From contig CM060731.1 in the NCBI GenBank assembly GCA_030704615.1, positions 62,806,001-62,870,000 on the forward strand: DNA of 64,000 nt, written 5' to 3'. This document shows, piece by piece, positions 1 through 64,000 of the stretch. The notes under the pieces are model-generated. The model had not been told where the DNA came from. It searched no databases and saw nothing but the letters and a program-made list of their open reading frames with translations. The translations under genes were made by a program, and so were the position numbers. The DNA comes from Takakia lepidozioides. Its lineage: Eukaryota > Plantae > Bryophyta. Numbering within the stretch: the stretch's first letter is position 1; every line of letters begins with the position of its first letter.

Positions 1-1212
1 GAATTTGAACTCCAAATGACGAAGTACTCCAAGCACTCCAAGCTTTCTTCTCTGTGTATGACAACTCCTCTTATTACTCTACGGATTGTTGCTGGTGGGG
101 ATATGCAACGGGGTGTGGTAATTGCTGAGTGTCGTTCAAGGGCGATAAACCAAAAAAATTGGTGTACCATTTGTTGGACGGATCATGGGGATGACTTCCT
201 AAAGTTCAACTTCACTTACCTGAAAACATTCCAATACCGATAAACGAAGGCGCGGTTGGAAATCTTTTCCTAGTCACCAACGTTCAGTTTGCATATAAAT
301 CAACTATTCTTCACCTCATTCTGAAAGAGGTCTACAAGCTGCCACCAAGTGAGACGATTGAAAATATCATGTGAAATTATTCACGAACCCACTTTTTTTC
401 TATACATTTAGCAGAAATAACAGTCATGTTTCATGCCTGCAAAGTTGGAGATCTACCCAACCATTCATTCAGGTCAGAGAGAAAAGATGATCTGAAGATC
501 TGGTGGGATGGAAGCTTCGACCATCACAACCAGCTAAGCACCTAAAAACAACGCAAGTTCTTAGTAAAGCACCGGCATTAATGTGTGCTTATTAGTAGGC
601 GGCGCTCCATAGGGAGACGCCATTGCTGCTTAGCTTGCTGATCGGCCACGCCCAGGAATTCCTACCTTTGCAAGATTTGGGACCTCTCTCTCTGCTTGCC
701 ACTGCAGGTCCTGGAGATCTCTGGCTCCTGCGCACGATCCGTCATGCACATGGCAGGGTTTCTCACTGATTCAGAATTGGAAAAAAGCGAATGTTCTTGA
801 AAAAACGAAAAAATTGGCGTGGGTTTGTGTTTATTTTGTTATGTTTTGTGAAGGTCCTTATGGGGTCACTGGAGCAGGCTTCGAGTGCCCCACCTGGCCC
901 TTGCTTAGAACGTAGCCAAGACCTCACCAAGTCGCTCAGCATGCCCTGGACGACAGCACCCGAGAGCTTAGGTGGTGCTCATGCGTTCTTCTTAGATTTT
1001 CTCTTTACTTCTCCAAATTCCCCAGCGGCCTTGATGAATTTCTCACAAGTTTTGGTGCAATGGACTCTCTTGCGTCTCACAAGGAAGCGATGGAAGCAGC
1101 TAAGCCGCGCTTGAACGTTCTTTTGTCGACCGACGGGTAGACGTTCCTCGTTCCTGGGGTACTCACAAGGCATCTAGGGAAAGGAGAAGTGAAGAGAAAA
1201 TCCAAGAAGCAC

Positions 1213-1453
1213 GCAGTGACCACTGATAATGCAAGTGGAGGAGACACACCTAGCATTGCTGAGAAGCAGCTTCTAAGTCCTTCCGATGAAATGCCTCTTG
1301 CCTAAGTGCTGGAAACTATTGATGGTATATTTCTTAATCAAAAATGGTCACCATATCCTTAGTACAGACTTTTGGATGGATTGATCCCTTGTGTAGGAGA
1401 TTTGCTTTGCATGTTATGTCAGTGCTCATGTAAAGGTTTCTAATATGCATTCA
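1213..1453 (+). pseudogene. Displaced degenerate copy of exon 2 plus the start of intron 2 of the SAP-domain gene (source ~11046-11302)
   Basis: Near-identical run gcaagtgg..gagacac.cctagcattgctgagaagcagctt...tcatgtaaaggtttctaat in both places. The copy reads GCC TAA where the gene reads GCC AAA. Confidence 0.85.
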
Positions 1454-1819
1454 CCATATTGACATTCACCAGCCGTATTTTTTCCATCGATAAACCTATG
1501 AGGATGATCCTAGAAGGTTTGTCTCATGCAGAGAGATAGAGACAGACAGAGAGAAACCTTTATTACATACATAGGAGCTTATGGGCCAAGAGTGTCGAAC
1601 AAACAATGAAGTAGAAAAAAAATAGAATAAGGTTTACATGAGTGCCCGAAGACAGAGTGCCTCATGAAGTTAAGGAGGCGAGCACTCAAATGCCTCTGTC
1701 AAGGGTGGGTAGTCTGGGTAGTCTCTGAACGACGGTAGCAGCTCCCTCTGATCTCAAAGTACAGGCCAGGAGATATTTGTCTCTTCTCCTGATTCATGTT
1801 GCATATTAGAGAAATCTAT

Positions 1820-1936
1820 CCTCCTATAGGGCCTCCTGTGTATGTAATAAGCTTGTTTCTCTCTCTCATGAAGATCAGAAATGCTTGACAGCCTACCTGC
1901 ACGAGGCATTCACCCTTAGACAATCACTTGAACAAT
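1820..1936 (+). mobile_element. LINE 3'-end fragments (tail motif tgtaataagcttgtttctctctc followed by the ORF-end segment EDQKCLTAYLHEAFTLRQSLE)
   Basis: 1867-1935 matches the reverse complement of 34617-34684. 1824-1866 matches the reverse complement of ~11365-11405. Confidence 0.6.
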
Positions 1937-2348
1937 AGTTCTTATCTCTGACTTGACGATTCGTCTATCATCCTTATCCTGTCCATTTGCTCAGATAGAG
2001 GCACGATCTCAAGATTAGTGTTAGACCATCAGAAACGGGTATATTTTAAGACTAGCACTAGAGCTGTTACAAATGCAGTTAGAGCTTCATCGTGGCGAAC
2101 TAAGTGGATACATCAAAACAGCACTGCTGAAAACCTCGCTTTGGGGCAATTGCCTCGGGAGGGATTCAGACAAAAAAATTCAGACAGCTTGAACCAACCC
2201 TGATACTGAACGCTAGATCTATAATCTGCTTAGTAACGCATCCACATAATTATCTTGACCAAAATTTGAGAGAAGCCTAATCGATGGAAGCCACAAATCT
2301 ATCTGCCAACGAATTAGTCTTGGCCCTAGCTTGAATGTCCGTACGCAC

Positions 2349-2590
2349 CTGGAAAAAGCCCCATTCCTCACAAGCGCCGGCGATGGCAGCCATGGTGGCC
2401 TCCCTTCGATCGTCGTCCAAGCCTGCCACATCAATCACTGGAATTTCAACGCTGAAGTCGAGTCGTGGGGTGTGATTGTGTCTCGCTCGTGCGATGCGCG
2501 GATGAAAGATGAAGGATGAAGGCACGGCTCCCATGTCCGATTCCGACAGGGCCTGCACATTGTACTCTTCTATCACCTGCTACTCCCATA
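2349..2590 (-). pseudogene. Orphan first exon of a 2-oxoglutarate/Fe(II) dioxygenase (DIOX_N region)
   Basis: VQALSES..VPSSFI..EIPVIDVAGL..IAGACEEWGFFQ is followed by the donor CAG|GTGCGT at 2348. The upstream ATG is out of frame with an in-frame TAG, and no further exons are recognisable in the window. Confidence 0.75.
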
Positions 2591-2835
2591 TCGACAAGAC
2601 GTCTCCCAACCTTGCTCAAGTCCAATGTCTAGGAACTGTATTCGCAGAGAGACCAAAGTGTCCAACAACACCTCTGCGCAGCGATCAAAAAGTTTGAAGG
2701 CAAAATACTATGAGCGAGTTTATGCCCTGAAGATGGACTATACACTAGGCTAGTGTGTGTAATATACACGAGTGTGCATGGACTGTGGACTGTGGACTGT
2801 GGTTGTCTCTCTCCCTAATTGTGAGACGTACTTAC

Positions 2836-3480
2836 CAGTGTTGGACTGGTATGTCCAATTTTTAATACCAGACTGGTCCTGGTATGAAGGGTCCCACCCC
2901 TTTTTCATACCAGGCTGGTATAGGTATCTATACAGGTATGAGCAACTTGGGTATGAATCTGGTATGAGTAGTTGTACTTTGGGCTGTATATGAGTATGGT
3001 ACTAGTATTTCCCTTTCTCTGTAGTGATACTAGGGGGGTATGAGCACTGGTATGGTATTTCTACAGCTCACCATACATAGAAATAAATGTCATTTAGCAC
3101 ATATTTAATTTTAATGCAAGCCCTGAAACACTAGGCAAAGATAACCCAAAGTAGCACGAAACAGCAAATGAAGTCTAAATTGCGACATGGAGCCTTGAAT
3201 TAAGAAAATTGTAGTACAGGTTATAACTAGCTGCACTAACATATACTCATACCTACCTCCATTCGCCATGAACTCACCGCAATACTGGTATGGGGACCAT
3301 TCTATGCCTCCGTATACCCAGACTTGGTATGGTATGTGTGGCTAAAGACATACTCCCCCCAATACGTGTATCACATGGGTACACTGGTTCTTTCATACCC
3401 GACTTGGTATGTTCTTCAATATATATATTCATACCTGTATTCCATACCTAGGTTAAACCAGGTATACCAGTCCAATACTG
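2836..3480. mobile_element. Non-autonomous hAT-type MITE
   Basis: TIRs CAGTGTTGGACTGGTAT / ATACCAGTCCAATACTG, perfect 8-bp TSD GTACTTAC (2828-2835, 3481-3488), and GGTAT/ATACC subterminal motifs. Confidence 0.92.
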
Positions 3481-4613
3481 GTACTTACGTACTCAACAGG
3501 ATCCGAAGGTTTGCGATCTTATTTGCAGATGTCGACTGCCTTCATTTTATACATTGGAACGCGGGCCCTCTGTCGTCAGCATACTTGACCAACAACTCCA
3601 TAGCGCGACATGAACTCCAGTCTCTCTCGTGCATTTGACTACTAGGCCTACCCCGCATCATCCTCATCGTCCTCGTCTCGCAAGGACCTCGCACTCCACT
3701 GTCCAGGACTCAGCAGTGAGCACTTGTGCTCCGTCAACTCTTTGATTTTTCTACTTGCAGGACAAGCAACTTTTTCACGGTCACGTGCATGAAACACGAC
3801 AACTCGTCAGATCGATAGAAAGTCCTGTATGTATAGCTTTATAAAAAAGACCCAAGTGGGGTGACTTTACAAAATGGGTAAAAGTATCCTAGAGGGGGAG
3901 AAGCAAAATCTCATAGAGCTAGATATAATGATAAACAGAAGTCAAACTATTGTAGTATCACCTACCGCCAAGAAGGTCAGACAACAGGAAAGAGGGTGTG
4001 CCAGGAGGCGATACAACACAGAAACCTTGCACATCACAAGACAGTGAATGCTACCACTAGAGAGAAGTAGCAAGCTGGCACTGACTAGTGAGCTATAGAA
4101 AGAAAGAGGAAGAAGATCAGCCACGTTTGGTGCGGAGGGACTCGAAGTTAAGATGTATGCGATTTGAGCTTGGAATTTCGATTCTTACGGTGCCGCCAGT
4201 CGTCGTTGAATCCCGAGGAGATTAAACAGCCAACCACAATTACGTTTCCAAATATGCCCAAGAGTGAGAGCCCTTAACGAGGCCCAACCTGACAAGAGCT
4301 CTAAACCTGCCCCTCAGACAAATTACAGCAAGAGATAATCGAGCAGAACACCCATTAGTAAGCTTCACTTGATTTTAGCAATAACTGGAGAAGCTCGACT
4401 GTCAACATCCAGGTTTGTACCGATAGGGTGCCCCAACAGAGTGTGGGCATGACCATCTGCAGGCCACTGCAAACCCTTGGAGGCACCCCAAAGAGGAGCA
4501 TGGGGGCGAGCGATGGGACTGTGCAGGGCGCGAATTGCCACTGACTTTTTCCAGTTAATAGCAAAACCTGATGAACGACAAAAGAGATCAAGGGTAGAGA
4601 GCGCAGAGGTGAT

Positions 4614-5690
4614 GTTAGGGCCCTGCTAGTTAGTGTCATTTAAGCTAACTATTGGGTTTAGGTGCCCCACTTACAATTATACTAACTAGCACTCCTAATA
4701 GTTAGTGCACCTCACTAACTGAGATAGAGTAGTTTGGTGTAAAAGTTAACAGGTCCGAAATAGGTTCTTTAAGCTAACAGGTGCACACGTCCTCTCCAGG
4801 GTGGCTTGCCATCTCCTTGACCGTGAGAGAGAGTGTTTCAAGGATCGTGGAGTATCACGAGAGTGTGCGGTGCGGAGAAGCGTGGAGTGGAGACTGGTTC
4901 GATCGAGCTTCAGGTACATGCAAGGAGCATAATGCGCAGTGAAGAAAGTGCGCCCTAATCAAAGACCGTGCAGATTTCTCCTCAAATCTGCCTGTGAACC
5001 AGTGTTGGGCGGTTATTTGTTTTTTTTCATAACCGGCGGTTCCGGTTGTTTCGAATTTTAGGAAACTATTAACCGTGGTTGCGATTAATAATTTTTTTAT
5101 GGCTAAATATAACCTCAACAGTTACGGTTACTTGCAAAAACCTCAAATTACCGGCAATTTTCATCAAATAACCGCGGGTATTGGGCGGTTCTTTAAGAGG
5201 TTTTTTGCTCGGTTCTTTGAATGCGTGACCTCCACGGTTCCTAACTGGACCGGTTACTTCATTTTTTCACCTCCGCCAGTCATACATATATATATATACC
5301 GGATAGGTAACCGCCGGGTATTAGAGAGAAATTCAAATAACTGCCCAACACGGGTGTGAACCAGTGAATGCTTAAGGCAATGCAGACAAGGCGGAGGTAG
5401 AAAGGCTGCAACATAACATAGGATTCAAGGGCCCTGCTGGTTGTCTCGCTGTATCTACCTCTACCGTTTGTGGCATCTGCGCAGCACAAGGCTTGCGTGG
5501 AAATATTGCTCTACGTGGCTGAGAATCGCCGTACAAAGAGGGCACTAACTGAAACCCTTGTGGGGCACCAGCACACTTAAGTTCTTCAGTTAGTGATTCT
5601 CTTATTAGTGTTAACTCTGAGTGGGGCACCAAATTCAGTTAAGACTAATTGAGCACCTAATAGTGAGACCCTAACTATTGGGCGCCTAAC
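4614..5690. mobile_element. Probable foldback/MITE with imperfect terminal inverted repeats, inserted in the LINE
   Basis: gttaggggccctgctagttag...ggtgccccact...cactaactga on the left mirrors agttagtga...gtggggcacc...ctaactattgggcgcctaac on the right. No clear TSD. Confidence 0.4.
5000..5353. mobile_element. Non-autonomous hAT-type MITE
   Basis: TIRs CAGTGTTGGGCGGTTATTT / AAATAACTGCCCAACACGG, 8-bp TSD ctgtgaac / gtgtgaac (7/8 match), and AACCG/CGGTT subterminal motifs. Confidence 0.85.
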
Positions 5691-7095
5691 TGCAGGTGGG
5701 GCATGGCCCTTGGCCATAGAAGCATTGTTCAAAAAGAGCACGGACTCATCTGCGTACATAGATAACTTGACCTCGGCGGCATGTTGGTCGATGGTATGCA
5801 GACTGACCGTGAAGACTTGGGTTAGCCCCTTAGACAGCTGAGAAGGCATGATAATTCTTTGCTTGAATATCAAGGGACATGAGAAGGAAATCATCGACGA
5901 TTTCTTCCTAAGACGCTTGAAAAAATTCCAGGAAGGCCACCTAGACCTGGATCCTTATATTTCCCCAGGCATCCCAAGGCCTTAGTAAAGGTCTGCTGAG
6001 AGTTGACCAGCCTCTGGACATCGCAGAGATCTTGGTAGTAATGGCAGTGATCGCACGAGCTCTATCAATTTTATCAGACTCAGAGAGGTGAGGTTCGTGA
6101 AGTAAATCTTCGAGAAAGAGGCTGCTACTTCTGCCATTGGCTTGGGGAGAGAGGCGAGAATCCCGAATTTGTCCTTCAGGGCAGGGATAACTTAGCGAGG
6201 CATGATTCCTTTGTTTCATTTTCTGGAAGAAATAGTGGTTCATTTTCTCGCCCTTCAGGTACCAACTGATCCTGAAGCAATACATCCCTCGATCTTGGAG
6301 ATATACGATCACAGGGGAAGCTCATGAGAAAGAACCCCGTAGGCGGGTTTTTCCAAGGTGCCACAATGGCTGTACCCCACAGCAAAATATGTACAACAGT
6401 ATTGAGGGACAGTTCTACCATCTGATCACCAACAGGGCGGGATCCTGGAAGAGTGAGGGAGGGGATTTGATTTGACTGGGCAGCCTGCAGGATGGTTCCT
6501 GTCAGAGGGGCCCACACCATCGCACGCTTGCCTTAAACTCGTCGGTTCAGCGTACCCCTTGCGCATTGATCCAGGGTGGACTGCAAGGGAGGGGAGGGGG
6601 GCTGCCATAATAAATGCCGGGGAGATCGACTAAGGACGCGGTAATGTGGCAGAGATGGAGGGTGATGGTGGTGGCAGACGGTGCGAGACAAGGCGGGCCA
6701 AAAAATCGTGAGGGGAGGGAGAGAGAGAGGGGGGAGAAAGACGCGGGGCGGGCAGGTGGAGAGTAATGACTGCGAGCTTCTTGTATGCAAAAGTTAGTTG
6801 GCACCGTCAAACACAGCAGTCTACTTACCCACCTGGCTATACATGTGAGTAATGTTGTGATGGTGTTAGCTAGCTGCGAGAGAAGGATACAGTTGTCCTA
6901 TCTGCTTGTCATTGTAGGCCTCGGAGCCGGATAGTTTGAAAGCTTCGCTGTTCTGTGCTAGCTTTTCTTCTGCCGTGGTCTTCCAGATCCTGTGACAAAC
7001 AGTCACCTCTAGCTGCCAAGATCAGACGGGAAAGCGAAAGTGGACATAACAAGCAGCATTGGTACGCGTACAGAATGTGTGAGAGGGAACGAAGG

Positions 7096-8544
7096 ATGGG
7101 TCCAAGGACCAGGGCAGGAGCTGCAATTGCCCTACTGTTGTTTGCTCTACGGAGCGTGGTGTGTGTTGCAGCAGCGGCTGCGGCGCCTCCCCCATTGGAC
7201 TGCTCCGCTCCACTCAACTCATTGTCTCCATGCCTGACGTTCGTGCAAGGCAATGGAACTAAACCTCCAAAGACCTGCTGCAACGCTCTGGGTAGTGTTC
7301 AGAGCTCTAAGCCCGTGTGCCTGTGTCAACTTCTTCAGCAAGTTGGTGGTTCCGGTGCCGGCCAAGGCGTCAACGTCACTGTTGCGATGGAGCTTCCCAA
7401 GCTTTGCGGTGTGCCAGTAGACACTAGCAAATGCCCAGCTCTGCTAGGCCAAGCTCCAACACCTTCTCCCTCGAGTCCATTGTCTGTCACTCCAGCTCCG
7501 ACCCCTTTGTTGTCGAGTCCGCCTGCTGTCGCTCATTCTCCCAAACCGGCCCCCTCGACTACAGCTCCACCTGTTCAGGCACCCACAGTATCGTCCTCGA
7601 GTCCACCTCCTGTTGTTCAAGTTCAAGCCCCCGCACCTGCTGCCCCTGCTCAAGTGGACTGCACCAACCAGTTCAACACATTGTCTCCGTGCTTGACATT
7701 TCTGGAGAGCAATGACACAAACCCTCCAAAGAACTGTTGTAGTGCTCTGGGTAGCGTGCAGAGTGCCCAGCCGGTGTGCCTCTGCCAGCTCCTTCAGGAC
7801 TTTGGTGGATCTAGCTCTGTCCAAGGCATCAACGTCAGCAGGGCCTTCGAGCTTCCCACGAAGTGCAATGTGCCCGCAGACACTAGCAAGTGCCCAGCAC
7901 TGCTCGGTCAAGCTCCCACTCCTTCCCCCGCCAGTCCAGCACCTATTGCCCATGCTCCTGCACCTGTGCTGTCGAGTCCACCTCGTATTGCTCAAGCTCC
8001 CGCACCTGCTGCCGCTGGGCAAGTGGACTGCACCAACCAGTTCAACACACTAGCCCCATGTCTGACATTTGTGGAGGGCAGTGGGGGTCGACCTCCAAAG
8101 GCTTGTTGTGACGGTCTCGGTAGCGTTCAGAGTGCTCAGCCCGTGTGTTTGTGTCAACTTCTTCAGGATATTGGTAATTCAAGTACTGTCCAAGGCGTCA
8201 ATGTCACTCTCGCCTTGGAACTGCCAAAACTTTGCAATGTACCTGCAGACACTAGCAAATGCCCAGCTCTACTTGGCGGAGCTCCCGCAACTTCCCCCTC
8301 CAGTCCAGCTCCTGGAAAGGCTCCCGTACCTGCGTCCTCAAGTACTCCAATTGGCCAAGGTCCAGCGGTGGCGAGTGGACCGGGTGCCGCACAAGTACCC
8401 CCTGGCAGTGCCAATGGAGCATCTGGTTCCCCCGCCAGCTCTCCCAGTGCTGGGTCGATCGACAGGCCTTCGGATCTCTGGTTCTGGGGGACATTAGTTT
8501 TGGTAGCTCTAGGATTCTTTGATCGGTATTGTGGGTACTTGTAA
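7096..8544 (+). CDS. GPI-anchored non-specific lipid transfer protein (LTPG/xylogen-like) with three tandem 8-Cys domains and Pro/Ala/Ser-rich AGP-like linkers, 482 aa, single exon
   Basis: Signal-peptide-like MGPRTRAGAAIALLLFALRSVVCVAAA, three C..C..CC..CLC..C..C modules, AP/SP/TP-rich linkers, and a hydrophobic C-terminal tail LWFWGTLVLVALGFF. Confidence 0.92.
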   Translation: MGPRTRAGAAIALLLFALRSVVCVAAAAAAPPPLDCSAPLNSLSPCLTFVQGNGTKPPKTCCNALGSVQSSKPVCLCQLLQQVGGSGAGQGVNVTVAMELPKLCGVPVDTSKCPALLGQAPTPSPSSPLSVTPAPTPLLSSPPAVAHSPKPAPSTTAPPVQAPTVSSSSPPPVVQVQAPAPAAPAQVDCTNQFNTLSPCLTFLESNDTNPPKNCCSALGSVQSAQPVCLCQLLQDFGGSSSVQGINVSRAFELPTKCNVPADTSKCPALLGQAPTPSPASPAPIAHAPAPVLSSPPRIAQAPAPAAAGQVDCTNQFNTLAPCLTFVEGSGGRPPKACCDGLGSVQSAQPVCLCQLLQDIGNSSTVQGVNVTLALELPKLCNVPADTSKCPALLGGAPATSPSSPAPGKAPVPASSSTPIGQGPAVASGPGAAQVPPGSANGASGSPASSPSAGSIDRPSDLWFWGTLVLVALGFFDRYCGYL

Positions 8545-9635
8545 ACCCATGCTGCGCAGCGTTTCCATTCTGTCATAGTCGCATTGTCAGTTTGCGAACT
8601 GAATCTAACTGACTAACTGAACTATTTGTCCACAATTGGGTATTCAGATTCCAGAATGAACCATGGTCTTGAAAAGCTTTTTAGTCCTCCACAAATGAGG
8701 GTCCTCTGTGGTGTTCAAAAAGCTGGAATTCGTTCAAACGTAGCTGTATACATTATGTGACACTGTCTCTCAGTTGAGAGTGCAAACCAGTACTTCGGAG
8801 GCTCATTTTGGCAGACGCAGGATTCCAGTTCCTGGGACTAGTCTAGTTGCGTGGTACTCGAATTCTAGAATAGTCATCAAGTGGAACTGCAGAAATTCCA
8901 ATTATAGATTGGACCCACTTGTGAGCTTCGAAGAGGTTGCCAAACAAGGCTTTCAATCCTCCACTGCTCTTCAGAACTGCGAAGTTGAAATTGTGAAACT
9001 GTGTAGCTAAGCAAGAAAACAGGAAGTCCGCATCGGAGTTCCTCTCCAAAGCTGAGAGTGGCAATTTGTAACGTGCTAAATTAGACTACTTTTGAGTGAC
9101 CAGTTCACTACATCAGTTCAAGTAGTACAGTAACAAGTTTGGGTCCAAACTGTTCAACTAATAACATGGATAACGACTCGCTCAATGTCATTGTAACAGA
9201 CCAAACAGACCACAGATGCCCTACAAACATGCTGTCACCAAGACAAGTACACTGTAATCTAACTGTCACAGAGATCGAGCGTCTACCCTGCATATCAGAT
9301 TCCACTTCAGCCGTTTCAGCAGAGGTCCAGGAAGATGGGCAGAACCTCATCTGCATCCAGGGTAAGTACTAAGTACACAGATTGAAGTTAGCATCATCGG
9401 TCGACTGCCAATTTCAGGTGAGTTGCAATCCACGTTCGATGAACAGTTACCGGTTGTGATTTGTTCTCAACATCAAGTTGAACACCCTGTGGTCACAAGT
9501 GGAATTACAGTTGCTTCAATGCACTTCAGGAGACAGTAAATCAAAGTAGCTATGGCTATATGCAAAACACAAACCATGGATGGATTTGTACAAGAGTATC
9601 TATTGTTCAACTGCCACTCATCCTCCAAGCTGCTC

Positions 9636-9741
9636 TCACCCATTCCAGTCTCCAAAAGTGTTTTCACCGCTATAAGTTACGTGAAATACAGAAAGCCATA
9701 CTCGTCCTTGTGCTCATCGTAAATTGATGACCTCATTGCCG
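9636..9741 (-). pseudogene. ATG8: Orphan terminal exon of an ATG8 gene with a 5-nt frameshifting insertion
   Basis: The minus strand reads cag|AMRSSIYDEHKDEYGFLYF[ACGTA]TYSGENTFGDWNG*, the ATG8 C-terminal signature IYEEHKDEDGFLY.TYSGENTFG. No upstream ATG8 exons were seen. Confidence 0.85.
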
Positions 9742-9810
9742 CTGCCACCAACAGAAGCAAGTGTGAGAGCGCATGTACTTACTGTTTGACCCTTCCCAGT
9801 CACATGTACA

Positions 9811-9837
9811 CACAGACAGACAGACAGACAGACAGAC
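9811..9837 (+). repeat. (CAGA)n microsatellite
   Basis: Run of cagacagacaga. Confidence 0.9.
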
Positions 9838-10391
9838 GGTTGGAAGTGGGCTTCATGTGACGGTCATGTCAGGGCACTGCGAACCCTAATCCGCAGCAAT
9901 CCCTACCCTGAAATATTGAACGTCGGAGATGAGGCCACCACACCGAGGGTAACCATGAATAGAAACGATACCGCAACGGATAAGGCAGGATGGACAAAGC
10001 ATTAATGATGAATGTGATGAACCAATGGATATTATTCATCTGATTTCATCCTTTTGTATGCTCTCTCACAGAGCAAGGCCGTCATTCATCCGTCGACCGA
10101 CTCAAGTTACCCGCCACGAATTCAAACACCGAAACGTCTCTCTTAAGGCAGCTACCTATCGCCGTGCTTCTAATCGTGATCGTTCACGTGTTCAATGCTA
10201 CATCGGAGCCGTTGGATTCCTCAAAAGCTGCGGCCCTACAGAGTAGATTCTCCCACCAAGGGAGCGCGCTTGTAGGGTAGGGCGCGCGTCTCGCTTCGAA
10301 CTCCCGCCAGCCCTCTTTCCTTCTTGCCATTCTGAACCCTAATGGCCGCATGAAGGCACGGGATTAGAAAAGCGGAGAGAATTGAGGGGCT

Positions 10392-10848
10392 ATGGCTATA
10401 ACGCGTTCGGGGGGAGGGACGTCGGGGGAGATGCCGCAGCCTTCCTTGACCCCCGATCTCCATCAGGAGCTTGTGTCCGAAATGTCGCAAGAGCTTGATG
10501 TTGTTGATCTCAGCAGGTGATATTCTTACTCGAGGGGTTTAAATTGTAGCATGAAATTCTGATCTCTGGGGCGGCCGGGGGATTCAATTGAGGGCGGGAT
10601 TGGTAGTAGGACTAGGATTTTTTTCCTTTTCTAAGTGAAGCCAGGTAAACAGTACTCGTGAAGTAACTTCGAATTCGCTCATAAGGTATACAGCGTTGAG
10701 CTACTGCAAGTTATCAATGGGAAGATCCTCTTGAAGCTGCAATTCTAACCAGGAAATTGTCTAAATTGTAACCACGTGTAACCTCGGATTAATTTGTATG
10801 TCCCCTTGTCACTGAAAAGGGAACCACTGTGTGGCCTATCTGCAAACC

Positions 10849-10884
<36 letters not shown>

Positions 10885-13800
10885 AATGAAATGAGATGAA
10901 ATGGTACTTTAAGAGGAGAGAGAGAGAGAGAGAGAGAGGCGGGTGAATGGGGGACATTACACTCTTCAGGAAGAGGACTGAGAATCTGGAACAGCCCATA
11001 CCAGAATTGTCAAGTTCTTAGCTTGTGTCATTGTGTCCTGTGACAGCAGTGACAGTGACACTGATGGTTATGCAAGTGGGGGAGACACGCCTAGCATTGC
11101 TGAGAAGCAGCTTATAACTCCTTCCGATGAAATTCTTCTTGCCAAAGTGCTGGAAACTATTGATGGTATGTTTCTTAATCACTATGGTCACCATGCTACC
11201 ATATCCTTAGTACAGACTTTTGGATGGATTGATCGCTTGTGTAGGAGATTTGTTTTGCATGTTATGTCAGTACTCATGTAAAGGTTTCTAATCTGGATTC
11301 ACTTCCCCAAATCCCTGTTGGTTAATGTGAGAAAGTGGCAGAAGTCGTTAGGCATGAGGAAAGCGAGAGAGAAACAAGCTTATTACATCCACAGGAGGCC
11401 CTATAAGAGAGAACGAAATATACTTCATTAGATCCATGGAAAGCCTTGTGGCCAAAGCTTGAAGAGACGGAGAGAGAGAGATGTATTAAGTCCATTCCAA
11501 GACAGTTTTTTTCATTACATCCAAGGAAGGGACAGGGGCAGAGTGCAAGAGAGAGGGGCAGACTTGATTGAGAAGCTCTATTTATTTGTGTGGAAACTAG
11601 AGGGAGCGGACTTGGAAGAGCTCAAGATGGACGGACTCAAGGCATACCTGCGGTACTATGGGCTGCGATTGTCAGGTGCCAAGGCCATTCTTATGGAGCG
11701 CATCCAGGAGCACTTAGAGTACCATATCCTGTGCCATCGCTGTCCCTTCATTTTTGGCAAGGAAGAGAGGGAGGACTTGGAAGTGATTTGTGTTCCCTTG
11801 AGAGAGAGAAATTGGAGCTAAGTAAAGAGACTTTTGTAGAGTCCCAGGGAAGCCTGAGGGAGAGGTGGGTTAGAAGAATTCAGAAGACCTCAGAATATGG
11901 ATTGGGCCTAGCAGAAGAAGAGCAGGACAGGATTAGACATTTGACCCTACCACATTTCTACACCATTCAAGGTACAAGATGTGGCTAAAATAATGATTTT
12001 TGATTGGGTAGCGTCAAAGATGGAGGTGGTGAAGCCAAATACAGAAGGGCAACATTCTCAATCAACTGCACAGGTAATTACCCCCTGCCTGGATGCCAGC
12101 TTCATCAGAGCCTTTTGCTCCCATCAAAACATGGGTCGAAGCATTGATATGGGACACTTTGCTGGCAGGTGATGTCGTCCACGGAGATGTCGTATTATTT
12201 GAGCAGAAAGTTTATGATCAGTAAGTTCAGTTCACCCTATTTTTTCATCACTGTGCATTACATAATATGTGCTATACATCATTACTTTGCACTGTGATAT
12301 TGAAGGTACTTCCTCTGCAGTGGATTTATATTGTGGCTCTACTCACTTTCCTTTCAAACTCCATCTCTTTGGACGACTGCAGATCTTGAGCAAGTACTTT
12401 GTCGCTGACACGGTGGGTGGGATTGGGGCAGATATGACATTGTGTCAAGGAGAGCAACTGGCCCACCATTGGGCAAGCGCCGAGTAGCTGGGCGTGTTGT
12501 GAAGGAAAGCTATGGTGCCACCAAGCAGCAACACACATTCACAGTGAGTTATTCTTGGGGAGCTTGGTGGACAAGCACATACGTTAATCATCAGACTGTT
12601 TGTCATACTGTTATGGCATAGACACCATGGCTGAGTTGTCAAACTACTTGAAAGTTCTGCTGGGTTATACTGCATTGCCTCTCACTTTTCAGAGCTTCAG
12701 TCTGCTGTATTTGAAAATCTTGACCACCTTGATTTCTTGAGTTCTTGGTGTGTTGTTGAATAAAAACTTCTCCAAATGGACTTAATGTTGCGTAATGTGT
12801 CATAAGCAGATCGAGGTTCTATGGAGCACAGGTTTGAGGCCATTGCCTTCCATGCATCCTCTGCTCATCAAGGGCAGGAATCTCTATCGTCTTCGCACTT
12901 TTCGACAGGTGTGGCAAACTTTCTCGTGTTCTGAGCTACTACTGGTTTCGATATGCAGTGAAGTTTTTCCTCTCTTTGGTGGATGTTTTAAGCTTCTCTC
13001 TCTTTCTTTCTCCCTCTTACTTCTGAGTCACCTCTTTATCAGTTGGCCCCAGGTCATTGCAACAGGCATGTCAAGGCATGGCGTCACAATCCTAACCACC
13101 AACTATGTCTACTGTCTTTCCTGGCCCCCTCATTTTCACTTCACTGCATATTGCAGCTGCTCACACATGAAGGTGGCCATATTCAGTGATGAATGTCCCT
13201 CTATTCTGATGCTTATGTCTCTGTATCATTTTTCTTTTTCTTTTTGAATCATCAGGGAAAATAAGTGCTAACCATGCTGGAACGTGGTGTGTAGTGAGCC
13301 TATGAGAGAAAGATGTACTCATAAGACTTTGTTTTGTGTACCTATGAGGGAGAGAAAAACTAAGAGAGGGAGAGAGAGAGAGAGATGGGGGTTTGAGAGA
13401 TGAATGTGGGGTGTAGCCATGGCTCAATGAAGATAAGAGGAGGGCAGCACTGGCAGAGAAGCATCTACGTGGGGCTGCTGCTCGCACCACCAGAGCTGCT
13501 GTCAAGGCCTTTTTCCGTGACTCAAGGTTTAAAGGTATGTGCAAATCTCTCTTCTCCTTTGTTTGTGGACGGAGGAACTGTCCCACTGAACATGCCAAAA
13601 AATGCTGACAGAGCACACAATCTCTAGGGGTGGCAATCTCGTACATTTTGTGATAGTCCAGTCACCCAAATGGCAAACTCTCTTTTGACCACGTTGTTCT
13701 ATTTCACTTGCCAGGTATTTGTGTTTCAATGAATTTGCTTCTAGTACAGGATTCTGTTATGAACCGACTATTAGGTGTGATCATAGAAGTGTAGTTCATG

Positions 13801-14096
13801 TCTAGATTACTGTGTGAAAAAGTTTACTGTGCTGATGTTTGTGACCTCCTTTCGCAGGAAATGTCACCCAACAACTGAAAGAAAGGGGCCCCAAACTGAA
13901 AAATTCAAGTCATAACCACCCCTATCGCAAGCCCCCCCAAATCCTCCCTGAAGTCCCTGTGGCTTTTCAGTGCTCATTTCTTCACTGCCAAAACACTGCA
14001 GCAAAGGGATGTATTCAGAAATGTTGTTCAAAGTGTTGTGTCAGATCTGGCCAAAGATGCTTGAGACACAGATTTGGCCCAGCACGCATGGGATGA
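10392..14096 (+). CDS. SAP-domain protein (plant C3H62-like core) with a C-terminal SHI/STY-like zinc finger. Exons 10392-10516, 11047-11165, 11601-11718, 12012-12073, 12169-12220, 12432-12543, 12810-12908, 13417-13534, 13858-14096; 347 aa
   Basis: All introns are GT-AG and phases are consistent. SAP motif LEELKMDGLKAYLRYYGLRLSGAKAILMERIQEHL. Family motifs INCTGDVVHGDVVLFEQKVY, VAGRVVKESYGATKQQHTFTIEVLWS, LLIKGRNLYRLRTFRQPW and EKHLRGAAAR. Confidence 0.9.
10849..10938 (+). repeat. Compound (GT)n/(GA)n microsatellites in intron 1
   Basis: Directly visible dinucleotide runs. Confidence 0.9.
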
Positions 14097-15197
14097 GTTG
14101 TAAAGGCAAAGTCAACAGTCCTTTCTCCAAAACAAGACTACTGTAATGAGCAGTCTTCAACCTGATACGTGGGAACGAGAACCCCGTTTACATGTTGCCG
14201 TTGAGGGTTGTGCATAATCCCTCCTCTTGTGGGCCACACTCTTGTGTGAGGGCAAGGCAAACATACGTGGAGGCATCTAAGGTGAGACTTCTAGGATTAG
14301 GGTGGCAATGTTCTAATCCTTTACACCTTGGGAGCCTGGGATACTGCGATATCCCCACTGCTGAAACATGTCCTTTTGGTATAAGCCTAATCTTCACAAA
14401 TCAGGCTTGGTCTTATTGAAGAAAATTAAGACAGCTTTTTATAATCAGACCTCTCGGCTGGAGCCCTATTCTGGTGTGACTGGTGCGGAAATGGACGCCA
14501 CACATGTTCAGTACACTAAAGGTGTAAATTGCAATGCTGTACTCAATAAACCCAGTCTATCCAGCCTTCTCCGTAACCACAATGCTGTTGACATGGGAAG
14601 CTGATTTGCCAATTTCATGTTGAGATTCCCCAACTGGTGGTAGTATGTTTCAGAATGAACATCCATGGTGAACATACTCATGGTGAACATTAATCACAGG
14701 GAACAGTTAAATCTTGAATAAATCCTTCATAAAATGCCTATTCTGTTTGAAACATGTTTAGGCCCCCAACTCATTTACCCTCAAAAACAATCCACTGAGC
14801 AATCCCTGGTAGTGCCTGATATGGCCCTGATCTTGCATGCCTGATATGGCCCGTATCAATCACTACCAATTCCTGGAAGGATAACATGTGAATTTTTTTA
14901 CAGCCACGTGTAATCATGTAACACTGCCAAGGATTACTAAGTGCCTGAAATGTTGCATTTTGTTTGGAGTTAGATTTGTATCTCTCTCTTTGCAATTAAG
15001 ATGTTCTGATAGGGAACGTCTGAATATCATGAATAGTGACATGGGTAGAAAAGAGGCAAGGAAGGGAAGCTACTCCCTCAATTTCTACAATCCCATCTTG
15101 ACTATAAAGATAAAGATAAAGTTTCTTTAACGTCCACTGAATTTACTGAGCCTACTGCTCAACACACAGGCCATCGAGGGCCCAATGGACGGTCTGA

Positions 15198-15270
15198 AGG
15201 CACATGTTGAAGGATTGAACCCGGGATCACCTAGGTTATGCACAGGCAAGGCACAAACACCCAACCACAC
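15198..15270 (-). mobile_element. tRNA-derived SINE head remnant
   Basis: Minus strand gtgtggttgg...gatcccgGGTTCAATCC shows an A-box-like and B-box spacing without a full cloverleaf. Confidence 0.45.
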
Positions 15271-15547
15271 TGTGTTGAATGTGCCGGTTAGGTAAGCTGG
15301 TGGTAGCAGTGTGTGACAACAAGGCTGAGGCTGTGACCTACACTGGTATTTATTTCCCTTCACGATAATCCCTCACTAGCATCTTGACAGGGCCAAGGGT
15401 TTTCTGCTAGAAATCACCGCACATGTTAACAGGGTCTTGAGTTTGCTCAATCCTTTTGAGGAAAAGAACCATTCTTATTGCGATTTAGACTCTGAAACTG
15501 GTAACAATTGGGGATGTGCCTTAAAGATAGTAAAGTTCCATCAATTA
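15271..15547 (+). pseudogene. Displaced degenerate copy of an exon, intron and next-exon start of the C2-like gene (source ~26761-27066)
   Basis: taagctggt.gtagcagtgtgtgacaacaagg.tgaggctgtgacc.acactggtattt ... ggtcttgagtttgct...gaggaaaagaaccattctt...ggggatgtgcctta is shared with 26780-27045. Confidence 0.85.
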
Positions 15548-15551
15548 TGTT

Positions 15552-17330
15552 CGGAGCCCCACGACAGGAGAGATAACAAGGAAAGGTCTCCGGTTCAAAT
15601 CAGGTAGGTTATGTGGAAAGAAAATGATTAGACAGATGACTCAGATGACATTGGACACTTGGGTCAACGGCATAGGCTACCTTAGTCAATATATGAATCG
15701 AGAAGTTTGTTTTGTTTTGTTTTGTAGGGCCGTTAAGATCTCGCCAACCGCGGGGCCTCAGCCCGGTGCTCAGTGCTGTTGGAAAGCGCTCAATGAGGAG
15801 GGGTGCACCGGCTTGGTCTCATGCTTTTTGGACCCGCGGTGTGGAAGATATGGAATTTTGAATGCTTTGGGTCGCTGGAAATTTGGGAAAAATAGCAAAG
15901 TGACGAAAAATAGCAAAGTGGATATATCAATATATGAAGCCTCGACAGGGGAGATTGCAAAAATAGCAAAGCACTATAGAGGTCCTATAGTTTTTTTAAA
16001 TCAAACTATGGCACTCGGCGTTTAAAGGTTAAAAGGGTCAATTACATGGTCTATGAACATTTTTAGCTAAACTTAAAAACACAAACATTGCCAGAATAGC
16101 GAAACACTATTTTTTTAATATTATAATCAATATATAAAGCGAGACGTTTGTTTGTTTTAGATTTGAGATGTCCCAGCGGCCCCTGCCATGGTGCTTGGAA
16201 AGCCCTCGATGAAGAGGGGTGCATCGACTTCTCATGATTTTGGGACCTGCGGTGTGGGAGATGTTGAGTTTCAAGTACTTTTGTCGCTGGGAATTCCTGA
16301 AAAATAGGAAAGTGGGCATTCCTAGGACAATGGTTGGAGCCTCGACAGGAGATATATAAAGGGAAAGGTCTCCAGTTCAAATCTGGTCGTAGGCTTTGTG
16401 GAAAAAAAATGATGAGATACGGCTAACACGAATTTCAAGTATGTAGAGGTATACTTCGGTCTCTACATAGGAGACGCACTTGGATACACTTGGATTACAT
16501 TTGGGCTTAGATGACAGTGGACACTTGAGCCTCTACACGGGAGATACACTTGGATACATAGAAGATTGTACTTGGGCTTAGATGGGCTTGGACATAGGAG
16601 ACGCACTAGGATACATAAAAAATCACACTTGGTCTTACATTTCAATTCTTCACATATGGGCCAAAGGCACATGCTACCCTAGAGGTCGCACTTGGGCCTC
16701 GACATAGGAGACACACTTGGACGTGGGCTTAATTAGATGACATTGGACACTTGGCAAGTGTCCAAAGGCACATGCTACCCTAGAGGTCGCACTTGGGCCT
16801 CGACATAGGAGACACACTTGGACGTGGGCTTAATTAGATGACATTGGACACTTGGCAAGTGTCCAACGGCACATGCTACCTAAGTCAATATATGAAGCGA
16901 GACGTTTGTTTTGTTTTGTTTTGTAGATTTGAGATGTCCCAACCGTGAGGCCCCAACCCTGGTGCTTTGGTACCATTGGAAAGCCCTCGACGAGGAGGGG
17001 TGCACGGGCTTGGTCTCATGATTTTTGGACCTGCGGTGTGGGAGATGTGGAATTTCAAGTACTTTGGGTAGCTGAAAATTCCCAAAAAATAGCAAAGTGG
17101 GAATTCTTAGGACAATGGTTGGAACCTCGAGAGGAGAGATATAAAGGGAAAGGTGTCCGGTTCAAATCTGGTCGGCTTTGTGGAAAAAAAATGCATTTGG
17201 ACTTAGATGACATTGGACCCTTGGGCCTACAGTAGAGGCTACCCTAGAGGTCACACTTGGGCCTCGACATAGGAGACGCACTTGCATACATAGGAGATTG
17301 CACTTGGGCTGAGATGACACTTGACATTTG
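15552..17330 (+). repeat. Complex direct-repeat block: three related several-hundred-bp units plus a 101-bp tandem duplication and ACACTTGG sub-repeats
   Basis: aaaggt.tcc.gttcaaatc occurs at 15582, 16364 and 17149. ggcacatgctacc occurs at 16666, 16767 and 16868. Confidence 0.8.
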
Positions 17331-18224
17331 GGCCCCATTCCTACTCCTCATATTTGGTTACTGCGAAAGAGGTTATTTTCTCCTCAAGCAATTGTTCAAT
17401 GTTCGTCTGCGTGCTTGAGGCTCTTGCGAGTCTCTTCTATCTTGGAGTATATGAGCCCTTGTGACTTTGCACAACATGCTACACCGTTGACTTTTCAATC
17501 TACTCATAAGTTGACCGGCAAGTGGACCCTCCGATTTTGAAGCTTGAACATTCACATGTGTTCTATTCTAAACCTTAGGGACGTCCTAAACCCTAAACTT
17601 CATTAGTGCTTTGCTAAAGTTCCGCGGTTAGCTTCTTTCTACAAGCTTTTAGTTTGAAAAAAGACTTTTTATTCCTATCATTGTTTGTCTTAGTTCAATT
17701 ATATTTGAGAGATATTGTTGACTTTAGCCAAGCCAATTTTAGGCTTTAAAAAGTTATATTTTCTCTATTTAGGCAGAGAGTTATTTTCTGTACATAAGAA
17801 AAACTTTTTCTTATTCTAGACGTAGAAATAACTTTCTCTTACCTATTTTGGACTTGTGCCTATTTGAGACAACCCCTTCCAGCTGAATAGTCAAAGTCCA
17901 AATATAGTTTGACATAGAAATAACTTTCTCTTACCTGATTTTGGACTTGTGATTCAATCACGTATATTTGCCTCTTTGCATATCTTTGCAGTTGCATCTC
18001 AACATCACTTCTTTTCTAGCTTTCTATCTCTCAGGATCAATGCTATTAGTTTCGGTTCCCATAATCTATATATCTACATATATAATGCATATATAAACTT
18101 TTTGGTTCGGATTGTGTTTTTATTGCACCCAGTGCACTTGCGGTCCGCATCCTGTTGCACTGCTACATTTGTCTCAACTCTTTTAAAAAGCCGAAAAATT
18201 AAAAAATGATATATTTCACAAGCA

Positions 18225-18343
18225 AAACTACATCAAAAATTTGTGCTCAAGGAAGCACAATGCGTTTCGTTGGCCAAACAAACCCCCAGAAAATTGAAAT
18301 TCAAAAAGGTGATTTCGTGTGAGCACAAATTTTGATGTAGTTT
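18225..18343. repeat. Short inverted repeat (MITE-like)
   Basis: aaactacatcaaaaatttgtgctca (18225-18249) versus tgagcacaaattttgatgtagttt (18320-18343). Confidence 0.6.
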
Positions 18344-19981
18344 CGTCTCGCTGTAGCATATTCTTGTTTCACTGTAGCATATTCTTAAGATATTTCAAGA
18401 ATATATATCATATTCTAGTTTGCTTGGGCGCTCACACGAACCCAACCTCCAGGGAGAGGGAGAGCCATCTCATAAAATATCTTTCACCTTAAAAACACAA
18501 ACCCTGACAGTCATGGACCCTCAAGACAGAACCAACCCATCAGTAGGTTAGGTGTATTGAACTTGTTCGACTGCGCATATTGAAGCTATGGGGCAACAAA
18601 ATAATAGAGGCTCAGTAGTTAGACGGTGATTGCACCAGCTCCGACAAGGACTCATACCTACAGAATTGATGGGCTTGGTCAACCTCCCCAACGTCTTTGG
18701 AGAAGTCTTGTAGACCTTCAATTTGAGATACAAGGCATGCTGAAATCAGACCGATAAAGCTTAGGAAAATTCATGGACAGATGGTCCGAGGGATGCAATG
18801 GGACGATGATTACAGATTCACAATGCCAGGACTGGGGTGTTGTTGAAAGCCCGGCAGGCCTCCATCTCCCAAAGCTCTTGTCTGAACCTCTAAGCACCCC
18901 CGGGTTGCAAAGATGTTACACATTGCAGCCTACACTTTCAATGGTCCATGCATGTAAGAAAATTCAGGTTGAATGCTTCCGAAGTCCAGACTTTTGTCTA
19001 ATCTCACAAGCTAGCATGCCTTGTCTTGTTCCTTTCCTTGGAAAGCGGTTTGCACGTCCAATTAGCTGTGGTACTTAGACATTTATGGGGACCACCATCA
19101 TCCTCCAAGTCCTTTCAGAATGGTAGCTCGACAAGAGCTGGCTAGGTGGCGGTGCAAAAGGTAACATATCAAGCGAAAATCAAGTGGAAGACGAGCCCAC
19201 AAACATGGGAGAAGAATTGTAGCACAAGCATTGCAAGATGAATTCAACACAATTTGGAGAAAGTGGGTACTGCCATCTCTCCCCCCACTGTGCATATTTA
19301 AAAAATGGAGCTCTGAAGTTACACACATAATGAGACTAGAATGCTCATGGCCGATACCAGTATGTTGCCGTCTCCATTTCTCAACTGCAAAAGTTTAAGA
19401 ACTAGCACAGCCCATCACGATCATTCACTAGCGTGGAAAGGTTATGAGGACGAGACCTCGAAACATAAATCGCTCTGTTCACGAGAATCTTGCGCTTAGA
19501 TAAGGAAAAAGTTGGTGCTCGTCTCATTCGAATTTCTGCTCTCTTCCACGACGCAGGGGTTCCTACCAACAATCTAAAAAGCTGAGGAATAAAGTGAGAA
19601 CAAAGAGCGTGAAAGAAAGAATCGTCGTCTCAAATTTCCAAGGCAGATTACCAACCCCCACTGAGACCCACATGTTCCAGCACTTTCAGGTCTGCCGGGA
19701 GTCACGAAGAGACTTCAACCTTTCTCCAGCAAGAACCCCCAAAACTAATCCCGCAGGTCGCATCACAATTACGAGCGAGCAACTTGCTCTTGGCATCTGT
19801 GACATATCTGCTCCACACCGATACAAACCTGCAGCTCCATGGTCCATCACTAAAACAGTCCATCTCGTTGTTGCCATTTCGAGAACTTGAACCTTTGCAA
19901 AAAACGGATACAATACACAAGGGAGAAGAAATTGAACGCTTCCTATAAAGAGGATGTAGCAGTACACCAGCCCAACTGGCG

Positions 19982-20515
19982 CTATCTCTCACGTTCTGAG
20001 TTCTGATTCCTTTCAGGCGCTACAATCTGCACTGCATCCTCCGCAACAAATCCTTTAGAAGGCATAGCCTCGAGTCTTCTCCGTCCAGCGATGGGGGTGG
20101 CTGTGACATGCATTAGCATCTGATTGCCAACGAAAAGCTCACTCACATGCAGACTGGAGAGACGTGCTCCATCAACTAGATTTCCACAAGCCTGCCGCAG
20201 TCTTGTGAACACCGTCGTAGGGGAGCTAAAGAGTGCCGTTAGAGTAGACATCGGGGGAGGCAAGGGAGCTGGTGGAGCTGTTTCGCCACCACCGAGTGTC
20301 ACAGCTTTGGCAGCCTCCTCGGAACGCTCCCCAAGGACATCGTTCGCAGGTTCCAGTCTCTCATATGCAGATCGGTCAATAGCTTCCGGTGACGCTGGAG
20401 AGAGAGATTCATAATGGGAATCGGTTGAAGCCCACCACTTCCGGGGTGAAAGGGAAGCCAGGCGGACACGGAGCGTCCGAGTCAGTGAGAAGCCTCTGGA
20501 CTTTTTGGCCATCAT
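19982..20515 (-). CDS. Uncharacterised single-exon plant protein (~177 aa)
   Basis: Open 189-codon frame. Motifs LRVRLASLSPRK, AYERL and SPTTVFTRLRQAC resemble small basic plant proteins with SP...RLRDAY motifs (recalled, not searched). Confidence 0.5.
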   Translation of the reverse strand: MMAKKSRGFSLTRTLRVRLASLSPRKWWASTDSHYESLSPASPEAIDRSAYERLEPANDVLGERSEEAAKAVTLGGGETAPPAPLPPPMSTLTALFSSPTTVFTRLRQACGNLVDGARLSSLHVSELFVGNQMLMHVTATPIAGRRRLEAMPSKGFVAEDAVQIVAPERNQNSERER

Positions 20516-23500
20516 ATTATGTTCTCTTTCTCCAAACCTGCCGTCAAACAACGATGCTGCCTCTCACTAGCTTCGGCCAACTCACTTCAGAGATGAGCTG
20601 CAATAGCAGATGCTCTGTTGCCCACTTGAGAGAGACTCCACCAAATCGGATTCCGAGGGAACTTGTAATGAAAGAACTGAAGAATGAAAGAGAGACCGAC
20701 AGAGTAACAGAGTTGTGGCTAGTGAAGGCCTTAATAGTGTCAGTGAACTCAGGAAGAATCTTGATCATCTATTTGAGAATATGGTCATGACATGCACAAC
20801 TGAAGCTGATGAAAGAGCGGGAACAAGGAGGGTAGGAGACAAGATTACTAAAAATCAATGCCGCAACTCGTCGAGAAGGAGAGATGGTCAATGTGTAGGT
20901 ACTAGTAGGTAGGCGCACCGGATGGTGTGACTGCTGTCAACATCACTATCAGTGAGTATCAGTGGAGCACAGAAGCGCAGGGGACATGAAAAAGTGGAGG
21001 GAAAGAGGAACAGTGGCGGCGACAGTACGAAGCTGCAAACCATTATAATGCTGGATTGCTCTATCATCCTCAAGAGCCCTTTGTCAGAACCCATTACGCC
21101 CACCTTCAGGCGCGCCCTAGAAGCTTGCAGGTCTACATTGAATGCTCACTAATGTTCTATCTCCCAGCACACACCTAACCCAGTGGTTGGCCACCCATCT
21201 TTTCCCCCCTTCCTTTTGCTCCGTGCTCAGCTATCCTTCAACTTGATCCGCCTCAGCACCAAACATGTTTAGTGAAAGCCTGCTGGCAGCCACGGTGGTC
21301 GCTAGTGCGTCCACCGACAAATCCGCGGAAAGGGAGCTGCTGCTCTAATCCTAGTAAGAACCTGCTTACATGCGCTTTCAATGCAAGGAATACAGAATAG
21401 GAGACAGTTGCTAGAGTAGATTGATGATGGGTTCATCGGAAGAGCCCACTGAGATATCCATCATCGGGGTACGGCCCGCGAGGTACAGCCGGGGAACCCC
21501 GCTCCGGCAGCCTCGTCGGCGAGCTGGACGATGAGAAAACGAGAACGATGAACCCAAGTATATCCAACGTCTTTGAGCTCTCAACTGATTTGTCTGAAAC
21601 CTCGAGTCAACTGTGTCTGGAATACAACAGTTTGGTACTTGGCAGTCTGATATTGGGTGAGGAGTTTAGCGACCACACGATTAGGCGTTACGTGTGGTTT
21701 CATGGCAGAATAAGACGTTGGTCTGAAATACAATGGGCCCAAGGTCATCTTCCCAAATTTCACAGAAGGCTTTCGACGAGTGGCCCAGTGACACTGAAGT
21801 CTTTGCTGATCGCTAGACCAGTGATGTGGGACTTTGGCCATTTGAGAGCTTCTACATTTCATTCTCCAGGCGATGTGATATCACCCACTCTGGGCTCTGA
21901 GAGCTCTCGGACTCCAGAGTAGTGTTCTGCTGGGATGTTTCAGACGAGCACGAGAGGGTACATGCAGTGCACGCCCGGTGAGGGAGTAAACTTTCCATCT
22001 ACCAGAGAAAAACTGGTCCGGACACTCCGCAGGATTAAGTTGTTAATCTTTCTTCTGCTGGTCTAATACACATAAGCCTTGTTGCTATTTCTCAGCCTTT
22101 CCTTGGCAGGGAACGAGAGAGATCAGCGAAGGGAGGGGTGGCCATGTGGAGATCTAGTATTTCTGAATCCTCCATCACTAATACGAAGCGAGGAGAGAGT
22201 AGAAACTGTGTGCAGAGACCAAAGAGCTTGTCAATATTCATTTAGGAGATGGAGGCTCAGTCTCTATGGTCAGCCCATGTCTTTGTTTGTTGTTTTGTTG
22301 TCTTTGACACAATCGTAGTTGATGAGCCCTGAAACTACATTGAAATCACTGTTTTGCACATCCTCCTTGAGGTCCAGACTTTGCAACATGAGTGTGTATG
22401 CTGGAGGAAGAATCCAGATTCCTGACAGGTAAGGGGCCAGAAAAAGCTGCCACAATCTGCATCCTGATGTCGCCGATGGTATGAGCATCGTAGCCTTTCC
22501 TTGCAGCCAGTTATTGCAGCTCTCTATCTGCCATATCCGAGCACTGTATTACTGAACCTCATACAACCAAGAAAGAACCACAACTCATAACTCATTCGCT
22601 GGAGCATACCAAATAAAAATAAAATAGCATAAATATTTCAGAGAGGCACTCTGCCCATCATTTGAGTGCTCTAAATTCTGCTAAATTGTCAAACGGGAGT
22701 GGAAGGGAACCCCCTTGGATTATCGAGTTTGACATTGCAAAATGTCATGACACCATCTGTCCTGAAAAGCTGGTGGATTCAAGGGAAAAAATAGCTTGGG
22801 CATGTAAGGGGTTAGGATTACTTCCAGTTGAGACTTGAGACATTAACCTGGGTACTCCCCAGGGTGATCGACTGCAAATAGAGGGGGACCTGCAGCTGCT
22901 TGCCCTCTTCAAAAGCGTCTGGGATCGCACAAGCGTTGAGCATGCTCATAAAAGTGGCCACATTTCTTTCTGGCATTTTTGCATGTCTGGAGGGAGTCGC
23001 TTGTGGCGCTGAGCATCGTCTCTCATTTTCTCTTCCTTCAGCTGTAGTCGAAGGTCATCATAGTATGCCATTTCTTCTTCATTGGTCAATTCTTTCTTGC
23101 ATTGAATAGTCAAACCCTTTTGACACCACAAAGCTACTTCCTCCCACAAAGGATGGATTGTCTGCTTCCATCTGTTCCAAGTTCCAACCAATACTTCATT
23201 TTACGTCACTGAGCAGTGAGAAACACAACCTTAGAGAGTGAGCGACTGTGCGCGCGAGTCGGGAAAGGAACTACTTAACCTTCTTAAGAACGAGAGCGCA
23301 AGCATACGCCCCAACTTTCAAAACGAAAACAAAAAGAGAAAGACCGTCTGCCAAACCCAAGATCGGGATGCGGGAGCAAAGTTGTCACACAAGGGGAAAA
23401 CAAAGCAAGGGAGACGAGACTCGGAGACTCTCGGAGCTCCCAGGATCTCTGTCGCTAGCCCGAGCCAGCGGGCAGCGTCCACAATGTTTTCGGCCGGCCC

Positions 23501-23958
23501 GGCCGGAGGCGTTCCCGTACATGGGAACAGAGTCATAACAATGTCGTGCCCTAAGAGTTTAGAGCCTCCTCATTGGCCGATATTTTCAGTTATGGTGGTC
23601 CAGCGAATGGGAAGCAGGTATATTAACCACGGTTACGCCAGATTCGGAACCCGAGTTTAGGGCCGCTGCAGTTCAGTTGAGATGAACTGCCCCCCTTATC
23701 TTTTTGGAGACCAGCCCGCTGGCAACGCTCGTTGTGTGATCCTTGTGTGATCATTCTGAGGCAATCAACCGCACACAAGGATCACACAGCACACAGCACA
23801 CAGCAGGTCTTCTCAAATTGGAAGTTTGTTAATCTGTCCTGTCCTTGAATTTTTCCGCAATGATCCGAAGTTGGGAAGCAGGTTCCGCTGGACAAATATT
23901 TTCGTTTTTAGATACACAGGTCAGAGTCTCTCTCTACAAGGGCTTACACATTCCTTGA

Positions 23959-26900
23959 ATGGAAGTTCCGGGACACGTTCTTATGTTTGTATGCTTGCGC
24001 CTGGTCTTCTTCCCCTACGCCGTTTCTCGCCGTCTCTGACTGACTGATTGGGAGTAACGGCGTTGACGTGAGGAAGGATGAGGGTTCGTAGCTCTGAAAG
24101 CTTGTAAAAACCAGGCACACGGGGGGGCATTCTTCTAGAAGCTCCATGTTACATGTGAGAGGAAGCTCTTTCGCATCATGCCGGGAAGCATTCGAGTCTC
24201 AGGTGCGTAAAGAGTTACTCACAATGGTTGAATCCTCTTGAGGCTGTGAATTGGCATTTAGGAGGGACCTTGTTCAATAAACCCTTTTTTGGACTAGCAG
24301 ATGGCTGTTTCGCCAGAACCTCTGTTTGTGCCTTATTTGGAGAGGTCTTCCCTTCTTCCGCCTGCTGGTCACTGACTAGCTAGAGTACGTTGACATATGT
24401 TTGGCAATGTTGCATACGAAAGAAAGTTGCTCAGGTACTCTGCAAGCACCGTCTAATGGACTGTAGTCTGGCAGAGATTGTGAAAGCAAACCGAAATTTG
24501 AATCAAGAGATGCGTGAGGGTTAGACATTTGAGTAGGAATTGGTGCACGTCAAAGGAAACCAGAATGTGTGAAGACTACATTAAGGAATGAATTAATATT
24601 GTTTTCACGTAGGTTGAGATGGCTGTGAAACGACCCGATTTATTTTTGTGTGGAGTGAATTTCATTTTGTCTGATTGTTTTTGCAACATGCTCTTTAGCT
24701 GGTGACAATTGAATTTTCATTCCTTATGTCCATGTTCTCCTGTTCTACTTCTACTCCTGTACTACTTCAAACATTAACAACTGGCAGATACCCTTCCGGA
24801 AGCTAGCTATGTGGCACTGCTGTGTTCATTGTTAAGAATATTTCTCTTTATCACTTGGGCGCACCAGTCCTATTGCAATTGAAAGTTATGTTTTGGTGTG
24901 GTCATTCTGATGCAGTTCTGGAAGCAGTGGATCTGCCCGCAGCAGTCATAGGTAAGATAGTTTTGGTTTCTGACATTGAAGGTCTCGTTCTTGATAGGGT
25001 CTTTAAAAGATTGGAGTGTTAGTGGCCAATTCAATGCAATTTTCTTGATACTGAAGGCAAGACAATTTCAAGAACCGCTGCAATGAATTCTGAATTGGTA
25101 TGGTTACTTTCGGAGAACTGATTTGAACACTGTTGGTTTGTGCAAATGGGCTAACTTGGACAGCTGGCAACCATGTTACTGTGAAAGGTATGTAAGCAGT
25201 CTTGCCTCTTTCTCTTAAGTTAGGTGTTGGAGTTCAAGACTGTCAGCTTGAGTGTAAGTCTGATGAAGCTCTACAGTCACACTTGTTGTGCTCTGGTGAA
25301 TGAGCTATGGATATCCTTGATTACTGTATCTTGTATGGCTTTAGAAGGAGGGAGGAGTACTCATCTATTGTATCTTTTGGAGAGAGGATCTTACACATTG
25401 CAGGAAGAAGAAACCTTTTATATGTCCAGAGATAAGAAGGAAGAAATATATTGTGTTCTCAGGAGAGAAGATGTAAGAGTTTTGTTATGTGCAGGGCAAA
25501 GAGAGAGAGAGGAAGAATGAAGAAACTTTCTAAGTATTTGTAGAGAGGGAGAGATTCTCATGAGGCTGTGCTTGCTGCCGCCTTCTGGCCATAGATTCCA
25601 TGCCCACTCAGACCAAAGAGAAGGGTGGGAGGGGAGAAGGGAAAGTGTGGAGAGGAGTACACAGCTTGGGGCTCCCTCCAATAGTAGGACTTAACAGCGA
25701 AGATAAAATTGGTCCTGTCTTTTAGACTTTCTCCACAAAGGCATTAATTGTTCCATCAGTTGGATACTGAGGTGCAGGAACATACTCTTTGATCCTTGTA
25801 AGAATCAGGCCTTTGTGTCCACCAGAAATGCCAGCTGCACTACATCAGAGTCATGTCCACAGATGAGGCACATGGGTGTTCTTTTGCAATTCTATGAAAG
25901 AGGGAGAGAGAGAGATTGCACTAAAAAGAATCTGTGATTGCAGTTACACTTGGGAAAAGGGAGTACAAGACTGAGCCTGGTAACCTGAATGGGGGCAAGA
26001 CTGCACGGTGGAACTCTGATTTTGCTTTGTAAGTACCATATTTCCTGTTTTTGTTTTTTAATATCTGAGAAAATCATTATGCACACATTCAGTTTTGTGA
26101 GTTTTGAGATCCTCCACTGCAGTCTGGTTTTGCAGTTGTCTACAACCAAATGAAGTTTATTTTATACCGTATGTTTTCTTTTTTGAGGTTAGCCATAAAG
26201 TAAATTTGTTGGCTAGGATATGAAGGGGTAGTACAATCACTCAACAGATGCCATGTCAATTTCTCAGGGTGTCTCACGGTCCCACAGCTCCAATTTGCTG
26301 CGCCTCATAGACGGCTGTGTAAAAGCCTGAACAGTGACGCAAATAATATTATGCAGTGAAAGGATTCTGGATAGAGAAATGCCATGTCGTTATTTGCCAC
26401 ATGAATTGGACTACTACTTTGTTCGCGCTGCCCAAATTTCAATGAGAGAGAGATGCACTCCTGAAGTACGTCAAACCTTACAATATCAGATCAATGTAGA
26501 CATTCATGTCCAGGGTTGGTCATCTGCCCGAGGTACAATACCAGTAACAGCAAGAAGTTACAGTAAAAACTTAACTTTCATATTGATGTCACTCTATCTT
26601 CGATTTGCCCATCGTTTACCTACAATTGGAACGTTGTTTTTGCAACTTGGTAATAAGGTTGCCCTTCTGTTGAATTGTCTCTGGCAATATGATGCCAAAG
26701 AAATTCCAGTCTCTCTTTCCGCTCCAGAATCTGTCTTGAAAATGGTGTTCTTGGCAGTCCTGTGCTGAATCTGCGGGATAAGCTGGTTGTAGCAGTGTGT
26801 GACAACAAGGATGAGGCTGTGACCCACACTGGTATTTACTTCCCTCCATGACAAGACCTCAGAAGTCCATCCTGTCAGGGAATTTTCTGCTAGAAATCAT

Positions 26901-29900
26901 CAATTTCTTGCATGTTTCAGCAGGCTTCTTACAGCAACTAGTTCCAATGAGGTCTTGAGTTTGCTTTATCCTTTGGAGGAAAAGAACCATTCTTGTTGGG
27001 ACTTAGACTGTGAAACTGAGAACAATTTGGGGATGTGCCTTACAGATATTGAAGTTCCGTCAATTGTCGAGAGAGGCTACCGAGATGAGTTTGTGGCCTT
27101 CAAAGGTGGCGGGCGTATCCACTTGAAATTGAGCTTTTCACTGACAGATGAGGAGCGGAAAAAGATTGAATTGATGGTAGTTACCCCTACCTAGCATCTT
27201 CTAATATTAGGTGGTGGTATCTGCACCTGTGTTGTGAGACGTCACAACTGGAGATGATTTGCAGGGGGAAAAAGGAGTAGTAACTACTCTGTGTAACCAT
27301 GATAATCGATAATGACAAGCGTTAAACCTGAGCTAAGTTCTCTTCTTTCGAAACTGTACTTTCCTCATATCTCTTGTTATTCCTATCGCAGAGGGTAGCT
27401 TCTCTGAAAAGGAGAGCACATGAGAATTTGAAGAACACAGTTATATATCAAGAGTTTCAGCCGACTGTTGACAATCGATTTACGCCTTATGTGGTCCCAC
27501 GCGCAACCCTGACTGAGGTTGTTGATCTGCCGACAGACGAGGGAGAGAATGGAAACAAAGAGAATGAAAGAGCAGTGGTGGGGTTTGTGCGCTCTGGAAA
27601 GCCTCGGAAATCGAGACCCACTTTTGATTATGCCAAAGCAGTGGGCTTGAGAAGCATAGGGAAGAGAGAGAGTGTCGAGAAGGAACAGCCTACTCAGGGA
27701 ATCCTCCCCAAAGTGAAGTCTGACTTGTCGGAAGCTGTTGCATCACCCAATATGGAGGAGTGGGTGCATGTCAAATCGCCACAGGTTCCCACCCAAATGG
27801 CAAAGCCATTGCCAACAAATCTTGTGAAAGCCTCATTATCTCCTCTAGTGTCCGGGAGAGTTGCAGTGGCTCTTCCAAATACCACTAATGCTCCAGTGGC
27901 TGAGGGTCTTACTGTACCTCCCAGTCGGAATCTGGCAGGCTCTGCAGGATCACCAGTGAGCAGAAATATGTCGACAACATCAGCAATGTCTTTCCCCCCC
28001 TCCCCAGCAACTCCACCACAACAGGAGTCATCAATTTCAACCCTGCCACCATCTATGCAAGGTCACTACATAGGAAGAGTGACAAAGGGAATTGTCAAAG
28101 CCCGGATTCAGGCCCTGGAAAGCACTTTGCGCCAGGTATGCATTTAAAGTTGAATAGAAAGACAACTCTGAACTCCACTAAGGTGCAAATAGTGTTTCCT
28201 TGAATGGGGACCTGTGGTTTTTATTGAGGGGTAAGCACTGCACGGCAGAATGTAGCATCAGAATGTAACTGACTGATTGTGAACCTGTTCTATTTCCTAA
28301 TGACAGTTGCTTTTGCATCTTCGTTATGTTTTTGTATGAGAATGAATTGCCTTTGCAATTAGGAAGGAACCAGGTTTTTTTTCCTTGAAAAGTTGAATAT
28401 GACAGTACTATTCACTATGGATGCCTTTTGAGGTATGGGAAATTACAAAAAGTGGCCTGCCATATTCAGTTCTGTGGCTGCGGTGCTCTTCTGCTCTCAG
28501 TGTTGTGCCCAATGAAAATGGGGATCATACAAATTGCAATGAGTCCAAAGGTTTTGGCCCGGGAAACTATGGATGCAATCTTTTTCCCTATTCTGAATCA
28601 GTGAAATACCCTGCCATGTTATGTGCTTACCCCTACTTGGCAGGAGCCAGAATCAAACTCATCGCCAACCAGAGAACTCCAGGAGGTGAAGTGGCAAGCT
28701 GAGAGAGAGAGGGCAAGCGAGAGGTTGCAGACGGAGGGTGCCACATTGGGTGTTGCTGAGAATATAAGCAGAAAGCTGGAGGAGAAGCTAAGAGATAAGG
28801 GGAGAGGTGACAGTGGGTCCAATCAGGTGTCCCTCCAAGAACAGATTCGGAGATTGGATTTCGAAGTTCTAAATGAAGGGGAAGAGGGAATGTTGCAGAA
28901 CTCAGGTCAGGATTATAAATAATGAAACAAGAATATGTGCTGATGTGAGTGGTGTAGATCTTTGTACTCCTTAGTGGTGTTTTGTTGTGCCACGTTTTTC
29001 TTTATAAATGTCTGGCTCAAGGCACTGTAGAGGTGAGCCCCACACTTGTTTCTGTAACACATCAGGGCTTGTGATGCCACTATGAGAGAAAATGCAAGTA
29101 ATAGGATGGTGATTGTAAGTCCAGAAGAGTATCTGATCTGTGTATTATCTCCTTTTGATGGAAAAGGGAATCATATTTGCAGTTCAAGCTGCTGTAAATT
29201 TCCTCCCTTTTCCATCAAAAGGAGATAATACTGTGTTCCAGTGTGCAAAACCTACAAGAACCTAACCCAATATCTCAATCTTTCCAAACATGAGATTTTT
29301 GCTGTATCCTCCCATAAATCTGCAGAAAAGTCTATCAAAAGAGTCTAAATAATGACCACAAATAAAGAAAATTTAGATGAAACCTAGAGATAACTATGGT
29401 TAAATCTGTCAACCAACTCTAACTTATGACCTTTAACAATCTAGAAGGAATTTATAGAGGATAGATAAGCCAATAGCACAGCAGCTTGAATGCTTTGTAG
29501 TCCTTCTCATGACCATGGTCTAGGTGCTGTTCTTTTAGAGAATCCAGAGTTGGAGGGTGAAATGAAGGAGAAGCAGCTGATGGTTGAGGAAGCAAGGCAG
29601 GGAGCTGAGGAGAACTTGCGGCACACAGATTTTGGTCAAGCAATGATGGAGGTTGGCCACAAGTCCACTGCCTTCGGTGTGTTAGTAGATGAATATTAAG
29701 TTCTCTGTATTATTGATTGTACTATCTTAAAAGATTGGCTCACATGTCAGCTGTGAGTTGAACCATTATTTGCCATATACTTCAGTGAGATGGAGTGGGA
29801 CAGGCTATTGTTTGTGCCCTTGAGGTAGGCTGGATGAGCAGATATAACATTGAATGTCTTAAGTGTTATTCAAGTCATAAATGGTGTATGTAGATGAATG

Positions 29901-31762
29901 ATTGTCTGGTATCATCTATCTCCAGCTTTTGGTTTGCTGTGGGCAGGCAACGACCAAAGCTGGGCAGTGTCAACCACAGGGTGAGCCAATAAAGAAGAAA
30001 GAGGGAGAAGAGGGCTCCCTTCATTTGTCTCGAGCAGATTGCAAAGATGCATCAGACCTGAAAGAGCATAAGCATGCACTGCAGCCAAAGAACAAGTCAC
30101 CTGTAGCTTTGACGGAATCCCTAGCTTTGAAAGAATTTCTGGCAAAGAGGGGTTTTTCACCAAGGTCAGCTGGTCTACACCCAGAACCCAAGCGCAACTT
30201 GCAAAATGCCGAAAGCCAACCAGGTGTAGGCAGAACAGTATCTCAATCTGAAGTCTCTCCAGCAGGAGGAAGGTTTGGAGCAAGGACAAGTGGCCTTCAG
30301 CAAGTTTTAGACCCAGAGCTCCAGCAATTACCCAATTCTCAGGTCATTGAGGAAGCCAGGGTACTACTGGATGGTCAAGGTCTGTCAAACAAAATGTGGC
30401 AGGCCTTAGCCATAATTGCAGATGAAATACTTTGCACACCTGGTAAAATCCAACGGTTGGATTCGGGACCTGGGCCTGAAGCTAGATGGGCTCAAAAGAA
30501 TAGTATTGACTCCAGATGGGCATCACCAGCTGCATCACCTGAAAAGGTACCTCATTCCGCCCATTGATAAATGAAAACATGACCCCTAGAGCTGTTATCC
30601 CAGGACACATTTGATGCTCATCCCCTAATGAGGAGTTTATTCTGATCATTTGTCGTTGTCCCCAAGTAATCTAATTTAACATAGCTCACATGAATGCTTT
30701 GCTCGCATTGAGGTTGCAGTTTGATTGGAGTGTGTCATGAGGGGCTGCAACGGATCATGTTCTTTTGGGAACAGAAGGTCTTAAGTTGTGCGAGGATCTT
30801 AGAGCATGATCTAGTTGAAAGGTTGTAAATGGTCTGAGTACTGATTTATCGACTCCTATCCTGGGGACAATGACCTTGGCAGGCAAAGCTGGTGACCAGA
30901 GATGAATCAAGCCGGCCAACGGGTGAGAGCACTGAGCTTCAAAGGGCCAAAGCAAAGCTTATGCAACTTTTTTCTGCTGTCACAGAATTTGTGCAAAATC
31001 AGTCACAAAGTGATGATCAGAGTCTGCAAGAGTATATCGCAGGCATCGGAGGTGTGGTAAATAAGGTATGTCTCTGCTCATCAGCTGGTGCCCTATTTCT
31101 GGAGCAATGTATCTTACTTTCTGTGTTCATCCTATGGTCCCCTGGCTCCTTCCAACTGAACAGTGGCACGATCACATCCACTTGTGCTGCATGTGTAATG
31201 GTAGAGAGCTTCCGTTTTATAGTGTGGAGGCTGATCATTCCTGTGTGCCATCTATGCCAGCCTCGATATATCTATCTGTCTATTTCTATCTCCTCCTTCC
31301 CTATTCTCTTTGTCTTATTCCCGTATTCAGTTCTTCATATGTTTCTTGCCTTTTTAGTCTCTCCTCTTCCTCTCAGGTTCTTTTCTTTCCTTTTCAATGT
31401 CTTACTTCCCCTCTTTCCCTCTGAGATGCAGGTTGTCGGTGCAGCTGCTGCAGTGCTGGCAGCACTCTTCATATTGTGGCCAAGAGATGAAAACCCTGGT
31501 GTGAGGTGTGCTGGCCATGCCATTGCTCTAACTTCACCATAGCTTTTGATTGGTCTGTTGGTATGATCTCACACCTAAATTCTCAGCTTTGTCATTTTTT
31601 ATGTCTTTTGGCAGGTATCCTTCTGCCAACAAAAGAGAGACAATAAGCATTAAAGTACGGCAGTCCACTGATCAATACTCCAGGTCGACGAAGGTTACTA
31701 ACCAAGTACGAATTCTCACTTGCTGTAACATTAGTGGTATGTGGAAGGAAGAAGGCCAATAG
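23959..31762 (+). CDS. N-terminal C2-like domain protein with a long low-complexity middle and a C-terminal transmembrane anchor. Supported exons 24916-24951, 26758-26831, 27046-27176, 27392-28135, 28644-28905, 29539-29651, 29947-30546, 30883-31065, 31432-31505, 31615-31762; 5' exons uncertain
   Basis: VLEAVDLP, PVLNLRDKLVVAVCD and IVERGYRDEFVAFKGGGRIHLKLSFSLTDEERKKIELMR match a conserved uncharacterised plant family (…GGGHVHLKLQFVLSEEERNRI…). Phases are consistent from 26758 onward. TM segment VVGAAAAVLAALFILW. The candidate start MEVPGHVLMF at 23959 could not be phased. Confidence 0.75.
29142..29231. repeat. Intronic hairpin with a perfect 28-bp stem
   Basis: gtattatctccttttgatggaaaaggga / tcccttttccatcaaaaggagataatac. 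Confidence 0.9.
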
Positions 31763-32876
31763 GGGGGCCCTTAATTTAGTATTGGGGGCCTGCAGTTGAT
31801 ACCATGGTCACCTTCCTGCTCAAAATGTCACGGGTGATGGATCTTGCTCGGCCAACCTAAATCGTTTGTAGAGATTCAGAGTAACCAGTGTATCATAAAC
31901 CAAGTCTCTGATGTGCTATTGATTAGCTCTTCTCCCTGGTCATACATATACACCTGCTTCATCATGTGCTTAAACCAAGCACACACCCAAGTTTGAATTT
32001 TTCTGTTGCTTGAAGCTTATGGTATCTTTGGGTCCTACCATTTTAATTTGTGCATCTTGCTCTTTTCTTGGACCACTATAATAGTACTAACTCTATTCAC
32101 ATGTTTGTGACAGCTGTCTGATGAGAACTCAAACTATCCTGGGCAACGCCTACACCTGTCTTGAAATGACCACAAGCCAGCCTTGTATGCAGATGTACAA
32201 ATACCAAGTTTGAAGACCATCTTGCATCAAACTTCTAAATATGTGGTTGAGGTGGCCAGTAAACTCGAGGAAATAGTAATTCCTATTGCTTATGGCATGA
32301 AAAATGCATTGGCTGTTGCAACATTGGTTACCAAGCAGGTACTTGCAGACCTCTCATTTCAAACTGGCTGCAGGCACATTTCCAATTCTTGAACAAACTT
32401 TAGAATAGTGATTTGGCTCTTGTATACTACATCCTGTGAGGGATGACCTACTTTTTCTCTTAATAGTAATCAGGGTTGATCTGATGACGTTTGAATTTAC
32501 CTGGGTGATGAAAGTCATATACAGTAGGAGAGGTACTCTTCTAGGAAGACTGCCTGTCAGGAATGTGGCAAGCAGGGAGGCTGTCTTGGATTATGATTCA
32601 AAAGTTGAAATGGCCTAAATTGGCTTGATGTTGGTAAAATGTACTTTCTACAGACTATAATTGAGACTCGGCCTTAACCCTTGTTCCATGTGCGAGAGAG
32701 GATAGAGGAGGCTGTACCTAAGTTTACACCTTAATTGCTGTTGTATGTGGCAAGCCTTCCATATTCCAGTTTGTTTTGTATACTCTGTAGACAGGGCTAT
32801 CATTTAATTTTCATAGGAATTTCAGAACTTCCCAGGATTATGGACAGGGCTCTTTGAGAACTCCGCAGGGTTGCTG

Positions 32877-32954
32877 GTGCATGATGGGGTTCTTTCGTTC
32901 CTTTCCTCTCACACTGTCTGCTAAGGGAGAGAACGAAAGAACCCCATCATGCAC
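32877..32954. repeat. Hairpin with a perfect 24-bp stem
   Basis: gtgcatgatggggttctttcgttc / gaacgaaagaaccccatcatgcac, 30-nt loop. Confidence 0.9.
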
Positions 32955-34599
32955 TGAGAGGGAAAGAACGAAATGGTTCTATCGAGTTTACTTTTGTATA
33001 CTGGAAGGCCTCCAGGGGAGGGGGTTCCTGGACTTTTTTGTTTTTTCTTTCCACCCCAACTCTTGGTTTTTTGGGCAGGGCTTTTTGGTGTTCTGGCATA
33101 TCTTGTCTCAGGTTTTGGGGTGTCATGCTTCCTAACCAGAGAGATCGCCGCCCCAGCGGAATGCTCTATATCTTCTGCATGTCGATGGGGTTTCTTTGCC
33201 TCTCACCTGTCAAGTTGACTTACATTTCTAGTTTATATGTTGATATGTCGTTTTGTAGAATGAGTGTCACATTTTTGCAGTGTATCAGACTTCTAGTTGT
33301 TTGCTTGTCTTCTCAAATGATCCTAGATGCACCATCTTTCTGACCCTGTAGCTGCTCCCATGTGAAGCTTGGAATCAAACTGCCTAGAGTGGACAGATGT
33401 TCTTTATCTCTTCAGGTTCCCTGGCTTTCATCTACGCCTGCATGACCTCTGTAAAACAACGCGGCACATGTTCCAGAAGCATGAAAAAATCACGTGCATA
33501 TTTGAGTGTGATGTATTGATAATGCTCGTCTGATTTGGTCTTCGTCGTAAGGTAGTGGTGGCTTCTCCACCTTTGTTCGGTCATGATCATTCTAACTGTA
33601 TTTTCCAGGAGGTCTATTTGGAACGACACTCTGTATCTAATGTACTCTAAAGAACCAAGTATTTGAAAAGTTCGTCTTGCTGCAAAAATAAAATTGTTTC
33701 GGTACCTCACTGTGTACTATACCTGTTAATCTCGACTGCAAACATTTCTCTTGCCTCAATTTATTGCAGTGTTGGCTTATGCAGAATTGAGGATTTTAGT
33801 CTGCTCAGAAGACAAGCAACTTGTCCAAAGGTCAGCTCTTGTGATGTATCTCTAGGTGATGATAAGAAGCTAAGTTGTACATCATCGACGCTGCAGCTGA
33901 TACGATAAATCAACAGAAGGGGGCAGCGATAGGAACAGATCTCCTATGGCATCCACTACTGCCAAATCCCCTTGCCGTCTACTCATAACTTCCCTTGAGC
34001 TCTGCCCAAATAGTGGTACTCTAATGTGTTACAAAATGCCATGTGTATACTCTTGGAGCAGTGCCATTGGTTATGAGAAACAGTTTCAGTTCCAGGATGG
34101 TACCTGGCACATCCTTTCATCTTCCATACAAAGAACAAATTTCAGCCTCTGCAAATTTCTCGCTTGTGGCATTTCAAGCCACTGGACTGACTGTTGGTCT
34201 AGCTGGGGACAGGTAACATTGATGACACGGAATGATCACATCAGCAGCACCGGAGATGAAAAGAAGAACAAACCCAAGCCCAAGCAATTGGGAAATGCGA
34301 GAGCTCGCTGTATCTTCACATGCAGCCCAGGCTCCATCATCAACTTTGCTCCTAACTTCCACCTATACTCCTGCATCATTGCAAGGAAACACACCATTGG
34401 CAAAGTCCATCAGTGAAGACTCTGTTTGTGTGTCTATCACCCCCTCACAAACAGTTGCAAGGGTTCCTAACAAATACGCAGAATGAGGAGCTACCCGACA
34501 GTCGTCTCTAAAAACATTCCAAGTACGCACAACCTCGAGTTGTAGGGCTGAAGAAAAGATAGACACCGAAAAAGCTCCAGTCAAGCCTATATGACTTAC

Positions 34600-34975
34600 C
34601 AGCAAAAACTTCAGAATGTTCTAGTGATTGTCTAAGGGTGAAGGCCTCGTGCAGGTAAGCTGCCAAGCATTTCTGATCCTCATAGTGGAAGACTTCAGTG
34701 AGAGATTGGGTTCCACATAAACAGTGGAATCTCCTACGGATCTCGTAGTATAGAGGGCAGTAGAAGAAGAAATGTTCTTCAGTTTCAATTCCCGGCTGCG
34801 CCCTATACAAGCTGGACATAGGCGGTCCTCCCGTTGCAGGTTTTCCCATCTGCCAGTCTCTATCCAAAGGTTGTGGGAACCCACCCTAAATTGCCCCAAT
34901 GCCAAAGAGAGAAGAGAGACCCGGCCAGAAAATCTGCGATAGAACGGTGGGGGCACATAAAGCGGATGTGGTTGC
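34600..34975 (-). mobile_element. 5'-truncated non-LTR retrotransposon 3' end (RTE/RTEX-like C-terminal CCHC region)
   Basis: LGQFRVGSHNLWIETGRWENLQREDRLCPAC, then after a frameshift IETEEHFFFYCPLYYEIR. Confidence 0.8.
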
Positions 34976-36234
34976 AAAAAACACAAACGACCACACGCAT
35001 CGTTTTCCATCTCGTCATCATCTTCCGCCATCCCCGTCCTCTCCCGCCTTCCTATTCCTACCGCTTCTATCCTTCCAAGTACTTTCGTTTTCCGCTCTCT
35101 CACAAACATACACTCACAAACACAATTTTCCAGGAGTTTCTCTCTCCTCCTGCTACATTGGAAGAAAAATCGACACCTCGAAGGTTCCTTACGCAACAAA
35201 GCCCCATTAGCCCCATTGTGGTTGTAGCTCGATCAGCATACCTGCATTTGGCTGAGGTAGTCTCTACGTACGTTCTAACACTTATTAGTTCTTACCGAGA
35301 GGTCTACTCTGAAATGGTTAGGCTAACTGGGGCAGGTACATCAGGAGAGGTTTAGGGAGGAGCCCATAATCAACACAAGTTATGCAGGGAAGGGTCAAGT
35401 ACATTCTGCCTTGCTGCTCTCTCCCTCTGTCTCTGTACAGCTGCCAGGTATCGAGAGTTCACCTTCAAGCGCTTTACACCAAAAAGAATCGGATGAGTCT
35501 CCACAGCCGTCCCGCACTCCACAATCTCTTCCACAATCTCTCGCATCGTTCTTCCTAGCCTGCACGGACAGTGAGAAAGAGATACTAAATATCGCTAGCG
35601 GAAAAGTTTCATTATTCCTCCCTCCCAGTAACGTCTCGTCAGCTAAAGTGTTTTGAGTTCCTACCGGGAATACGATACGCATGCAACGTTGTTCGTGTCA
35701 AATGCCCAGCTCTTTGCTTCACGAAGAAAATGATTAGCCTAGTGTTGTTTTGGAAATGAGTTGCACTTGCGCTTGAAAGTTGCCTTCACATCTTAAATTT
35801 CATCTTTTCTGAGCTTTAGCCTTTCAACTTTTGTAGAAGAACTCATCAAAACAGAATTGGCAAGAGAAACCTGCATGGTTTTGGTCCAGATATATTTAAA
35901 AGAAGAACAGAATAAAACTGTTGTGCGAACCGCTCGCATCGGCTTTGGGCCAAGTACAACTCAATGGCATGCAACGCACCATCTCTTCTAAGACTTCTTC
36001 CAAGCACCTACAGTTGGTCAGTTACCAAAGAAACCAAACAGACACTGATGTGCGCACGAAGATCGAGCACAAGATTTCAAAAAGCGGTTTTCATCAACTT
36101 TGTCCACTTCAGGCGAACGTTCAAGTGTATGTTGATAGTACCACAGTGTTCAAACTGATTGTATCCACAAACTTCACAGCAGTGTCTTTATGCGTCACAA
36201 GGCATGCTCTCATGAGTCTACTATGTTACCCACT

Positions 36235-37937
36235 TTATTTTTCTGGGTTGTATTTGTACATGGCCTTCAACTGGCCCCGCGCGGTAGACTTCATCCAGAG
36301 CACATCTCCACTCTCAGGATATTCCTGCACATCAACACCCAATGTAGCCGTAGTGATCAACAACTCGTCGAGATCCTCACCATACCAAATGGGCTGAGTG
36401 GGCCGTTTCACAGGAAGGTCGATGACATGCACCACCTTTGCTTCAGGCGAGATCTGGACGAGCTTGTGTCCATCGAAGAAACACACCCAAAGAAATCCTT
36501 GGGAGTCTATGGTGGCTCCATCTGGTACCCCCGGAAAAAGATCGGCTGTGTCTAGAAAAAGCCGCTGATTTGTTGGAGTCCCCGACTCCTCTTCATAGTC
36601 CCAAACATAGATCTTCTTCAACGAGCTGTCCCCGCAATACCTAGTGGATTCAAAGGAAAACAATTCAGAACCGTTGCTAATCAGTATGACAAAACATCTG
36701 TCATCTGTACTTTGAGAAGTGAGCAGAGTGTACCAGGATGAGGCCTACAAATTTTGAGCGGCTGCTCAAGTCTCAGAAATTTAAACAGAAGGAAATGTGT
36801 GACCCACAAAGAGCAGTTCGAGAGAGAGGAAAATTTTCAGGATCCAGCATTACTGTTTAAAGAAGCTGCTTTCATAATTGATTTGGTGGTAACTCTGTGT
36901 AACGGTGAACGAGGTGACTTTTGAGCTTAAAAGGCTTTACGTGGCAACCCTCACTGAGAACCACACTGAGCAGTAAGGATGAAATTCGGTAAACTATAAG
37001 CATCAACTCCGCAAAGCGTCACTACAGCTAGATAAAGATGTTTGATCGTGATCTTTTTGGTTGTTAAATGAAATGAAATGAAATGGAGCTTTATAACGTC
37101 CGCGGAAAGCTCATAGAGCTTATGGGACAAAATGGAAGAAAACATGAGAGAGGAAACAAAAAGAAAGAAAGAAAGAAAGGAACTTACAGATTTTAGTTAT
37201 AGAAATTTTCAGAGAAAGAAAGCGAAACGTTGTAAGGTCTGAGGGTGGGGGGCGGAGAAAGAAGGAGCGAGACATTTTATGACACGAGCTTGTTGCGAGA
37301 GACTTCAAACCGACTGACAAGAAACAAAGAAAGGCTTGACGAGTAATAACTGTGTAAAGCAAGAGGAGGATGGTTGATGAGGGGGAGGCATGAGCTTTTG
37401 GAAGAGAAACATCATAACTTCAACGAGAGATTTGATGAGGAGTTACATGAGCTTGTTGTCAGGGCTCCACAGGAGTCCATTGGTGCAGCAGATATTTTGA
37501 ATGATCGACGTTGCAGTCTTCCCATCGGTCTCCAGACGATAAATTTCCCCAGGTTTTGTCTCATCCGTCTTGAACAATCTTCCCGCCCAGAAGCGACCTT
37601 GAGAGTCACAAGCACCGTCGTTCATGCGCCACCCGCTGTTCAACCCGTAGGGCGTCGCGAGCATTCTCAGCTGCATCTCTTTGAAGCTCCACAATCCAAA
37701 TCCGTCCTCAACAGCCATGACCAGACCTTCACCGCCTTTACATAGCGCCATTGCCCCTACCTGAGTACCTACATAGTAGTCTTTCCGGCTCTGGGTCGGA
37801 ACATGAAGCTCATGCAAGGATTTTCCGGCTATGTCCACCCAGTAGTAAGTCTTTGTGTCTGGATCCCATATCCCTCCTTTCCCCACTTCCGCTCCCGCTT
37901 TGTAGAATGTGTCTATCTTTGGAGAACCCATTGCCAT
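36235..37937 (-). CDS. SMP-30/gluconolactonase/regucalcin-family six-bladed beta-propeller. Exons 37937-37447 and 36640-36235; 298 aa
   Basis: Motifs YWVDI, RMNDGACDSQGRFWAG, TNGLLWSPDNKLMY, PDGATIDSQGFLWV, LPVKRPT and LLITTA. Phase-2 GT-AG intron (AT|G). Confidence 0.92.
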
Positions 37938-40849
37938 CGATTCTCGCGTTCTCGCGAGTGTTACAATGTTGCTGCCGTTCTTCCACACAAGAATACAAAT
38001 CTCAAGTACCAATCCCACCAAGGACCGTCCTGGCACTAACTCTCTAGTCTGATAGCCCCTTCACAATCCTCTTCTCTCCACCCAAGATTGTGGCCAACTG
38101 TTTCCTAATCCAGTTAAAAGTGAACCTGCTGAACAATGCCACAAGTTTTGTTGAGCGAATCAGGCACGACCGCATCATCATGCCTTTGCTACCTCTACAT
38201 GCAAGTTCTCCACATTCCCTAACTTACGAATTTTCCTCTTCTATGTAGGGATTGTCTTGCAACAAATCAGGCCCGACGCCTGGGACCCAAACCCTCTTCG
38301 ATTCCTTCTTTGAGGAAGGAAAACTGAGACATGAATTTCAATATCAAATAAACACATATAAAGATAGGTCGCGGATCCCCTGGACATCCTATCAAAATTC
38401 TTCACACAGACTGGATCAACATCACCCAGACAACAATCCATACCCATTGCGTGAGTAAAGTAGTATTACAGTAGTGCGTTTCGTAGACAGTCTGAACTGC
38501 CCGAATCATCAAAAGAATGGCAAATGGAAGTTCAGTGCCCTAAAGTTCTTCCCTCGGGTCACTTGCTACAACAAGCGTCATATTGACAGAAAGTACTGTT
38601 ACAGTAAACGGAAAAATGCATTCTGGGACCACGGAAGAACTCACCCGTCTCGATTGATTGTTTAAAGCCAGAGACGAAGGGTTATAATGACCAGCCTTCA
38701 AGGAAGAAAGGATTGCATGCATAGATCCATGTCATCCAGTTCCCAACACTAAACAAGCCGCAGCAAATTCCTTGCTCCTACTATGCTCACAACAAAGTGG
38801 GGAGTTCAGATTCCCAGGATTGGACTTCTCTCAACAACCTTCAGATATAAAGAGAACTAGAATCTGTTGAAAAACATACCTGCAGATCAATATTGTAGGG
38901 CACAAAACGAACAAATCGCTGAACTTCTTACGAGCCGGGAAACGAACAAGTACAGAGACGAAGCTTCTGACGACGATGGGAGAGAAAACGATCTCCACGA
39001 GAGCTGCTGCTCAATTTACCGCTGTTATAGGAAGATGAAGCACAGAATACTCTAATAATATACTAGAAAATATTCTTGAGATATCCTTATTCATTCATTG
39101 AAGTAATGCAGAGTTCTGAACACTTAACAGAAGATAGCGTTATCCCACATGATGTCCTAGAATATTCGTCTGTCCCAATCCGTCAGTTATTTTAATTGTA
39201 GCCCTTATCCAGTGACCTGCCTAATAAATAGACATTCTCCACATATATTTATGCGCTCAATTTTGGTTATTTTTTCCTTGCCTCTTCTTGCAATGAATTT
39301 GAGCCTCTCTGAGTGTCCCATTGACTATATAAGAACATTTTATTTTTTATTTTTATTTTTGGAAGGGGACTGAGGCCCTGCTCGAACTTTATTTATAATT
39401 ATTGGAGGGAAGAACACATACAAAATGTTCAAAATATTAAAAATCCAGATGCAAAAAGTTATCTAAGAAAACTAACAGAAATAAAAAAAGAAGAAGACTC
39501 ATTTTCCGCATGATGCGTGGTCGGGTTGTTGTTGTCGGCGGTGGGTGGAAACAATGACGGTGATAGTGAAGGATAGTGAAGGAGGCAGGAAAGTTGGGAC
39601 CAATGTTGGGCGGGTATCACATTTTTTAATACCAGCCGGGTCCTGGTATTGAGAAAAATATATTTTTCAATACCAGCCAGTTCCATAGTATGTGAATATT
39701 CACTTAATGCTAATATTCAATAGTAGTATGGTTTTTTATTTGTGGACGGGTATCAATAGGACAGGTATTCCAATCGTAATACCAGCCGGTTATAAACCCG
39801 GATATAAATAATTAAAAAATAATAATCACCAAATCATTAATTTAGAAGCATACTTGATTTCACAAAGTAAAAAGTAAAATTCAGACTTTGCATTACATGA
39901 TAATATTGCGGATTTTTGTACGCAAAGTGAAACGAGCTTTGTTAAAAGAAAACTGATTGCACGCCTCATTGTCAAACATACCAGCATCTACAATGAGGTC
40001 CTCCTCTTCATCAATCGTATTGTCTTTCAAGAAAAAGAAATCCTTGATCCCTTGCTCAACCACCTTGCAATCCGTCCCCACGTCATCCGGCCCATTATTT
40101 AAAATTAGCATTAATTTGTGGAAGTTGTCAACGCCAAGTTGACATTGCCTTACCAACATGTGCTAAGAAATGAGAAATAGTGACCGGCGCTTGGGGCTGG
40201 ATATGGCCTGACCCTAGCCCAACTTCATATCTATACCATGTGTATAGTCCTTGTTTTTGCCCATAGCACGGGTATTGCACCGGGTTTTTCCTTTGTCAAT
40301 ACCAGCCTATGTAGTGTATGGCGCACATTAGAAAAGGCCCGGGAGTTTAATGCGACCCCTTCGGTCTTGCTTGCGTGGCACCCCCCCGCCACCCTAGCCG
40401 CACCCCCTTCGCCGGCTCCTGCGCGGCTCGCGGTCGCTGCGCCCCCTCGCCTCTGGGCCACCCCACCCCTCACACCCCCCCCCCCGCGCCCCCCATCCCC
40501 CTCCCCGCCCCCGCCACCCCGCCCCGCCCGCCGTCACCACACCACATGAACTCTATGGCACATGACACCTGTCACCACAACCCAACATCGCGCGGGGGAC
40601 ACATCATGAGTCAAGAACATGGATCCATACATGGCAGATGACATATACATGATGGTCACGAAAGTAACATGATGACCATCACGAAAGTCACATGATGACC
40701 ATAGGCGTGAAGCCCTCACATATGCATGTATACACAAGGTTGTACATGTTCAAATTTGAAATTTAGTATTATTTTATGGATTGGGTCTACTTCTAGGATT
40801 TAGGATGGATGTATGTAGGTACGGATGGATGAGACCAGGAAGTATGTGT

Positions 40850-43778
40850 AATGAGAGGCAACCTCCAATCGTCACCTTCCTTTCATGGTCCTCTCAAACT
40901 ATTCTGACCACAAAAGCACAACGTGCAGCCAGTACCAGCCGTGCCTCAGGTCCCTGAATTGCGCCACGATATGTCTGTTGCCGAGAATGAAGAAAACATT
41001 GCATCCCATCTTGTTTTGCTTTGAAACCAAGTTCAAATGCCCAGTGTAGGTGCTTTTAACCATCATGTACTACAGTGACGTTTCCAATGGCATGGCAAGC
41101 CTCCTGGCCAAAACTCTGCCGAAGTCGACATTCCCTATAATCGAGTTGCTGATTTCATTACAGGGGAGTCTTCCCGTTCAGATGGCCCATGCACTTTCAG
41201 CAGGCATCAGCAAAGATGCCATCCAGAGGGGTCTCTCTTAGCTCCTCGCAGCAACAGTGGCAGAACTACAACAAGGTACATTGGGCTGCAGGTCATGTGT
41301 TGCAAGGGCTACTGAATGATTTCCACGAATGTCCGAGTGCCTGAATCCCCTTGGTGTCATAGTAACGGATTGTTTTTTTGTTATTGTAGGTATCACTTCT
41401 CATATGGTCCACAGGACAGAACTAGTTCCCTCTTGGAGGTTACCCCTGCAATGGCACACAAGAAACGTCGAGTGAAGCCTACAAAGAAGAAGGGGAGGAA
41501 GCCAAGAGCCACGGCCGCTTCCACTGAAGCAAAGCCAAAACAAATGAGGACCACACAAACAAAATCGGGGGAAGGCATCAAGAGGGGATGCATGTGCAGG
41601 TTTGTAGTGAAACAATGCTATGTGGACCCTGATATTGCAGAGCTGGTCTATTATGAAAAGAGACATGTGAATGGGGCTGGACAGGTCTGCCATGGACCTG
41701 TGCATCAAGTAGGTTGCGTTTCATTAGCTCCCCACCTGAGCGATGAGATGAAATCATGGGTGTTACACAACCTCCGTCTCGGACTAAGCATCAAGAAGAT
41801 AATGGCCAAGCACACGCAGAGGGTGAGGGAAATCATGGATGGGGGGTTCGAGGTTACTCGTGACACCTTCCTTCTTTCAAATGACATCCGATATATGGCC
41901 AACAAGTGCGATGAAGAAACATTCAAAAAGCACTCCAATGATGCACAAAGTGTCTGAATGTGGGTGCATGAAAACCCAAGAAGCGTTTTCTACTACCAGG
42001 AAGAGTCTAATCACCCTGCTTGGACGTAGAATGACAGAAAACTCGACCTTCCATTTGTGCTTGGCATACAAACTGATTGGCAGAGAAAACAGATGCTCAA
42101 AACACGGCCATCGTCGCATAGTTGCTTGTGATGCAACCTTTGGAACGAATGAAAAGAAGGTTCGTCAGATTGTTAACCCGAATTTCTTGAAAGCATGACA
42201 AATTACGTTCTTCGTGTGAAGTACTCTGTTTTGCAACCATTTCCTTTCAAGTCACTTCAGTTACACATGATTGTTGTTGTAGTACCCGTTATATACCATG
42301 ATGGTATTCGATGACTAGCTGAATGGTATTCCAGTGGCTTACATTATCACTACAAAGTGCAAAACCATCGATCTGACGCCTTGGATGGAGGCACTAAACA
42401 AACAAATGACAAGTCGGCAAGTAGACTGGCGTCCCAATGCATTTATTGTGGATGACGCTGATGTTGAAATTGCTGCCTGCATTAGGTACGTCCATGAACT
42501 CAGGCAATATGCCTACCATGATGTCTTGGTTACACATGAATTTCAGTTTACCTACCTGATAAAAGAACAGATCTGTTCGGGGGGATTGTGCTGTTTTCTT
42601 GTGCTTGTGGCATGTTCGCCAAGCCTGGCAGAAGAATGCAGTTGCAAAGGTGAAAGACCCAGTATTGCGAGCGGCTATCTTACAAGACCTGGCACAGATC
42701 ATGTACAATAGAAAGGAGACCTCTGGGGATGTAGGTGAAGGATGGGCCGTATTCAAAATTCTGGATCTGCGGGAGAAGTACCCTTTTGAGACATAATTCT
42801 GCACCTACATGGAGACGAGAGTGGCTTCCAAAAGCCAAAATGTGGATGAAAGGATCCCGCAATATACCTCATGCCTCTCAAGACACTAATGTTGCCATAG
42901 AAGCATACCACGGGAACCTAAAAGCGCAATTGAAGAGCACCAAAAGCGTCCTCGGTAGTAGGTGGGTGGATTGGCTCATCTCTGAAGTGACAGGTGATGT
43001 GCTAACCCATTACTGGTACATGTCACATGCAAAGGCATATGGGTTCATCCGAAGCAAGCGGCAGGAGGGATTTGTTTGCACTTCAATCTTGCTTGCCAAG
43101 GACATTCCAGATGCCAATGTGCATCTGCCTCATACACCCGGAGGCATTGCAACAGTTGAATGACACCGCCATTTGGCTATGACATATACTATCCACAATC
43201 CGGATTCTAAATGGGCATGTTGTGATTGTCATTGGGCCTAGAAAGGAAATATGTGCGCACACCAGGTGAAGGTTCTGAAGATGCTGCACCCCCAAGTGGA
43301 GGATGGGCTGATTGCAAAGTTCTGCGGTTCCCTCATGGGCACATGTAAAGGTGGCCTGAACAACTTGATGACTGGTCATGACTCCCCTTCTTCCATCCCA
43401 TCCTCTTTACAAACTGGTCTGACCTCCCCTTCAATGGCTCAGAGAACATCCGCTGGTCGAAGTCCACTGCCCAACCTACCTGCCCTTATCTCCACAGAAT
43501 GGCAAACTATTCTTGAACTGACGGATGACAACAGATTTCTCCAGCAACACCTTCTTGCCTTGGTGAGAGCTACAAAAGGAAAGATTTTGGACCTCACTGC
43601 CATGATGGAGGAGGGTCTTCAGTACCCTGCTGGGGAGCCATTTATGACTGTTGTTGATGATGGGAATGGAAAGTCACTTGCGCGCTACAAAGACTTTTTG
43701 GAGAGGCATGGCTACTCGGGAAATTACCCACCCGTGCCCCAAGATTCTAGGACCAGGAAGAGGTTGTACACCGGCTGA
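40850..43778 (+). pseudogene. Intron-containing MULE DDE transposase with a SWIM finger, inactivated by stops and frameshifts
   Basis: IPYNRVADFITGES, YHFSYGPQD, KRGCMCRFVVK, DATFGTN (42130), FIVDDAD (42451), CLWHVRQAW (42602), TNVAIEAYH (42900) and SWIM CDC..GNMCAH (43221-43262). Stops include TGA at 41955 and TAG at 42316. Confidence 0.9.
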
Positions 43779-45989
43779 AGGACTTCAGGTAAGCCAGCAT
43801 ATGGAGGTCTCATGGATCATGTCTTTCTCCTAGTTCTAAATTTCAGGTCTGTCATTTCCATGGGGTGTATGCTGAATTAATGGGAAATGAGGCTGGTCTA
43901 TGTAGGGATAATCTGAAGCAGCCCTTCCGACTGAACACGTCTTTTCAAATTTGTGTGTGCATGGAAATGGGATGGTGAACTATGAGGGGGTGGTGAAGTA
44001 CTTTGGATCTTAAATATTGTGGCTAATACATGTGATCTGCAAGAGACGGTGAGGAAGACCAATGCATCTTTTCACCTGCCAACGAGGACTTGTATGTTGC
44101 TTTTCATTGAGGTTTAGGGTTCACGACACACTCTGAACCGCCTCAGCGGATTTGAAACCGAGCTCTGTGTATTGTTGCCTCGAAGAGGCGACTTTCTAGT
44201 ATTGGAGACCATCATAACAATAGCATCAGATACAGGGCTCATTCTCTTTCGGTTTGTAGCCTCATAAAACTCTTACATGTGAGTTGGGATGTAGTTCAAC
44301 TTGCTGGGAGTTTGGATCTTTGGTTTGGGTCACTGTAGTTCAGTAGGTATTTCGAATCGGGAGACCTTCTTCAAATGCATGGGCTCGAACTCAGTTTCTC
44401 CATCATGAGGCAAGCATTTGCAAATGAAGATGGCATTCCAAATTTACACATTTACATGCATTTTTGTAGTTGAATACCTACTTTGAGTTGTTGGCCATGT
44501 ACAACTGTTTCATTTGAAGTTGGTATTGTTTCCTTAGCAAAGGACTAGCATTTAGGGTTCAAAGACATTTTCCAATGCTCTTTGGCGTCCAATACATAAG
44601 GTATTGAAGAACGATCACCCATACTTGTCTTCCACATGAAAGGGAGCATGCACAAACGACACGAATACAATGCCCATGGAATGTTGTTATTTATATGATT
44701 GCAGAGCATAGGTGCAAGGACAAAGCTGCCAGTCATGTTACAGGGAACAACGTAGACACAAATTCGTTCGGACCCCAAAATGTCAAGACTAAGCTTTCTG
44801 TCCATCATAAAATGCAGCTATGTTGCCCCCACTCCAGTGGGTTCAGATAGCAATAAATATAATGCCCCTCCAACCACGTTTGTGAACAAAACATCCCACC
44901 GAGAATCTGACTGTGGCAATGCTAATTCAAAACGACGCATCCCTCAAAAGCACCCGCCACTTTTTCCCGCCCTACTGTCATGTGGGTAGAGGCTGCCAAT
45001 CAGAGACATTGCCTCCACTTCATGCATGTGGACCAATGCGCATCTCCGCGGATGGTGGAATCAGTATCTCTTTGCTCTTCAAGATGCATGTGCCCATCCG
45101 AAATCGTGCAGCACATGACTTACCCCCTCCAAAAGTCATGTTCTCCAGCCTCACCGAACACATACTCTCCCCACACGACACTGCCATTCAGCACTCCCAA
45201 ACTCGTTGAATTTCCTCAGATCCCCTATTGCCTCGTCGCACTCTCCCTCATCCATTTGCCTGGCCTTGCTGCCTCTTTCACTTCCGCCTCTCGCACTTAG
45301 CAATGTCAGACGCTCAAGAAGGAGTAGGCAGCTCCTGGCTGCAAGAGGAAGCTTTTGTTGATGTCGACACTCACAAGGAGTTGGTAGGAGATATTACTGG
45401 CATCGTGGGGACTCGCAACTCTGGATTGGAAGCGTTGGTGGATTGGTCAAAACCCACAGTAGGGGATATCATTCTTACAACACATGTATCTGCATGTAGA
45501 GTGGGCTGGTCTGGCTTTTACAATGACACCAACAGTGCAGCTGCAAAACAGCCAAACACCGTTGTACTCGATCAGGTCAAGATTCTTGTGTGCTCCTAAT
45601 GAAGAGTGGGGGCCACATGCTTTGGGCCTGGACCCTTCGAAGGAGAATGAGTGTTTTCATATTCTTACCTTGTTTCAATGGGTGGATGAAGGCTGGGACT
45701 GCATTAAACCGCTGGATGAACTTCCTTCCCCCATCATGCGCAAGCTTCAGAAGGGTTGCAGACCTGAAAGACCTTGGACCAGGGCTGGTGACATTTGCCT
45801 AACTATTGAGGATGGAATGATGCATGTCATGTTTGCTTCCTTCATGCATTTGCGGAAGAACTCATCCTCGGTGTTTTTGCGTGTTTTGCCGCATTGGGGG
45901 AGCAAACACTTCCACCACTCAGTCTTTTTCTTTCGGTGGGATATGCGAGTGTGTGTTTGGAAAGAGAGAATGATTAGGCAAGAGGTTCA

Positions 45990-47640
45990 AGCAGATTCAT
46001 GCATGTGTGAAGGACTTTCTAGAGGAATGAAGGAAAGCCTGAACAATGTCGAACATAGTCTCTCCCTGCAGCTCTGTCACCAACTTTCAAGAGGTTTAAG
46101 AAACTGCGATCCAGGCTAAGTCTAAAACCCTGGCCATGTGGGGGTCTGATTGCTGGGCAGGTCACCCTCAGCAGGTTGATGCGTGTGTGAAGGACTTTCT
46201 ACAGGAATGAAGCAAAGTTCTCCTCAACCATTTTTTGTATACCAACATAAGTCCCACTACTGGACTGAACCCCTCACGAAGGTAGGTCTATCGCCTCTTC
46301 TTCTGCCCAAGAATGGATGCGGGGTCTATGGCCACAACGCTGTGGCAAAGAACGTGTCATGAGTACTCAAGACCATGTCGAACATAGCTGCTCCCTGCAC
46401 CTCTGTTCACCAACTTTCAAGAGGTTTAAGAAACTGCGATCCTTCCTGAGTCTAAAACCCTGGCCATGTGCGGGTATGATTACTGGGCAGGTCACCCTCA
46501 GCAGGTTGATGCATGTGTAAAGGACTTTCTAGAGGAACGAAGCAAAGGTTCAACAATCTCCTGAACCAATTTTGTATACCAACATAAGTCCCACTACTGG
46601 ACTGAACCCCGCACGAAGGTAGGTCTATCGCCTCTTCTTCTGCCCTTCGAATGGATGCGAGAATGGATGGAGCAGCCCAAATTTCCAAGAGGGGGGGTGG
46701 AAAATGATGTGGTGTTTGTGTGGGTGTGAAGCAGTGGGAGCTGTGGGGGCAGCGATATAGCATTGGGAGGGGATCATGGGCTTGCCCCAGGCAAGAGGGC
46801 CATGCAACCAATTTAGCTACCACATGACCACTGGTTGAAACAGGTAGTTAGTAGAAAGAGAGAGTGAGAAGGAGAGTATAGATACATGAGCTAGAGGTGT
46901 TGTGGAACCTGGGTGGGTGGTTGAATGTGTGGGCAGCAGCATCCAAGGATGCTGTAAGCTACAGGGAGAGGGGCTGTAGTACCAGTAGTTAGTGGCGTAG
47001 AAGCTAGGGAACAGGGAGGGCAGACTGCAGATTGAAGATGAGCAAGAGGGTCCTCTATATGAGAGGGTAGTATGGGTTTATGGGTGTCAAAGAAGACCTC
47101 AATGTACTGGGTAACATAGCAGCTCTGAGGCATGCATGTAGTACAGACAGTAGGGTGTGTTAAGCTGGTGTAAGGCAAGAGGTAGGGAGTGTGGAGGGGG
47201 GGAATTACCATGAATTTGGTATGTGTGTTGATGCAGGTGCTAATATAGGGTAGATCTGGTGGTGTTAACAGTGGTGGGACAACATACAGTCTCACATCAT
47301 CTAGCGTAGTCTGGGCGGTCCGTTGAAAGGGGGCTGGGCAAAACTTGGTCAGCTGCAGGTCTCCCCCAGTAGGTTGATGCATGTATGAAGGACTTTCTAG
47401 AGGAATGAGAAAGCTGCAACAATCTCCTGAACCAATTTTGTTTACCAACATAAGTCCCACAACTGGACTAAACCCCGCACGAAGGTAGGTCTATCGCCTC
47501 TTCTTTTGCCCAAGAATGGATGCGGAGGCCGAGCCTTAAGCCCTGGCCATGTTGGGGTCTCATTGTTGGGTGGGTCACACTCAGCAGATTCATGCATGTG
47601 TAAAGGACTTTCTAGAGGAATGAAGGAAAGCCTGAACCAA
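45990..47640. repeat. Internal modular direct repeats of the MULE (a ~330-bp unit plus partial copies)
   Basis: aaggactttct at 46010, 46190, 46520, 47388 and 47603. cacgaaggtaggtctatcgcctcttctt occurs three times. Confidence 0.85.
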
Positions 47641-50148
47641 GAGTCTTCAACTCATACCAACTCTGAGAGAAGTAATTGTTACGACATGCATGTACTATAT
47701 GTCTGAAGCCGACTTTCATGTACAAACCCCGAAATAGGGAGGCACAAAACGAGAGTCTGGTGCAATGAATTCTGCCAGTACCAGGTCGTCAATGAAAATA
47801 GGACAGTCTTACAATCACTAACCATTCAGTCCTGCATAGCTGCGGACCTCATCCTCCAAAAACCCCTTAGAGGGGTCTACAACTATTATGCCATTCTTAC
47901 TTTCTGGGATGAGTTCCAGAAACTCTTGTACCCATCCCTCTCCCATATCTACATGGTACCCCCAATCCACAACACCCTCTCCTTCATAGCGGCTGCTTGT
48001 GTGGTGCCAGGTCTTCAACACAAGCCTGTCCACGAAACCTAACAGCACATGGCACAAACCCACAGCTCCTTGCTCATCTTCATCCATTGTGTAGAAACAC
48101 TTCAGATCGCCCATGTGGACTGTCATTGTCCTGACTCCTCCCTGGATTTTGTAAACCCACACTTTGTCCTGCCCCCTCTTCCGTTTGCAACTTTTCAAGA
48201 AGGCGCAAGATGACCTCATGGGGAAAATGGGCTGGCAATTCTTCAAATCCTGCATAAATCTTGCAGAGCCTGAAAGCTACACCCGCCCCAAATCCCATTG
48301 CAACCCTCAACTTGATAGAGTAGTCTCCTCGGAATATGTAAATATTATAGTGTGTGGAGAAGATGACTCCAAAGAGCTATGACTTTCTTAGAAGAACACC
48401 AGGAAAACAATGTATACAGGAGACGACTTGGGTAACCCTAAGATAACAACAGAACTTCCTGACACTCCCTCTCAAAAGAGATGATGTGAAGAAAAACAAC
48501 GATGAATCACATGAAACACAGAATGACCCTGTGCTTATATTCTATTTTTCAACCTGCTCTTCCACAAGGTCTCGGTGGGACAAACGTGAACTCCCCACCT
48601 GCAGAAAAAACACATATGTATATCCCATCGAGGGTTGCACTGTGTAACGGCTGCACCGTTACACATGGCATTTACATCCGTTTGTCATCCACCCGTTCTG
48701 TGTAGTCATCCCCCTGTCGGATTTATCAACTTCACTTCTTCTCCTCTTATTCAATTGAGGTTAAGTAAAGTCTTTGTCCCTAGAGAATGAACCTAGCTTT
48801 ATAAAATGTTGTTATGTACACATACACAATGAATACATCGTTCCTCTTGTGCTCAACATTCTAGAAGCGCTAATGTGAATGCTCGTCACAGTTCGAAGAA
48901 AACAACCAACTTGAAGATGCACGCAGCTTGTCTTGCTCTTGTGCAATTCATGTGTAACAACATGTCAGATTTGCAGCATGACGCTACCATTCCATCAGTA
49001 ACCCATACGGAATGAATTTGCAACATTGTACATGGCCCAATATGAATGCAAGTGGCAGTATGAACAGGAACCCTAAAATACCAGATGCATTGAGGTTTTG
49101 TGAGCATAACCTGTTGTAATGTTACTCAATTCACATTTGTAGTCTCTTATTTTGCATGTGAGAGGGAGTGGCGAAGACTTCGACAATCTTAGTCTGCATG
49201 GGGTTGGGTTGGCTTGTGTGTCACGGAATAGAATGTCCATGCCAGGTTACAATTTACATATTTTACCAGCAACAGGACCTGGTGCAAAATTGAAGCATAA
49301 CAAATCACCATTGAGAACATAACTGTGAGAACCATGGTTCAGAAAAATGGTACAGACCGTGGATATAATCGTGTGACACTGTGACCACATGTCTGGAGGC
49401 ATAAGTCCTGAATTTTGTGAAAGAAAGACTCCAATGAAGGTACATACGGGAACAACTGTTTTCTCGAATACCCCATTTGGATCGCCGATGTGCATCCCAT
49501 GGAACGATGAAGTCTGTAACGTCTGCACGGTTACACATGAAGTTTCATCCATTCTTCTATCAGTTGTCTTTTCATCTGCCAACCATCATCCGACACTATC
49601 ATCCTCAACCCTCATGTTATGCCACTGTTCATCCCATCGATGGATGAAATATGTGTGCATGCACGGTTACACATGATTGTCCATCCATTCTTTTCTCAGT
49701 TGTCTTTTCATCCGCATATCATCATTCGTTTGTCTCCTCCTCAAACCTCATGTTGTTTTGGCGCGTAAGAGGAAGGTGTGCTTGACTGTACCTGTGGAGG
49801 CTGTTTCAGTTGGACAGTATTATGGCTAATGGCATTGGTATGTCCACAGAACCGTCGCAGATCATTGTGTACTCTGCTCAGTTGCAAGTTCATCTTCTTA
49901 CGGTCCCTGTTGTGATGATGCAGTGTCTGTTTACACGAGTATTGTGGAGAAAATGTGTCATATGGAGCTTGGTTGCTTGGCCTTCATGTGGAGCGGCAAT
50001 CGACGAGGTTGATCTTTGTTGCGAAACGGAATCCAGTTGTTGCCGCCGGTGAGAATCGGAATTGAATGCATTTCATGAACTGAATGTCTGTGATGTTTGA
50101 GAAAGTGAGGTTGCATTTTCCTCCTCTTCTTTTCTTAAGGCTGCATAG

Positions 50149-51352
50149 GTTATAGCCTTCGCGCCATCCGATAATATTCCGACTCTTGCACTTGGAACAA
50201 CTGCTTATGTGACCATCTGCCTCAAAGCCCCAAAAAACAGTGAAACATGGGAAGTGGCATATGTTTAGTTTCTTCAGTTCTGAAAATCAGTAATGTATAT
50301 CTTCATTGTTTTTGAAGGAGGCAGTATACAGTGGAGGTGAACCTCACTCGTTCGAGACCAGGGCTGGTTAAGTGTCCTCATGAAGATTTTGCTTTCGGAA
50401 TGTTGATGAATGCTTTCCCAATCAGTCTGGGGCGAGGGTGGCAGTGTATCAGGGTTGGCGGTTTCGCAGCTCTAGTCGTTGGTGACCTGGCAGACCGCAT
50501 TTTGAACTGGCATATGTTCAATTGCAGGTTAAGTCGCAACTGAAAAAGCACACTCGCACTTAAGTTTGGGCAAAGGCAGACACATTTCAGGGCGTTTGTT
50601 TTTGGTACCGGGGTTTCCAACTTCCTTTGGGCTGCTTTTCATTACGAACTCAGGTCATGGCATACTATTTAGGTACGAATGGCAGTCTTATTGAAGTTGC
50701 CATTGAAGATCCCCGCGATATCTCGGATGTACTGCAACCGCGATTGGCAGGGACACGCACTGTCATTGCAAACATTTTGTTTGGTTCTAGCATGGAGAAA
50801 TTAGTGTGTCTAGAAGGAATAGTGTTGTTGTACAAGCCGAATGCCCCAAAGTCATATGCTATGCAATATGTTACTATGGGGGTTCCTTTGTGTATTTGGG
50901 ATGTGATTGCATGTGCTGCATAGGCAAAAGGATTTCATGTGGACACAACCATGAAGGCTCGGATTTCTGGGGACTTGTGGTTGGAGGTGAACCTGCGGAG
51001 TCCTCAGAAGATCTTCAGCATTGTGGAGGCAGACGAGACCGGGTTCATATCCAAGGTCCCCATTGTGGACCTGAAGAAGACCCTCGCTGGTATAAAAACT
51101 AACGTGATGGTGAAGGGTAGCTTTACAGTGCGACTAAAGAAGCAGTATAGGGTTGAGAGAGGAGAGCATAGTGTTAGTTGGTCGTTGGGGCTCACTCCCA
51201 CTACTGCTTTTTTGATTGACAAAACCGACATCGATGAGACTTCTGCCATGGATGAGCTGGTGCAGGACTTGGGTGCTCTTAGAGTCAGTCCAGCCCTCTC
51301 AGCTTTGCTTGTAGGTGGGGCAGGATCATCCACGCGAAAATCTGAGAAGTAA
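50149..51352 (+). CDS. Putative spliced orphan ORF carried by the MULE (function unknown)
   Basis: Consecutive protein-like open segments 50331-50527, ~50654-50870 and ~50923-51352 are partly bounded by splice-like sites. No family was recognised. Confidence 0.35.
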
Positions 51353-53568
51353 TTGATAATGCTTCATAGAAGACACGGTCGACGGCTTAAGGTAGGGATC
51401 CAATTGAGTGCATGTGTTTGCTCTTTCAAAAACTGAGGCTGGAGTTTGTGGGGCAATTCATAAGTATTGCTGAACTAGAGGAACTGCTTGGTCGTTCAGT
51501 ACTGCCTCATTTGCACCAGAAGTGCATAAGGGGTTGCATACAAATGTGCATGTTCCATGCTGAAGATTTGAACAAATGCTGCTGAAGCAAGCATGGTGTG
51601 GTCTGATTGCATGTGTTTGTCCCCCAGCTTTAAGAGGGCTATGGGTGAAGTGAAATTCAATTATGAAGGGTACCTAACAGTTGGTAAAGGCACCCTTCAA
51701 ACCACAGTCATCCATATGTTCACACAGAACTTGCTGAGATTTAATTAAATGCATATGAAACCAATAGGCATTTATGCATAATATTGTTTGCTTTCGTAAT
51801 CTTCCTTACCTGGGGTGATACCTTCAAGATTACATTCAATTGGCCTAAAGCAATTAGCAGAAGGGAAGGGACGTTTCTTATGTGTCACTTACCCTTCTAC
51901 ATACAGGTCACATGGGAAGTATGTAAATTCAGAAGGAATGATTTTGCAGCTCCCATGATGCTGGCAAGGCAGGCTTGCATTTGTGCACCCTGAAATCAGA
52001 ACACATCAGTGGATGAAGTAGAAGAAGTGTATATTCCTTGGGAGATAGGGATGGGTACAAATTGGGGCCGAAGTATGAAAGGACATTTGAACAGTTATTT
52101 TATTTTTGGTTGATAGGCACCATTGTTGTAGAGAAGTGCACAGGCTTCGGTGAAGATGGAGGAGAGCAGGTATACGAGGAGGGGAAACATCAGCATATTC
52201 AATCCTTTCATGTGTTTGAATGAAAGACAACGGCAAACTGAGATGGGGGATGGAGAGGCCCATGTGTTCAAACATTGTGCCATAGACATGGAAATGTATG
52301 GACCACAACATCCCGAATTTCGTATGTTGGTGCAATCACGGTTGGTGCGCATTATAGACAACCATCATGCCGATGTCAGGTGCCCTCTGTGTATGTATCA
52401 CTATGGAAATCCGAATGGCACGCATAGAGAACCTACACTTCGTTGATTCACCATTGTGCAACACACTGGACCTCATGGCGTGTAGAGCACAGGTGCTTGG
52501 CACGAATTATATTCAATATCATTGCTGAGAGACCAATTGCCACACTGGCACTAGCACAATAACATTCATGTGATTGCGAGAAAGACTGATTGCACTGGGG
52601 TGTGCATTGTGCCCATTTACAATTGTTGCATGGAATGGTATGTGCGGGGTGTTACCAATTTCCTTTACATGCAATTCCTGGCTTGCTTGTATATGCAATG
52701 TAGGCATGTGTTGCATGCATGGAGCTACATTGAAATACCCCAGTTACCAGTGCTTGTCAACATATACTTGTTGAAACAGTCCTAGTCTTCAGTATTGGGC
52801 ATTATGTCACTGCACAATACATGTAAGCAAGGAAACGGAATAGTAATGTGGCACTGTGAAGTGAGTGTGAGCAGATTGTGGGGCAACGGGGATCCCATTG
52901 GCTGCCATCATGTTGAACAGCATGCCCTTGAATCGAAAACATTAGAGAGAAGGAAGAGACATCCCGAAATAGCATACCCCAATGTAGAGAAGGGGTGACT
53001 GGGGGTAGGAAAGAGGGACTGAAGCGAACTTGCAAACAAAGCAGAGAAAAAACGTGCACTGACGGTCGAATGTGCAGCCTGTAAGAAGAATAAGACACAG
53101 TTGTGGGAAGCAAAGGACCACAAAAATCAACGCAGAAAGGTAGACAATTAATAATTAATACTTTATGTAGCCAATTGTATCCAATGTCACAACGCTTTGC
53201 CGACTTTCCTGGCTCGTTTACAACGTCTGCGTGTGAGGGGAGCTGGAGTGGTGGCCACAGGGAGGACAGGGCTGCTGCAATCTCCAACTTTGCGTGGGGG
53301 TTTGGGCACTGCATATGGTCAATACCTGGCCTACCTCCTTTAGCCCTGGGTACACGGCCTTGGTACAAGAATAACCCTGAGTTTTTAAAGAAACTCCCTT
53401 CTTGAATAAGTCCTCTATTTGCAGTCTTGCCCTGTGCTCCTCCACATGCACCTGACCTGCGGGCAATCGAAACAATTGCTGGAGGTATAAGAGAGGTACA
53501 AGAGTACTTACTAATTCAACTCCCTTCACCGTTGTTGTTCCTGTCCTTGGCTCAAAGTTCTGCAAGAA

Positions 53569-53840
53569 TTGGTCCATGGCGACATCTTCGGAGTTGGAAT
53601 TGTACCAGATGTCATTCTGAACAATACCCTGGTGAACATGTTTGCAAAATGTGGGTGCATCTAGGATGCAAAGGGAGTGTGTTTGACACTATGGCTGAAC
53701 GAGATGTGGTGTCGTGGAGTGCGATGCTTGCAGGGTATGCAAGACAAGGACGTGGGATGGAGGCTTTGGAGAGCTATGAGCAATGATGGGGGGGAAGCAC
53801 ATCATGTTTGTGTGCATTTGCAATGCTTGTGCAAGCCTGG
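53569..53840 (+). pseudogene. Captured PLS-class PPR gene fragment
   Basis: VHGDI..GIVPDVILNNTLVNMFAKCGCI*DAK.VFDTMAERDVVSWSAMLAGYARQGRGMEALE, with a stop and frameshifts. Confidence 0.88.
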
Positions 53841-54084
53841 CCGCCAGCCTGGATCTGATGTGAGCTGCAAAGAAAGAAGAACAAAGAATGCAAAAGCAAG
53901 CAATGATCATTGTTAGAAATTCATACAATTTTCGTAAGGATATTCATGTTCATTCTACCTGATACATGGATTCAGCACATTGCGCGAGCACATGAACGTC
54001 CATAACTAAAATAGGCAGCAAATGATCATGTAAACCACGAGCATCTGCCTCTTACCGGGCCTGCACCACCAGGTTGTGGATTCA

Positions 54085-54760
54085 AGTACGTTTGCACTAA
54101 GTACAACTCAATGTAATGAGCTACAAACAGACCACACTGCCATGTGTTGGCCTGCTATGGAACAGGCAGGCAGAACCACCGCTTGAGGTCAGTCGCATCC
54201 TTCCACTGGGGGCTTCCTGGGCTGATTCCTCTGACCATGGCCCAGAAAGTAGCAAACAATGGCTTGAAAGCACGGTATTTGTGCAAACTTCTTATGCTAT
54301 TCAAGTGAAGGTAGCGAGACGGTTCCAAGATAACCAGACTCCAATGGTCACTGCACAGGGGGGCAACAATAGCAGGTTAGTCCACATGTAGCAATGGAGC
54401 ATGGCCTTCTTCAAAGGTACGGCAACAAGAAGGTAGAAATGCATACACATTGTACTCACTTGCATAAAATTGGCACAATAAGGGCTTCAACACCCTCACT
54501 CCTGAAGAAGGGGAACCGTCTTTGCATCCAAATCCGCACAGAGTCGACTTGATTTGCCTGCTTTGCACAATGATCGCGAAGGCATATCCATGTGAAGCTA
54601 TCTACAACACGAATTTTATTGCACACATGTTCAGGAAGAGAAAGTATTTTAACTAACACCCAGAAGTCCATCAGACGGTCACTAATCCACCCCCTTGCAG
54701 AGAGCAAGTCATTTGCATCTTCTAGTCTAAGAGGAACTTGCGAAACCCGAGAGCCCTTCA
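54085..54760 (-). pseudogene. Ulp1-like (peptidase C48) SUMO-protease domain, 2 exons (intron 54459-54351)
   Basis: GWISDRLMDFW..VVDSFTW..LIVPILCN|DHWSLVIL..HLNSI..VP*QANTWQCGLFV. His and Cys are present, the catalytic Asp reads Asn, and one Gln codon reads TAG. Confidence 0.85.
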
Positions 54761-56850
54761 AAAACCATATGTCATGTGTTTTTGCCACCACTGCACCACT
54801 GCCCCGCATGCAAAAAAGGCACATACCTCATTGCTATGAGAATCCGCCCACATAATTATGCACATGCGGGCCACTTGCAAGCTGTGGATGGAAGGTATAC
54901 CATATCATGCATGAAAAAGGGTGCACAGGCGTCGCAACTCACTACACGTTTTTGAGGCCTTCACGTATCCTGCACATCCAAGAGCCCAATATGTCAATGC
55001 ATGTGCAACGTCGTGCATACACCATTTCCAATCTGGAGAGGAGAGACCGTTAACATTAAAAAAAACCACAATGACACTGGATAACTGGACATGATTTTGT
55101 TGCGCTGCAATGCAAGTGCTGGTTGGGGCAACGCATCCTTTGCCTTGGCAGCAACCATGGTATGGATGGGCTTGGGTTTGGCAAAGGTAGCAATGGTTAC
55201 ATTTTTATTCAATGCCCGGACGCTGCCATGTACATCACCATGAAATCGTGTAGTAGCCTCTGTACTGTGAGGTGTATCAGCACCATCAAACAAGATTTGG
55301 TAAGGTCGCATGGGCAAAGGCAGTGCGAGAACCATCGCATTGGGGGTGGGAGGCTCTGTCCCATGTTTAAGCACTGAGGTAGCTGGGGTAACGGAAGATC
55401 CAACAGTGCTTACTGCATGTACAATAGCACCCTCATGAGTGGGACATCGCATATTAAGGGGTGGTGGACTTTGGAACTCAGTTATGTCATAGAGGGTTTG
55501 TTTTGAAGTGAAAGAGGCCACAGGGGGAGGCGGTCGACACAATCCAGGAAATACCTGAGTGGCGCTTAGTTCCATTTCAAGTTGAGTCATGGGACCTGGT
55601 TGTGGGCACTGTATGTCGCCACAGTTTCTTCAGCAGGCAGGATCGTTTGGGCCTGAGGGAGGACAGGATCCGACAGCACATATTCTACCATGGCATTGTT
55701 GGCCTCATTAGAAGGTGTGGAATTGCATGCCATATTAGCGGCCAAAATGAGTGCCCCCATGTTCGTATTTGTACTCACGTGAACGAGTGCGCTTGACTGC
55801 GGTTCAAGGACATCCGCCTCCTTATGTCCACACTTGGCATTGCAGAAACGTGCCTCATCCCTTGCGAGCCTCTCAATGTGGACCTCATGGAGGATTTGTC
55901 GGGCAGCCTCAAGTTTGTCATGTAGGCTGGATTCCCCGTAGTCAAGACAGCCTGCACACCAACATCGGCATTGTGAAAATGTGGCCGTGACAAGAAATGA
56001 AATGAGAACAACACCAGGGACATTGTTAAGAACCACCAGGAACTGAAATGTAGTAGCACGAACCGTGGTAAGGGCAATACACACCTGGTGGACAGGGAAG
56101 CCAGCCCATGTCGACATCCTCCCGATGCTTCAAATTTTTTGTTGAAGTCCTTCAAGGCTTTTTTCTTGCCCCCTGCACCATCAGTTGGTATACTCCCACA
56201 CCACAATATTCTGAAGGCAATAGGATTCAGAACGGCGAGGTCACGCACAGCCCTGCATCGGACCTGGCGCATGAAACAATGCAGATCTTCAAAAAAGTGT
56301 TCGCAGTCCTCTTTCCGCACTCCCCGAAGGGCTGCAAGCACTTCACGCACCTGGGTTTGGGCTTCCTCGTATGGGGGTATGCCTCCGTACAGGAAGTATC
56401 CAATCTGCAGGAAATTCTCACCCGCATTTGTAATGGCACACTGGCCATCTTTTGTGTTGAGAAGATGATTTTGGAAAGTTAACAAGATGGAATTTCGGGG
56501 AATTGACATAGGTTTCATGTTGTGAACGTGAGACATCCAAACCAGACGGATTACCCTGCTGCAAAGCGGAATGTTTGGAGGTGGAGCGTGGTGGCGAACA
56601 GCCTCAAGAATGACCATCAACCTATCATATTCATCCTCAGAATGTGTGAACATATCGGGGGGCAACTCAGGGATCTCACCTGCTGCAACAATTTGGTACA
56701 GAGGGGACTAACCCCCCTCCTGTTTCTCATCATATTGTTCTATATCCCATTTTGCCATGTTGTCGTCAACAAACTGCCTTCTACAAGCCTCCAACTCAGA
56801 CTGGGCTGCAATTCCTTTCATTTCGAAATCCAGCAATGCCATGGCATACT

Positions 56851-57368
56851 CAGGGTTGCACACGTCAGTGACGTCACGTCACGTCAGTTTTGCCGAAAAT
56901 TCAGTAAAACATGAGTTAGGTAAAAAATATGCCACGTAGGTGGACACGTTGTATTCCAAGCGACACCTTGGCAAGTGAATGAATTGTTTAATAAATTACT
57001 CCATCCGCCAATATTTGAGGTCATTTTTAAATCATTATTGTTAAATTGGTGCGACCTCCAAATGGTGGTGGTCGCAGAATTTATCTTATTTTTTAATAGT
57101 TGCGATCACCAGCAGAGGGGTTGTCGCAGCATTTTTGTTTTAAAAAAAATAGATGCGACCACCAGCAGGGGTGGTTGCATTTTTTTCTTTTCTTAAACAG
57201 TTGTGACCACCGCTACTGGATGCGACCACCATCAGGGGGGTGGTCGCAACATTTTTCTATTTTTTAATATCTGCGATCACCAGCATGGAGTGGTCGCAGC
57301 ATTTTTCTGTTTTTTTAATAGGTGCGACCACCAGCAGGGGGTGGTCGCAACAATTTGCTGTTGTTTTG

Positions 57369-57399
<31 letters not shown>

Positions 57400-58035
57400 T
57401 TTTTTCCCCTTAAAATAATCTCTGTGACCACGAGCATGGGGTGGTTGCACCATTTTTCTTTTTTTTTAATAGGTGCGACCACCAGCAGGGGGGTGGTCGC
57501 AGCAATTTTTTGTTTTTTAATATCTGCAACCACCAGCATGAGGGTGGTCGCATCAGTTTAAAAAAAAAAATAACATGCGACTTCCTCGCACCCAATTTAA
57601 AAAAAAGAAAAAATATGCGACCACCCTCTGCTTGTGGTCACACCTATTAAAAAAAAAGAAAATGCTGTGACCACCACCTGCTGGTGGTCGCACCCATTTA
57701 AAAAATAAATAAAAATGTGCGACCACCCCCTTCTGGTGGTCGCACCTATTTTTTTTTTTTTAAATTGTCCGACCAACCGTTGCTGATGGTCGCATGATTG
57801 ACAATATAAATCATAATATATGAATTTTACAGATAAATAATGAAGTCCACGTAATGAGGCCACATCGGTTGCCACGTCGGTTCTCATGATAAATAGTCAA
57901 TAGTAAAATAAAAAAAATAAACATATTTATGTGCAATAACGTCCGTTTAGGACGTGACGTGACGCACGTCCGTCGTTGACATCGGACGTGACGCTGACGC
58001 GTCAATGCCACGTCACGCCGGAATTTGCAACTAAG
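56851..58035. mobile_element. Nested 1,185-bp non-autonomous hAT-type element with an internal palindrome array
   Basis: Perfect 8-bp TSD GGCATACT (56843-56850, 58036-58043), ends CAGGGTTGCA / TGCAACTAAG, and ACGTC/GACGT subterminal repeats. Confidence 0.88.
57050..57795. repeat. Array of ~14 palindromic units TGCGACCACC-N6-8-GGTGGTCGCA with A/T-rich spacers, ~51-bp period
   Basis: Units at about 57050, 57101, 57154, 57221, 57272, 57323, 57423, 57474, 57525, 57576, 57615, 57666, 57718 and 57768. Confidence 0.9.
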
Positions 58036-58841
58036 GGCATACTTGTGATGTGCCATCACCAGTTGGCATTCCGCCAACTGAGCGGGATGGTCATGAGTTA
58101 CTCTAGGACGTATGGCAAATAGCTCCACCACATTTTCCACAGCTGTCTTCTCCTCTAGAGGTGCATCAAACTGCTCCCCCGCCATTGCAGAGTCATGGAG
58201 CTGGTCAGTAATAGAGGAAGAGTAACCAAAAACCCTAAACTTGAAAGACAACTTCAAACAAAATGCAAAGACACGCATCATCAAAGAAGGAGTTGTGACC
58301 ATGAAGGTGCAGGGCAAGAAGAATGTGTGTTACCCGTCGTTTAAGCCACCATTGACCAAAATCGTTGCCCATCATTTGGTCCTCGAACTCAAATTTCCCA
58401 ATAAGAGCCACAAGACGATTGAGAAAAAGGCTCGTCCAGAGATGGAAATCCGTCGGGCAACAAGTCGAACTTCATCAGATAGGTCAGTCCTGGGCATGAA
58501 ACAGGTGCGGGTATGGGAGGCACAACAATATCCGAGATCAGTAGCAATGACGCCTTGACAAAGCCTTCCCTTGCCTCTTCTCTACTTAGCGGTGCAAGGG
58601 TTGTGGACTTCAGAATGTGCACTGGAGGTCTGCCATCTTGTCTACCTGAAGATGCAACTCCAACGTGCACTTCGGGTTGAAGACTTTGCTGCGGTACGAT
58701 AGGAGGTTGTACAAACGTAGAGTTTACAATGTGCTCAAATGGAAGACTTTCCTGTGATGGCAGAGGTGCGTCCAATGAGTCTTTTCGAATGCGCTGAGGT
58801 CTAACAGTCTGCTGTGGCAACGCAGGTGGTGCGTCCAACAT

Positions 58842-59321
58842 CTAGAAATCGTCATCGTCATCATCATCGTCAAGGTCCACTCCCGGCTCCTTCTGAAGAC
58901 TCATGTGCTTCCTGCGCTTAGGTTCTCGTGTAGTCTCTTCTACCGTCGTCTCCTCGCGTTCTACCCTCGTCTTCATCAACTTGCAGGAAAGAGGCTTCAT
59001 CCCGTGCTTACTAAGAACAGCCTCCATGATGTGCCTCTGCCCCTTTTCAAAAACAGGGTACATTTTCAGTTTAGGCCCACCCTTTCCCACAGCAACATCA
59101 CAGCCATTTATCCTGTGAATGTTAAGTTTCTTCTTATCTTTATATTGCTTAAGACAGTGGATACACTTGAATGGCTTCCTATTATCATCACCGGGCTGCT
59201 CAATCCTTGCCTCTGAGTGAGCCTCACATATGAGATTTTCCCACTCATCAGAGTCGTACGTTTCATTGTATGTCCGACGCGCTTCGTGCTTGGAGGATTG
59301 TTTCACCATATCGGCGCCCAC
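58842..59321 (-). CDS. ORF with a single C2H2/C2HC-type zinc finger and an acidic tail, near the right TIR of the MULE (possibly reading through a premature stop into 58389-58841)
   Basis: KPFKCIHCLKQYKDKKKLNIHRINGC. The 150-aa ORF follows in the same frame immediately after the TAG. Confidence 0.55.
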   Translation of the reverse strand: MGADMVKQSSKHEARRTYNETYDSDEWENLICEAHSEARIEQPGDDNRKPFKCIHCLKQYKDKKKLNIHRINGCDVAVGKGGPKLKMYPVFEKGQRHIMEAVLSKHGMKPLSCKLMKTRVEREETTVEETTREPKRRKHMSLQKEPGVDLDDDDDDDDF

Positions 59322-60699
59322 TCCAAATCCACTACCCTCCTCCTGAAGAATCCTCTAGCAGAGCAAAGGTTGTTGGAATGTGAAAGCAAGAACTCAAACT
59401 AAAACATGAAGCATGCAAATGGACTGCAACAGACAGAAATGGCAAGCAAGAGGAAGAAAATAGCTGCAAATCTCACGAATGACTTCCAAATTCTCCAAAA
59501 AGAAACCCTGTACTCAAGTCAAATGAGTAATCGCTTCACCACCACAACTCAGTCAACAGTTTATAACAACCGCGATGCATACTCCTCAAGGAAGTGCTTA
59601 TAACACTGCTTCCGCCGGGATCATACATTTCGGGCCATGCAAACGCCAGGAAGCTTGGAAAACCTGTCCTGTGGCTGCCATGAATTAAATCAATCAAGCA
59701 TCGACGTGAGGAGTGACAGCTGAAGGGCCGCATTCGAATCGACAGGTCCTCCATGTGCGTGCGAACTGGACGCGAAAAGCACGAAAGCATGATCATCGCG
59801 ATCTCCCTACGGCCATATATGAGTATGTGTCACATCCTGTCATGTCAAGCCGTCCATCATCATGGGTGATTGCAGCACATGGATCATGTTGCATTCCATC
59901 CATCTTTCGTCATGCGATGTGTCCCGCGCGCGATGTTGGGTTGTGGTGACAGGTGTCATGTGGTGTGGTGACGGCCGGCGGGCGGGGGGGGGGCGGGCGT
60001 GAGGGGTGGGCTAGCGCGGGGGGGAGGGGCCCCCGGGGCAGAGCGACCGCGAGCCACGCAGGAGCCGGCGAAGGGGGTGTGGCTGGGGTGGCGGGGGGTG
60101 CCACGCAGGCAGGACTGAAGGGGTCGCATTAAACTCCCGGGCCTTTTCTAATGTGCGCCGTAGTGTATTGACCTGGGTATTGGAATTGTCAATACCAGGC
60201 GGTTCGGTTATTAACCCTAGTATTACAACAGCCAATACTATTCGGGCCGGTTATTTAATACCCTAGTTGATACCCGGCCATGCAGAAATAATTATGCATA
60301 TGGTCAATTAATTGATTATTCTGATTTTTTTGAATTATTAAATTTCCTGAAACACATACCAAACTCCTATATCTGGTTAGGCAATAATTAATTCAAATTC
60401 AAAGTGCCTAATGCATCTTGGGAAATTTTTAAATTTTGGCCTAATTGTTTGGAACCTATGGGACAAACTTAAGTGGCTATTTCTTCGAAATTTGAGCACA
60501 AATTTTCAAACCTTTCTAATGTTGTTCGTAATAAGAGGAAATTTTCATTGAACAAAAATCAATACACACATATACGGGCGGATCTACCTACGAAAGCTCC
60601 ATGTAATTTCGAAAGGCCCTACATAGACTCGACAATGTCCTCATATTATACTGATCCTCATCAGTAGTCCTCATGATCTTTCCATCTACCTCGTCCATC

Positions 60700-60832
60700 A
60701 GATCAGAGATCTTGACCCGGAAGGGCTATTGCCTTCTGTCGGGAAGGTGGACACCTTTGTGACACCAATCGGTGGATTGAACCCACAACTATTGCAGAGG
60801 TGGTATGTGCCCATTACCACTGGGCTAGAGCT
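60700..60832 (-). mobile_element. tRNA-derived SINE
   Basis: Minus strand TAGCCCAGTGG (A box) ... GGTTCAATCC (B box), then non-tRNA sequence. Confidence 0.55.
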
Positions 60833-61286
60833 TGGTTGTCCACATCTACAGACATAGACAAAGTTTCCTCCACACTAAGGTCAAGATAGACTAGGGCTTC
60901 GCGTTGCTCCGCACAACTAGCGACGGTTTATGAGAACTATGTTCAAGTTTCACAAAAAGGTGTGGGTCATCCTTGTGGTCTTACCATCAACCCATGGGCC
61001 ACTGGGTATTGTGAAAAGGTTGAAAGGGATTGATTTAGTAAACAGTCGCACGCAATGAATTGTTAATTTTGTTGATGGGATCTATTCAAGTCTTGTGAAA
61101 AGATGGACCGCGTTGTGTTCTAATACATGAAGCAATTCTGGATTATGAATTTTGCTTAGGAAACATTTTTCGGTCGTTTATGCAATCTCTCAAATGGGTT
61201 CTCATGGTAGGTAACATTTATTGGCCCTGCCCGACAGGGTAGCAACTACGCATCAAGTTGGCAAAGTGACCTTAACCATATATCAT

Positions 61287-61407
61287 GGGTTGTTCCCATG
61301 AGACTTAATGGGAACACAAAAGTTTTTAATCCCCAGTTGGGCACATTGGGTTGTTCCCATGAGACTTGATGGGAACATGAAAGTTTTTAGTTCCCAGTTG
61401 GACACAT
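61287..61407 (+). repeat. Two ~60-bp tandem copies, each with a small hairpin
   Basis: tgggttgttcccatgagactt.atgggaaca..aaagtttt..cccagttgg.cacat occurs twice. Confidence 0.8.
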
Positions 61408-61482
61408 GTTACACTTCATATGATCAATAAAACAATGGCAGGGCCTCCGTGTACCTCACGCGTTGTTTCATTTGTATCTTAA

Positions 61483-62105
61483 CCCTTAAGTTCCCAAGCC
61501 GTTTTTTGACTTTTTACCAATTTTGGGTACCCAGCTGCAGTAAATTGCCCCTAGAAACCTACCGAAAATCATCCAGAGATTCCAACCTTACAGCAATGGG
61601 CCCAGCTCATCTATGCATGACATACCAAAAAAGGAGCCAAGTCCACCCTGTAAATTGTGAGATTATAGCGTTGGCCCGGACCTCAAATATCAGGTCCCAG
61701 AGAAAGAAATTGGTTTGACCAAATCAAAACCTAGCTTTATCCAATTTTGCTTGCCCCTGTGTGTATGTAATGCTCACACACCACAACGTGAAATATTTTT
61801 TCCAAAATTGCTAATTTTCTGCCAAAAATGGCCTTTGGAGTGCAATCTGTTTTGGGCTTGTTTACCTGCCACGTCAGCTGTCAACAAGCCCTTTTCAGGC
61901 CAAAAAACGTAAATGAGAGATCTAAGATATTTTTTTGTAGGTTGTAGCTTTTGTTTTTTCTTAACTTTGTTTTCTACATCATACTTGAGACACATCCCTT
62001 GTCATTAAAGCTTCAGGAGTGGGCCCCATCAGATTAGATCTGCAAAAATTAGGTCGAACTGCAAATTCAAAGTGACCCGATTCAGGTCGCTTGGGAACTT
62101 AAGGG
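61483..62105. mobile_element. piggyBac-type MITE (623 bp)
   Basis: Perfect 17-bp TIR CCCTTAAGTTCCCAAGC / GCTTGGGAACTTAAGGG, flanked by TTAA on both sides (61479-61482, 62106-62109). Confidence 0.85.
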
Positions 62106-64000
62106 TTAAGGATTGATTCATTTGTTGCGAATTTTCAAGTTTATACTTTTCTTTTCATTTGGAATCTAGTTCATTTGGATTGAAAATATTTTGTATTTGT
62201 TGTTGGTTTATATCTTTTCAGTCCTTCAGCATTTAGTGTTTCTTTATTTGAAGTATATTTTGCCCACCTCTTGGCATTAGCAGTTTGTTTCTTCATATTC
62301 ATTTGAAGATTAAATTGATAATGATTGCATAGGTCTAGTTCTACACAAATTCTTGATAGAAACAATAGTTTCGATTAAAGAAAATGATGGTCTTGATAAA
62401 AATGATGGTCTTGATATTGATATTTGCTTATTTTCAAGTCTGTTCTTAGTATGTCCTCTTTCTCTCTCTTCACAAGCATACAAGTTTGTTTGTTCAATGG
62501 GAACTATGGGCATTAGTCCCGCAGTGTAATGCAATCAAATTCTATGATTTGACGGTGGAACAGAGATGTACTTCTTCTGACCCATCTCTTTCCACTGCAC
62601 TATGAAGGATATCCCCGATGCATGTAGAAGACAGTCGAATCACATAAACCAAACAGCAACTCAAGGCAACTGAGGAGAGAGGGAGAGAGAGTCTCTAATT
62701 GGAAGTGTCATGCCTGTTCCAAGATAGTGGATGTGGCTCCATTCCCCCACGACCCAGTGGTTAATTTGTGTCATGGGATCACGACAGAGCTGTTCAAGAT
62801 GTTGAGAAGCACTTTGTTGATGCCATGGGAGGTAGGCGTCCTCGGTATGAGATCAGGGTTTTGGGGAGAGTAAAAACATGGAGGTTGACGGGGACCGGGA
62901 TTCGAATGGGATGGTGGGAGACGACGATTTCGTAGGCATACTTCTTCAGACGAGGGGAAGACATTTGGATTCCAGTGGAGGCAAAACACAGATTCGATTG
63001 GTATTGCAGGGAGCAGACTTCCCAGTAGCCAAGGACAGCAACGAGGCTTGTATGATGAGGAGGAGCATGGGCACCAATTTGATGAATTTTGGCAGAATGC
63101 AGTTGTCCGGTGGTCTCCTGTATGAGAAAGTGGTCTGTAAGGTACTGGAGGAATTGAATGCAGAGAGTTTGTTAGCACTAGTCCAGCTGTAAAACCAGAG
63201 GGCCCATGATTTGGTTAGCCCAAGCCCAAGCAGGCCTGGACTCTGCCAGTTCTCCTTAATATACAAATTTTCCTTGTGTTTCTGGTTGTGGCAATTGTTC
63301 ACATTTGGGTGTCTGGAATGCACGGTCCTTGTAAACCTTTGCCAGTATTAAGATCGTTGCTTCCCAACTCTTCCTTGACAACAAATGCTGTCACACTGTC
63401 TAGCTGCCAGATTCTGTGAGAAACCTGAAGTAGTCCCAGTGCCCTACTTACTTCAGTAAGATTTTCACCAAGAGAGACTCTCCTGATTTCCAAGGATGTC
63501 CAATCACACATCATTGCAAGATGTCAAGCATTCAACATTTATTTGTGTCCAAATCACATATAACTAGCACTGCAAAATGCTTAGCTTGTCCCATTGTTCT
63601 CGGCCTCTTGGAATTACAGACAAAAGGTTTATAGGGAGTCAACATGAGGTTCAAATAACTTGCAGCTGTGCAGCACAAACAATATTGGACAGCTGCACAA
63701 GTTGACCCGCACGTTGTCTTCATAATTTTACTCCCATGGCTCAGATGTTGCTGAATGTGTGTACTCCAAACACAAGGATATCTGCCACTCTCGCATAACC
63801 TTTTTCCTGGCATTCCTAGATTCTCATATGGTGTATGCAGAAAATTCCTTGCATACAAAAGAAACTCTCTCAAACGTTAGGTCTGGCATGGGTCAGCTGA
63901 CAACACATGCAGGCCTTGAATTACCGCTCTAGTGGTCTCGTCTGATTTCTTGGGCGTTTTAGAGGTAAATTTTTTTGTAAGGAGCACGTGACTAGCTAAA

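Follow-up and report, generated by a model that had tools for sequence, protein, structure and literature searches.

In MuDR, the second gene lies on the strand opposite the transposase and converges on it. Pack-MULEs, which carry fragments of host genes between their terminal inverted repeats (TIRs), are short and have no transposase. Ulp1 is known as cargo of Mutator-like elements (MULEs) from the Kaonashi (KI-MULE/KIU) and VANDAL elements of Arabidopsis and from MULEs of melon, rice, and grapevine; the Arabidopsis Kaonashi and VANDAL elements are non-TIR MULEs, and the capture of Ulp1 by MULEs has been dated to about the monocot/eudicot split (PMC13317346). The element described here lies within a window of 64,000 nucleotides from Takakia lepidozioides, the whole stretch of DNA that we analyzed. 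It shares with MuDR and other MULEs long TIRs, a 9-bp target-site duplication (TSD), and D-D-E candidates with a putative C-terminal SWIM finger; as in MuDR in particular, its other gene lies on the opposite strand and converges on the transposase. It differs from MuDR in being four times the size, in carrying a second gene unrelated to mudrB in anything tested, and in its host, a moss-like plant. As in Kaonashi, VANDAL, and the melon, rice, and grapevine MULEs, a Ulp1-like domain stands behind a non-protease N-terminal part and adjoins the transposase (PMC13317346). Unlike Kaonashi and VANDAL, the Takakia element has TIRs of 244-286 bp and so falls outside the non-TIR class, its N-terminal part combines a C2HC finger with a helical domain, is related to a moss gene, and matches no Pfam family (VANC's included), and a search for clustered short target words found none. 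Like Pack-MULEs, it carries part of a host PPR gene inside its TIRs, but unlike them it has a (dead) transposase gene. We think it likely that the element is an inactivated copy of a multicopy, autonomous-type MULE of a moss-like plant, with an accessory gene. Its ends are as follows.

40311-40319, no strand: left TSD copy, 9 bp, GTAGTGTAT, identical to 60160-60168
40320-40605, + strand: left TIR, 286 bp, G+C-rich, with a central C-rich tract
40647-40702, + strand: subterminal 23-bp tandem repeat, CATGATGACCATCACGAAAGT-like
59916-60159, - strand: right TIR, 244 bp
60160-60168, no strand: right TSD copy, 9 bp

The outermost 43 bp (GGCGCACATTAG...) are perfect, with 40320-40362 (+) equal to 60117-60159 (-), and zero such terminal matches are expected in shuffled sequence. 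The TIR pair aligns in blocks with 92-98% identity, interrupted by indels in the C-rich tract. Both TIR lengths fall within the 100-500 bp that is usual for Mutator elements, and the TSD has the typical 9 bp (range 8-11 bp), a match that would arise by chance at fixed places with a probability of ∼4e-6. The possibility that two unrelated MULE ends were paired by chance was rejected because the 9-bp duplication is perfect. Words similar to the subterminal repeat also occur inside the right end, and we infer that the 23-bp repeats are putative transposase-binding sites. The description of this locus in the first-pass annotation as a 19.8-kb MULE with both ends and the TSD intact is therefore confirmed, as is its placement of a transposase on the + strand at the left end, which reads as follows.

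41079-43775, + strand: MURA-type transposase pseudogene (conserved exons, motifs read by eye)
41580-41609, + strand: N-terminal Cys/His region, KRGCMCRF
42124-42150, + strand: DDE candidate DATFGTN
42442-42468, + strand: DDE candidate IVDDADVE
42894-42923, + strand: DDE candidate AIEAYH
43218-43262, + strand: candidate SWIM finger CxCx9CxH, CCDCHWA*KGNMCAH

The exons are collinear with those of relatives on contigs L004-L009 (29-61% identity), and the alignments show the D, D, and E candidates to be conserved. Five in-frame stops (41955, 42027, 42316, 43161, and 43239) mark the gene as a pseudogene, and Pfam gave no match on the window's transposase pieces. The homologous exon of relative L004 matches the MULE family PF10551 (E 0.005), and an ORF of relative L006 matches SWIM PF04434 (E 0.027), both below the Pfam cutoff. 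An Atlas search with one transposase exon returned nothing informative, a PDB sequence search with the transposase pieces gave nothing useful, and no called gene is on record for the ORF at 41316-41954 (+). A related transposase is carried by a 17-kb metagenome contig, L008, with the helper gene absent nearby.

The accessory, or helper, gene enters from the right end on the opposite strand.

55952-59309, - strand: accessory gene, moss-gene-like part, collinear with Ceratodon and Physcomitrium proteins
59309, - strand: start, MVKQSSK
59100-59171, - strand: C2HC zinc finger
58842-58844 and 56708-56710, - strand: stops
58426 and 56136, - strand: 2-bp deletion and 1-bp insertion, respectively
58333-58171 and about 56082-55952, - strand: GT-AG introns
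56707-56141, - strand: helical domain

Its first ∼625 codons comprise the C2HC finger, a coiled coil, and an all-helical domain. The homologues are moss proteins, KAG0615240.1 of Ceratodon purpureus and XP_024399261.1 and its paralogues of Physcomitrium patens. The likeness extends over ∼600 collinear residues and includes an invariant C-x2-C-x12-H-x4-C and two intron positions. Ceratodon protein P0001 matches 59309-58998 at 49.5% (E 6e-27) and then, in order, 58589-58416, 56851-56141, and 56133-56041. When the frame is tracked with N at the breaks, it gives 632 codons with 2 stops, and residues 1-625 of the reconstructed frame align with residues 1-592 of Physcomitrium P0009 (E 7e-73); the three indels assumed in the reconstruction are the ones that other copies show. 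Judged from this alignment, what had been annotated as a zinc-finger ORF and a long orphan frame are a single gene, with both intron positions common to it and the moss gene. On the - strand, all three proposed features are present, namely a zinc-finger ORF, a long frame, and Ulp1-like motifs, but the long frame is no orphan. Its moss family was found by an exhaustive protein search with the 310-residue frame, while a word-indexed search, which covers only proteins of similar length, was blank. Pfam found only a C2H2-type finger in the window pieces of the N-terminal part (E 0.04-0.08, far under the cutoff), and the complete sequence of the moss homologue P0001 matched none of its families, that of VANC included. 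The helical domain was modeled with a pLDDT of 82.8, and Foldseek searches (PDB, Atlas, VIA-wide) gave no convincing match, only the long first helix matching coiled coils, so that this result bears mainly on that helix and hardly on the globular part; the model of the zinc-finger region (pLDDT 52.6) was too poor for a structure search. In total, the gene has suffered three stops, three frame-shifting indels, and a nested insertion.

56851-58035, no strand: nested hAT-like nonautonomous element, 1,185 bp, recognized from its TSD, empty site, and ends
56843-56850 and 58036-58043: nested-element TSD, 8 bp, GGCATACT

The other MULE copies are free of this 1,185-bp insertion. An empty-site joint (56842>58036) is found in DNA run X1, at a depth of 301 like that of the flanking MULE, and in a second study, X5, and the 8 duplicated letters fit both sides. 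An 8-bp TSD and short CAGGG-type TIRs are expected of a hAT element; the duplication of GGCATACT agrees with this, and the ends, CAGGGTTGCA.../...TGCAACTAAG, match weakly, at 7 of 10 positions. The interior is an array of ∼14 hairpins with a 51-bp period. No long ORF that could encode a hAT transposase lies within 56851-58035, and the element would therefore be a nonautonomous member. Word depth is 10-60× higher inside the block, and its CpG observed/expected ratio is 1.10 vs 0.47 in the MULE. The nested element is younger and far more abundant than the MULE.

Downstream of the moss-gene-like part, the - strand continues through a linker into a broken protease domain.

54997-55951, - strand: linker exon from the moss-gene-like part toward the Ulp1-like domain (continuity partly inference)
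54122-54827, - strand: Ulp1 (peptidase C48)-like domain, broken
54660-54689, - strand: motif WISDRLMDFW
54326-54349, - strand: His box, DHWSLVIL
54296-54307, - strand: HLNS, Asn at the expected catalytic Asp
54155-54157, - strand: stop at the expected Gln
54131-54139, - strand: Cys box, QCG

The motifs follow the order His, Asp (here Asn), Gln (here a stop), and Cys. Among the Atlas neighbors of the region, 7 of 30 are PF02902 clusters; the pieces themselves have no Pfam match and no PDB match by sequence. With a Ulp1-like domain in one part and a moss-gene homologue in the other, the earlier statement that the accessory genes could not be assigned to known families no longer holds. As read from the frames, the Ulp1-like domain most likely belongs to the same gene as the zinc-finger/helical part. 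The alternative, that the helper gene ends earlier and the Ulp1-like stretch is either a third gene of its own or a dead fragment that was captured and has no role, appears unlikely to us. It draws on the moss homologues, whose ends are low-complexity tails with no Ulp1, and on the fact that no transcript connects the two parts, the sole RNA-like evidence being a single contig of 129 nt, and that its run is RNA is itself a guess. On the other side, both parts have the same strand and order, and the open frame continues through a 211-codon linker toward the Ulp1 exons, provided that one letter is added at 55622, a letter that the other copies have. Because the moss proteins lack the Ulp1 domain, the fusion may be specific to the element, or there may be two genes.

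The origin of the moss-gene-like part can be read in two directions. The moss gene adjoins a Cullin gene (upstream) and/or a PEPcase gene (downstream) in four moss assemblies, with no transposase nearby. This conserved, resident setting favors the reading that the zinc-finger/helical gene is host DNA transduplicated by a MULE lineage and fused to Ulp1, rather than an old transposon gene; the two common intron positions are what would be expected if genomic DNA was captured, and capture of host genes is known for MULEs (PMC13317346). We place this reading a little short of an even chance. The element copy is only ∼30% identical to the moss genes, which are 47-76% identical among themselves, and in a tree of the helper family its branch is too long to place (3.1 changes per site vs ≤0.7 among mosses). 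The common introns, moreover, fit domestication, the reverse direction, equally well. A fuller version of that reverse direction, which we offer tentatively and consider rather improbable as a whole, is that the C2HC/helical family arose in moss Mutator elements or was carried by them for a long time, was domesticated into a resident moss gene, and persists as a Ulp1-fused helper in Takakia MULEs, a bryophyte counterpart of VANC/KIU with an origin separate from the flowering-plant one.

Between the two genes, the central 10 kb (43.8-53.9 kb) holds no assignable gene.

45990-47637, + strand: internal repeat modules, a 55-nt unit ×5 and a ∼290-bp unit ×3, unassigned noncoding DNA
50564-51349, + strand: 262-codon candidate for a third reading frame, interrupted by one in-frame stop at 50921-50923
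53406-53913, + strand: PPR gene fragment, frameshifted (ERDVVSWSAMLAGYARQG at 53697-53750)

No family was found for the candidate third frame. The PPR fragment is probably captured host DNA; its earlier identification is borne out weakly, by a match to PF01535 below the Pfam cutoff (E 5e-4). Across 36 window pieces, Pfam gave only this weak PPR match and the weak C2H2 match, none at threshold, and Rfam and tRNA scans were empty. The repeat blocks reported between the genes are present, with the block at 57.0-57.8 kb forming part of the nested hAT-like element. These contents invite the view that the real family unit is ∼8-10 kb (transposase plus helper) and that most of 43.8-53.9 kb was added later, as nested insertions and pieces captured from the host. 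In its favor, one insertion is demonstrably nested, a PPR fragment lies within the element, neither Pfam nor the PDB matches the central ORFs (a PDB sequence search with the central pieces returned nothing useful), local repeat modules are present, and the GC skew shifts between segments. We nevertheless hold this view to be doubtful. A search of the interior yielded neither a further pair of inverted ends flanked by duplications nor direct repeats of the LTR type; CpG decay is uniform along the core, with observed/expected ratios of 0.39-0.49 in four blocks over 40.6-56.85 kb (the rightmost 1.9 kb has 0.68), unlike that of the nested hAT-like element; and at 53.9-54.1 kb the word depth is already as high as in the genes. 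The first-pass annotation had named short other copies with an interior made up of nested insertions as one of the findings that would overturn its reading, and this is borne out in part, for at least the 1.2 kb of the hAT-like insertion.

The right 6 kb is represented by 2-12 distinct contigs of run X1 per single site, and study X5 also has the MULE; the TIR tip had no match among JGI metagenome contigs. The proposal of a giant, cargo-carrying MULE family is sustained in part: the element is a MULE delimited by TIRs and a TSD, its content goes beyond a transposase, and its right part is multicopy, but 1.2 kb or more of the "cargo" was nested later and this copy is dead. It has eight in-frame stops in all, and A>G and T>C dominate its differences from the other copies.

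If the element is an inactivated copy of an autonomous-type MULE, an intact copy would encode on the + strand a transposase in which a DDE core and a SWIM finger follow an N-terminal Cys/His region that binds DNA. This protein would attach to the long TIRs and the subterminal repeats and drive cut-and-paste movement, leaving the 9-bp duplication behind. The second gene, from the right end and convergent on the transposase, would supply a helper protein that, by analogy with the VANC/KIU genes of Arabidopsis VANDAL elements, may serve in escape from silencing or in aiding transposition. The analogy with VANC is weakened because no clustered short target word was found above a low-order Markov expectation once the TIRs and the nested element had been removed. 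Only the local 55-nt and 95-nt modules remained as repeats in this word analysis. The idea of an element coated by a short motif was likewise rejected, since no word is over-represented and the excess of CATG is explained by CpG decay. After insertion, the copy would have decayed via C-to-T changes and taken up the younger hAT-like element, which interrupts the second exon of the helper gene. Neither protein can be encoded by the present copy.

The 19.8-kb copy is a fossil and by itself of no functional interest. Given the monocot/eudicot dating of Ulp1 capture (PMC13317346), a Ulp1 MULE in a moss-like host implies a capture that was independent or much older, and this TIR-bearing element would represent a second, independent union of Mutator and Ulp1 or a far older one. 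The kinship between the helper and the moss gene offers a concrete case in which a gene would have passed between a transposon and its host, in whichever direction, and gives a first functional hint for an uncharacterized moss gene. Physcomitrium has this gene, with three related proteins, and its ease of transformation should put knock-outs within reach.

The element is 19,840 bp long and is bounded by terminal inverted repeats (TIRs) whose outermost 43 bp are identical, a match absent from shuffles of the window. Blocks within the two repeats are 92-98% alike, and a C-rich tract accounts for the repeats' difference in length:
40320-40605, left TIR, 286 bp
59916-60159, right TIR, 244 bp

A 9-bp duplication, GTAGTGTAT, directly abuts each end, so the long TIRs and perfect target site duplication of the first-pass annotation are both present, and no part of the element was found repeated elsewhere in the 64-kb window. 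Mutator-like elements (MULEs) are recognised by long TIRs together with a 9-bp duplication, and on these grounds the element is a MULE that was inserted as a single unit; the transposase makes the same assignment probable. We note that GGTATT/AATACC-type words occur every 10-20 bp around the insertion site (39750-40310 and 60169-60290), where the DNA looks like the subterminal region of a different transposon.

Six proteins matched the 310-residue minus-strand frame of the helper gene when protein sequences were searched exhaustively; the best (E 1e-14) was P0001 (KAG0615240.1), a Ceratodon purpureus protein annotated as hypothetical, and another came from Physcomitrium. A bacterial cadherin-repeat protein among the six was taken as spurious. 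When P0001 was compared with the window by tblastn, four collinear matches were obtained:
59309-58998, minus strand, P0001 residues 1-105 (49.5% identity, E 6e-27)
58589-58416, minus strand, P0001 residues 214-276
56851-56141, minus strand, P0001 residues 344-580
56133-56041, minus strand, P0001 residues 583-608

The frame breaks between these matches coincide exactly with differences between the window copy and other copies, which are two letters longer after 58426 and one letter shorter at 56136; a G at 58844 in the other copies gives CAG where the window copy reads TAG. A 129-nt contig, from a run only guessed to be RNA, skips approximately 58172-58339, which fits a GT-AG intron at 58333-58171, and a second GT-AG intron lies at approximately 56082-55952. 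At both positions, moss genes called in prokaryote style (P0014, P0002) contain inserts that are read through in frame, so the introns are common to the helper and moss genes. The helper frame was tracked by a script that skipped intron 1 and a nested element and placed N at each break, adding no real letters, and the joined reading has 632 codons with two stops. Database searches were run exon by exon; in local comparison with fetched proteins, the only one made with the joined reading, residues 1-625 align to residues 1-592 of Physcomitrium P0009 (29.5%, E 7e-73). The finger C-x2-C-x12-H-x4-C is invariant across all family members. What had been annotated as a separate zinc-finger ORF and an orphan frame is thus one gene, collinear with P0001 and P0009, and the orphan label falls with the homologues in Ceratodon purpureus and Physcomitrium.

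In each of four assemblies the moss homologue, a resident gene, lies beside a Cullin gene, a PEPcase gene or both:
L001, Ceratodon, 10001-12838, Cullin upstream, PEPcase downstream
L003, ENA assembly, 9003-11828, Cullin upstream, PEPcase downstream
L010, Physcomitrium, 10001-12999, Cullin (weak) upstream, other genes downstream
L011, 6212-9253, protein only 47% identical, Cullin not seen upstream, PEPcase downstream

This uncharacterised gene encodes a C2HC finger, a CPGLW motif, a coiled coil and a helical domain; sequence identity between family members and the Ceratodon protein is 47-76%, three related proteins were found in Physcomitrium, and the moss homologues contain no Pfam domain. The helical domain gave a confident model (pLDDT 82.8), for which structure searches gave no convincing match; the VIA-wide rows are confined to the first helix, so the globular part was barely covered. 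A distant relative of like architecture (24% identity) lies at 8852-10900 of L002, a 23-kb Logan contig, and has the finger and the first intron position of the moss gene. The transposon may have taken up a gene of moss type, or mosses may have domesticated a transposon gene. No transposase lies near the moss homologue at any of the four loci, and in 20.9 kb of L002 nothing matched the element's transposase reading frames at E <= 1e-3; in the helper-family tree, the transposon copy has a branch of 3.1 changes per site and its position is not placeable. The analysis adds that the N-terminal 600 residues of the helper share homology with a moss gene whose neighbours are conserved.

Downstream of the moss-gene-like part, the motif order expected for peptidase C48 is the order read on the minus strand:
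54660-54689, minus strand, WISDRLMDFW, Ulp1-like motif
54326-54349, minus strand, DHWSLVIL, Ulp1-like motif
54296-54307, minus strand, HLNS, Asn in place of the expected Asp
54122-54169, minus strand, LPVP*QANTWQCGLFV, stop in place of the expected Gln, Cys box intact

Peptidase_C48 clusters make up 7 of the 30 feature-based Atlas neighbours, and the Ulp1-like pieces matched nothing among Pfam and PDB sequences. From these motifs we accept the Ulp1 protease of the first-pass annotation as a putative domain, broken in the window copy. A 211-codon open linker separates it from the moss-gene-like part, and the linker frame joins the upstream exon once 55622 gains one letter, which some copies have; zinc finger through protease is therefore likely to be a single gene. 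A 439-nt contig of run X7, guessed to be RNA, fits 53965-54164 (200 nt at 96.5%) and at 54164, a little upstream of the Cys box, passes into sequence that is unrelated; this could be a splice joint or a different family member.

On the plus strand, one transposase exon matched short unnamed proteins in a word-indexed protein search, and relatives were found on the contigs of those proteins (L004-L006) and on three JGI metagenome contigs (L007-L009). In the multi-exon contigs (L004-L006, L009), the exons are collinear with the window pieces at 29-61% identity. The aligned regions include a Cys/His-rich N-terminal region (KRGCMCRF...), CLWHVRQAW, a CxCx9CxH SWIM finger, and DATFGTN, IVDDADVE and AIEAYH, read by eye as D, D and E candidates. 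The window's own pieces match nothing in Pfam; an exon of one relative matches MULE (E 0.005) and an ORF of a relative matches SWIM (E 0.027), both below the Pfam cut-off, which is support for, not proof of, transposase identity. The annotated MULE-SWIM transposase is supported by its collinear exons and candidate SWIM finger, with sub-threshold Pfam matches in relatives, and its gene is dead in the window copy, since five stop codons fall within conserved exons (41955, 42027, 42316, 43161, 43239).

The element, dead in this copy, would work like those flowering-plant MULEs that carry Ulp1 (Kaonashi/KIU, VANDAL; PMC13317346). Unlike these, it has TIRs and lacks their clustered motif, and relative to VANC and KIU its helper has an N-terminal part that matches no known Pfam family, VANC's included. 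No short word coating the element was found; a twofold CATG excess disappears under a low-order Markov expectation and is due to CpG decay (CpG observed/expected 0.47; TG and CA 1.4). This absence of word coating from the MULE family, the defect list for the window copy and the nested hAT-like element described below are further additions.

Within the central 10 kb there are repeat modules, the annotated PPR fragment, which is frameshifted, and a protein-like frame (50564-51349, plus strand, 262 codons, single stop) that lacks Pfam and PDB matches and may be a third gene. The accessory genes had been called unassignable, which holds for this frame and fails for the helper, with its moss-gene likeness and Ulp1-like domain. 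No RNA families or tRNAs were found in the element.

Contigs from four runs were aligned to the element's right part (53900-59890, 5,991 letters), among them X1, a DNA run that carries this organism's label and may derive from the source sample, and X5, a plant metagenome from a second study. At >=85%, 1,586 X1 contigs fit, most of them probably on the nested repeat; single MULE positions have 2-12 distinct contigs with a summed word depth of ∼140-730, mostly 250-500, where contig depth is no measure of copy number. Because several X1 contigs cover each position and the stretch is present in X5 too, the family, as judged from this part, is multi-copy.

In one X1 contig and one X5 contig, 56842 is followed immediately by 58036, and 8 letters at the joint fit either side. 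The depth of the X1 joint (301) equals that of adjacent MULE sequence, which indicates that the 1,193 bp skipped are missing from most copies. GGCATACT lies at 56843-56850 and is repeated at 58036-58043, and the block between has the termini CAGGGTTGCA... and ...TGCAACTAAG. Its word depth in X1 is 3,600-17,800, and its CpG observed/expected is 1.10 versus 0.47 in the MULE core; being undepleted in CpG, it is probably young. The block (56851-58035, 1,185 bp) is a non-autonomous, hAT-like element, far more abundant and younger than the MULE. Its interior contains ∼14 perfect hairpins with a 10-bp stem (TGCGACCACC...GGTGGTCGCA; -12.7 kcal/mol, z -5.5) and A/T runs between them. The annotated repeat block exists, as the internal hairpin array of a later insertion without which most copies occur. 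ACGTCA-rich subterminal repeats are also seen in this nested element.
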